Shown in pieces: positions 1 to 35,120 of a stretch of 35,120 bases of DNA; positions within the stretch are counted from its first letter, which is position 1, and each line of letters starts with the position of its first letter. The position numbers and the translations under genes are program-made. Source of the DNA: a virus (taxonomy: Duplodnaviria; Caudoviricetes). The stretch is from positions 1 through 35,120 of the IMG/VR virus record IMGVR_UViG_3300010376_000089. The stretch is one strand, 5' to 3'. Below the pieces are notes generated by a model. The model was not told where the DNA came from. It ran no database searches and saw nothing but the letters and a program-made list of their open reading frames with translations.

Positions 1-261
1 ACGTAGCGTCAGCCCGATGTAGTCACCCGTGTTGATGCCCGCTGGGATGACCGCCTGGGCCCATTGATCGTTACGGAATGCTCCCGTCCGATAGTTGCCC
101 GACGTACCTGATTGCGAGCCAGCAAACTGGTTGGAGGTGACGTTCAGTGCTGCTGCTTGCGGAAGCCACCCTCCACCCGTCAGCACGCCGTTGGCTCGAG
201 AAGCATTATCGAATTGCGTGCTTCGATGCGCCAGCCGTGCGACTGTCGGCATCGGGCTCAT
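1..261 (-). CDS. Partial virion/fibre-associated protein (N-terminus only; runs off the window), paralogous to the repeat domains of 18089..19726
   Basis: ATG at 261 overlaps the TGA of 258..872 (ATGA) and the frame is open to position 1. Translation MSPMPTVARLAHRSTQFDNASRANGVLTGGGW...GNYRTGAFRNDQWAQAVI...YIGLTLR matches the DNFxRA...GW...R...NDQW/YS...GPxTR pattern in 18089..19726. Not in the ORF track. Confidence 0.7.
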   Translation of the reverse strand, partial: MSPMPTVARLAHRSTQFDNASRANGVLTGGGWLPQAAALNVTSNQFAGSQSGTSGNYRTGAFRNDQWAQAVIPAGINTGDYIGLTLR

Positions 262-872
262 GCGAGATCGCCGCTAAGCACCCACTCATTGGCAGCACGC
301 TGCCGGATGCCCAAGGTTGAATATTGGGCAGCGCTATTGACCTTGGAACCGTTGGATCGCAGCGTTACCCCTGAACCGGCAACGATCGTGATCGTGCCAG
401 CTCCGTACTGCAGAATCTCGATGACCGTGCCCAGCGGAAAGGCAACGGAGGAGTTGGGCGGAATCGTGAAGTTGACCGCCGTGGCGCTGGTACTCTCGAC
501 CACCGTATTGGCGTCGCCCAGCACGAAGGTGTAGCTCGAGGCCTGTGTAGAGGAAGCAGCGCGCTCGAGGTCTGTCAGCGTCTTGGCCGTGATCGCGGCC
601 ATGATCTGATCCGTAGCGATGATCGTCCGCGCTGTGCTTCCTTCCTGCGCTCTGACGATTGTGAAGGTGTCTGTAGCCCTACCGGTGACCCGGACGATTT
701 CCGCGTTGGCGGTGGTGGGCGTGGCCCCGGTGGCCCAGACGGTCGCGTTGAAGGGTGGTAACGGGAATAGCGCACCCTGTCCTGAGCCGACTGTCAAGCT
801 GGTCCCGGACGTGGCGGGAGAGGGCGCGGTGGCCACCGCACCGATAGCGAAGTTCGCATGTGCGTCTGGCAT
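258..872 (-). CDS. Putative virion fibre/decoration protein (conserved ~105-aa N-terminal anchor domain plus C-terminal beta domain ending EWVLSGDLA)
   Basis: Downstream of the capsid gene, Thr/Ala/Gly rich. The N-terminus aligns with the N-terminus of the collagen fibre at 13905. The C-terminus has a fibre-like TITIVAGSGVTL...WVLSGDL pattern. Confidence 0.65.
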   Translation of the reverse strand: MPDAHANFAIGAVATAPSPATSGTSLTVGSGQGALFPLPPFNATVWATGATPTTANAEIVRVTGRATDTFTIVRAQEGSTARTIIATDQIMAAITAKTLTDLERAASSTQASSYTFVLGDANTVVESTSATAVNFTIPPNSSVAFPLGTVIEILQYGAGTITIVAGSGVTLRSNGSKVNSAAQYSTLGIRQRAANEWVLSGDLA

Positions 873-901
873 GGCGTCCTCCCCCGGCTCGTCTCAGGTT
901 G

Positions 902-1246
902 TCAGCTCGATGGGCCCTTGGTTGGATCTCCGGGGGTACCGATCTCGGAGTTCGGACCGCGCATCGCAGCCTCAGCCTCACGGATTTGGTCGTGGACCAG
1001 CTGGCGCTCGGAGTTCTCAAACTCCTCACGGGCAGCCTGGGTAGCGGCAGCAGACTGTTCGACAGCCTCCTGCTGACGCTCCTCCTCTTCCTCCATGTAC
1101 TTCTTCGCGCGCTCAGCCTCAGCAGCTGCAGCGCCTCCGTTACCTGCCATCTTTGGTTCCTCCTGTGGCTCGTCTTGCGCTGGTTTGGCTGGGGCTGGTG
1201 GCGGTGAGCTCGGAGGCGGTGGTGCCGGTGTCGGCGAACCTTCCAT
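902..1246 (-). CDS. Hypothetical protein, Pro-rich N-terminus and acidic coiled coil
   Basis: ORF packed between neighbours, with AAGGAG upstream of the ATG. Confidence 0.6.
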   Translation of the reverse strand: MEGSPTPAPPPPSSPPPAPAKPAQDEPQEEPKMAGNGGAAAAEAERAKKYMEEEEERQQEAVEQSAAATQAAREEFENSERQLVHDQIREAEAAMRGPNSEIGTPGDPTKGPSS

Positions 1247-1249
1247 TCG

Positions 1250-1567
1250 TTACTCCTTAGTAGCTGTCGCCTTGGCTGTCGCCTTGGTGGGTTCTCTGGT
1301 GGCTGGCACCTCGGGGTCGTGGTGAACAGCCTTCTGCCTGTTGACTCGGGACCGCCCGGCGACTACACCGGGCTCAGCCGTCGCAGTTGCATCATCGACA
1401 TAGGACAGATCGTCCTCGATCGGGCGAAAGTGCTGCGGGTACGTCTTCGCCAGCTTGTGCGATGCGTGAATCCTCGTGATCATCTGCTGCACGACGAAGC
1501 GCTCTCCGTCGATTTCGCAGACAAATCCTTCGGTGGCCTCGAGGATCTGGTCGGGATTAGTGGGCAT
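1250..1567 (-). CDS. Hypothetical phage protein immediately downstream of the major capsid gene
   Basis: RBS GAGGAG upstream; typical post-capsid small ORF. Confidence 0.7.
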   Translation of the reverse strand: MPTNPDQILEATEGFVCEIDGERFVVQQMITRIHASHKLAKTYPQHFRPIEDDLSYVDDATATAEPGVVAGRSRVNRQKAVHHDPEVPATREPTKATAKATATKE

Positions 1568-1583
1568 GCGATCTCCTCTTGGA

Positions 1584-1617
1584 AAGATGGGCAGAGCGTT
1601 GTCGCCCTGCCCATCTT
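1584..1617 (-). terminator. Stem-loop after the major capsid gene (partial terminator or mRNA stabiliser)
   Basis: AAGATGGGCAG...CTGCCCATCTT 11-bp stem just after the capsid stop, with only a short T tail. Confidence 0.6.
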
Positions 1618-1628
1618 ACGTCCAGGAA

Positions 1629-3158
1629 TCAGGTCGTGACCAGAACCCTCCAAGCGGCTGGATCGACCACAACACCCGTGTTGCGCCAGTACGCAAACAG
1701 ACCACGCTGGCCGGTTGGGCGTCGATTGGAACCGAACAGGTGAGGAACGAACTCGACCTGCATGCCGATGCGATCGACAATCAGGTAGTAGTCCGGGTCG
1801 CCCAATGCCAGGATCTTCGACCCTGTGGTGAGCGTTGTCACCATGTCCGACACCTCGTTGGTCGGGTAGCCCAGCAGCAACTGACCCAGTGCTCCGCCTT
1901 CACCGAACGGGCGGTTCTCGAGGCCCTGAGCAAGCGGGCCACCGCTCGTCAGCGCGAAGCTCATCCACAGGTTCTGGTTGGCATTCGCGCCGAACTGACG
2001 GATCAGGTTGTAGACGTGGCGGTTCCCGAAGAACTGCCCCAGCGGACGGAAGCGCGGAGGAAGCGCTTCCTCGAGTGCGTACAGGTCACCAATGGCGAAC
2101 GCGGCTGAGCCTGCAGTACCCGTTGTGGTGGTGGCTCCGGTCAGAAGACCAGAGGGCTCGAACGAGCTGTGCCCGGCACCAAGCGTGAACTTGTTGCCCT
2201 CCAGCACGTCCTTGGCGTCGGTGATCAGACGGGCCAGATTGGCCTGCAACCCAGTCCAGTCCATCCCGATTTCGATCGAGTATGGGACGAACGTCTGCGC
2301 CCGCTCCACGAACACGTCCGGCTGTGCGATCGTGGGCGAGTTGTCCCCGGCCTCCGTACCTTCCTGCGCGTAGGAGGCAGTCACCGCGCCAGCCGTCAGG
2401 CCACGGTACTCGAGTCCGACGATGGTCTCGATTCGAGCCACCCGGCGCATCGGGTTGACCACACCGTTGGAGATCGGGATCAGCGTTGGGTCCAGCGTGA
2501 TCGGGATGGCATAGCCACCCGTCGAGCCGGTCGACTCTGCCAGCGCACGGGTCTCGTCGCTGGTCAGTGACTGGCCCATAGCGGTCTTCGAGAAGGCTCG
2601 CTTGTACAGCGGCGAACCTGCCCGCAGCATGTACATCGAGAGATCGCCTCGCGAGGTGTCAGCGGTCTCGAGCAGCGTGCGCAGGTGGTTCTGAATGAAC
2701 CCACGATCCATCCGTCCTGCCTGCACATCCGGGTGTGGGAAGACGAACTCATCGATCGCCCGCTTACAGCGATCACGAGCCTCGGCCAGCTGAGCATCCG
2801 GGGATGCGAAAGCCGACCGGATGGTCGTCATATCCCAGATGTCGTCCCGTGCGGTCTGGGACCGAGGTGAGGGGACGTGAAACGCGGCACCACTCTCGCG
2901 GTTGGCGTCCCGCTGCGAGAGCTCCATCAGCCAAGCGTCCCGCTTGGAGCCCTCGTCAACGGCCTCCTCGTTCTGAGTGTGCTCGGTTGAGAGCCGATTC
3001 CACTCATCCCGCTCTTCGTCAGAGAACTGGCGTCCCTGAGCCATCTGATTCATCTCAAGCAAACGAGCCTTGATCTCGTCATTGCGATGCTTGAGCTCCT
3101 CAATGGTCGGTGCCCCGCCTGCGATCGGCGGGAGCTTGCGACCCTTTACAGCCTCCAT
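1629..3158 (-). CDS. Major capsid protein, HK97 family, with long N-terminal delta (scaffold) domain
   Basis: Coiled-coil N-terminus, RAL...GGYAIP motif, EG in the E-loop, GD..YYLIVDRIG and C-terminal G.VVDP.A motifs; follows portal and protease. Confidence 0.95.
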   Translation of the reverse strand: MEAVKGRKLPPIAGGAPTIEELKHRNDEIKARLLEMNQMAQGRQFSDEERDEWNRLSTEHTQNEEAVDEGSKRDAWLMELSQRDANRESGAAFHVPSPRSQTARDDIWDMTTIRSAFASPDAQLAEARDRCKRAIDEFVFPHPDVQAGRMDRGFIQNHLRTLLETADTSRGDLSMYMLRAGSPLYKRAFSKTAMGQSLTSDETRALAESTGSTGGYAIPITLDPTLIPISNGVVNPMRRVARIETIVGLEYRGLTAGAVTASYAQEGTEAGDNSPTIAQPDVFVERAQTFVPYSIEIGMDWTGLQANLARLITDAKDVLEGNKFTLGAGHSSFEPSGLLTGATTTTGTAGSAAFAIGDLYALEEALPPRFRPLGQFFGNRHVYNLIRQFGANANQNLWMSFALTSGGPLAQGLENRPFGEGGALGQLLLGYPTNEVSDMVTTLTTGSKILALGDPDYYLIVDRIGMQVEFVPHLFGSNRRPTGQRGLFAYWRNTGVVVDPAAWRVLVTT

Positions 3159-4444
3159 CGTGGCTCCTTGTCGCTGTGGGTTGTGAGGAGCGCTGCACGC
3201 TTCTTGAGAGTGGCTCCCGGTGGCTTTGGGCCCCGGACCGGCGCTCGATCAGCGAGTGCGCTGGGTACTGGTGTTTGGATTGGAGATGAAGCTTTCGGTG
3301 TTTCCTCGGATTCCTCTTCGCGAGCCTTGTCCTCCTCAGACCCAGGCTCCTCGTAGAGCGTCTCAGCCGAGGGACTGCCATCGTCACCGTTGGTGTCGTA
3401 GCGGTTGTCGACGGCCTGAGCTTTGATAGCGGCATCAATCGCGTCATCGATTGAGTCGAGCGCGGAATCGACTGCGTCATCATCTGAGTCATCGTCTGAA
3501 TCCGGATCGGTGAGCTGCATACCCTTGATCCGGGCAAGCTGCGCCTTGAGGTCCTGCAACGACCAGAGGATTGAGCTGTCCACATTGGTGGGGTCGTTGC
3601 GGTCCTTGTCCTCCTCGGACCCCTCGGTGCGCTCTTCCTCTTTTGTGCCAACGTTGGCACCGTCTGTGAGCGTGTACGTCCCGGTTGTACCGTTGGTGCC
3701 GGTCTGCTGCTGCGAGAAAAACGGAACCATCAGGCGTGCTGAAGCAAAGCCGCTCTCCTGAAGCTCCTGTTCCTCGGAGATGGCACGGGCAAAGCGCGCT
3801 ACGGCTCCGGGATCTGAGCGCGCCATCAGGTTGAGCTCGAGCCCTACGAGGTCATCGTTGAGCGAGCGCAACCCGGCAGTGGCTCCGTCGTACTGGCCGA
3901 AGGTGACCGGTCCGAACTCCTTGACCTTGGCCTCACGGATTGTGGATTGTGGAATTCCTTCGGGGTTGTGCTCAGAGCGCTCTGGGCGCTGCTCGAAGTC
4001 CTCGGCCCGGATCTGGAATCGGAAGCTGGCCCCGAACAGACCCTCCTTGAGTCCTGGCATGAGGTCACGGTTGTAAGAGGTATCGAGCAGGCCCACCTCA
4101 TAGAAGGCTCCGGTCGAGTCCTCACCCAGTTCGCGGATCGGTCCCAGCGGCTTCATCCCCACGCTTGGGTCCTTGCCGTGATTGAGAAGAACTCGCATGT
4201 TCTTGCGGTTCTCCGAGAAGGTCTTGGTGAACGACCCGGGGGCCACACGCTCCATGAAGTGACCCTCGAGCGGCGAGTCGATCTCGGTCCAGCGGTTGAA
4301 CACGGCGAAGTGTCCAGCCAGTGTGCCGAGGTAGCCGTTCTCCGGCTTCTCGCGCAGCTCCCACTCGTGTTCGAGACTAGCCAGCGCTCGGTCGCGGTAG
4401 ACCGTGCTGGCCTGTTCACGCTTGTCCTGCTCAGAGGTGGCCAT
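3146..4444 (-). CDS. HK97-family prohead protease with long acidic C-terminal extension
   Basis: GHFAVFN, F.ERVAPGSF.KT, LLNH, GASFRF and EFGPVTF..Y motifs. Start chosen at MATSEQ (4444), after GAGG. Confidence 0.92.
   Translation of the reverse strand: MATSEQDKREQASTVYRDRALASLEHEWELREKPENGYLGTLAGHFAVFNRWTEIDSPLEGHFMERVAPGSFTKTFSENRKNMRVLLNHGKDPSVGMKPLGPIRELGEDSTGAFYEVGLLDTSYNRDLMPGLKEGLFGASFRFQIRAEDFEQRPERSEHNPEGIPQSTIREAKVKEFGPVTFGQYDGATAGLRSLNDDLVGLELNLMARSDPGAVARFARAISEEQELQESGFASARLMVPFFSQQQTGTNGTTGTYTLTDGANVGTKEEERTEGSEEDKDRNDPTNVDSSILWSLQDLKAQLARIKGMQLTDPDSDDDSDDDAVDSALDSIDDAIDAAIKAQAVDNRYDTNGDDGSPSAETLYEEPGSEEDKAREEESEETPKASSPIQTPVPSALADRAPVRGPKPPGATLKKRAALLTTHSDKEPRWRL
3645..3660. 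repeat. 16-bp perfect palindrome GTGCCAACGTTGGCAC, copy 1 (inside the protease linker)
   Basis: Identical copies at 10926, 13617, 28438 and 32634. Confidence 0.9.
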
Positions 4445-6032
4445 TCTCGCCTCGCTTATTGCTGTGATTGCCTCGCCGTGCCGCAATAAGCGCCTGCGCG
4501 AGTTGGGGAACATTACCTACGTTCTCGGTTATTGTCGCTGACCGTCTGCCTGCAGGCAAGACTCCCGACGCAGGCTGGGTGCCATTTGGCTTCCCATTGC
4601 CTTGACTCGGAGGTCCTTGACCAGGGGTGGGAGGAGGCGTCCCTGGCCCCGCTTCCCAGCCTGCGCCTACCGACGGCAGCAGCGTTGTGCTTGGTGCCTG
4701 CAGCTGTACGGAGTACAGCCCGGAGTGCTTGAGCAGTGAGTAATCATCTGCCTCGACTGCCTGGACCACACTGTCCGGCTCATACCCTGAATCAACGAGA
4801 AGGCGGATGGCAGTCGCTTTGGTGAGCTGCACATCCGCCTGGTCGGAAAGGTCTGCCTGGAGGAAGGAGATATCACGATCGTCGTACCAGAGCTCCGAAC
4901 CGCCTGGCACCTCCACCAGCGTGGCGAGCGAACCAGCGGCGTTACGCCAGAGCGGTCGGAGCAACTGGTCTGCGGCGGCTCTCCGGGCCTGGCCGTAGTT
5001 CGAGTAGGTCGAGGCCTCGAGTCCGGCCTGGAAGCCCATGATGATCGGAGGGAGCCCGGCCGCTGAGGCGATACGTGCCTCACCGTGGCTCTGGACCACA
5101 CGGTAGTCCAGGTCCTTGATGGTCGATCCGATCACCGTCGCAGTCGCACCGTGACCCAGGTACAACGTCTTGTACGCATTGAACGATCCCTCGTGCTCTG
5201 CACGGAAGGTGTTGACCCAGTCGGTGAAAGTCTTTCGGTCCTTGAAGTTGGTGTCCATCGAGACCACCAGGTTGGGCGTGGCCCCGTTCTCGAAGAACAT
5301 CAGCTTGTGAGTGGTCATCGAGCGATCGCCCATGATGTCTGCGAGCACCGGCTGCAGCCACGACATACCACGGAAGTGCGCCATCGGGTCCGGCACTACC
5401 GCGTAGTGACAAACCCTGTCGGGCTGGTAGAGCTTCGGTGGAATACCGGAGCCTGGACCACCCGGGGTGTAGAGGTAGCCGAGCTTGACGGCTGTGGGAT
5501 CGAATTGGTCGACCGTGTGATCCTCGAGTGAGCCGAGGATGATCGTCACCCAGTCTGGGCGCATCCGGCAGACGCGATAACCACTGGACATCGTCCTGTC
5601 CGGGACGGTCGTGGCATAGAAGTTGCCGGAGAGGCTGAGGTCAACCTCCATCCGGCAGAGTAGGTCTCCAGTGGTGGCGTTCTGCCACGGCTCCTCGAGA
5701 ACCCTGAGTGCCTTGGTGCCGTACAGATTGCCTGGTCGGCCGTTGTTGGAGCCACGAAACTGGAAGGTGGCTTCGCTGAACAGCAGCATCCGCATCAGCA
5801 CGCAGGCAAATACCGGACCGTTGGTCTTGTACGCACCGTTGATATAGCCAACGAAGTCCGACTGGATGGTCTCGGTCTTCTGCTGGTAGGTCTGAATCAG
5901 GGCGGGCCCGTAGCCAAGGCCCTGATAGCCGAACTGCCCCATCCACGCCGGTAGTTGATCCAACGTCAATAGCGGCCAGGGGCTCCCTGACCTTGATACT
6001 GACCGTCGTGCCCTCTGTACGAGATTCGACAC
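4431..6032 (-). CDS. Portal protein, HK97 family
   Basis: VFACV, LSLSGNFY, RPDWV, FRGMSWL, FFENGATP and IASAAGLPP...TYSN motifs; lies between TerL and the protease. Confidence 0.95.
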   Translation of the reverse strand: MSNLVQRARRSVSRSGSPWPLLTLDQLPAWMGQFGYQGLGYGPALIQTYQQKTETIQSDFVGYINGAYKTNGPVFACVLMRMLLFSEATFQFRGSNNGRPGNLYGTKALRVLEEPWQNATTGDLLCRMEVDLSLSGNFYATTVPDRTMSSGYRVCRMRPDWVTIILGSLEDHTVDQFDPTAVKLGYLYTPGGPGSGIPPKLYQPDRVCHYAVVPDPMAHFRGMSWLQPVLADIMGDRSMTTHKLMFFENGATPNLVVSMDTNFKDRKTFTDWVNTFRAEHEGSFNAYKTLYLGHGATATVIGSTIKDLDYRVVQSHGEARIASAAGLPPIIMGFQAGLEASTYSNYGQARRAAADQLLRPLWRNAAGSLATLVEVPGGSELWYDDRDISFLQADLSDQADVQLTKATAIRLLVDSGYEPDSVVQAVEADDYSLLKHSGLYSVQLQAPSTTLLPSVGAGWEAGPGTPPPTPGQGPPSQGNGKPNGTQPASGVLPAGRRSATITENVGNVPQLAQALIAARRGNHSNKRGENGHL

Positions 6033-6053
6033 TGGCTGATCGATCTACCGGGG

Positions 6054-6311
6054 CTACCCGCGCACTCTGGCGATGGTGGCTATCGGCTCCTCCGAGGTTT
6101 CATCAACGATATTGACTGCGTCGCCTTGTGGCAAGCGGTCGGGGATATCGATGGTCGATGCCCCGAACAGGATGCCCACGCCAGCAACGCAGAGCGCAGC
6201 AGGCCAGAAGATAAACCAGACGCCGGTCACGATCAGTCCCAGGCCCAGCAGGAACAGGATCGTGACGAGCAGCGCTCGAGCTAGCGAGCCTTGCGCTTGC
6301 CTTTGTTCCAT
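6054..6311 (-). CDS. Small two-TM membrane protein upstream of the portal
   Basis: Hydrophobic hairpin LLVTILFLLGLGLIVTGVWFIFWPAALCVAGV; typical position before HK97 portals. Confidence 0.75.
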   Translation of the reverse strand: MEQRQAQGSLARALLVTILFLLGLGLIVTGVWFIFWPAALCVAGVGILFGASTIDIPDRLPQGDAVNIVDETSEEPIATIARVRG

Positions 6312-6499
6312 TTTCGTGCGTTGAGCGCGAAGTTCGCTCGCTGTCGGGTCTTGGCGTTGGGAGACTTCTTCATTCGGTTGAGCTCAGCGACGGTTAGCTT
6401 GCGGCCTTTCTTGCCCAATCCGGCCGCCTTGCGCAACTTACCCTTGTTCGCCGGGTTTAGGGGTTTGATCGGTCGACTGCCCTTCCTGGCTCGAGCCAT
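6281..6499 (-). CDS. Small highly basic protein (MARARKGSRP...RQRANFALNARKW)
   Basis: GGAGG RBS before the ATG at 6499; Lys/Arg rich. Confidence 0.75.
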   Translation of the reverse strand: MARARKGSRPIKPLNPANKGKLRKAAGLGKKGRKLTVAELNRMKKSPNAKTRQRANFALNARKWNKGKRKAR

Positions 6500-6501
6500 C
6501 A

Positions 6502-6684
6502 CTACCTCCGTTTGGCCCCGGGCGCTCGCTTCGGTTGAGCGGCCTTCTGGGCCTTCGTTCCGTGAGTCCGCCACTTGTTAGCTGTGGCGTAGAAAACGCT
6601 CTTCCCCTTCTTTGAACCGTACCGCTTGCGCATCGAGCTCATGACCTTACGGCCGTGGCCTTTGTAGTAGCGAGAAACGGGAAT
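6502..6684 (-). CDS. Small basic protein with probable ATT start: (M)PVSRYYKGHGRKVMSSMRKRYGSKKGKSVFYATANKW...
   Basis: Not in the ORF track. ATT overlaps the endonuclease TAA (TAATT), GGAGG lies 8 nt upstream, and the first residues duplicate the endonuclease N-terminus MPVSRY. An alternative in-frame ATG gives 46 aa. Confidence 0.7.
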   Translation of the reverse strand: MPVSRYYKGHGRKVMSSMRKRYGSKKGKSVFYATANKWRTHGTKAQKAAQPKRAPGAKRR

Positions 6685-7154
6685 TAGACCGCCCTCCGCT
6701 TCCCGGATATCAGTCGACCAGCATAGGTTCGATCGATCCCGAACTCTGTCGCAAGCCCGCTAATAGCTTCGCCCTTGGCTGCACGTCTACGGATCTCCTG
6801 CACTTGAGCATCAGTGAGTCGAGTGTTCGGATGTGCAGTCGGAGCACTGGCCAGGAGATCCCTAATGGCTTCCCCGCGCCTCTGGCCCATGTACGGCAGC
6901 ATCCGCTTCGCCAGCGGCTCAGTATCACACCAGCGGCTCACAGTCCAACGCCATAGCGTCTTGTTCGTTCCACCGCTGCTGTAGACAGCTCCCACACCCA
7001 CTATTGCCTGGAAGCGTTGGATCACATCCAAGTCCGTAGTCGAGAGCGAGAGACCTCGATTCCGTCTACGGCCCCTGCCTCGATTGATGACTGTGCCCTC
7101 TCCCTCGAAGAGGCCGCAGGCCCAGGCGAAGTCTTCGTAGCGGCTGACGGGCAT
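6684..7154 (-). CDS. Free-standing LAGLIDADG-type homing endonuclease with C-terminal HTH
   Basis: AWACGLFEGEG helix, S.TDLDVI..F....GVG and W.W motifs, then RLTDAQVQEIR...LATEFGID HTH. Confidence 0.85.
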   Translation of the reverse strand: MPVSRYEDFAWACGLFEGEGTVINRGRGRRRNRGLSLSTTDLDVIQRFQAIVGVGAVYSSGGTNKTLWRWTVSRWCDTEPLAKRMLPYMGQRRGEAIRDLLASAPTAHPNTRLTDAQVQEIRRRAAKGEAISGLATEFGIDRTYAGRLISGKRRAV

Positions 7155-8602
7155 TAGCGCCAGGCCACCAGCGGCTCGCCCATGCCAGCGGAGCTGGCCG
7201 CATACTGGTTGACCATACCCGCAGCGGTCAGAGCATCGATCACACGCACGTTCTGGCGCTTCTTGGCGCGTGACTGAGATGGACGATCGAACCGCTTCTT
7301 GTCACCGGGCATTGATCTGACGATCGCGTTCATCACGTGGTTGCGTAGGCCACGGTCCCCGGTGTGCTTCAGCGTGCCGTTGCGCAACGCCTGCATGAAG
7401 GCATCGTAGTCCTCGATCGCGTTGGCGTTGCCCTGAGGCCTGTCGATGACCATGATGTCGAGCTCATCCTCGAGCCAAGCTGCAATGTCCTCAGCGCGCT
7501 CCATGTCCATCACCGCCGCATCGATCGTGTTGGACTCAACGATGTCGTAGAAGGCCTGCTTGACCTCATCCGGATGCATGGTCGACCCATCACGTGGTGG
7601 GATCAGGATCTGCGGAGCTCCTAGGAGCCGATACTCCGGTCCACGCCAGAGTGGGGCAATCGCGAAGGTATCGTGCTTCCAGGCAACATCCACACCCACG
7701 TCAATGTGCTCCCCTCCCGGAATGTGACCTGCGGCCTTTGCCTCTTCCCACTCGGCATCCGTGATGGCGGCGCGATTCGTACGCGAAGGAATGTTGCACA
7801 CCAGACGCTTCCAGTCGCCCAGATCCGTGGTTGGAGATTCGAACTCATCGGCAAGAGTGTCCTCGGTGATGATCGACAGCGGGTTGGCCTGCTTGACCTC
7901 ATCCATGCGGTCGATGTAACGAGGGTCCCGCACCTGCCACTCGTGCATCGTGATGTTGCGACCCATCGAGATGATGTGCGCACCCTCGGTGTGCTTGCGC
8001 TCTACTTTGGATCGGATCAAGTCTCGAGTTTCCTCGAACTCCGACCCCGGTTCGCCAGCGGTGGAGATCATCACGATCTGTCCACGGCGCTTGTTGAGCT
8101 TGCCCTTCCATAGCCGGTAGAGCGATAGATCTGGGTGACGGTGACCCTCGTCGAGGAGAGCGAGCGTGGGAATGACACCGTCACCCGTACTCGCGTCTGC
8201 GGCGTAAACCCTAATCCCTCGGCCACCGTTGCGCAAGGAAACGATCTTGCGGTAGCCCTCATAGACCCGAAAGCGTTTGATCATGCCTGGGCTGGCTCTG
8301 ACGATCTCAGCAGCCTGCATGAACATGATCTCGGCCTGGTCGCGTGAGGACGCACCGATAGGCACCCAGGGGCTGGGTGTGTAGTCAGCGTGGTAGAGAG
8401 CCATGATCGCCATCAAGGTGGTCTTGGCATTCCCTTGAGGAAGGAGAACCCACGTCTCCCGAACTCCCTCGAGGATGGGCTCGACTATCTCGAGCTGAAA
8501 CTCCTCGGGTTCCCAACACTCCCCGGTGTCGAGCACCAGGCGCGAACCGTACGCAACAAAGTGATCAAGGGTGAACGGTTCCGGCCTGGTGGCTACGACC
8601 AT
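7154..8602 (-). CDS. terL: Terminase large subunit
   Basis: Walker A-like PQGNAKTT, Walker B ALLDEGH, ISTAG, ANP, nuclease GVDVA...D and IDALTAA motifs. Confidence 0.95.
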   Translation of the reverse strand: MVVATRPEPFTLDHFVAYGSRLVLDTGECWEPEEFQLEIVEPILEGVRETWVLLPQGNAKTTLMAIMALYHADYTPSPWVPIGASSRDQAEIMFMQAAEIVRASPGMIKRFRVYEGYRKIVSLRNGGRGIRVYAADASTGDGVIPTLALLDEGHRHPDLSLYRLWKGKLNKRRGQIVMISTAGEPGSEFEETRDLIRSKVERKHTEGAHIISMGRNITMHEWQVRDPRYIDRMDEVKQANPLSIITEDTLADEFESPTTDLGDWKRLVCNIPSRTNRAAITDAEWEEAKAAGHIPGGEHIDVGVDVAWKHDTFAIAPLWRGPEYRLLGAPQILIPPRDGSTMHPDEVKQAFYDIVESNTIDAAVMDMERAEDIAAWLEDELDIMVIDRPQGNANAIEDYDAFMQALRNGTLKHTGDRGLRNHVMNAIVRSMPGDKKRFDRPSQSRAKKRQNVRVIDALTAAGMVNQYAASSAGMGEPLVAWR

Positions 8603-8628
8603 GCCAGAACTCTAGCCCTGCCTACAAG

Positions 8629-9030
8629 CTAGGAGCGCCTCTTAGCCCTCGCATGGTCCAGAGGCGAGACATTGTCCAGGTCAGCGAAGGGATCGCCTCC
8701 AGGGGCCGGAGATGGCCTCACAAGGCCTGTCTGGCGCTCGGGGCCAGCCACTGCGCCCTTGATCTCGAGCCAGGTGCGGGCGGCGGACACAGAGCCGTTG
8801 ATCGCAGCCTGGTAGAGCGCCTCCTGGACATGCTCGATTGCGTCGACCTCAGCGTCGGCCACCGAGGCCTCAAACGCCGGATGCGTCGCAATCCACTCTC
8901 TCACCTTGCGACGGCTGAGCCCTAGAGCTTCAGCAGCAGCCCCGCGCTGCATCCCGTTACGGATGTGCTCGAGGAAGATCTCCTGGTTGGCCGGGCCGAA
9001 GCCCTTGAGCGTCTCGGTGGCCATCGCCAC
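8629..9030 (-). CDS. terS: Terminase small subunit (HTH)
   Basis: AAAEALGLSRRKVREW HTH, ALYQAAINGSVSAARTWL; directly upstream of TerL. Confidence 0.8.
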   Translation of the reverse strand: MAMATETLKGFGPANQEIFLEHIRNGMQRGAAAEALGLSRRKVREWIATHPAFEASVADAEVDAIEHVQEALYQAAINGSVSAARTWLEIKGAVAGPERQTGLVRPSPAPGGDPFADLDNVSPLDHARAKRRS

Positions 9031-9550
9031 AGCTTACATGCTGGGCCTGACCGTGATCGTGGGGTAGGTAGCCCAGTCGGTTCACATGCATGGTGACCCG
9101 CATGTCCAGTACCCACCAGACGCGCGGTGGATCAGGGTCGGGCTCAGGGCCGAACACCAGCGGCTCTCCGGCTCTGTCAGCGAGTTCAGGGTACTCACGG
9201 CGCAGCACGGCCGAGAATCGGGTGCAGCCGAGTCCCCAACCGAACGGGATGGCCTGCGAGTAGTCCCGGCCGTCTTCGGTCACTGGGTGCAGCTCGTACC
9301 AGCTGGCGCACCAGTGCTCCGGGCAGGTGGTGAAGTCAAAGACTACGTTCTCTGGCGGCACGATGTCCTGCTCCACGATGATCAGGTCACCGGGCTCGGG
9401 GTCAAGCCACCACTCACGGAAGGCCCAGTAATAGCTCTCGTCGCCGGGCTCTAGCGGACAGAGCTCAGCGTTGTTGGCGAGTGCCCATAGCAGCGTCTCG
9501 GGGGCGAGCATACCCTCGAGGTATGGGATCTTAATTTTCGCCTTTCTCAC
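8957..9550 (-). CDS. Putative GT-A fold glycosyltransferase-like protein
   Basis: LIIVEQDIVP (DxD-like) and GLGCTRFS motifs, with C-terminal His residues typical of small phage GT-A proteins. Confidence 0.55.
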   Translation of the reverse strand: MRKAKIKIPYLEGMLAPETLLWALANNAELCPLEPGDESYYWAFREWWLDPEPGDLIIVEQDIVPPENVVFDFTTCPEHWCASWYELHPVTEDGRDYSQAIPFGWGLGCTRFSAVLRREYPELADRAGEPLVFGPEPDPDPPRVWWVLDMRVTMHVNRLGYLPHDHGQAQHVSCGDGHRDAQGLRPGQPGDLPRAHP

Positions 9551-10268
9551 GTCGAGCCCTGGCCTTGCGCTCTGTTGCCGATACCGCTACGCGGCGTTTG
9601 GCACCTTTGGGCACCATTCGCGGAGAGCCACGATAGGGCACCTCCGGGCGTAGCTTGGGCTTGGCAGGTTGTCTGAGCTTCTCGATCGCACAGGCCCAGT
9701 AGGTGATCGTCTGGCGCGTATAACGCATCCGCTCGAGCACCCGCCACTGGTTGCCGACGTAATCCTCGAACCACGGCCACACGTAGCGGCTCAGGTAGAA
9801 GTAGTTGGGCGGCTGCTTCTCGTACATGTTCGCCGGATAGGTGGTATGGCCGTCCGGCCACACGTGAATGCCGAGGCGCAGGATGGCCTGACGATGGCCA
9901 TCGGTGAAGAACATGACCAGCCGATTTAGCTTCTGGGCGTTCTGCCAGAAGGCTTCGAAAGCTGGATAAGGGTGATCGTATGCATCGAAGTCCGCCACAG
10001 CGAACTTGGCCTTCACGTCACCGAAGAGCCAGGTGTCGCAGTCGCCCTCACGGATGTCTCCCTTGAGGCGTGACTGCGCCATTGCGACACGTTTGGGATC
10101 TAGGTCTGCGCCGTAGATCGGGCGGTCCTGATAGAGCTTGACCGCAATGTCGCCGTCCCCGATGAAGGGAACGTAGATAGGACCCGGTAGAGCCCAGCGC
10201 AACATCCGCTTGCGCTGGAGCTCCTTACGAAAGAGAAGTACATGCTGGCGTTGGGCGTTAGTCGGCAT
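9531..10268 (-). CDS. Class I SAM-dependent methyltransferase-like protein (possible TcmP-like partner of DUF5131)
   Basis: YVPFIGDG (motif I), YGADLDP (motif II), EGDC, and VADFDAY (DxY-like catalytic loop). Confidence 0.6.
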   Translation of the reverse strand: MPTNAQRQHVLLFRKELQRKRMLRWALPGPIYVPFIGDGDIAVKLYQDRPIYGADLDPKRVAMAQSRLKGDIREGDCDTWLFGDVKAKFAVADFDAYDHPYPAFEAFWQNAQKLNRLVMFFTDGHRQAILRLGIHVWPDGHTTYPANMYEKQPPNYFYLSRYVWPWFEDYVGNQWRVLERMRYTRQTITYWACAIEKLRQPAKPKLRPEVPYRGSPRMVPKGAKRRVAVSATERKARARREKGEN

Positions 10269-10390
10269 GCCTAGCCAAACCTTACCGTGACCTGCCTGAT
10301 CCAGCCAGCCAAGTCTCGGGTAACCGGAGGGAGCCTCACCTTAACGCACCCTTGCTCGCCAAGTCATGACATACGTTGACTTGACCCGCC
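10267..10390. repeat. 5-nt-periodic degenerate repeat tract A (NNRCC on +, GGYNN on -)
   Basis: atgcc tagcc aaacc ttacc gtgac ctgcc ... taacc ggagg gagcc tcacc ttaac gcacc ... tcgcc. Confidence 0.65.
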
Positions 10391-10549
10391 CTGATATTTG
10401 TAAGCATGCGCCATCCGCTCATCGACCACCCTACGGGGCCAACGGCGGAAGATACGGAAGTACATCCGTGCCCATCGTTTGAACTCTGTGGGGCATTCGC
10501 GATGTCGCTGAGCCACCCACTGCTCGTATGTTGGGAATTCATCTGTCAT
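10364..10549 (-). CDS. Small hypothetical protein flanked by the pentamer tracts
   Basis: 61-aa ORF in operon orientation. Confidence 0.5.
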   Translation of the reverse strand: MTDEFPTYEQWVAQRHRECPTEFKRWARMYFRIFRRWPRRVVDERMAHAYKYQGGSSQRMS

Positions 10550-10553
10550 AGGG

Positions 10554-10740
10554 AAGCCTTAACGAACCGAACCGTCTTACGGGGTCGTACCACGCCACAT
10601 AAACCAAGCCCAGGGGAGCCTAAACCGACCAAACCGAACACGACCGGACCCCATCAGCCCTGCCGAATTCGCGCACCATGCCCAGGGGAACCGGACCAAA
10701 CCGAGCCCCGCTACCGCACCGTAGCTTGCCCTGTCACGCC
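10554..10740. repeat. 5-nt-periodic degenerate repeat tract B
   Basis: aagcc ttaac gaacc gaacc ... aaacc aagcc caggg gagcc ... cgacc ggacc ... gcacc atgcc caggg gaacc ggacc aaacc gagcc ... ctacc gcacc gtagc ttgcc; intergenic on the coding strand. Confidence 0.75.
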
Positions 10741-10749
10741 CAGTGCTGG

Positions 10750-10941
10750 TCAGAGATTGGTGAAGTCGTATACCGCGAGTGCACCAAAGGCACCCACGAG
10801 CACTACAAACAGACAGGCAAGCCAGTAGAGCTGCTTGGCCCGTCGCTGGAGCCCGTCTCGATAGCCATCCCAGTAGTCGGCGCTGCGATCCGTGCTGCGC
10901 AGACGAGGTTCGAGATTATTGACATGTGCCAACGTTGGCAC
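10750..10941 (-). CDS. Small protein with C-terminal TM helix
   Basis: YWDGYRDG followed by hydrophobic LYWLACLFVVLVGAFGALAVY. Start is uncertain (GTG lies inside the palindrome). Confidence 0.6.
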   Translation of the reverse strand: MPTLAHVNNLEPRLRSTDRSADYWDGYRDGLQRRAKQLYWLACLFVVLVGAFGALAVYDFTNL

Positions 10942-11119
10942 CGCCCTCAGTCAACTGGCGAATCAACGCCGAGTGCAAAGCGTCGACAGAGTCGAGCGCT
11001 CGCTTGCGGTCCTCACGGAGCTCACCGATGTACTCGACTACCGGCTTGGGCAACGAGAACGGCACGCCCTTGTATTCGAAGCCTGGCACCATCACAGCCA
11101 GCTCCTCTTCGGGGGTCAT
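10916..11119 (-). CDS. Hypothetical protein
   Basis: Start overlaps the DUF5131 stop (TGATG). Confidence 0.65.
   Translation of the reverse strand: MTPEEELAVMVPGFEYKGVPFSLPKPVVEYIGELREDRKRALDSVDALHSALIRQLTEGGANVGTCQ
10926..10941. repeat. 16-bp palindrome GTGCCAACGTTGGCAC, copy 2 (gene junction)
   Basis: Exact match. Confidence 0.9.
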
Positions 11120-11904
11120 CAGAACGTAAGCACCTTTCTGTCCCAGGTTTCGGGGTAAGCCCGGTAGATAGCTCCGAGAGCGTCCGGGCGCACTTCGGTC
11201 CGGTATGCGCTGTCCTGCTTGAAGAAGTAGGCCACGATCTCCTGGTGGCAGCGCCTCTGCATGTCACGAGCCCAGTCCAGGTCCATCGGGCGATAGCCCC
11301 GGCCGGACTCTCCGCCCACGATCATCCACTCAATGTGCTCGAGGTCAACTTCATCTGCCGGGCCTATGGCAGGTTCGTAGCTGATGAAGTGGATGTAAGC
11401 GGGTACGTCAGTGAGGATTGGCGAGCGCTCCGCTACCCGGTTATCCTCGATTGAGGTCCCCAGCCAGACATTGGGCCAGTAGGGATAGCCGGAGCGATGC
11501 GTGTCCCAAGTGTCGGGCAGCATCCGCTCAATGTTCTCCGGCCTCTTGGTGAGGATCTGGAAGTCGAGCCAGTAGCAGCTCTCGATGATCTTCCATGCCT
11601 CTTCACGCCACTGGTTCAGCTGCGGTGCGTCCTCGAAGAAGTCTCCGAGGCTCATCGTGAAGACCCGCGAGGGCACCTTGGCGACTATGGCCTCCCGGTG
11701 CCAGCGGTGAGGCTTGTTCCAGACGCCCTGTCCGGTGCGCTTGCGCTTGGCCGTATCGTGACCGAAGACATCCAGGCCCATCTTGTTCGAAGTCAATGTG
11801 TCGGCATAGCAATGCGTACATCCCTGTGAGACCTTGAAGCAGCCCATCCAGGGGTTCCACGTCTTGTCGGTCCAAGCAATCGCTGTGCTGTCACCCATCG
11901 GCAC
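11119..11904 (-). CDS. DUF5131 / phage Gp37Gp68 family radical-SAM-like protein
   Basis: I.WTD.TWNP..GC.KVS.GC.HCYA three-Cys motif, FQILTKRP, NVWLGTS, FISYEP, WMIVGGESG and FFKQ motifs. Confidence 0.93.
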   Translation of the reverse strand: MPMGDSTAIAWTDKTWNPWMGCFKVSQGCTHCYADTLTSNKMGLDVFGHDTAKRKRTGQGVWNKPHRWHREAIVAKVPSRVFTMSLGDFFEDAPQLNQWREEAWKIIESCYWLDFQILTKRPENIERMLPDTWDTHRSGYPYWPNVWLGTSIEDNRVAERSPILTDVPAYIHFISYEPAIGPADEVDLEHIEWMIVGGESGRGYRPMDLDWARDMQRRCHQEIVAYFFKQDSAYRTEVRPDALGAIYRAYPETWDRKVLTF

Positions 11905-11931
11905 ACCTCCGCGTAGTTCAAGTATAAAATT

Positions 11932-11960
11932 ATTCTACTCCCCAGCAAAAAGGGTGTCCA
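11932..11960 (-). promoter_or_regulatory. Sigma70-type promoter for the DUF5131-to-capsid operon
   Basis: TGGACA-N17-TAGAAT on the minus strand, then a GGAGG RBS before 11904. Confidence 0.65.
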
Positions 11961-12043
11961 GAGCTACCCTCGGCGATCGCCCACGAGAAAGGGCCCATTT
12001 TGCGGAATGATGACTATGAGTCACATCTGTGGACGAGCTCGAG

Positions 12044-12083
12044 CTTCGGAGGTGACCGGAAAACCTTCGGAGGTGTCCGGAAA
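12044..12083. repeat. Tandem 19-bp direct repeat CTTCGGAGGTG(A/T)CCGGAAA with 21-bp period
   Basis: Copies at 12044-12062 and 12065-12083, one mismatch, intergenic. Confidence 0.75.
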
Positions 12084-12092
12084 CGCCCAAAC

Positions 12093-12518
12093 CTACCCAA
12101 AATTAGAAATGTTTCCATTCTGGGCGGGTTTAGTTCGAGAACGCTCTGGCAGCTCCACGCCCTTGCGTCTCAGTCGTACGATGAACTGTCCAACGCTGCC
12201 AGCGGTGTAACCCAACGCTAAGCCAATCTCGCTGTTCGTAGCGTTCTCTGTCATCAGCTCGATGATCCGTCTGTCTCGAGTAGCGCTGTAGGTAGCCCAG
12301 CGCTGCTTCTCCATGTCGCCTGAGCGCTCACCGTTGCAGGTGAGGCATAACTTCGGCGCATTGGGCCCGTTGCCATCAGAGCCGCTCATCGGTCTGCCAC
12401 AGCCAGGACAGGGTTGGCTATAGAAAGAGCGACGGCACTCGTCGGAGCACCACTTTCTCGGCTTGCCGCTCTTGCCTAGTGGAGTAGGTCCGCCACAGGT
12501 AGGGCAGACGCCAGTCAT
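12093..12518 (-). CDS. Zinc-finger plus HTH DNA-binding protein (candidate regulator)
   Basis: CPTC...WCSDEC and CPGC...CLTC, then TNSEIGLALGYTAGSVGQFIVRLR HTH. Confidence 0.75.
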   Translation of the reverse strand: MTGVCPTCGGPTPLGKSGKPRKWCSDECRRSFYSQPCPGCGRPMSGSDGNGPNAPKLCLTCNGERSGDMEKQRWATYSATRDRRIIELMTENATNSEIGLALGYTAGSVGQFIVRLRRKGVELPERSRTKPAQNGNISNFG

Positions 12519-12521
12519 CGG

Positions 12522-12743
12522 TTAGCCCGGAGTCTTACCGAGATAGGGATGGTTGGCCTGTAGAACCATCACGCCGTGCGTACCACAACGTGGCGGTGGC
12601 TTACTCGTGTCGGTGACGAACTTACGCTGTGGGATCTCACACTTGTAACAGACGTAGGCCAGTCGCTTGGGCTTCTTGACTGACTGTGATGGCTTCGGTG
12701 GCTTTGCCGGTGGTGGTGGTGATTTGCGCTTTGGCTGTGTCAT
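12522..12743 (-). CDS. Small basic zinc-ribbon protein
   Basis: YVCYKC...PRCGTHG. Confidence 0.65.
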   Translation of the reverse strand: MTQPKRKSPPPPAKPPKPSQSVKKPKRLAYVCYKCEIPQRKFVTDTSKPPPRCGTHGVMVLQANHPYLGKTPG

Positions 12744-12907
12744 CCCAGACGCTCCTCAACCACAGCCAGTGCTGCTTCTACTGCCCTGATGACGATCTCC
12801 TCGATGTGATAGGAGAGCTCTTTCTCGTCGTTGAACTTGAAGGCCGCCTCGAGAGCTGCTTCCTGGGCCTCCTCGCGTACCTCTTGTCTGAGGACGAGCC
12901 TAGTCAT
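12740..12907 (-). CDS. Small hypothetical protein
   Basis: ATG at 12907 overlaps the upstream gene end; stop overlaps the next ATG. Confidence 0.55.
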   Translation of the reverse strand: MTRLVLRQEVREEAQEAALEAAFKFNDEKELSYHIEEIVIRAVEAALAVVEERLG

Positions 12908-13148
12908 CGTCTGCCTGCTCTGGCGGTACGACTGTCTTGGCCATGTCGTCACGCACTTCGTCAATGGCTGCGGTCAGCATCCCCACTGCCTCCCACTGCG
13001 TCAGTGTCGGCGTAGCTGCCAGTACGAGTCTGGGGTCTCCCTGAGGATCGAGACACTTGATGACCGTGATGCCCTCGACCGGCATCCAGTCAGGCGGCAG
13101 CGCCGCGTTGGTCGACATCCCAAAGATCTGGCCTTGCTGAACTCCCAT
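12900..13148 (-). CDS. Hypothetical phage protein
   Basis: AAGGAG RBS; VIKCLD..G...L..WEAVGML pattern. Confidence 0.7.
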   Translation of the reverse strand: MGVQQGQIFGMSTNAALPPDWMPVEGITVIKCLDPQGDPRLVLAATPTLTQWEAVGMLTAAIDEVRDDMAKTVVPPEQADDD

Positions 13149-13202
13149 ACGTTCTCCTTCTACGGTGACAGCTAGACCTTAACGGGGGGGTCGGACAGAA
13201 CC

Positions 13203-13379
13203 TCAAGAGGGATGGGAGTCTTTCTGTCCGCCACCTTTGCCCTGGCCTTGACCCTGGCTCGAGCCCTTCGAGGCAACCGCCCTCACGACCTGCAATCCGC
13301 GTGAGGGCTGGCTGTTCTCATTGGGCCGCTTGACGCCATTGGGTAGCGGCCAGACTTTTACGTTGACCCCCCTAGCCAT
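13203..13379 (-). CDS. Small low-complexity protein (58 aa, MARGVNVKVWPLPNG...QGQGQGKGGGQK)
   Basis: Below the ORF-track cutoff; start overlaps the end of 13372..13587. The region also folds strongly (see findings). Confidence 0.45.
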   Translation of the reverse strand: MARGVNVKVWPLPNGVKRPNENSQPSRGLQVVRAVASKGSSQGQGQGKGGGQKDSHPS

Positions 13380-13587
13380 TACCTATCCCAGTCGGAGGCA
13401 TCCCCTGCGCATCCGGAGCTCCGAGGTTCTGCGTTGCGGTCGGTTGGGTCTTGGGAAGATCTGCGACCTCGGCTGAAGTTGCACCTACGGTCCGATCCTC
13501 TTCGCCGGTTGGAACTGCGGTGATGTTGTCGGTGTTTGCGGGCACCGACTGCGGGAAACGTTGGATGGAGCTGAGTGAAAGTGGCAT
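13372..13587 (-). CDS. Small disordered protein, probable leaderless first gene of the leftward operon
   Basis: ATG 6 nt downstream of a TACGCT -10 box. Confidence 0.5.
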   Translation of the reverse strand: MPLSLSSIQRFPQSVPANTDNITAVPTGEEDRTVGATSAEVADLPKTQPTATQNLGAPDAQGMPPTGIGNG

Positions 13588-13593
13588 GCGCAA

Positions 13594-13644
13594 AGCGTAC
13601 CGCTGTCATTAGGGTTGTGCCAACGTTGGCACTTAGCTTAGACT
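13594..13644. promoter_or_regulatory. Divergent promoter pair overlapped by palindrome copy 3 (13617-13632)
   Basis: Minus strand: TTGGCA-N18-TACGCT-6nt-ATG(13587). Plus strand: TTGTGC-N18-TAGACT-6nt-ATG(13651). Both -35 boxes overlap GTGCCAACGTTGGCAC. Confidence 0.65.
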
Positions 13645-13650
13645 TCCACC

Positions 13651-13890
13651 ATGCCCTCGGTCCGCAGCTTTGGTTTACCCGCTAATACGATTAGGGGCGG
13701 ATCACAGGGCGGAAAGCAAATCGTCCTCGCCGCACCCGCGCTCCCAAACGCAGGGCAGTCGGGCTCAGACTCGTCAAGCACTTCCGGCTCGAGCGGTACG
13801 CTGGGACCACTCGGACCCGTTCGTATGTTGGGCGTCGGTACACCTGGCCTGCTGGGCGCACAGCCCTTCGGAGCAGGCCAATCCACCTAA
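13651..13890 (+). CDS. Small Gly/Ser-rich protein, probable leaderless first gene of the rightward cassette
   Basis: ATG at the expected +1 of the TAGACT promoter; stop is followed by the AAGGAG RBS of the next gene. Confidence 0.55.
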   Translation: MPSVRSFGLPANTIRGGSQGGKQIVLAAPALPNAGQSGSDSSSTSGSSGTLGPLGPVRMLGVGTPGLLGAQPFGAGQST

Positions 13891-13904
13891 ATTAAGGAGC
13901 AGCT

Positions 13905-16569
13905 ATGTCGGAGTTCGATGGCCACGTCAACTTCGGAGTTAGCGCCATAGCAGTAGCTCCTTCACCTGCCGCTTCGGGTACGTCCCTGAAGCTGCAGGCA
14001 GGCGATGGTGCGCTGATGCCGACACCACCATTCAATGCTGCAGTCTGGCCCAAGAACACGGTGGCCAGCGCTGCGACTGCGGAGATCGTGCGCGTCACCA
14101 ACCTATCGGGCGACACCTGCACAGTCACTCGCGGTCAGGAGAACAGCAATGTCCGCACAATCGGCATTGGCGACCAGTTCGTTGCCGCGATCACCGCCAA
14201 GTCCCTAACCGACATCGAGGGCATCGTCACCGCTTTTCAGGTAGAGAGCGCTGGACCCGCTGGCCCTGTCGGCCCGCAGGGCCCTCCCGGCCCACAAGGC
14301 ATCCAGGGAGTCCCGGGACCGGTCGGATCGACTGGCCCGGTCGGTCCTGTCGGAGATGCGGGTCCGTGGGGACCGGCAGGCTCGGATGGCCCTATGGGGC
14401 AGCAAGGCCCCGCTGGCCCTTCGGGTCCTGCCGGTCCCCCTGGACCTCAAGGTGACCCAGGCCCAGTCGGTCCTACGGGAGCAGACGGCACGCAGGGTCC
14501 GGCCGGTAGTGTTGGTCCTCCCGGGCCTGCTGGACCCTGGGCCGATGGGCCCTCCTGGCGGCGCTTCGGACGGCACGATGGGCCCTCCCGGTCCGGCTGG
14601 TCCCCAGGGCCCGGCTGGACCTCAGGGAGACGTTGGTCCGCAGGGTCCTTCGGGTCCGGCTGGCGCTGAAGGTCAGCAGGGTGCAGTCGGCCCTCAAGGT
14701 CCGGCTGGCGATCCTGGACCCACTGGCGCTGACGGAGCGCCTGGTGCTGTCGGTCCCGCTGGTGCGGATGGTCCTGCTGGTCCCCAAGGTGAACCCGGAC
14801 CGGCTGGCAACGACGGAGCTCCGGGAGAGCAGGGGCCTGCTGGACCACAAGGTGATCTCGGTCCTGTTGGCGACGTTGGGCCTCAAGGTGCCCAGGGCGA
14901 TGTCGGCCCGATGGGACCAATCGGCATGCAGGGTGATCAAGGTGTGCCCGGCCCACAGGGAGATCCAGGTCCTGTCGGTCCTGCGGGACCAGAGGGACCA
15001 CAGGGTCCTCCCGGTGATGGCACGGGTTCGGGTGAAGCTGGTCCCACGGGACCACAGGGTCCGGTAGGAGACCCTGGCCCTGTCGGTCCGGCCGGTGAGG
15101 ATGGCCCTCCTGGCCCACCCGGTGACCAGGGTCCGGTCGGACCACAGGGCGAAATCGGTCCTCAGGGTGATCCTGGACCGGCTGGTGCAGACGGCTCTGA
15201 AGGACCAGTCGGACCTCCCGGAGCAGATGGTGCAGATGGTGCTGCTGGTCCTGTCGGTGCGAACGGACCGCAAGGTCCGGTTGGCCCTGCCGGTCCACAA
15301 GGAGACGTTGGCCCTGCTGGTCAACAGGGAGCTGTCGGGCCTGCTGGTCCGATGGGCGCACAGGGCCCTCCGGGCGACGCAACTGATCCAGGCATCGCTG
15401 GTCCACAGGGACCTCCTGGTGATGCTGGGCCTGAGGGAGCTCCTGGACCTGTCGGCCCTGTCGGATCTGCTGGACCACAGGGACCGATCGGAGACGCCGG
15501 ACCTCAGGGTCCTCCGGGAGATCAGGGACCTACGGGTGATCCAGGACCAGAGGGCGCACCAGGACCACAAGGTCCGACAGGTGATCCCGGACCAGAGGGT
15601 GATGTCGGTCCAATCGGAGCACAGGGACCGATGGGAGCTCAGGGCGATCCGGGACCGCAGGGCCCGGTCGGTGATCCGGGACCACAGGGACCGATCGGAC
15701 CTGCCAACGCAACGCCTGGCCCAGAGGGTCCTCCTGGTCCTGCCGGACCTCAGGGGCCCGCTGGTGACGTAGGGCCTGCGGGTCCTGCTGGCGCAGACGG
15801 TGCCGAAGGTCCTGCCGGTTCTGAAGGTCCTCAAGGACCGCAGGGCGCTGCCGGTCCGGTTGGTCCGGCAGGACAGTCTTTCACGTATCGCGGAACATGG
15901 TCTGCCAATACGTCATACGCAGTCAACGATGTTGTCACCGGATCGGACGGCAGCTCGTACATAGCGAATAGCGGCAGCACGGGCATCGATCCGCTGACCA
16001 ACATGGCGAACTCTCCCTGGTCGGCGTTCGCTATCCACGGTGCTGCCGGACCACAGGGACCGCAGGGACCACAGGGCACTCAAGGACTGACTGGACCCGC
16101 AGGTGCGGTCGGTCCTCAGGGAGCTACTGGAGCTCCGGGCCCGGCTGGTGCAGTCGGAGCCACTGGACCACAGGGCAACCAGGGAGCTACGGGTGCCCAG
16201 GGTCCGGCTGGTGTCGCTGGACCTACCGGACCGGCTGGCGCAATCGGTGCTACCGGAGCGCAGGGCGCACAGGGCATTCAGGGACCGACCGGCGCTACAG
16301 GAGCTACGGGTGCTCAGGGCCCAGCTGGACCTACCTACTCAGGCTCGAGCTCAGTCGTGTTCTCGAACGCAGGAACATCGGCTGTGGCCACGGTCGCCCA
16401 CAGTAAGGGCTCAGCCACCTTTGCTGTCGTTACCGGGCTTACGGCCAACCAAGCGATTTACCTGGTGGTCTCCAACAAGACGGCCACCAACTTCCAGGTG
16501 ACGGGCTACGCCATGACAGCGAGCGCCAAAATCACAGCCACGGTCACCTTCGACTGGCATCTCATCTAA
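13905..16569 (+). CDS. Giant collagen-like fibre protein split by a frameshift at ~14535 (anchor domain, Gly-X-Y, CBM5/12-like module, Gly-X-Y, C-terminal beta domain)
   Basis: Gly-X-Y runs in the 13905 frame to GGA at 14532 and resumes in the 14356 frame at [28 protein letters not shown]...SYIA...PW resembles CBM5/12. Confidence 0.85.
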
Positions 16570-16570
16570 A

Positions 16571-16602
16571 GAAAGGCCCCAGCACGGAACTGGGGCCCTT
16601 CT
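16571..16602 (+). terminator. Intrinsic terminator-like hairpin after the collagen fibre gene
   Basis: GGCCCCAG-CACGGAA-CTGGGGCC followed by CTTCT, with an A-rich left flank. Confidence 0.6.
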
Positions 16603-16677
16603 GTCCTACCACCATTGAGGATCTTATCCGTCCGACCTCGTTGGTCAACAGCCGAAACGTCACGTAAGCTCCCGGCC

Positions 16678-16848
16678 ATGGCCAGACTCATGACGAACCC
16701 ACAGCCCTCTAGTAAGGCGCAGATGGCTACCACTCGGCGCTCCAGGCCCGTAGCTGTCTTTGCAGTCTCCTCGATGGAGCGCACGCAGGGCACCGTTGAC
16801 GACGACAATCCCGACCAACCTGAGGCCGAAGATGACGATGCAGCTTAA
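16678..16848 (+). CDS. Small protein with acidic tail, possibly leaderless
   Basis: TTGGTC-N18-TAAGCT-7nt-ATG(16678); end overlaps the MTase start. Confidence 0.4.
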   Translation: MARLMTNPQPSSKAQMATTRRSRPVAVFAVSSMERTQGTVDDDNPDQPEAEDDDAA

Positions 16849-17404
16849 TTGGGGTCAGCGCTGGATAGGCGAAGTTGGCTTTCAGTCCTCGATCACTGAG
16901 AGCGAACGTGACCGACTGACCAAGCTGGCTACCGGCAAGCACGTTCTCGAGATCGGCTCCGCCTACGGCTACACCACCTGCTTCATGGCGCAGGTAGCTC
17001 TGGACGTAACCGCCGTGGACCCCCATGCTGGTTACGGCTCGATGCCCAACTCGCTCCCGGTGATGCAATCCAACATCAAGCTGCTCGGCCTCGAGAACAT
17101 CAACATGCTGATCAACACGAGCCAGGCGGTGCTACCCAGCCTGATCGACGCAGGCAATGAGTACGACCTCATCTTCATCGACGGCGACCATCGCTACTCC
17201 TATGCGCAGTTCGATCTGCGCCATAGCTGGCAGATGTTGCCCCGAGACGCCACGATGGCTGCGCACGACTATGGCGAGGTCACCTGCCCGGAGGTTATCC
17301 CCGCTGTCGATGACTGGGTCAATACGATCGATGACACCTACCTGTCCCAAGGTGAACCGATTGAGGTGGTCGACACACTATGGACGATCCTGCGGAGACA
17401 GTAA
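16832..17404 (+). CDS. Class I SAM-dependent O-methyltransferase (Methyltransf_24-like)
   Basis: VLEIGSAYGYTT, VTAVDPH, YDLIFIDGDH.Y, HDY...V..AVD motifs. Confidence 0.9.
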   Translation: MTMQLNWGQRWIGEVGFQSSITESERDRLTKLATGKHVLEIGSAYGYTTCFMAQVALDVTAVDPHAGYGSMPNSLPVMQSNIKLLGLENINMLINTSQAVLPSLIDAGNEYDLIFIDGDHRYSYAQFDLRHSWQMLPRDATMAAHDYGEVTCPEVIPAVDDWVNTIDDTYLSQGEPIEVVDTLWTILRRQ

Positions 17405-17583
17405 CCACCGGCACACTGATCCAGATGCGCTGCCCTCGATGCGGTGCGTTCAACTACTACAAGCGTAGGGTGGTCGATGTGGCCTTCCTCAACGATGCCC
17501 GCAACGAACTGCGTAAGACGGAGCGAATGCTGGCTGAGCTCATAGCTGTAATCGAGGAGTGGTCAGGAGAGAAGATCGAATGA
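17380..17583 (+). CDS. Small zinc-ribbon (Com-like) protein
   Basis: IQMRCPRCGAFN followed by a coiled coil. Confidence 0.55.
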   Translation: MDDPAETVTTGTLIQMRCPRCGAFNYYKRRVVDVAFLNDARNELRKTERMLAELIAVIEEWSGEKIE

Positions 17584-18089
17584 ACGGCCTGTCAATAGTC
17601 ATAGCGTCCTCCGGACGGCGCTCCCTGCGCTCGGTAGTAAACGGGATCATGGAGCAGATGCGCCCGGGGGACGAGCTCCTGCTCGACTACAACAACGACT
17701 GCCCCTATGGCAACAAGGCCCGCAATCGGATGATGTTGCGGGCTCGAGAGGGCAACGGCCTTGTCTTCTTCGATGATGACGACCGGGTCCTGCCAGCGGG
17801 ACTCAAGCTGATGCGTGAGGCATTTATCCACGACTCGGACCGCATGCACATCTTCAAGATCCACTTCGCTACCTGGACGCTGTGGGTAGAGCCGGTGGTC
17901 CGTAAGTCCAACGTCTCAACGCAGATGATTGTCGTCCCGGCCTCCTGGGCGATCTGTTCGAAGTGGGGCGATCGCTATGAGGGAGACTTCGACTTCATAG
18001 CTGGCCTGGCTGACCGCTTCGGCCATGACTCGATCGTCTGGCATGAGGAACTGGTAGCGATCCACAACGGGCTACGAGCTGCCGCCTGA
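17580..18089 (+). CDS. Glycosyltransferase family 2 (GT-A)
   Basis: LSIVIAS.GR..L, GNKARN, FFDDDD and EGDFDF motifs. Confidence 0.88.
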   Translation: MNGLSIVIASSGRRSLRSVVNGIMEQMRPGDELLLDYNNDCPYGNKARNRMMLRAREGNGLVFFDDDDRVLPAGLKLMREAFIHDSDRMHIFKIHFATWTLWVEPVVRKSNVSTQMIVVPASWAICSKWGDRYEGDFDFIAGLADRFGHDSIVWHEELVAIHNGLRAAA

Positions 18090-19726
18090 TGCCTGGCCGG
18101 GGGCTATCTCATGTCACCTGGCCCAGTCGTGCAACGATCTCAGTTGGCGGCTTCAACGTCCCCAGTAAGCCCGGGGCTCCTGGGAATGTCGGTGCGCTGG
18201 CGGTAGACAGTGCCGCTTCGGTCTTCTGGGATTACCCCAACGACAACCTCTCCCCGATCACCGACTACATCGTGCTGCCCTACATCGGGGCCACGCCACA
18301 GGCTCCGATCGATACCGGTGGGACTGCCACATCCTTCCTGGTGACTGGGCTGACCAACGGCGTCACCTACACGTTCTCGGTGATGGCGGTCAATGCCCTC
18401 GGGCAGAGCTCCTGGTCCGCTATCTCCAATCCGGTGACGCCTGGAGTCAGCGTTACTTGGTGGGACCCAAGCACGATGTTCGGCAGCTGTAGCTATGGCG
18501 GTGGAGAACGTGCCTCGGGCGTACCACCACCGCCTCGAATCCCTCCACAGCTCAACCTGACCTCGCTGGCCACAGACAACTTCCAGCGAGCCAACGCCAG
18601 CACACTCGGCACCGGCTGGTCGGCATTGCCCAATGGCTCACTGACGATCGCCTCCAACGTCTGTCAGTCGTTCTACAACGGTGGCTTCATCGGCAACTTC
18701 CGTAACACCGAGACCTACGACGCAGATCAGTACAGCAAGATCACCTGCGGCCCGATCAGCTCGAGTGGCAGCGACAGCATCGGACCGATCACCCGCTACC
18801 AGACCTCGAATGGCGCCTATTACACAGCACTCATCAACGGTTCCGTGACACCTTGGGGCACAGTGGCACTCTGGTATTACAACGGCAGCGGCTTTACACA
18901 GGTATCCGACCAGCCTCTCCTCACCGCTGCGACCTCATGTCTCGGCGGCAGCACGCCAGTCGTGGAGTTGGTCTCCGAAGGCAACCATCACACAATCCTG
19001 ATCAACGGAGTCTCAGTAACAGCCGTCTATGACGGCACGATCACAGGAGGCGTGCCGGGGCTGATAGCGATTGGCAATCCTCCCACCGCCACGGCCTGGG
19101 AAGGTGGCAACGCTCATACCGGCGCAGTCGGTGCAGCGCTACAGACAGACAACTTCAATCGCGCTGATGGCGGTGTATCGGTTGGCCAATCTGGCTGGCA
19201 GATACTGACCGGCTGGGCCGCAGGGGCAGGTGATCCGGCAATCGTTTCAAACCAGATCGTAATCACCGGCAGTGCTGGACATAAGGGAGTAGGACGAACT
19301 GAGGTCTACAACAACGACCAGTGGTCTCAAATAGCAATAGGTTCTGCGCAACTGGTCTACGGCCAACAGGGCTACATGGGCCCAATGACGCGGCTCTCAA
19401 GCAATGGGAGCAACGGCTACATAGCAACACTCAACATCACGAGCAGTGGGACCGGCTACGCATATGCGCTCTACAGAATCGACAGCGGCACGAACATTCA
19501 GCTGATATCCATCGATGCCGCAAACCATGCTGGAACTGCGCCCGACCCTGCCGCGACTCCCGCGATGCTGGTCTCAGTCGGAAGTCGACATTCGCTGCGG
19601 GTCGGTGGCTCTGAGATCTTCGCCGTCACCGACGCCACCTATGCAAGCGGCGTACCCGGATTCGGCCTCTATCAGCCATCCAGCGGAACGATCACAGCCG
19701 ATAACTTCGCGTGTGGCAACGTCTGA
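18089..19726 (+). CDS. Virion-associated FN3 plus tandem lectin-like beta-sandwich protein
   Basis: FN3 motif (PGAP.NV...W..P...SPITDY...TGLTNGVTYTFSV.A.N..G.S..S..SN.VTP) followed by two ~190-aa repeats, each starting TDNFxRA and ending GVPG. Confidence 0.8.
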   Translation: MPGRGLSHVTWPSRATISVGGFNVPSKPGAPGNVGALAVDSAASVFWDYPNDNLSPITDYIVLPYIGATPQAPIDTGGTATSFLVTGLTNGVTYTFSVMAVNALGQSSWSAISNPVTPGVSVTWWDPSTMFGSCSYGGGERASGVPPPPRIPPQLNLTSLATDNFQRANASTLGTGWSALPNGSLTIASNVCQSFYNGGFIGNFRNTETYDADQYSKITCGPISSSGSDSIGPITRYQTSNGAYYTALINGSVTPWGTVALWYYNGSGFTQVSDQPLLTAATSCLGGSTPVVELVSEGNHHTILINGVSVTAVYDGTITGGVPGLIAIGNPPTATAWEGGNAHTGAVGAALQTDNFNRADGGVSVGQSGWQILTGWAAGAGDPAIVSNQIVITGSAGHKGVGRTEVYNNDQWSQIAIGSAQLVYGQQGYMGPMTRLSSNGSNGYIATLNITSSGTGYAYALYRIDSGTNIQLISIDAANHAGTAPDPAATPAMLVSVGSRHSLRVGGSEIFAVTDATYASGVPGFGLYQPSSGTITADNFACGNV

Positions 19727-19732
19727 TGGGCC

Positions 19733-19993
19733 ATGAGGAGGATGTTGCGCAGGGAATCACTGCCACCGCTGGCATTGCAGTTACTTGGCGTTGCGATCGT
19801 CATCGCCAGTGTGGTCTTCTACTTCGTCACCCTTCAGGTCTCGCTGTACATCACCGGCCTGGGCTTGAGCCTGGCGACACTGGGCACGGTGCAGAGGTTG
19901 TTCGGATCACCTGAGGAAGCAGCACAAGCCTACGAAACGTCAACCAAGCGCAAAGTAATCTACCTACCCTCGACGGCAGAGGAATCCGAATGA
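19733..19993 (+). CDS. Two-TM membrane protein (holin-like topology)
   Basis: Two hydrophobic segments and a charged C-terminus. Confidence 0.65.
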   Translation: MRRMLRRESLPPLALQLLGVAIVIASVVFYFVTLQVSLYITGLGLSLATLGTVQRLFGSPEEAAQAYETSTKRKVIYLPSTAEESE

Positions 19994-20376
19994 GCACCGA
20001 GACACAAGCACTGACGGAGCTCAGAGATTCACTGCGTCGCTTCCGCAAGCAGATCGTATGGCTGCTGCTGCTGTTCATGATCAGCATGGCCGCTCTGAGC
20101 ATCGCCTCGCTGATCACCAACAATCAGGTCCGTCACGAGCAAGCGCAAATCCAACGCAGCCGCTACCTGGCCGCATACAACACCTGCCAGACTGACAAGC
20201 AGAAACGAGCTGCCTTCGTCCACCAGCTGACGAAGGATTTTCCCACGCAGGTCGGAGACAGAAACTTTCAGCAGCTGGTGGAGTTGATCTCCACGGTCGT
20301 CCCAGATCGAGGCGACTGCCGAGCCTACGCGAAACACCAAACACGACTTCCACAAGATGACAGGGGCACAGCATGA
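19990..20376 (+). CDS. Single-pass membrane protein with extracytoplasmic Cys pair
   Basis: IVWLLLLFMISMAALSIASLI TM, NTC...DC; ATGA overlaps at both ends. Confidence 0.7.
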   Translation: MSTETQALTELRDSLRRFRKQIVWLLLLFMISMAALSIASLITNNQVRHEQAQIQRSRYLAAYNTCQTDKQKRAAFVHQLTKDFPTQVGDRNFQQLVELISTVVPDRGDCRAYAKHQTRLPQDDRGTA

Positions 20377-20573
20377 GATGTTGCAGGAACGCTAGAGAAG
20401 TAGCAGTAGCCATCGTTCTGGTCGGGGTAGCACTGCCCGCCTCGAGCGCTCTAGCGAAGCACTCGAACAAGGTAGCCGCAGCACCCTCTCCAGCTACGAA
20501 GCTGGTGCTGGTTCGCACGTCCGGCAGCAAGCTTCTACCGGTCTTGCCGCCTCCGGCCAAGAAGCATCGCTAG
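20373..20573 (+). CDS. Small secreted basic peptide
   Basis: Signal-peptide-like VAVAIVLVGVALPASSALA. Confidence 0.5.
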   Translation: MRCCRNAREVAVAIVLVGVALPASSALAKHSNKVAAAPSPATKLVLVRTSGSKLLPVLPPPAKKHR

Positions 20574-20725
20574 GCCCTCAGCCACCCGTCGAAAATAGAT
20601 CCACCGGGTCGCCTCGCCTCTGTATGATGCCCCGCCGGTAAGGGCACGGAAAAGGAGGTGGGGCGCACCTCGGATCGGGGCGCAACGTTGAGCCGTTGCT
20701 GCAGTTTCGTATGGAGGTAGAAGGC

Positions 20726-21478
20726 ATGAAGTTCAAATCACTGGTCGCAGCTTTCGCTGCTGCGGCCGTCTCGTCTCTGGCTGTCGGGGGCATTGCGCTG
20801 GCCGCGCAGTCACAGACCCATCACAAGGTCGTCCACCACAAGGGTGGCGGCGAGAAGGGACCGAAGGGCGACAAGGGCGCACCTGGTCCTACGGGCCCTG
20901 CTGGGCCTGCCGGACCCAAGGGTGACACGGGTCCAGCCGGTCCCGCAGGTCCTCAAGGCCTACAGGGATTGATCGGACCAATCGGCCCTGTAGGTCCTGC
21001 TGGTCCAACGGGTCCTGCGGGACCAGCCGGTCCTAAGGGTGACACAGGCGCGACTGGGCCGATGGGTCCAGCCGGTCCAGCCGGTGGCTCGAACGCCAAG
21101 GAGTTCACGTACAAGTCGGACCTCTCAGGCCCGTCGACCGACGTGACCGACCTGGACGGCGTCAAGCTGCTGGCGTCCTGCAATGCCCTTGGTCGACTGA
21201 CCCTGACAGCGGTAGCGACCAACGTCGCTCCGGGAATCCTGACTGAGCGCGATGGCTTGGCATTCCAGATCATCCCGCGTTTCGGTACGGCCAACACGAC
21301 TGGTGCGTTCCTCGTCACACCGCTCTCGAGCGCGAGCTCTCGGGCGGACATTGAGGTCCACTATGTCTCCAACTCCGGACAGGACACCACGATCTCGATC
21401 GCGGCTGCTGACCTGGCGGATGGCCCGAATGGGCTGAGCGAGGCTTGCGTCGTGTTCGGTACAGCGACTACGTTCTAG
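20726..21478 (+). CDS. Secreted collagen-like protein with Sec signal peptide and globular C-terminal domain
   Basis: GGAGG RBS; [26 protein letters not shown] signal; about 26 Gly-X-Y triplets; two Cys in the C-terminal domain. Confidence 0.85.
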
Positions 21479-21552
21479 GGCTATGGCGTCCGAGGGTGGC
21501 TCGGACGCCTGCTTCTATCCCGATTGTGCGAGCTACAGCCACCTATGAGTCG

Positions 21553-21735
21553 ATGGGCGTCGTACACCCGGTGTTGCGGACCTCTCAGCTGGACCACATC
21601 ACGCTGGCGCAGGTTTACGCCTACGTCGAGCAGTGGCTCGAGGTTGCCCGCCCTGAGCGCGGTCTGCTGAAGATTGAGGTCGACTTCAATCCGCCTGTGC
21701 AGCTTTACGATCAGGCGATGCAGGACAGCGTATGA
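21553..21735 (+). CDS. Small hypothetical protein
   Basis: Globular-looking ORF at the end of the rightward cassette; start uncertain. Confidence 0.45.
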   Translation: MGVVHPVLRTSQLDHITLAQVYAYVEQWLEVARPERGLLKIEVDFNPPVQLYDQAMQDSV

Positions 21736-21915
21736 TCACTGCGGGCCGGGCCTACACATATCCCTGAGCGCTCCTTACCGGGCTCTCTCCTCTGGCTCGG
21801 CCCGCCCTAAGACCTTCTAAGGTCCTCTGAGCTCTATTTCGACGGGTGGCACGTTCGAGAGCCTCGGAGGGCCTCAGGAGGGCCCTCGTAGCCTCTGGCG
21901 GCTATTTGTGCCGGA

Positions 21916-22068
21916 CGGGAGGGGTGGCCTCCCGCCCAGCTCGTAAATTCTCGCTTTTCGCTCGGAAATCGGTCGAAATGGCGTTTTGGCCATATTTCGC
22001 TGTCGAGACGGCCATATCGTCGGAAAACGTCGAAAAACTCGATTTTTGACGATTTTTCACGGTTTCTC
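21916..22068. other. Phased A/T-tract (intrinsically curved) non-coding region; candidate genome end/pac site or origin
   Basis: A/T runs start at 21945, 21955, 21966, 21976, 21984, 21994, 22024, 22033, 22042, 22052 and 22063; preceded by the CGGGAGG/CCTCCCG hairpin. Confidence 0.6.
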
Positions 22069-22100
22069 TCGCGACGCGCAGTCCGGGTGCGGTATCCGAG

Positions 22101-22141
22101 TTCGGCGAGACTCGTCGGGTCGCCCCCCGAGTCTCGCCGAA
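22101..22141 (-). terminator. Strong hairpin after 22149..22409
   Basis: TTCGGCGAGACTCG / CGAGTCTCGCCGAA 14-bp perfect stem. Confidence 0.7.
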
Positions 22142-22148
22142 TCGTTAC

Positions 22149-22409
22149 CTACTCGGCCGATGCGGCCGACGCCGCGACGCGGCGCTTGGTTTCGGCCGCT
22201 AGCCGCTGGCGGTACTTAGTGAGTGCCGCGCGCGCGCCGGGCGTGTCCTTCTTAGCCGCGATCGCCTCAGTAGCGGCCGCGACGAAGTCCTTATCGGACA
22301 TGGCCGCTAGCGCGTCAGCATCGGGATAAGTTGTCCCGCTTGCCTTAGCGGTGGCCGCGTCAAGTGCGGTGGACAGTTCCTGCAATTGATCTGCGATTGA
22401 CTTTGCCAT
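22149..22409 (-). CDS. Small Ala-rich helical protein, promoter-proximal family member 1
   Basis: GAAAGGA RBS, its own promoter and terminator; shares a motif with 24584..25078 and 30938..31483. Confidence 0.85.
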   Translation of the reverse strand: MAKSIADQLQELSTALDAATAKASGTTYPDADALAAMSDKDFVAAATEAIAAKKDTPGARAALTKYRQRLAAETKRRVAASAASAE

Positions 22410-22456
22410 TGTGGCTAGTCCTTTCTGGCTATTGCTAGCCGGTTGATGTGCCCCTA

Positions 22457-22484
22457 ATTATACATAGGAACGGACGGTGTGCAA
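22457..22484 (-). promoter_or_regulatory. Strong sigma70-type promoter P1
   Basis: TTGCAC-N16-TATAAT. Confidence 0.8.
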
Positions 22485-22601
22485 GGGTATTTGGTAGAAA
22501 GATTTGATGGTTGAATCGGGGTGGTCGGAGGGCACGAGGAGAGCCTACGATCGGTCGAATCGTCGCTCGTACGTACGCACGTGCATTTGAGCTCTCGTAT
22601 A

Positions 22602-22637
22602 CCGAGTCCGAGTTCCGAGTCCGAGCCGAGTCCGAGT
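22602..22637. repeat. (CCGAGT)n hexamer array 1
   Basis: Six units, preceded by CGCACGT-N9-CTCTCGTATA. Confidence 0.85.
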
Positions 22638-22707
22638 ACAGCGTACGTAGCTACCTACAGGCCACGTGCGATGCAGACTCAGCCTTGAGTATGTGATCGG
22701 TATGTGT

Positions 22708-23061
22708 TTACCAGTGGCGCACCGTCCACGGCCTGCCTGATGTGTGCCACACGTAGCCACTGGCGTCTGACTTGATCATCTGATCGAACATGACGTGCAG
22801 GCCTTGGCTGTAGATGACGAACTGGCCTTGGCACACATAGCCGCTGGTGCCATCGTATGCAGGTACGCACTTGACGTGTGTGGATACCACGTCATAGCCG
22901 TTCAGGCTCATTCGTGTACGTAGCTGCTTGTTGTAGCTGGTGTTGACGTGGCTTGCTACAGAGATCGTTGATCCCATAGCCGTAGCTGCAGGCAACGCCA
23001 CTGATGAGATCGCAACAATGAGAGCGATCGTTCCGAACACTGCACGCATGCTGATACGCAT
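22708..23061 (-). CDS. Secreted protein (signal peptide, Cys pair)
   Basis: GAAAGGAAG RBS before MRISMR; hydrophobic signal; KC...YVC. Confidence 0.75.
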   Translation of the reverse strand: MRISMRAVFGTIALIVAISSVALPAATAMGSTISVASHVNTSYNKQLRTRMSLNGYDVVSTHVKCVPAYDGTSGYVCQGQFVIYSQGLHVMFDQMIKSDASGYVWHTSGRPWTVRHW

Positions 23062-23188
23062 GTTTACTTCCTTTCTGTCCATCTCTGGACACGTTATGTG
23101 GGTTTGTTTTCCAGGGTCGATCTAACGCATCGCCCTTGCAACGCCGTCTGAGCCATTTTCGATTACTACTCAGGCGACGTTGGCAGGG

Positions 23189-23644
23189 CTAGTGCTGTAT
23201 ATACGGCGAGCCTGCGATTGGATTCGGTTTGCCGACGACACCATCCATGATGTAGCCGTCCTTGCACGACACTTGATACTCAGCCCACCAGTTGGTCGGA
23301 CTGAGCTCGTGTGCTGGTCCATCATCGAGCGCCACGCTGGCAATGCCCAAATGCTTTTCGCATGGCTCTTTTTCGACCCAGCGAATTTGTCGGCTGCGAT
23401 TTGCCCAGGATTGCAATTCGCACTGTGCGCAATACGGATGGTGTTGACGCACTGTAGTGGGCGTGGATGGATGCACGATGGCGTTCTTGATCGCGTTGAT
23501 TCCAAACGCCAGCCCAACGATGAACACGAGGAATCCGACCAGGAATTTCGTCCCGGTCGGATCAGCGTTGAGCCGCTTACGTTCCTCGTATCTGTCGATC
23601 TCCCGCAGATCAGCCTGAGTGATGCACCGATCTCGTAGCCACAT
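23189..23644 (-). CDS. Single-pass membrane protein with extracytoplasmic YxVxCxDG domain
   Basis: TM FLVGFLVFIVGLAFGI; four Cys; YQVSCKDG. Confidence 0.7.
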   Translation of the reverse strand: MWLRDRCITQADLREIDRYEERKRLNADPTGTKFLVGFLVFIVGLAFGINAIKNAIVHPSTPTTVRQHHPYCAQCELQSWANRSRQIRWVEKEPCEKHLGIASVALDDGPAHELSPTNWWAEYQVSCKDGYIMDGVVGKPNPIAGSPYIQH

Positions 23645-23647
23645 CGC

Positions 23648-23929
23648 CTAGCTGGCGTCGTCCCACGGATCAGTGTCCGGCTTCGGGAACTGCGGCATGT
23701 TGACCTCGACCGTCATGAAGTGCTCGTTCTGGCCACTGGGGTCGAAGCTGTAGATGCGCTGATCGCCGTCCTGCAGGTTGACCGCATCGCGGCCGATGTC
23801 GATGAATGCAGCCTCGACCGGATTGATCGTGCCGTCCTGGCTGAAGTTGACACGACCGATGGTTACGGTGATGTCAAAGCCCGTCGGGGCTTCGGTGGTC
23901 TTGCGGCTGTACTTAGGGGTGGTCGCCAT
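23648..23929 (-). CDS. Hypothetical protein
   Basis: AGGAG RBS; typical codon use. Confidence 0.75.
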   Translation of the reverse strand: MATTPKYSRKTTEAPTGFDITVTIGRVNFSQDGTINPVEAAFIDIGRDAVNLQDGDQRIYSFDPSGQNEHFMTVEVNMPQFPKPDTDPWDDAS

Positions 23930-23983
23930 TTCTGGCTCCTATCTCGCTCTCTCGAGCGGGTTGAGAACGGCTCCTTGTGAGCC

Positions 23984-24036
23984 GCCCTTGCGATGCTGTC
24001 TGAGCCTTCGAATCACTCAGGCAGCATCGGCAGGGC
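23984..24036. terminator. Long imperfect hairpin (terminator or RNase III-type processing site)
   Basis: GCCCTTGCGATGCTGTCTGAG...CTCAGGCAGCATCGGCAGGGC, about 20-bp stem. Confidence 0.55.
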
Positions 24037-24185
24037 TAGCGCTTCGGCTGGTCTCTGGCGATTGGAATGGCGTCCTTGCCATCCTTGCGTCGGAATTTGC
24101 ACTCGGGGCGATGGAACCGCGCTGCTGTGACGCCTGTGTCGCACGCCTTGCAGCGTTCGAACAGCTTTAGTTGCGGTTCCTTCAT
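24036..24185 (-). CDS. Small zinc-finger protein (49 aa; CKAC...HRPEC)
   Basis: Not in the ORF track; ATGA overlap with the GIY-YIG stop. Confidence 0.6.
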   Translation of the reverse strand: MKEPQLKLFERCKACDTGVTAARFHRPECKFRRKDGKDAIPIARDQPKR

Positions 24186-24511
24186 CGCTTGGCCTCTGCC
24201 TGGCAGACCGGACACACACGGGCGAGACCACCCATGTTCTTGAGTCGGCGCTCCTCGTAGCGGTTGCGGTTCTCCCAGATCCGCACGAGCGTCCAGCCAA
24301 TGCCAGCGGCCTTGACGTACTTGAGCAGGTTCGCGCCTGTACCTGCTTCGTGTTCTGCCAGTCGCTCCTCGAGCTTGCTGGCCCAGCCCATGTAGTGACG
24401 GGCATGCTTGTAGGGTTCATCGAAGTGCAGCAGGTAGACCGTGCCGTCACCTTCGTTGATGAGGACCTCGCTCAGCTTGCGAACGATCTCCTCGGTCATG
24501 AGAGTGGTCAT
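24182..24511 (-). CDS. GIY-YIG family endonuclease
   Basis: VYLLHF...HYMGW...RL..H..G.GA...ERRLK...CPVC. Confidence 0.88.
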   Translation of the reverse strand: MTTLMTEEIVRKLSEVLINEGDGTVYLLHFDEPYKHARHYMGWASKLEERLAEHEAGTGANLLKYVKAAGIGWTLVRIWENRNRYEERRLKNMGGLARVCPVCQAEAKR

Positions 24512-24583
24512 GACAGCCTTTCCGTCTCTTTCGAGACCTTGATTTGTGGAGGGCAGCCGTCGCACTCGGCTGCCCTGTGCTGC

Positions 24584-25078
24584 TTATTCCGTCTCGGCCT
24601 TGATGAAGGCCACAATCTGCTCGGAGGTCTCACCTCTTTGTTCGAGCAGTACGGCGATCTCTGTGGCGTTGCTCAGTGCCACCTTGCGATCGGGCATGTC
24701 CTCTGCCACGACCTTGGCGTACCGTCGCCAGCGCTCGAGTAGCACCTTGTAGAGATCCTCGACTGGACGCTCTGTCAGCGGCACTGGCCTGGGTGTCGGC
24801 GCTTGCTTTGGCTTCTGTGGACCGAGGGTGTCGGCCACAATTGGCGTCGGCGTGCGCTGGCTGACCCAATCTTGTTCGTGCGCCTTGCGGCCACCTTCCC
24901 TGAGCTCGGCGCGCTTGGCTTCACGTTTGGCCAGCCGTTGTTGCCTTGGCGTCTCGGCTGCCTCAGCAGCTTCGAGCTTGCCAAGCAGATCACTCAGCGC
25001 ACTCGGTTCGGCTGGCTTGATCTCAGCGTCGATCAGCTTATTCAGTTGTTCGAGCAGATCCTTCGGCAAGCCACTCAC
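24584..25078 (-). CDS. Helical protein, promoter-proximal family member 2
   Basis: GAAAGGAG RBS; first gene after P2; LTERPVEDL...ALSNATEIAVLLEQRG motif. Confidence 0.8.
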   Translation of the reverse strand: MSGLPKDLLEQLNKLIDAEIKPAEPSALSDLLGKLEAAEAAETPRQQRLAKREAKRAELREGGRKAHEQDWVSQRTPTPIVADTLGPQKPKQAPTPRPVPLTERPVEDLYKVLLERWRRYAKVVAEDMPDRKVALSNATEIAVLLEQRGETSEQIVAFIKAETE

Positions 25079-25169
25079 GGCTTGCTCCTTTCTCGGTCTT
25101 TCGACCGCTCGATATAGGGCTGGCCTGGGCGATTCCCGCAGGTTTTAGCCCTACTGTTTCCTTGCGCGA

Positions 25170-25197
25170 ATTATAGCCCATGACGTGCCTGACGCAA
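25170..25197 (-). promoter_or_regulatory. Strong sigma70-type promoter P2
   Basis: TTGCGT-N16-TATAAT. Confidence 0.8.
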
Positions 25198-25312
25198 TGG
25201 GGTTCGGCAGGACTCGATAGCGGACGCGAGGGGCACGAATCACGTGCCCACGACATAAACCCGGTAGTGGGCTCGGGTCGTCGTCACGCACGTTCGCGAT
25301 ACCTCTCGTATA

Positions 25313-25350
25313 CCGAGTTCCGAGTCCGAGTCCGAAACCGAATTCCGCGT
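25313..25350. repeat. (CCGAGT)n hexamer array 2
   Basis: Three exact and three degenerate units, preceded by CGCACGT-N9-CTCTCGTATA. Confidence 0.8.
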
Positions 25351-25474
25351 CGTTACTGAGCCTGCTTGGCACGCCGTTCGGATCTCCGCTTCTGTGAACG
25401 CCGCTTGGCTTGTTTACTACGATCGCCGTCTTCATCGACTGGACGCATGCGTAGCGTTTTCGATTGTGGTCGCA

Positions 25475-25726
25475 TCAGACGACCTTGAAGCCTGTCGCCG
25501 TGCGCTTGATCGTCCCGTAGAAGTCACGCTTCACATAGGGATCGGGGCCGACGAAAGTGATCGACTGACCAATCTCCATGCCGGTGATCGAACCGCTGAA
25601 GTCGTTGCCGAAGAACGATGTGGCCTCGACCTGCACGGTGTTGGGAGCATTCGCCGCAGCCTCGCGGATTGCCTTCTTGGACTTAGGTCGACTGCTGTTG
25701 ATGAAGATTCCCTGCAAGGGAATCAC
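25475..25726 (-). CDS. Conserved-looking small phage protein
   Basis: GAAAGGG RBS; RPKSKKAIREA...VGPDPY..R.FY. Confidence 0.75.
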   Translation of the reverse strand: MIPLQGIFINSSRPKSKKAIREAAANAPNTVQVEATSFFGNDFSGSITGMEIGQSITFVGPDPYVKRDFYGTIKRTATGFKVV

Positions 25727-25813
25727 CTACCCTTTCTAGCCTGTCGACGGCAGGCTTTACAGCCTCGACCGCCGTTAGGTCTTGTTCTCGACCTTGCGGT
25801 CGCTTGTGGATTG

Positions 25814-25972
25814 CTACAGGCCCGTAACGAGGTGCCAGTAGCGATGAAGCATCGTGAGAATCACCGGCTGATGGCGCTCAACGTACAACAGGTGGTTGTA
25901 TACGCTGAGCGCCGCGCCCATCTGATGATGGCCGTACAGCCAGATCGCACGATGTAGCTCGTTGAAGAGCAC
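25814..25972 (-). CDS. Small His/aromatic-rich protein (52 aa)
   Basis: Fills the gap after 25981..26334; MLFNELHRAIWLYGHH...; not in the ORF track. Confidence 0.45.
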   Translation of the reverse strand: MLFNELHRAIWLYGHHQMGAALSVYNHLLYVERHQPVILTMLHRYWHLVTGL

Positions 25973-25980
25973 TGATCAGA

Positions 25981-26334
25981 TCAGCGCCACGCCTTGAGCA
26001 CGTCACCCGGCTGGAGCTCGAGTAACTCGTTGGACATCTGATCCACGAACCGGTGATGCTTGGTCAGCGTCACCTCGCCGCTGTTGAGCGGTGTGTTCGC
26101 CAGTACGCCATAGGTGCACATCTCGAACGACATGCGCGGGCTAATAGCCGTTGGCTCATCGGGATAGCCCTGAGCGTTGAGCTGGTCACGAACTCCCTGT
26201 GGATCGGTCCACAGCGTGTCCTGCTCGGCCGGTAGATCGAGCACTGAGGCCATTGCCATTGCCGCTACGTGGAAATCCGTCCACGACAGCTTCAGCGGCT
26301 CTCCATCTCGGATGATCTGAGTTGAGAGCGGCAT
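25981..26334 (-). CDS. Hypothetical protein
   Basis: TGATG coupling with the upstream gene. Confidence 0.7.
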   Translation of the reverse strand: MPLSTQIIRDGEPLKLSWTDFHVAAMAMASVLDLPAEQDTLWTDPQGVRDQLNAQGYPDEPTAISPRMSFEMCTYGVLANTPLNSGEVTLTKHHRFVDQMSNELLELQPGDVLKAWR

Positions 26335-26636
26335 CAGTCGTTCATCCAGTTCGGGTCTGGCGACTCCTCGGGGATGACGCGAATGTCCACGTCACCCACG
26401 AGACCAATCAGCGCCGCATCGAGCGCAATGGTCAGCGCTCGTTTTGGTTCGAAGCACTGTGGTGCGCGTTCGACCGTATGGTTCTCGTGATCAACGATGA
26501 TGTCGGCGTGCCAACCATCGTCATCACGCCGGAGCCGAAGCTCCTTGGTTGCAGAGAGCTCGAGGATGCCGATGGGCACGACCTTGATCTTGCTCGAGAG
26601 CTCCATCGCCTCTGCTAGTGGCTCGAATTCAGCCAT
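26334..26636 (-). CDS. Hypothetical acidic protein
   Basis: GGAGG RBS; overlaps the upstream stop. Confidence 0.7.
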   Translation of the reverse strand: MAEFEPLAEAMELSSKIKVVPIGILELSATKELRLRRDDDGWHADIIVDHENHTVERAPQCFEPKRALTIALDAALIGLVGDVDIRVIPEESPDPNWMND

Positions 26637-27240
26637 TGTCTGTCACCTCCTCGATGGGTTGATAAAGGAGGGGTTCGAGTGCCTTGCGCTGCGTCCGGTA
26701 CTCGTAACCCTCGACGCAGTCACGAGCGGTGTCGACCCGCTGCTGGTTGCGAGGATCGACAGGACCCTCGTCCCAGTATTGGCTCACCACCTCGATGATG
26801 CGCCAATCCTGCTGATGGGCGTAATCCATCGCGCCCTCGGACGAGATGGCTCCGTTGGCGAACATCGTGTCCCGCCAGATGCCGAGGTTCTCGCCTTCGG
26901 TGTCCTCGAGGCTCCAGACATTCGGGAACCGATAGGACTGGATCAGCTTGACCCTGCGGCGTTCGTCCTCCTCATCCAACGTTCTGAGAACTGGATCGCT
27001 GGACGGGATCTCCATGGCTCCGATCACGCCGGAAGCCAAGCGCGGGATCACGTAGTCATCAAGCGTCCAACCGGCCTTGTCCTCGCCACCGATCACGACA
27101 CATGGAGCGATCCCTCTGAGATCGCCCATCTCCGCGAGCTTGTCGTGTGGCGCATAGCCGACGACCCGGTAGTTGTCCGGCAGGTACCTGGCGATCTGCT
27201 CGGCCCTTGAGTTGTTGAGTGAGACGATTGCGAACCTCAT
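26629..27240 (-). CDS. Hypothetical phage protein
   Basis: GAAAGGGG RBS before MRFAIV; YLP.NY.V and G.D.AGWTLDDYVIPRLASG motifs. Confidence 0.75.
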   Translation of the reverse strand: MRFAIVSLNNSRAEQIARYLPDNYRVVGYAPHDKLAEMGDLRGIAPCVVIGGEDKAGWTLDDYVIPRLASGVIGAMEIPSSDPVLRTLDEEDERRRVKLIQSYRFPNVWSLEDTEGENLGIWRDTMFANGAISSEGAMDYAHQQDWRIIEVVSQYWDEGPVDPRNQQRVDTARDCVEGYEYRTQRKALEPLLYQPIEEVTDNG

Positions 27241-27581
27241 TGGTTCCCCTTTCTGCCCGGTATGGGCAATAGCAACCACGTTGGACTGACGGGGCGCACT
27301 GGCCTACGTGCGCCCTCAGCTACGTCCAAGCAGTTGATCGTGTGAACGTTCTTATAGATACCCTGCCAGCGACTCCTACCGGCAAAGCCCGCGATCGTAC
27401 GTTCCATCGACTGCGGCTGGTTGGCCCTGAGAGGCTCTGGGAGCCTCGTAGCGGCCCTGCGCTGCGGCCAGCGGTGGTTTGAGTCGCTGAACTCTCCCCG
27501 GCCGCTGATGAGCCGCATACGCTCTCTGTCGAGCTGCTCACGAACCTCGCGGCAGCTCTGGAGGAAATTGACCTCGCTCAT
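27237..27581 (-). CDS. Hypothetical protein
   Basis: ATGA overlaps at both ends; its 3' part contains a hairpin. Confidence 0.45.
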   Translation of the reverse strand: MSEVNFLQSCREVREQLDRERMRLISGRGEFSDSNHRWPQRRAATRLPEPLRANQPQSMERTIAGFAGRSRWQGIYKNVHTINCLDVAEGARRPVRPVSPTWLLLPIPGRKGNQ

Positions 27582-28405
27582 GCCTCGGCCTCCTGCTGAG
27601 CCTTGAGCTTGTCGATCATCGCCTGAAGCTCCTCGACCGTCTCATCACCTCTGAGCGTGTCGGGGATCGGAAGCGTGATCTGATCGGTGTCCTCGACCTT
27701 CTGGCGGCGCTTGCCCGGTGTGTAGTTGCGGAACGACTGACGACACACCGGGCCAATGCCCTCCTCGACCGACTGTGCCGCCTTGAGCCTGCGATTGCAG
27801 ACGATGCAGCGGCCGTAGCGGATCGTCAGCGCCTTGGCCTTCTCGTACTCCATCTTGTACGAGGCCTTGAGCCGGTAGATCGCACCTCCGGCGTACTCGA
27901 ACTCGATGTTGACCCGGCCACCTTCCTCGAGCGCTCGGTCCGGATTGATCTCGACCAAGCGCTGAGCGTAGAGGTTCGTCTTGGCCTTGTTGAACTTGAC
28001 CCGGAAGACGGTGCCGTCCGGCATCTCATAGATGCCCGGCTCCTCGACAGGATCATCGTTCTTCGCCTGCACGGCCTTGCGATAGATCGCATGGTTGGGC
28101 TGATAGAGCTGGACGATCTTGCCAAGCGTCTCGGTCTTGAGGTTGCCTCGGCTGGTGAGGATGGTGACCTCTTCGCCCTCACGATCTCCGGCACCATCCG
28201 GGTGGATGACCTCGATGCACCAATCGTCCTTGCCACCCGTGGGCATGTTGACGTAGCCGTAGTGCTCCTCGACTATGCCGTCCTCGGGACAGCTCACGTG
28301 CATCACGCCGAACTCGCGTTGGTAGACGATCTGCTCACCGATCTCGACCGGGCACAGGCACTTCTTGCAGACGCCCTCTTTGGTTGACTTCATGATCTTC
28401 GGCAC
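27578..28405 (-). CDS. DUF6011 zinc-finger domain protein
   Basis: C-terminal RCIVCNRRLK...SVEEGIGPVC and N-terminal CKKC...HVSC. Start set at GTG 28405 after GAAAGGA. Confidence 0.8.
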   Translation of the reverse strand: MPKIMKSTKEGVCKKCLCPVEIGEQIVYQREFGVMHVSCPEDGIVEEHYGYVNMPTGGKDDWCIEVIHPDGAGDREGEEVTILTSRGNLKTETLGKIVQLYQPNHAIYRKAVQAKNDDPVEEPGIYEMPDGTVFRVKFNKAKTNLYAQRLVEINPDRALEEGGRVNIEFEYAGGAIYRLKASYKMEYEKAKALTIRYGRCIVCNRRLKAAQSVEEGIGPVCRQSFRNYTPGKRRQKVEDTDQITLPIPDTLRGDETVEELQAMIDKLKAQQEAEA

Positions 28406-28437
28406 TGCAACTTCCTTTCTCGCTCTTGCGAGCGTTT

Positions 28438-28453
28438 GTGCCAACGTTGGCAC
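28438..28453. repeat. 16-bp palindrome, copy 4 (intergenic, upstream of the DUF6011 gene)
   Basis: Exact match. Confidence 0.9.
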
Positions 28454-28469
28454 TGAGTTGACTGACTTA

Positions 28470-28736
28470 CTACCAGCTAGCGCTCTGCGTCACGCCATCA
28501 GAGCATGTCACTTCGTAGATATCGAAGCCTGAGCCTCCTCCCACTGTTCGCACGACCTTGACCGGATGCGAGTTGTATCCGCATAGGTACGGCAGTTGGT
28601 TGGATGGGATCGAACTGACGGGTACCTGCTCGCGCATGTCGTGGGGTTGGGCGAGCGATCCCCAGAAGGAGATCGCCGCCACAAAGCCCACGCCGAACCA
28701 GAAGAGCTTTCGGTAGACCCGAAAGAATCGGATCAC
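28470..28736 (-). CDS. Small membrane-anchored protein with YxVxCxDG domain
   Basis: N-terminal TM; LC...YEVTCSDG. Confidence 0.7.
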   Translation of the reverse strand: MIRFFRVYRKLFWFGVGFVAAISFWGSLAQPHDMREQVPVSSIPSNQLPYLCGYNSHPVKVVRTVGGGSGFDIYEVTCSDGVTQSASW

Positions 28737-30631
28737 GGCCTCTCCAGCCTCTCCAGCGTGTCCATCTCGTCGCTGTTCAGCGCAACGCCGTTGCCCGTTG
28801 AGTCGTACTCATCACGGACCACGAAGAACTCGCCCTCACCCTCGCCGGGTTCGATGACTCCGTAGATCTCATCGCCGTCGTAATCGACATAGCGGACACG
28901 ATCACTAGCGCGCAGCGGATTGCCGTACGTATCGCGACCAAGTACCGGATCTGCGACCTTCGGCCTCTCCGGCGTTCCTGGGCGCTGCACCACGATCCGG
29001 CCGACCTCATCCCCAGTCACGTTGCGGACCTCCTCGGACGTGAACCGATAGCCCTCGTCCTGCTTGATCCCGAAAGCGATCTTGTCGAGATACACCCTGC
29101 GACTTGGCCTCGCCTTGACGACCTTGCCTCTGGCGATCTCGATGCCGGTAGCGTCGAACAGCTTGACCTTGTCGCCCAGCCGGATCTTGATGCCCTTGTT
29201 GTCGACAGCCACAGCCTTGCGTGTGGTTCGCAACTCCTTGGCACTGAGCACCGTCAACGCCGGTTGAATCACCGGCAGCTTCATCGCCAGTTGCACGACT
29301 CGAGGGATATTGCGGAACAGCGCCACTCGATTCTGCTCGACCCGTTGTGTCGACCCAGGATCACCACCGTCGAACGCCATGTTCGCAGCAACACCGATCC
29401 GGTAGAGCTGCTGAGCGCTGCACTGACGAGCCAATACCGTGCGACCGTCGTTGGCAAAGATCATGTCTCCGCGATCGCGACCTGACGTGAACTCGCTGAA
29501 GCCGTTGATCGCCTCAGCCTCGAAGCCAATGCAGACGACCACAGCGTCATATGCACGACCACCGATGTAGACCTTGTCGAGACCCTCATCGGCAGACACC
29601 TTGTCATTGAACACCCGCAACCGCACGCGGCCCTCGTCAGGCCTACGCAGGAACGAGCCGATGTCCTGGTAGCGACCTCGAATGTTCTCGCGCCACTCCT
29701 CACAGGCATCGGGCAAACCGGTGGCGTACCAGTCGATCTGCTCGATCCAGTCAAGCATCGGCACTGACATGTGACGATTGGGCCCGGTGCCCAACAGTGC
29801 CTCGACCACGCACTTGCCGGAGTCGCCGCCACCAATGACCGCAATCCGGTTCATGTCACGGAATGGGAACGGCTGATAGAACAGCTTGGCGAAGTCATAC
29901 ATCGAGAGGATGCGCTTCGACCAGTCCATCCTGCCATTGCGATACGTCCCATTCGATGCCAGCTTGATCGGAATCCCCAGACCGCGTGCATCGATCACCC
30001 GGTCTGCGTAGACGAAGCCGTCACCCGATCCCACGCAGAACTTGCGGACACCGGCCACGCTCTGAATGCTGTTGACCGTGCCCTTACGAAGATCGGCGAA
30101 GCGCATCAGCGCCGATCGGATCACATAGGACAGCACGCTGTTGTCCTGGTACTTGTCCATGTTCAGCATCGAAGGCTGCACTGGACAACCCGGAATGACG
30201 TTGAGCGCCATCTCCTCGCTGGACAAACCAAGCTCACCTGGCCGGTTCGATGAGTTGAGCCGGAACCACGGTGCTGTGGAGAAGGCATCGCCGCCCAGCG
30301 TGTTCGTGATCACCAGTGGGCGTGGCTTGCCGGTCAGCACTCGTGCGGCACAATATGCCGCTGCTGTCGGCCCTCCACCGATAATCACCTCGTCGTAGCC
30401 GTTGGTGTCATCGTCAGCCCACTCAGTGGTCTGATCGAACATCGCCTCACGTAGCGTCTCCACCTCCCTCCTGGTCTCGAGCATCGCGCCCAGAGCCGTG
30501 AGGTACATAGCATCGTTGGTGGGGAACATATTCCTTCGAGGTTTGAGCTCACGGAGCATCGGGTTGCCCTTTGCCATCTTCTCGAGCACCGTCTGCTCTT
30601 GAATTGCGAGCCCTTGTGTGTCGACTGACAT
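28733..30631 (-). CDS. FAD/NAD(P)-dependent oxidoreductase (two-dinucleotide-binding flavoprotein) with C-terminal SH3/KOW-like repeats
   Basis: VIIGGGPTAA, VIDARG, IAVIGGGDSG and VVVCIGF motifs; C-terminal DNKGIKIRLGDKV and DTYGNPLRASDRV repeats. Confidence 0.8.
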   Translation of the reverse strand: MSVDTQGLAIQEQTVLEKMAKGNPMLRELKPRRNMFPTNDAMYLTALGAMLETRREVETLREAMFDQTTEWADDDTNGYDEVIIGGGPTAAAYCAARVLTGKPRPLVITNTLGGDAFSTAPWFRLNSSNRPGELGLSSEEMALNVIPGCPVQPSMLNMDKYQDNSVLSYVIRSALMRFADLRKGTVNSIQSVAGVRKFCVGSGDGFVYADRVIDARGLGIPIKLASNGTYRNGRMDWSKRILSMYDFAKLFYQPFPFRDMNRIAVIGGGDSGKCVVEALLGTGPNRHMSVPMLDWIEQIDWYATGLPDACEEWRENIRGRYQDIGSFLRRPDEGRVRLRVFNDKVSADEGLDKVYIGGRAYDAVVVCIGFEAEAINGFSEFTSGRDRGDMIFANDGRTVLARQCSAQQLYRIGVAANMAFDGGDPGSTQRVEQNRVALFRNIPRVVQLAMKLPVIQPALTVLSAKELRTTRKAVAVDNKGIKIRLGDKVKLFDATGIEIARGKVVKARPSRRVYLDKIAFGIKQDEGYRFTSEEVRNVTGDEVGRIVVQRPGTPERPKVADPVLGRDTYGNPLRASDRVRYVDYDGDEIYGVIEPGEGEGEFFVVRDEYDSTGNGVALNSDEMDTLERLERP

Positions 30632-30640
30632 TACCTCTCC

Positions 30641-30781
30641 CTACCGGCTAGCCGGGATCGTCAGGACCTTGCGGCCCTGGTTGAGTTGGACCTCTCGGAT
30701 CTGCTCTGCCTCGCGCTGGCTGCTGGCTCCAATCGAAGCCATGTGGTGGCCTTGCGCGTCGTACACCTTGACCGTGTACAT
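30641..30781 (-). CDS. Small hypothetical protein (46 aa, MYTVKVYDAQGHH...)
   Basis: GAAAGGAAG RBS; not in the ORF track. Confidence 0.65.
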   Translation of the reverse strand: MYTVKVYDAQGHHMASIGASSQREAEQIREVQLNQGRKVLTIPASR

Positions 30782-30845
30782 CTTCGACTTCCTTTCCGCC
30801 ACTCTCGTGGCTGTTGACCTGCTTACTTGCTCGTTTGAGCAGCGA

Positions 30846-30871
30846 AAGCGCGGGCCTCTCGGACCGCGCTT
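30846..30871. terminator. Intergenic GC hairpin after 30938..31483
   Basis: AAGCGCGG...CCGCGCTT, followed by T on the minus strand. Confidence 0.5.
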
Positions 30872-30937
30872 GCGTTGCCCAACGACAGGAAGGGCGCAGC
30901 TTGCATCAGCTACGCCCTTCCTTGAATGTCGTTGTGG

Positions 30938-31483
30938 CTACCGGCGACGCCGGTTGCCTGCGGGCTTCTCCTCGGTTGCCGTGGCCGTCGTGGCCTCGAC
31001 CGTCTCGAGCTCCTCGTCCGTAGGCCCCTCGGCCTCCGTGTCCGGCTGCACCGTGTCGGTGGCCTCCGGGATCTCCTCGGACTGACCCAGCCGCTTGGCG
31101 ACCTCCTTCTTCATCGCCTTGAGCCTGACGGTCATGCTGGACTTCTGTCCGGCAGTCGCGTCGTTGTACTCGGACTGGATGCGCTGGAACTCCTCGAGCA
31201 GCTGCTGTTCGGTCATGTCCTCCAGCGACATCGGCCGGTTGGCCTGCGGCAGCGGGGTGAACTCAACGCCGCGCTCGCGCAGCACCGTCTCGATCCGCTT
31301 GACCTTGTTGGTCACGGCCGCGCGCTTCTGCGGGTCGTCCGTGTCCGGCATGGCGACCCTCTCGGCCACCAGGTTGGTGTGACGCTCGAGCAGCGTATCG
31401 CTGTCGAGATCCGTGAGCTTCTCGCTTGTGGTGCTGAGCTTGCTCTGGAGCTCGGCTGCGAGTTCTTCCAACGTGAGTGCCAT
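30938..31483 (-). CDS. Helical protein with two internal repeats, promoter-proximal family member 3
   Basis: GAGGAGG RBS; first gene after P3; repeats LTDLDSDTLLE...RAAVTNKVKRIETVLRERG and LEDMTEQQLLE...KSSMTVRLKAMKKEVAKR. Confidence 0.85.
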   Translation of the reverse strand: MALTLEELAAELQSKLSTTSEKLTDLDSDTLLERHTNLVAERVAMPDTDDPQKRAAVTNKVKRIETVLRERGVEFTPLPQANRPMSLEDMTEQQLLEEFQRIQSEYNDATAGQKSSMTVRLKAMKKEVAKRLGQSEEIPEATDTVQPDTEAEGPTDEELETVEATTATATEEKPAGNRRRR

Positions 31484-31602
31484 GATGATGGCCTCCTCTC
31501 TGCCCCTTCGGGGCTGTCTGGTTATTGGTATCTCGTCGGGCTCGGCATAAACCCGGTAGTGCTACCCGGCTGCCTGGCTGCCCCCAGAGATACCCGCGCA
31601 CA

Positions 31603-31630
31603 ATGATAGCGCTTTACTGACTTACTGCAA
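31603..31630 (-). promoter_or_regulatory. Sigma70-type promoter P3
   Basis: TTGCAG-N16-TATCAT. Confidence 0.75.
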
Positions 31631-31744
31631 GGCAGTTTACCAGAAACGTGACTAGTACGCAAGAGGGCACGGCACAGAATCGTAAAGGTACGAAAGTGAC
31701 AAGTAACTGACCCCCACGTGAGCACTCGAGTTGCCACGGCTAGT

Positions 31745-31806
31745 CCGAGTCCGAGTCCGAGTTTCACGTCCGAGTCCGAGTCCATAGTTCCGAGTCGGGT
31801 CCGAGT
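31745..31806. repeat. (CCGAGT)n hexamer array 3
   Basis: Seven exact CCGAGT units with short interruptions. Confidence 0.85.
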
Positions 31807-31809
31807 CGT

Positions 31810-32076
31810 TCAAGGTTGGTTTTCACGTCCGAGTATTAGGCCGAGCGCGAGAGCTCTGGTTAGGAGGGATGCCACGAAGGTCACATCCTCCTCTGTCAGA
31901 TCGCCCGGGTATTGGACAAGGTTGCCCAACGCATAGTCGTGAGCCCAGCCGAACATGCCCTCCACGTCAAAGCCAAGATTGGTGAAATACGAGACCAGGC
32001 CGGGTCCCTCGAGTGCGGTGTTGGTGAGCTGGCGCTGACCTGTGAACGTCTTGTCTATGACCTCTCTGGTGATCAC
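31810..32076 (-). CDS. Hypothetical protein
   Basis: GTGA overlap with the ardA stop. Confidence 0.65.
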   Translation of the reverse strand: MITREVIDKTFTGQRQLTNTALEGPGLVSYFTNLGFDVEGMFGWAHDYALGNLVQYPGDLTEEDVTFVASLLTRALALGLILGRENQP

Positions 32077-32621
32077 GACATGCTCTCAAACACGTAGCCG
32101 TTGACCAGCGAATAGGCTCCGTGCTGAAATAGCTCTCGTGAGACGGAATCCCAGTCGATATAGCTGGAGATCTGGTCGACTTGTTCCGCCTCGAGTCCCG
32201 ACCAGCCAAGCTCTGAGCAGCAGAGCTCCATCGAGTAGGCATTCTCCGAGTCCCACTCGCCTCGATATTCCTCTTGGAAGCGTTCCACGATCTTGGGGTC
32301 TGCGTAGTCAGCCCCGTAGTCCATCGTTTCCAGCCATGCCTCGAATGCTTCACCATGCTCTTCGATGGCTCTGGCTACGTTCGCAACTTCTTCGTAGTCC
32401 GGATACTCACCCAGGTCGTGCACAATGGTCCGTGGGAAGCCGTCGTAGTCAGCGATGAAATATTCCTCGGGCAGTAGCGCCGGGGAGTGTTTGATGATCT
32501 GCTTCGCAGCCTCGTGCATCTCATCTGCGTCTGTGGCGTCTACCCACTTGCCGTGTAGCTTGCCCTCGTTATAGGCCGCTAGACAGCCGATCCAGACCGA
32601 GCACCTCGTTGTTGTCGTCAT
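32073..32621 (-). CDS. ardA: Antirestriction protein ArdA (DNA mimic of type I R-M)
   Basis: VWIGCLAAYNEGKLHGKWVD, EEYFIADYDGF, F.E.Y.GEW.S and YIDW...REL motifs; highly acidic. Confidence 0.93.
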   Translation of the reverse strand: MTTTTRCSVWIGCLAAYNEGKLHGKWVDATDADEMHEAAKQIIKHSPALLPEEYFIADYDGFPRTIVHDLGEYPDYEEVANVARAIEEHGEAFEAWLETMDYGADYADPKIVERFQEEYRGEWDSENAYSMELCCSELGWSGLEAEQVDQISSYIDWDSVSRELFQHGAYSLVNGYVFESMS

Positions 32622-32633
32622 TGGTTCCTTTCT

Positions 32634-32649
32634 GTGCCAACGTTGGCAC
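32634..32649. repeat. 16-bp palindrome, copy 5 (between the upstream stop and the ardA RBS)
   Basis: Exact match; abuts AGAAAGGA. Confidence 0.9.
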
Positions 32650-33143
32650 TAGCCCTGCCCCGGACCAGATTCTTCGATCTTGCCCGACGTGAAGAGGTGG
32701 GCTCCGCGACCCTCCGGCCTACGGATGATCAGGCGTCCACCACGTCCCACCTTCAACTGCTCTTTGAGGATGCGTGCACGGCGTTTGATCATCGTGTCCG
32801 CAAAGTCCTCGGTGGGCAACCACGGCTTACCGTCCCTGAGAATGCGCTCCGCCCTCGCTGCCGTGTTGTGATCCAGCGTCACCGCTACCACAATGTGAGC
32901 ACCCTCCGGCGCTCCACTGTCGATCACATTGCCCTCGGGATTGGGTGCCAACCGTGTCACGCCAACACCCTCGTCTCCCGCCTTGGATGTCAGCTTGATG
33001 TTCGCGCGCTCCCACGCATTCTTGGCCTGCAGTGCCGAGGCATAATGCACCGCCACCACGTACCAGGTGCCACCCTCCCCCAAATCACGAACCAGCATCA
33101 TGCTCCTTTCGGAGCAGCGGCCACCCGTGCTCCCAATCGTCAA
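32649..33143 (-). CDS. Hypothetical protein (start probably ~33101, MMLVRD)
   Basis: GAAAGGAG precedes ATGATG; overlaps the upstream gene end. Confidence 0.65.
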   Translation of the reverse strand: MTIGSTGGRCSERSMMLVRDLGEGGTWYVVAVHYASALQAKNAWERANIKLTSKAGDEGVGVTRLAPNPEGNVIDSGAPEGAHIVVAVTLDHNTAARAERILRDGKPWLPTEDFADTMIKRRARILKEQLKVGRGGRLIIRRPEGRGAHLFTSGKIEESGPGQG

Positions 33144-33594
33144 TGAGTGAAACGCCGCCGCTCCGTCTGCGCAGGTCTCGAATCTGCTCGAGCTCGAACG
33201 GCACTCCGTAGTAGTTGGTTGCTGCTAGCGGCTTGTCGATCATGGTCTCCCGGCCGTGCCAGGTGGTGTCAACGATCCGACCCTCGGAATCCATGCACCA
33301 TGCGTGCAGCACCGGCATCATCGACCAATACGCAAAGCCCTCAACGTATGTGAGGGCTCCACGGCTGCGCATTGTCGTCATGTAGGCGTTATCGAAGCAC
33401 ATCTTGATCTGGCCAAGCTTGTACTTCCGTGGCGAGAACTCGGTGAACTGGCGTCCGTGTTGGAGCACATACTCCTCGAAGCAGATGTAGTGCGTATCGG
33501 GCTTCGGCCATATGCCCTTGTTGGCTACATCGTGGCGAGCCTCCACCCAGGCACGCATGTATTCCTCGATGTCCTCGTACTCGATGCTGGGCAT
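33085..33594 (-). CDS. Papain/transglutaminase-like fold protein (putative Cys-His-Asp triad)
   Basis: CFDNA...YVEGFA...LHAWC...IVDTTW...YYGVPF. Confidence 0.65.
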   Translation of the reverse strand: MPSIEYEDIEEYMRAWVEARHDVANKGIWPKPDTHYICFEEYVLQHGRQFTEFSPRKYKLGQIKMCFDNAYMTTMRSRGALTYVEGFAYWSMMPVLHAWCMDSEGRIVDTTWHGRETMIDKPLAATNYYGVPFELEQIRDLRRRSGGVSLIDDWEHGWPLLRKEHDAGS

Positions 33595-33833
33595 CAGCCC
33601 TCGAACCAGAGCACACGCTTGGCCGACTTCACCTGCGTCAGCGAGGCATGCAGGTCGATCAGCTTCTGTCGTTGCCCACCTTCCAGGTTATGGAGATTGT
33701 CGGTTGCCTGAATGGCTTCGACCAGCATGTCCTCGTACTTGTCTAGTGCTATCCGCACGACTGCACGTTGCTCACTCAATTCGATCCTACGGCGACGTAA
33801 GGACCGACGGGTTGCGGTATCCATCAGAACCAC
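33594..33833 (-). CDS. Small coiled-coil protein
   Basis: Coupled stops and starts with neighbours (start likely ATG 33824). Confidence 0.6.
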   Translation of the reverse strand: MVLMDTATRRSLRRRRIELSEQRAVVRIALDKYEDMLVEAIQATDNLHNLEGGQRQKLIDLHASLTQVKSAKRVLWFEG

Positions 33834-34450
33834 CGATCTTCGGGAGCGAGTACATCTTCTACATCGAGCTCGGTCTCTTCGATCGTCTCTCCGTTCCTGT
33901 AGATGCCCTCACCGGCGAACCCGTTACCCATCTCGCCGAAGCGCAGCTTGAATTGGAGCTTCGGAAATTGGCCTGACACGTTAATCACGAATGGCACAGG
34001 TGGTGACCAGGCTGTGTCGAACTTGTAGAACGCCGCCTGATCAGCAATGGTTGCACCTTGAGACTCGACGCTGCTCTCGACATCTCCCTCTTCCCAGACA
34101 ATTGCGCCAGCCGGACCGTCGAAAGATGCATCCCACTTCGTGCCCCAATGGACCAGACGCCACTCATACCAGCCGGGGAAGTGCTCGCTCTGTTCACCGA
34201 TCTTGGCGAGCTCGTCTGCGGATGGCTCCGGCACGAACCTGGCGAAGCTCAGCGGTTGCAGCTTGACGCACGTCTGCACGTACTCCTCGTAGCTGAGATG
34301 CTCGGTAGCCATTTCAGTTCTCGAGGCGAACTCCTCTTCGGGGCAGTCCTTGCGAACTTCCTCCTCGGTGAGCGCTGCCTGCTCCACGAACCGCTTGAGC
34401 TCTTCCTCGTCACCGCTGACGATCAGAGTGCAGTGGCACCAGTTAGGCAC
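33824..34450 (-). CDS. DUF1281/Api92 (YubB)-like ferredoxin-fold protein
   Basis: MPNWC, WYEWR..HWGTKW and F.TAWSPP motifs. Confidence 0.88.
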   Translation of the reverse strand: MPNWCHCTLIVSGDEEELKRFVEQAALTEEEVRKDCPEEEFASRTEMATEHLSYEEYVQTCVKLQPLSFARFVPEPSADELAKIGEQSEHFPGWYEWRLVHWGTKWDASFDGPAGAIVWEEGDVESSVESQGATIADQAAFYKFDTAWSPPVPFVINVSGQFPKLQFKLRFGEMGNGFAGEGIYRNGETIEETELDVEDVLAPEDRWF

Positions 34451-34838
34451 GAGTCCAGCTCACTTTCTGCCTCGGCGTGGCTGATGCGACCATCTGCTGT
34501 AGAGCCGCCAATCTCCGGTCGCTTAAATATGGACTGATAAGAGAGATGAATTGATCGAACTCCGACCGTGCCTGCACTTCCCATCGATAGAGATCAAGCC
34601 GGTTTGGAGCTCGTATTTCGGTACGAATATGACCCAGACAATTTACGACCTGATAGAAAGTGTTAACTACGTCCTCGTCAGCCATTGCCAGGATGGCTCG
34701 AGGGTAGGAGTAGCGAGCACCTGACTTCGGTGAGCCATGCGCTGGCGTGAAGCAACCCTCACCCTCGAATAATCCTCCTGCCCAGGCCAGCTGCTGACCT
34801 CGACTCATCTGCAGGATCGCATTCGGCGTGGTCCTCAC
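34443..34838 (-). CDS. Free-standing LAGLIDADG-type homing endonuclease
   Basis: LAWAGGLFEGEGCF, M.DEDVV..F, YRW and ISPYLS.RR motifs; paralog of 6684..7154. Confidence 0.82.
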   Translation of the reverse strand: MRTTPNAILQMSRGQQLAWAGGLFEGEGCFTPAHGSPKSGARYSYPRAILAMADEDVVNTFYQVVNCLGHIRTEIRAPNRLDLYRWEVQARSEFDQFISLISPYLSDRRLAALQQMVASATPRQKVSWTRA

Positions 34839-35077
34839 CCCTTTTCTTTCTTGGCTCGCTTCATGAACACCGGCAGTGGCAGTGCTGCTTCGATGGCCCG
34901 CCAGGCACCTGTTCGCTCAGCTGCCCGCCTGGGATAACGATCCGGGATCTCTGCGCGCCAATCGTCCAGATGGAACCACTGGCGGCGCGTCATCACAATC
35001 ACAACCGGTTCATCGGCGTCAGCGCCCTCATAGACCCTGTCGTACTTGTTCTCCGTGCCGGGAGGATCGTTCGTCAT
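34835..35077 (-). CDS. Hypothetical protein
   Basis: TGATG coupling with a truncated upstream ORF. Confidence 0.65.
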   Translation of the reverse strand: MTNDPPGTENKYDRVYEGADADEPVVIVMTRRQWFHLDDWRAEIPDRYPRRAAERTGAWRAIEAALPLPVFMKRAKKEKG

Positions 35078-35120
35078 CAGTCACCCACCCAGCCATCATC
35101 GACCATGGCTTCCACGTCCT

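Follow-up and report, generated by a model that had tools for sequence, protein, structure and literature searches.

A free-standing LAGLIDADG endonuclease gene at the start of a phage gene, with a duplicated 5′ end and a predicted ATT start codon

How is a phage gene read when a homing-endonuclease gene occupies its start? The question is raised by a locus on the minus strand of a soil phage sequence (Caudoviricetes; IMG/VR record IMGVR_UViG_3300010376_000089, positions 1-35,120; these 35,120 nt are called the window below), in which a predicted endonuclease gene lies between terL and a gene for a small basic protein, and in which codons for PVSRY occur twice, once at either end of the endonuclease gene (Table 1). 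In particular, the terL stop TAA shares bases with the ATG at 7154, and the ORF that this ATG opens (7154-6684, minus strand) begins with MPVSRYEDFAWACGLFEGEG; the stop of that ORF (6686-6684) shares a base with an ATT (6684-6682), the predicted start of the basic gene. The sequence observation made in a preliminary description of the locus is exact (TAATG/MPVSRY at the terL stop, TAATT/IPVSRY at the nuclease stop, and GGAGG 8 nt upstream), and its statement that the nuclease took over the terL-coupled start agrees with the layout, in which the terL stop overlaps the nuclease ATG. Its interpretation as a whole, that a homing endonuclease captured the start of the gene and rebuilt it downstream with a recoded 5′ end and an ATT initiator, is partly supported. 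We consider the best model to be a homing element that works without splicing and carries a replacement 5′ end for the gene that it occupies, and we assign this model a probability of about 0.68, with cleavage, immunity, and AUU initiation as its predictions.

Table 1. Features of the locus in window coordinates.
Feature	Position	Strand	Remarks
terL, terminase large subunit	7154-8602	-	TerL_ATPase E 9e-12; phrog_9 E 2e-55
Upstream duplicate: terL stop, ATG, PVSRY codons	7137-7157	-	Junction matches L020, from the end of terL as far as codon 4
Gene for a 156-aa predicted LAGLIDADG endonuclease; inserted element, 470 nt net	6684-7154	-	
SD-like GGAGG, within the final nuclease codons, 8 nt 5′ of the ATT	6693-6697	-	
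Downstream duplicate: nuclease stop, ATT (6684-6682), respelled PVSRY codons; predicted replacement start	6667-6687	-	
Basic protein gene, 60 codons, IPVSRYYKGHG start	6502-6684	-	Widespread uncharacterised phage family
Another small basic ORF, coupled to the basic protein gene	6281-6502	-	Kept in L001 and L020, 78-81% identity

The arrangement is reproduced in a separate assembly. Specifically, a Logan contig from run X1 matches window positions 6538-7433 with 0 differences, so the ATT cannot be put down to an assembly slip. Since X1 may itself be the sample from which the record came, the match verifies the assembly and not independence. In run X2, which belongs to a second study, a 151-nt contig matches part of the nuclease gene, again with 0 differences. 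A search for a sigma-70 promoter at the locus found no match. The 3′ end of the nuclease gene can pair with rebuilt codons 2-5 in a hairpin (6670-6705, minus strand) that covers part of the GGAGG and leaves the ATT in the loop; as a functional element this hairpin was rejected, its folding being non-significant (z 0.21; folding as good is seen in 39 of 500 shuffles and in 73 of 1052 local windows), and no hairpin excess was seen at the remaining ATT loci of the gene family.

By motif, fold, and structural matches, the inserted gene is a single-motif LAGLIDADG endonuclease, with predicted activity. In particular, it matches phrog_5046 (E 5e-14) and Pfam LAGLIDADG_3 (E 2e-4; score 22.0, slightly below the curated cut-off of 22.5), and its motif WACGLFEGEG is invariant in 9 of 9 aligned rows. 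Its structure model (pLDDT 86) has an order of secondary-structure elements that fits the alpha-beta-beta-alpha-beta-beta-alpha LAGLIDADG fold, adds a C-terminal three-helix (HTH-like) domain, and finds as its best Foldseek matches I-CvuI and I-CreI, both homodimeric LAGLIDADG enzymes (E about 3e-5, TM about 0.5). With 5439 representatives at E <=0.001, this is a large family, and an M-P-x-x-x-Y start is present in 3 of the 165 homologues retrieved, indicating that PVSRY is not a trait of the nuclease family. A search of viral contigs for nuclease relatives with DNA context found none, and IMG/VR yielded no further LAGLIDADG gene starting M-P-x-x-x-Y. One related LAGLIDADG protein, P0054, starts MPTSEY, which matches the start of the basic-family member P0020, and judged from these sequences is possibly a second start-capture event.

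Elsewhere in the window, a second single-motif LAGLIDADG gene (34443-34838, minus strand; phrog_5046, E 2e-15) overlaps both of its neighbours, and inspection by eye for a duplicated N-terminus revealed none. The window also encodes a long collagen-like G-X-Y repeat protein spread over two overlapping frames (13905-16569, plus strand; ORFs 13905-14669 and 14356-16569), a split that suggests a frameshift or an assembly error; a protein of 632 aa that has no PHROG match and in which a GxGxxA-type nucleotide-binding motif was seen by eye (28733-30631, minus strand); and an anti-restriction protein (32073-32621, minus strand; phrog_2059).

The nuclease gene is free-standing, outside any self-splicing intron or intein: its ORF occupies the entire insert, the locus has 0 Rfam matches at E up to 1, and the PVSRY copies are 470 nt apart and thus out of frame. 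The same observations bear on an alternative that the preliminary description had offered, namely that the two copies are joined in expression by RNA splicing or ribosome hopping, the protein starting at the upstream ATG. An ORF that fills the insert leaves no room for a ribozyme, and out-of-frame copies exclude an intein. In favour of joining, the two copies do not differ in codons 2, 5, and 6, and the landing site has an SD-like run in front of it, a feature shared with T4 gene 60; set against these likenesses, no stop follows the take-off codon and the gap is 470 nt, compared with 50 nt in gene 60 as given in the accessible text of that work (PMC5009743). Moreover, two other family loci (L144 and L166, below) have ATT but no upstream copy from which a ribosome could hop. 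We found no support for either process and regard joining of the copies as highly improbable.

If the copies are expressed separately, the basic protein requires a start of its own, and the gene family indicates where it lies. That the protein needs the residues after the ATT follows from three properties of the family: an M/V-P-x-x-x-Y start is found in 39 of 42 homologues; an alignment from which 3 homologues were left out shows no variation at P2, Y6, and G11 in any of its 40 rows; and in 52 of 57 longer phage proteins the basic module stands at the very beginning. Homologues starting at the internal methionine (MSSMRK), which the preliminary description had named as the result that would count against it, were looked for and number 0 of 42. 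Upstream of the ATT, as far as the preceding stop, the frame contains no ATG, GTG, or TTG, leaving the ATT as the only plausible start of the ORF, as had been predicted, and ATT recurs in the family. The gene thus has the sequence characteristics of an AUU start: ATT at the homologous start position, a Shine-Dalgarno (SD) run 8 nt upstream, and no alternative in-frame start.

The basic protein matched no Pfam or PHROG family, its fold search gave no match at E up to 0.001, and in the Atlas it falls only in unnamed viral clusters. A scan of GTDB genomes for its family found nothing, and a scan of annotated phages found one weak match, a hypothetical protein. From its charge and its place in the packaging module we infer a putative nucleic-acid-binding virion or packaging peptide. 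In 52 of the 57 longer proteins (P0213-P0269), a basic module of ~37 residues fronts proteins of up to 986 aa with varied remainders; the module possibly acts as a transferable N-terminal tag for targeting or binding.

Relatives reveal the site without the insert. In L020, whose terL is 85% identical to that of the window, terL is followed directly by the basic gene, with overlapping stop and ATG and with the nuclease absent; in L001 (terL identity 94%), the GTG of the basic gene lies one base past the terL stop, and the nuclease is absent at the site. These are the empty-site relatives that the preliminary description had expected, with terL joined directly to a P-V-x-x-Y-Y gene. The L001 record, which is 64% complete, contains no nuclease homologue. 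Both alleles occur in run X1: one contig (depth 17) carries the insert, and another (depth 6) crosses the junction without any difference from L001. The nuclease gene is therefore optional among close relatives, being absent from L001 and L020 and present in one of two alleles in X1. A pattern scan with the terL end gave 24 loci and no new allele with the basic gene.

Comparison of the two copies with these empty alleles bears on where each copy came from. Over codons 1-6 the copies differ at 5 of 18 nt, and 4 of these differences are synonymous and lie in codons 3-4; the probability of PVSRY arising at one fixed position by chance is about 4e-7, given local residue frequencies. Measured against L001 over codons 2-6, the downstream copy has 2 nt differences and the upstream copy 4, and the serine codon TCT is common to the downstream copy and L001, whereas the upstream copy has AGC. 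No path of single synonymous steps leads between the serine codons AGC and TCT, which makes two pre-existing alleles likelier than recoding in place. On a comparison of two empty alleles, the downstream copy is more likely an imported natural allele than a new recoding, and the upstream copy probably began the basic gene originally and now serves as the N-terminus of the nuclease; L001 and L020, the only two empty alleles with DNA, are mutually discordant as to which copy is native. The idea of a "recoded" 5′ end is weakened accordingly by the closer match of the downstream copy to the natural allele L001 (2 vs 4 nt) and by the TCT that they share. The proposed insertion point, six codons into the gene, cannot be fixed, both copies matching empty alleles along the whole duplicated stretch of ~21 nt. 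The ATG sits 15-18 nt from the end of this stretch, which puts it at the limit of, or outside, the 18-22 bp that LAGLIDADG targets span in the accessible text of PMC7487136, a point against the model.

We then scanned for other non-canonical starts in the basic gene family. A general pattern scan of viral contigs returned at least 119 loci (about 190 estimated), and scans for ATT, ATC, and ATA starts returned 6 viral and 33 metagenome matches, of which 1 and 28, respectively, were unrelated genes and were dropped. The remaining family members (5 + 5) represent 5 distinct loci, all with ATT: the window itself (L150), L003, L144, L166, and L181. Among the matches listed, distinct loci number at least 98 (84 ATG, 8 GTG, 1 TTG, and 5 ATT); the canonical loci come from the viral collection only and the ATT loci from two collections, so that 5/98 is no frequency. 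An SD-like run lies 7-9 nt upstream of the start in 5/5 ATT loci, compared with an SD-like run in 60/93 canonical loci among the matches listed, a non-significant difference (p=0.16).

A nuclease gene, identified with custom profiles and motifs, lies directly upstream of the basic gene in 3/5 ATT loci and in 0/93 ATG, GTG, or TTG loci among the matches listed (Fisher p=7e-5, a value that overstates the strength of the association since related loci are not independent). Restricting the comparison to the 66 listed loci with at least 1 kb of upstream sequence gives p=2e-4, again with loci that are not independent, and within the terS-linked group an upstream nuclease is present in 2/2 ATT and 0/6 canonical loci among the matches listed (p=0.036, likewise an overstatement for related loci). 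The three nucleases are of different types: LAGLIDADG in the window, endonuclease VII in L144, and HNH (phrog_2255) in L166. The last was missed by Pfam alone, and PHROGs and custom profiles were added; with PHROGs, 0 nucleases were found upstream of the 89 canonical loci with an upstream ORF among the matches listed, and 3 of 3 controls were positive. The ATT alleles are not mutual nearest neighbours, each having nearest neighbours with canonical starts in a 63-nt comparison, which suggests, as far as 63-nt nearest neighbours go, that they arose separately.

The other ATT loci differ from that in the window. Neither nuclease gene, in L144 or in L166, has a duplicated N-terminus, so what these loci have in common with the window locus is the ATT together with the embedded ribosome site, and start capture is not part of it. 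L003 and L181 have ATT without a nuclease directly upstream, indicating that ATT is not only an immunity mark; in L181 an HNH gene lies one gene further upstream. In L003, a 20-nt insert interrupts a region otherwise near-identical to L008 (L003:2979-3050 vs L008:2999-3050), putting GTG at the native start, followed by GGAG and ATT, where L008 and L023 have a coupled ATG. The two sequences also differ in a sharp diverged patch over codons 2-16 (29/45 nt identical, compared with 42-45/45 in nine flanking blocks), and from its sequence the insert may be the stub of a lost nuclease element. The L144 locus is flanked by endonuclease VII genes on both sides. In L029 and L132, LAGLIDADG genes of the same broad family lie directly downstream of basic genes that start with GTG or ATG, and the gene in L029 is coupled to the basic gene through a stop/start overlap.

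These loci and the two copies in the window together bear on a second alternative, in which illegitimate recombination with a short duplication placed the nuclease gene at a junction that was not targeted, and ATT was favoured solely because it lowers the output of a gene that had acquired a strong ribosome site. Such insertion is consistent with the ATT of L003 and L181, which have no adjacent nuclease, and with the L003 insert, which brings GGAG and ATT to a place where its relatives have a coupled ATG. It also has precedents among T4-like phages in the accessible text of PMC2988022, where the cut sites of free-standing nucleases often lie hundreds or thousands of bp away from the nuclease gene and transposition-like insertions are described. 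It does not account, however, for the change of serine codon between AGC and TCT or for the closeness of the downstream copy to L001, and the patch over codons 2-16 that separates L003 from L008 is the pattern expected of allele exchange at the gene start. We judge non-targeted insertion unlikely.

A third alternative is that the insertion crippled the basic gene, the ATT being a lost start and the ORF a young pseudogene or barely translated. The ATT-start basic gene of L144 (on the same contig as L162) bears a one-base frameshift after about codon 26 in a single assembly, which could be decay, an assembly error, or a programmed shift and fits decay; moreover, the basic gene is possibly dispensable, and AUU initiates at only 1-2% of the AUG level in an E. 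coli reporter, with infC and pcnB as natural cases, as given in the accessible part of that source (10.1101/063800). On the other side, the ORF in the window is intact: compared with L001, 37 codons are the same, 16 differ synonymously, and 7 non-synonymously, with no stop or frameshift, a mostly synonymous change that may predate the insertion. Among the 97 loci listed, no other non-canonical start without an in-frame canonical one was found. Finally, all 5 of the 5 ATT/ATC/ATA-class loci have ATT and none has ATA, although G to A is the easier change. A crippled gene is, in our judgement, less probable still than a non-targeted insertion.

Under the preferred model, that of a homing element supplying a new 5′ end, the nuclease is read, as the layout shows, from the native, terL-coupled ATG of the basic gene and would cut empty alleles at or near the terL/basic-gene junction. 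The element would have come with a short piece of the allele of a related phage (stop, start, and codons 2-6), its right side joined by homology in the gene body and its left side by an in-frame fusion of the nuclease to the first codons of the recipient. The spelling differences, perhaps including the change from ATG to ATT, would make the rebuilt allele resistant. The AUU would be read as fMet at a low rate, aided by the GGAGG and by ribosomes that end the nuclease at the overlapping stop, and would likely also hold output low, nearer to the level under terL coupling; infC and pcnB are precedents for initiation at AUU. In the accessible text of two studies, AUU starts are repressed by IF3 (PMC5472188) and non-canonical starts depend on context (PMC5499595). 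The role of the ATT may be immunity, dosage, or both.

Known systems share parts of this design. Fungal mitochondrial mORFs, which form gene hybrids in Allomyces macrogynus (atp6) and Glomus (atp6, atp9, cox2, nad3), resemble the phage element in that an endonuclease ORF sits in a conserved gene, carries a diverged duplicate end, and leaves the gene whole without splicing (PMC3630166, as far as its accessible text describes them). They act at the 3′ end, whereas the phage element replaces the 5′ end; their duplicates are 50-240 nt, compared with about 21 nt in the phage; and, unlike in mORFs, the displaced native piece would be reused as the start of the nuclease, and a new ribosome site with ATT would be required. 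WHO elements, which occupy FBA1 in Torulaspora and Lachancea, are likewise LAGLIDADG-type elements without splicing, for which resistance is proposed from allele differences in the carried gene fragment; in the accessible text they are yeast nuclear, replace a 3′ end, are separately transcribed, and have been shown to cut in an allele-specific manner (PMC7282813), whereas the phage element is at a 5′ end, lies in the same operon, and has a predicted cutting activity. The phage element would thus work like mORFs and WHO elements yet replaces the opposite end, and hence we do not class it with them. A mitochondrial precedent for 5′ duplication is provided by free GIY genes that are duplicated together with the N-terminus of atp9 (PMC7487136, accessible text).

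Among phages, the nuclease gene is free-standing in the T4 sense and resembles the seg and mob genes of T4-like phages, known for intronless homing, in lying outside introns, in being coupled to the upstream gene, and in being optional among relatives; the overlap between mobE and the nrdA stop is of the same kind as that between the nuclease gene and the terL stop here. Where known insertions lie within T4-like genes (mobE in Aeh1 nrdA, mobA in gene 39/60), the interrupted gene yields two separate polypeptides, unlike here, and the free-standing ORFs start with AUG or GUG, with no rebuilt host start described in the accessible text (PMC2988022). Like infC and pcnB, the basic gene has an ATT behind a Shine-Dalgarno run; in those genes AUU is a stable regulatory feature of the host gene, as the accessible parts of the sources have it (10.1101/063800, PMC5472188), whereas the phage ATT is a derived state that occurs patchily among family members and is linked to the insertion of nucleases. 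In the literature searched, which included few subscription papers and no supplements, we found no phage nuclease that rebuilds the start of a gene and no ATT tied to such insertions.

New here are the pair of filled and empty alleles in one run and the link, within one gene family, of ATT to three nuclease types. That a very rare start codon is tied to three unrelated nuclease types in a single family makes the reason for AUU directly testable. A wider generalisation, that start-invading nucleases of any family repeatedly rebuild phage genes on AUU specifically, we hold to be doubtful. If it were true, AUU starts would be a general scar of selfish insertion, caused either by the G of ATG acting as a shared cleavage determinant or by coupled AUU reinitiation far above the efficiency implied by reporters, and many AUU genes would be hidden from gene callers and under IF3 control. 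For annotation, genes that start with ATT are missed or truncated by callers restricted to ATG, GTG, and TTG. For the biology of phages, the locus points to a way in which a homing nuclease can sit within a gene while needing neither an intron nor an intein and leaving the protein unsplit: it would take the start of the gene and supply another.

What the first reader, a model, noticed from the sequence alone, without database searches (positions are those of the whole stretch)
22149..31806. Thrice-repeated module: (CCGAGT)n array at fixed distance from a 16-bp-spacer promoter
Seen: three leftward promoters, TTGCAC/TTGCGT/TTGCAG-N16-TATAAT/TATAAT/TATCAT (22457, 25170, 31603). Each has a CCGAGT hexamer array starting 118, 116 and 115 bp upstream of the -35 (about 11 helical turns). 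Modules 1 and 2 also share CGCACGT-N9-CTCTCGTATA before the array. The intervening DNA is not conserved, so distance rather than sequence appears selected. I do not recognise this architecture from any described phage. Inference: an enhancer or looping system, a protein-filament nucleation site, or recombination points that shuffle early-gene cassettes.
Basis: partly seen in the sequence, partly recalled or inferred. Interest (0 to 1): 0.85.

Follow-up and report, generated by a model that had tools for sequence, protein, structure and literature searches.

The report
Promoter-anchored hexamer arrays in soil phage
An uncultured soil phage places a run of six-letter DNA repeats 142-145 bases upstream of three predicted early promoters, a related phage keeps one such unit at the same distance despite a much-changed spacer, and the repeats are likely docking sites for an unidentified regulator that would act on the promoter from a distance.

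Summary
Three same-strand CCGAGT arrays start 145, 143 and 142 bp upstream of the -10 boxes of three leftward promoter-like sites in the accessory arm of a tailed soil phage. No simulated sequence gave this (0 of 300). A second study's contigs repeat modules 1 and 3 letter for letter. A relative (L125) keeps module 3 at 143 bp, though the 80-bp spacer is at most 50% identical and the array units are rearranged. New: the first genes of modules 1 and 3 are paralogues of an unnamed helical-hairpin domain. Best reading (0.45, untested): an upstream protein-binding array acting on the promoter through a loop or wrap. Plain cassette duplication with few indels is not excluded. No RNA data, no binding protein shown. 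No support for recombination hotspots. The scan's notes held no earlier record of this motif; other phages' fixed-distance promoter motifs were noted there.

The parts
22149..22409 (-). First (only) gene of module 1, 86 aa; one copy of the unnamed helical-hairpin domain (residues 33-77)
   Evidence: ORF; profile of 52 repeats built without this protein hits it at E 5e-6 among 51 sequences and 1.8e-4 among 428 ORFs; homologue P0009 70% identical
22457..22484 (-). Module 1 predicted promoter TTGCAC-N16-TATAAT
   Evidence: start site not tested
22530..22536 (+). GGGCACG box, module 1 (73 bp from -10 edge)
22575..22601 (+). Block shared by modules 1 and 2 just before the array (CGCACGT-N9-CTCTCGTATA)
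   Evidence: family D15; absent from module 3 and L125
22602..22637 (+). Array 1: six CCGAG units, spacing 6,7,6,5,6
   Evidence: X2 contig identical up to 22634
24584..25078 (-). First gene of module 2, about 164 aa, unknown function; hairpin domain not detected
   Evidence: homologue P0011 52% identical; profile E 2.9
25170..25197 (-). Module 2 predicted promoter TTGCGT-N16-TATAAT
25231..25249 (.). GGGCACG box with its inverted copy 5 bp away, module 2
25258..25269 (+). AACCCGGTAGTG motif, second copy at 31550
25313..25342 (+). Array 2: three CCGAGT then two CCGAA units
30938..31483 (-). First gene of module 3, 181 aa; two copies of the helical-hairpin domain plus an acidic tail
   Evidence: orthologue in L125 64% identical
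31550..31561 (+). AACCCGGTAGTG motif in the predicted leader of module 3, kept in L125
31603..31630 (-). Module 3 downstream predicted promoter TTGCAG-N16-TATCAT (TTCGTG-N17-TATAAT in L125)
31634..31662 (-). Module 3 upstream predicted promoter TTGCGT-N17-TAAACT with TGn before the -10; both hexamers identical in L125
31665..31671 (+). GGGCACG box, module 3 (62 bp from -10 edge; 69 in L125)
31745..31834 (+). Array 3: eight exact CCGAGT among variant units; 11 consecutive GT cores 5-7 bp apart; far end runs into the last codons of ORF 31810-32076
   Evidence: L125 has nine exact copies and 13 consecutive cores; X2 contig identical

Best explanation
Each array is likely an upstream docking site, made of a GT-cored unit repeated every 5-7 bp, on which many copies of a small DNA-binding protein would assemble and, from about eleven helical turns above the -35 box, would control a predicted host-type early promoter through a loop or wrap of the spacer. 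Shown: the arrays, their single orientation, their fixed promoter-side edge, and their retention in a relative. Inferred: that the promoters fire, that a protein binds, and that the distance is selected. Activation is a little more likely than repression, because the array-linked -35 boxes are weaker (TTGC.., TTCGTG) than those of two array-less promoters in relatives (TTGACT). The GGGCACG box could be the near contact point. The leading candidate for the binder is the unnamed helical-hairpin protein encoded first behind two of the three promoters, which would make the cassette self-regulating; this step is a guess, and a host protein is equally open.
For: Distance to the -10 edge 145/143/142/143 bp in four modules, while the gap to the upstream stop codon runs from overlap to about 130 bp and array length from 30 to about 125 bp. 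Orthologous spacer 80 against 81 nt at no more than 50% identity, while the -35/-10 hexamers of the upstream promoter and the first array units are unchanged; three neighbouring intergenic stretches of the same pair differ by -2, +7 and +8 nt. Array units were reshuffled between the two phages but the GT register stays: 11 and 13 consecutive cores against at most 8 in 200 simulations. The two tandem promoters of module 3 lie 31 bp (three turns) apart, so both sit on about the same helical face relative to the array (115 and 83 bp). Arrays mark a subset of promoters only: none at window 11921 (kept in G001), G001 39837 or L125 2872. No shared RNA fold (15 of 16 z-scores above -1.3) and no Rfam match at gathering level. 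First genes of modules 1 and 3 are paralogues; some family members have up to nine matched stretches of the domain and two carry a sub-threshold HTH hit. Precedents for repeat arrays coated by regulators and for phase-dependent loops: PMC3130281, PMC5859096, PMC12266134, PMC4207663.
Against: No start site, transcript or binding was measured. Only four modules from two phages were seen in DNA. Paralogous first genes and residual likeness between spacers show common descent, which alone can keep a distance: P 0.26 at one indel per lineage. The leader of module 3 also kept its length (-2 nt). Unit spacing of 5, 6 and 7 bp is poorly suited to a rigid protein filament on double-stranded DNA; the characterised arrays cited have longer, more regular periods. 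No copy of the unit lies within the promoters, so a simple two-operator loop is not evident. Near-consensus -10 boxes may need no activator. The hairpin domain has no recognised DNA-binding fold (best Z 6.5, generic hairpins and ribosomal uL29), is about neutral in charge, and was not detected in the first gene of module 2. No ribbon-helix-helix, ParA or MerR-type gene was found among 52 window and 25 G001 proteins.
Confidence: 0.45

Rival explanations
1. One ancestral cassette (repeat seed, promoter, hairpin-domain gene) was duplicated; the arrays grow and shrink by slippage and the common distance is inherited, with little or no selection on it.
For: First genes of modules 1 and 3 are paralogues; modules 1 and 2 share a 50-nt block and residual spacer likeness; simulated neutral indels keep all four distances with P 0.26 (one per lineage) or 0.09 (two); this phage group has another low-complexity periodic tract.
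Against: Spacers of modules 1/3 and 2/3 are near random to each other (z 1.0-1.3 without the last 30 nt), which implies enough time for several indels (P 0.02-0.007 at four to eight); the unit stayed recognisable while the spacer was overwritten.
Confidence: 0.2
2. The arrays act as RNA: read-through transcripts of the upstream operon carry the complementary repeat, which a multimeric RNA-binding protein recognises to stop or steer transcription before it reaches the next promoter.
For: A short core at flexible 5-7 nt spacing is typical of single-strand recognition (recalled: TRAP); the terminator scan listed no site in the three intergenic regions, whereas the array-less promoter L125 2872 has a long hairpin upstream; the hairpin domain resembles the shape of ribosomal uL29, below significance.
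Against: The fixed edge faces the downstream promoter, not the upstream stop codon; no conserved RNA structure.
Confidence: 0.12
3. The modules are PeSL-like recombination cassettes that shuffle early genes.
For: Repeated promoter elements in a variable accessory arm; such elements do this in T4-type phages (PMC2839356, PMC4122927); a homologue of gene 25475-25726 sits at another place in L125.
Against: Gene order on both sides of array 3 is the same in L125 and the observed gene loss begins at the 16-bp palindrome near 32634; homologues of all three first genes are each on a 9,115-nt contig, probably one and the same; no array-to-array joint in two runs (contigs drop rare forms); recombination does not need a fixed distance.
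Confidence: 0.08
4. The arrays are iterons or primase sites of transcription-activated replication origins.
For: T4 oriE has direct repeats and depends on an early promoter (PMC3016281); relative G001 encodes a Prim-Pol primase; the core GTC is a known primase triplet (recalled, T7).
Against: Three copies within 9 kb; units are short and unevenly spaced; no marked skew switch at the arrays in 2-kb bins; the same review says the T4 iterons were never tied to origin activity.
Confidence: 0.07

Closest known systems
TP228 parH centromere and OF operator bound by ParG (PMC3130281, passages read)
   Same: Cluster of short degenerate boxes upstream of a promoter; the box ACTC is contained in the minus-strand unit here
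   Different: There 4-bp AT-rich spacers give a regular 8-bp period, the operator represses the adjacent parFG genes and an RHH plus ParA pair is present; here 5-7 bp GC-rich period, array about 115 bp above the -35, no such genes found
pLS20 Rco operators OI/OII (PMC4207663, abstract and second part of the operator section read)
   Same: Cluster of direct repeats acting on a promoter from a distance, with phasing mattering
   Different: Rco has the same motif at both the promoter and the distant site, 75 bp apart over a static bend; here no unit lies in the promoter, the distance is larger and the design is repeated three times
BldC-family head-to-tail binders, incl. mycobacteriophage D29 Gp36 (PMC5859096, PMC12266134, passages read)
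   Same: Direct repeats of variable number, one orientation, in actinobacterial or actinophage regulatory DNA
   Different: BldC unit is AATTXXXXC (9 bp); Gp36 repeats carry GCGGC; no MerR-like gene was detected here
PeSL cassettes of T4-type phages (PMC2839356 passages, PMC4122927 abstract)
   Same: Repeated host-type early promoter elements among unknown genes
   Different: No conserved stem-loop, copies are far less alike, breakpoints seen are not at the modules
Intergenic repeats of actinobacteriophages: Cluster O 17-bp dyad, Microbacterium EC/EF/EG/EI motifs (PMC4351075, PMC7302621, passages read)
   Same: Clade-specific repeated motifs of unknown function in intergenic DNA
   Different: Those described are dispersed single sites, mostly dyads or tied to start codons; here tandem arrays tied to a promoter. 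The window's separate 16-bp palindrome is the closer match to them
Sigma-54 enhancers (recalled, no paper read)
   Same: Binding sites 100-150 bp upstream that reach the promoter by looping
   Different: Promoters here are -35/-10 type, not -24/-12; no enhancer-binding ATPase found

Membership tests
ParG-type (RHH) centromere/operator array | Degenerate ACTC boxes in a cluster | tested here: met
   Minus-strand unit contains ACTC
ParG-type (RHH) centromere/operator array | Regular 8-bp period with AT-rich spacers | tested here: not met
   Period 5-7 bp, GC-rich
ParG-type (RHH) centromere/operator array | Adjacent RHH and ParA genes | tested here: inconclusive
   No Pfam/PHROG hit in 52 and 50 window proteins or 25 selected G001 proteins; genome incomplete
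Two-operator looped switch (pLS20 Rco) | Same motif at the promoter and at the distant site | tested here: not met
   No CCGAG or CCGAA within 140 bp upstream of the -10 edge in any of four modules
Two-operator looped switch (pLS20 Rco) | Half-turn insertion abolishes control | not testable with these tools
   Needs reporters; natural distances 142-145 bp are compatible
Two-operator looped switch (pLS20 Rco) | Statically bent spacer | not tested
   No curvature calculation run
BldC/Gp36 direct-repeat sites | AATTXXXXC 9-bp unit or GCGGC repeats | tested here: not met
   Unit profile is TCCGAGTC
BldC/Gp36 direct-repeat sites | MerR-like winged-helix gene in the phage | tested here: inconclusive
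   None; genome incomplete; a host protein is not excluded
PeSL cassette | Host-type early promoter in each copy | tested here: inconclusive
   Motifs present and conserved in L125 but below the strict scan; no RNA
PeSL cassette | Conserved adjacent stem-loop | tested here: not met
   No shared fold; only the module 2 spacer reaches z -2.6
PeSL cassette | Gene gain/loss breakpoints and mini-circles at the element | tested here: inconclusive
   One comparison, break elsewhere; no joint in contigs of two runs, which drop rare forms
Iteron origin (T4 oriE type) | Evenly spaced repeats of 12 nt or more | tested here: not met
Iteron origin (T4 oriE type) | Replication starts there | not testable with these tools
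Sigma-54 enhancer | -24/-12 promoter and AAA+ activator | tested here: inconclusive
   Promoter-like sites are -35/-10 type; -24/-12 motif not searched; no activator hit

The most novel reading that the evidence does not exclude
A self-regulating phage cassette: a new helical-hairpin domain, encoded first behind the promoter, polymerises on a 6-bp-period GT lattice and controls a housekeeping-sigma promoter from eleven helical turns away, i.e. an enhancer for ordinary -35/-10 promoters read by an undescribed, tandem-repeatable DNA-binding domain.
Probability: 0.15. Interest if true: 0.8.

Novelty: new variant of a known kind. Interest (0 to 1): 0.55.

Why it matters
Control of ordinary -35/-10 promoters from about 150 bp upstream is uncommon, and the characterised repeat arrays I could check have longer, regular periods and sit on or beside the promoter. 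A compact module repeated three times, with a natural variant in a second phage, gives a ready test of distance and phase dependence. It also points to an unnamed protein domain that occurs as one, two or many tandem copies, some behind an HTH-like segment, and that has no Pfam family. If the array is only an inherited tract, the value falls to that of a clade marker.

Tried and rejected
Restriction-site decoy or cruciform: 6-bp palindromes are dense in module 1 (11) but not in modules 2, 3 (4, 3) or L125 (0); rejected. Z-DNA: one 19-bp purine-pyrimidine run, module 1 only. Coding repeat: the arrays are not phased in threes; a minus-strand ORF over array 3 exists in both phages but is likely a by-product. 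Structured RNA: searches gave nothing. Wider distribution: three-unit scan of viral contigs, 120 of about 170 stretches examined, mostly Ser-Glu/Ser-Pro coding, none related by tblastn; array-plus-promoter pattern, 9 viral loci (L159 has five units at another distance in an unrelated phage, L163 is a coding-type tract, L162 has two units and a distant protease) and 41 genome loci (at most three units, distances spread over 100-125 bp, no related gene); box-plus-array pattern, 11 loci, all chance-like; the 16-nt module 1/2 junction, 1 unrelated locus. Related-locus scans with the 181-aa and 632-aa proteins found nothing in viral contigs; the metagenome scan read 21 of 64 parts and gave the window's own record and L125. 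G001 and G002 lack this arm, so their lack of arrays says nothing. No match of module 3 in 50,697 annotated phages. No RNA holder listed. Folds of the 181-aa model: no match at E 0.001 or Z 8. Atlas look-ups for the three first genes: leads only. The 164-aa protein looked like the hairpin domain by eye but failed the profile. Host not determined: best annotated hits of ArdA and the DUF6011 protein are mostly actinobacteriophages at 30-41% identity, a weak hint. Literature: searches found no description of this motif or layout; the library holds open-licence papers and preprints only, and no supplements were read.
Full report
Setting. The window is one 35,120-nt virus record with no further contigs. 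It is part of a tailed phage: capsid, protease, portal and terminase lie on the minus strand at 1629-9030, a plus-strand block of collagen-like and modification genes at 13905-21735, and a minus-strand arm of mostly unknown genes with ArdA from 35077 down to 22149. Protein records show assemblies of about 90 kb for this phage and a relative. Both runs that hold the stretch are soil metagenomes. The host is not known. 'Early' is inferred from gene content and the host-type promoter motifs.

The observation. Measured from the edge of the -10 box the first unit lies at 145, 143 and 142 bp. The hexamer is not much enriched overall (34 against 24.3 +- 4.9), but three separate clusters of one hexamer never arose in 300 Markov simulations, and random placement inside the intergenic gaps gives three such distances with P about 0.0009. 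Contigs from a second study match module 3 fully and module 1 up to 22634 without a differing letter; module 2 is covered only by run X1, which may be the source. Against the reading: a strict sigma-70 scan does not call these promoters, and no RNA run exists to map starts.

A relative. L125 (6,953 nt, about 71% identical over the shared part) carries the orthologue of module 3. It has nine exact units in the same orientation, the first 143 bp from the -10 edge. The alignment shows three things. First, the stretch between the upstream -35 and the array is 80 against 81 nt yet only 38% identical ungapped and 50% with gaps. The two lie three turns apart. Third, the array was rearranged and lengthened on its far side only. 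Neighbouring intergenic stretches differ by -2, +7 and +8 nt, so the spacer is the best kept in length though the least kept in sequence; with three controls this is suggestive, not proof. Diverged contigs of a relative also lie in run X1, so L125 may come from the same community.

The unit. Variant units interrupt arrays 3 and L125, but a GT core recurs every 5-7 bp: 11 and 13 in a row against at most 8 in 200 simulations; the profile is TCCGAGTC. The spacer is not blank: GGGCACG occurs at 61-73 bp in all four modules (six plus-strand copies in the whole window, three of them here), CACG 24-30 bp before each array, and AACCCGGTAGTG in the module 2 spacer and the module 3 leader. No shared RNA structure and no Rfam family was found. 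Other good promoter motifs lack arrays: window 11921, kept in G001, G001 39837 and L125 2872. No array without a promoter was found in the window; the copies at 22096-22156 belong to a hairpin behind the last gene.

The genes behind the promoters. The 181-aa first gene of module 3 has two copies of a 50-residue helical hairpin. A profile search of 1.84 billion representatives gave 19 hits, none with a Pfam family for this domain; some have up to nine matched stretches and two have an HTH hit below Pfam's cut-off. A profile of 52 such repeats, built without it, finds the 86-aa gene of module 1 (E 5e-6 among 51 sequences; next window gene 0.6) but not the 164-aa gene of module 2. Fold searches give only generic hairpins, among them ribosomal uL29, at Z 6.5 or less. 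Homologues of all three first genes are each recorded on a 9,115-nt contig, probably the same one, which suggests a third phage with this order; its DNA could not be fetched. The paralogy cuts both ways: it offers a candidate binder, and it shows that the modules descend from one cassette.

Mechanism. The fixed edge faces the promoter, while array length and the gap to the upstream stop codon vary. That argues for a role at the DNA level and on this promoter. At about 150 bp above the start a bound protein cannot touch polymerase without a bend (established knowledge, recalled), hence a loop or wrap. I put this at 0.45. Inheritance of the distance without selection remains the main rival (0.2): simulated indel drift keeps all four distances with P 0.26, 0.09, 0.02 and 0.007 at one, two, four and eight indels per lineage, rates that I assumed. 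The flexible 5-7 spacing and the lack of a called terminator in these gaps keep an RNA-level role open (0.12). Recombination (0.08) has no support: gene order flanking array 3 is kept, the gene loss seen starts at a separate 16-bp palindrome, and no contig joins arrays. An origin role is least likely (0.07).

Reach and prior art. Pattern scans of viral contigs and of 185,579 genomes gave only chance-like hits (102/106; the first read 120 of about 170 stretches), and annotated phages gave none; so far the layout is confined to this small clade. It works like repeat arrays coated by ParG (PMC3130281, passages), BldC (PMC5859096, passages) or D29 Gp36 (PMC12266134, passages), and like the phase-dependent Rco loop (PMC4207663, abstract and part 2 of section 11), but fails the unit or layout test of each. 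It is not a PeSL (PMC2839356 passages; PMC4122927 abstract) nor a T4 oriE iteron set (PMC3016281 passages). Actinophage intergenic repeats in PMC4351075 and PMC7302621 (passages) are dispersed sites. Searches found no description of this layout; subscription papers are not covered and supplements, which often hold motif lists, were not read. Sigma-54 enhancers, TRAP and the T7 primase triplet are recalled, not read. The scan's own notes held nothing on this genome, its look-alikes or the motif; one search listed other phages with single motifs at fixed distances from early promoters, which I did not test.

Verdict. Real, conserved in one relative, not matched to a known system; mechanism inferred. 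New variant of a known kind; interest 0.55.

Noticed in passing
window 3645, 10926, 13617, 28438, 32634; G001 448, 10143, 22615, 39672, 45774; L125 4497: Perfect 16-bp palindrome GTGCCAACGTTGGCAC, five copies in the window and five in G001, some at the same positions and some inside genes; operator-like or partition-site-like. The two-gene loss in L125 starts beside the copy at 32634. Other viral hits of the palindrome were single and unrelated.
   Followed up: partly
window 10270-10750; L125 1500-2800: Apparently non-coding tract with a five-base period (RCC every 5 or 10 nt); 1.3 kb in L125 with a GGGGAACC-like motif about every 50-70 nt; rearranged but present in G001. No Rfam hit in L125.
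   Followed up: partly
window 21960-22145: Phased A/T tracts (period 10) and two hairpins where the plus- and minus-strand gene blocks converge; possible terminator, bent DNA or genome end.
   Followed up: no
P0017-P0021, P0029: Unnamed 50-residue hairpin domain in many tandem copies, in two proteins behind a sub-threshold HTH; no Pfam family covers it.
   Followed up: partly
window 13905-16569: Collagen-like gene in two overlapping frames (13905-14669 and 14356-16569), suggesting a frameshift or assembly slip; its front resembles the protein at 258-872.
   Followed up: no
window 24182-24565: 127-aa protein that looks like a GIY-YIG nuclease by eye (recalled motif); no Pfam or PHROG hit.
   Followed up: no
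window 12093-12518: Zinc-finger plus probable HTH protein just upstream of the conserved promoter at 11921 that faces the packaging genes; possible late activator; 76% identical in G001.
   Followed up: no
window 28733-30631: 632-aa protein with two GGG dinucleotide-binding-like motifs by eye and no Pfam or PHROG hit; N-terminal part kept in L125.
   Followed up: no
L159 4000-4031: Unrelated phage with five similar units (period 6-7) upstream of promoter-like motifs at a shorter distance; may be chance.
   Followed up: partly
L125 2813-2860: Long near-perfect hairpin directly upstream of an array-less promoter (TTGACT-N17-TATAAT at 2872).
   Followed up: no
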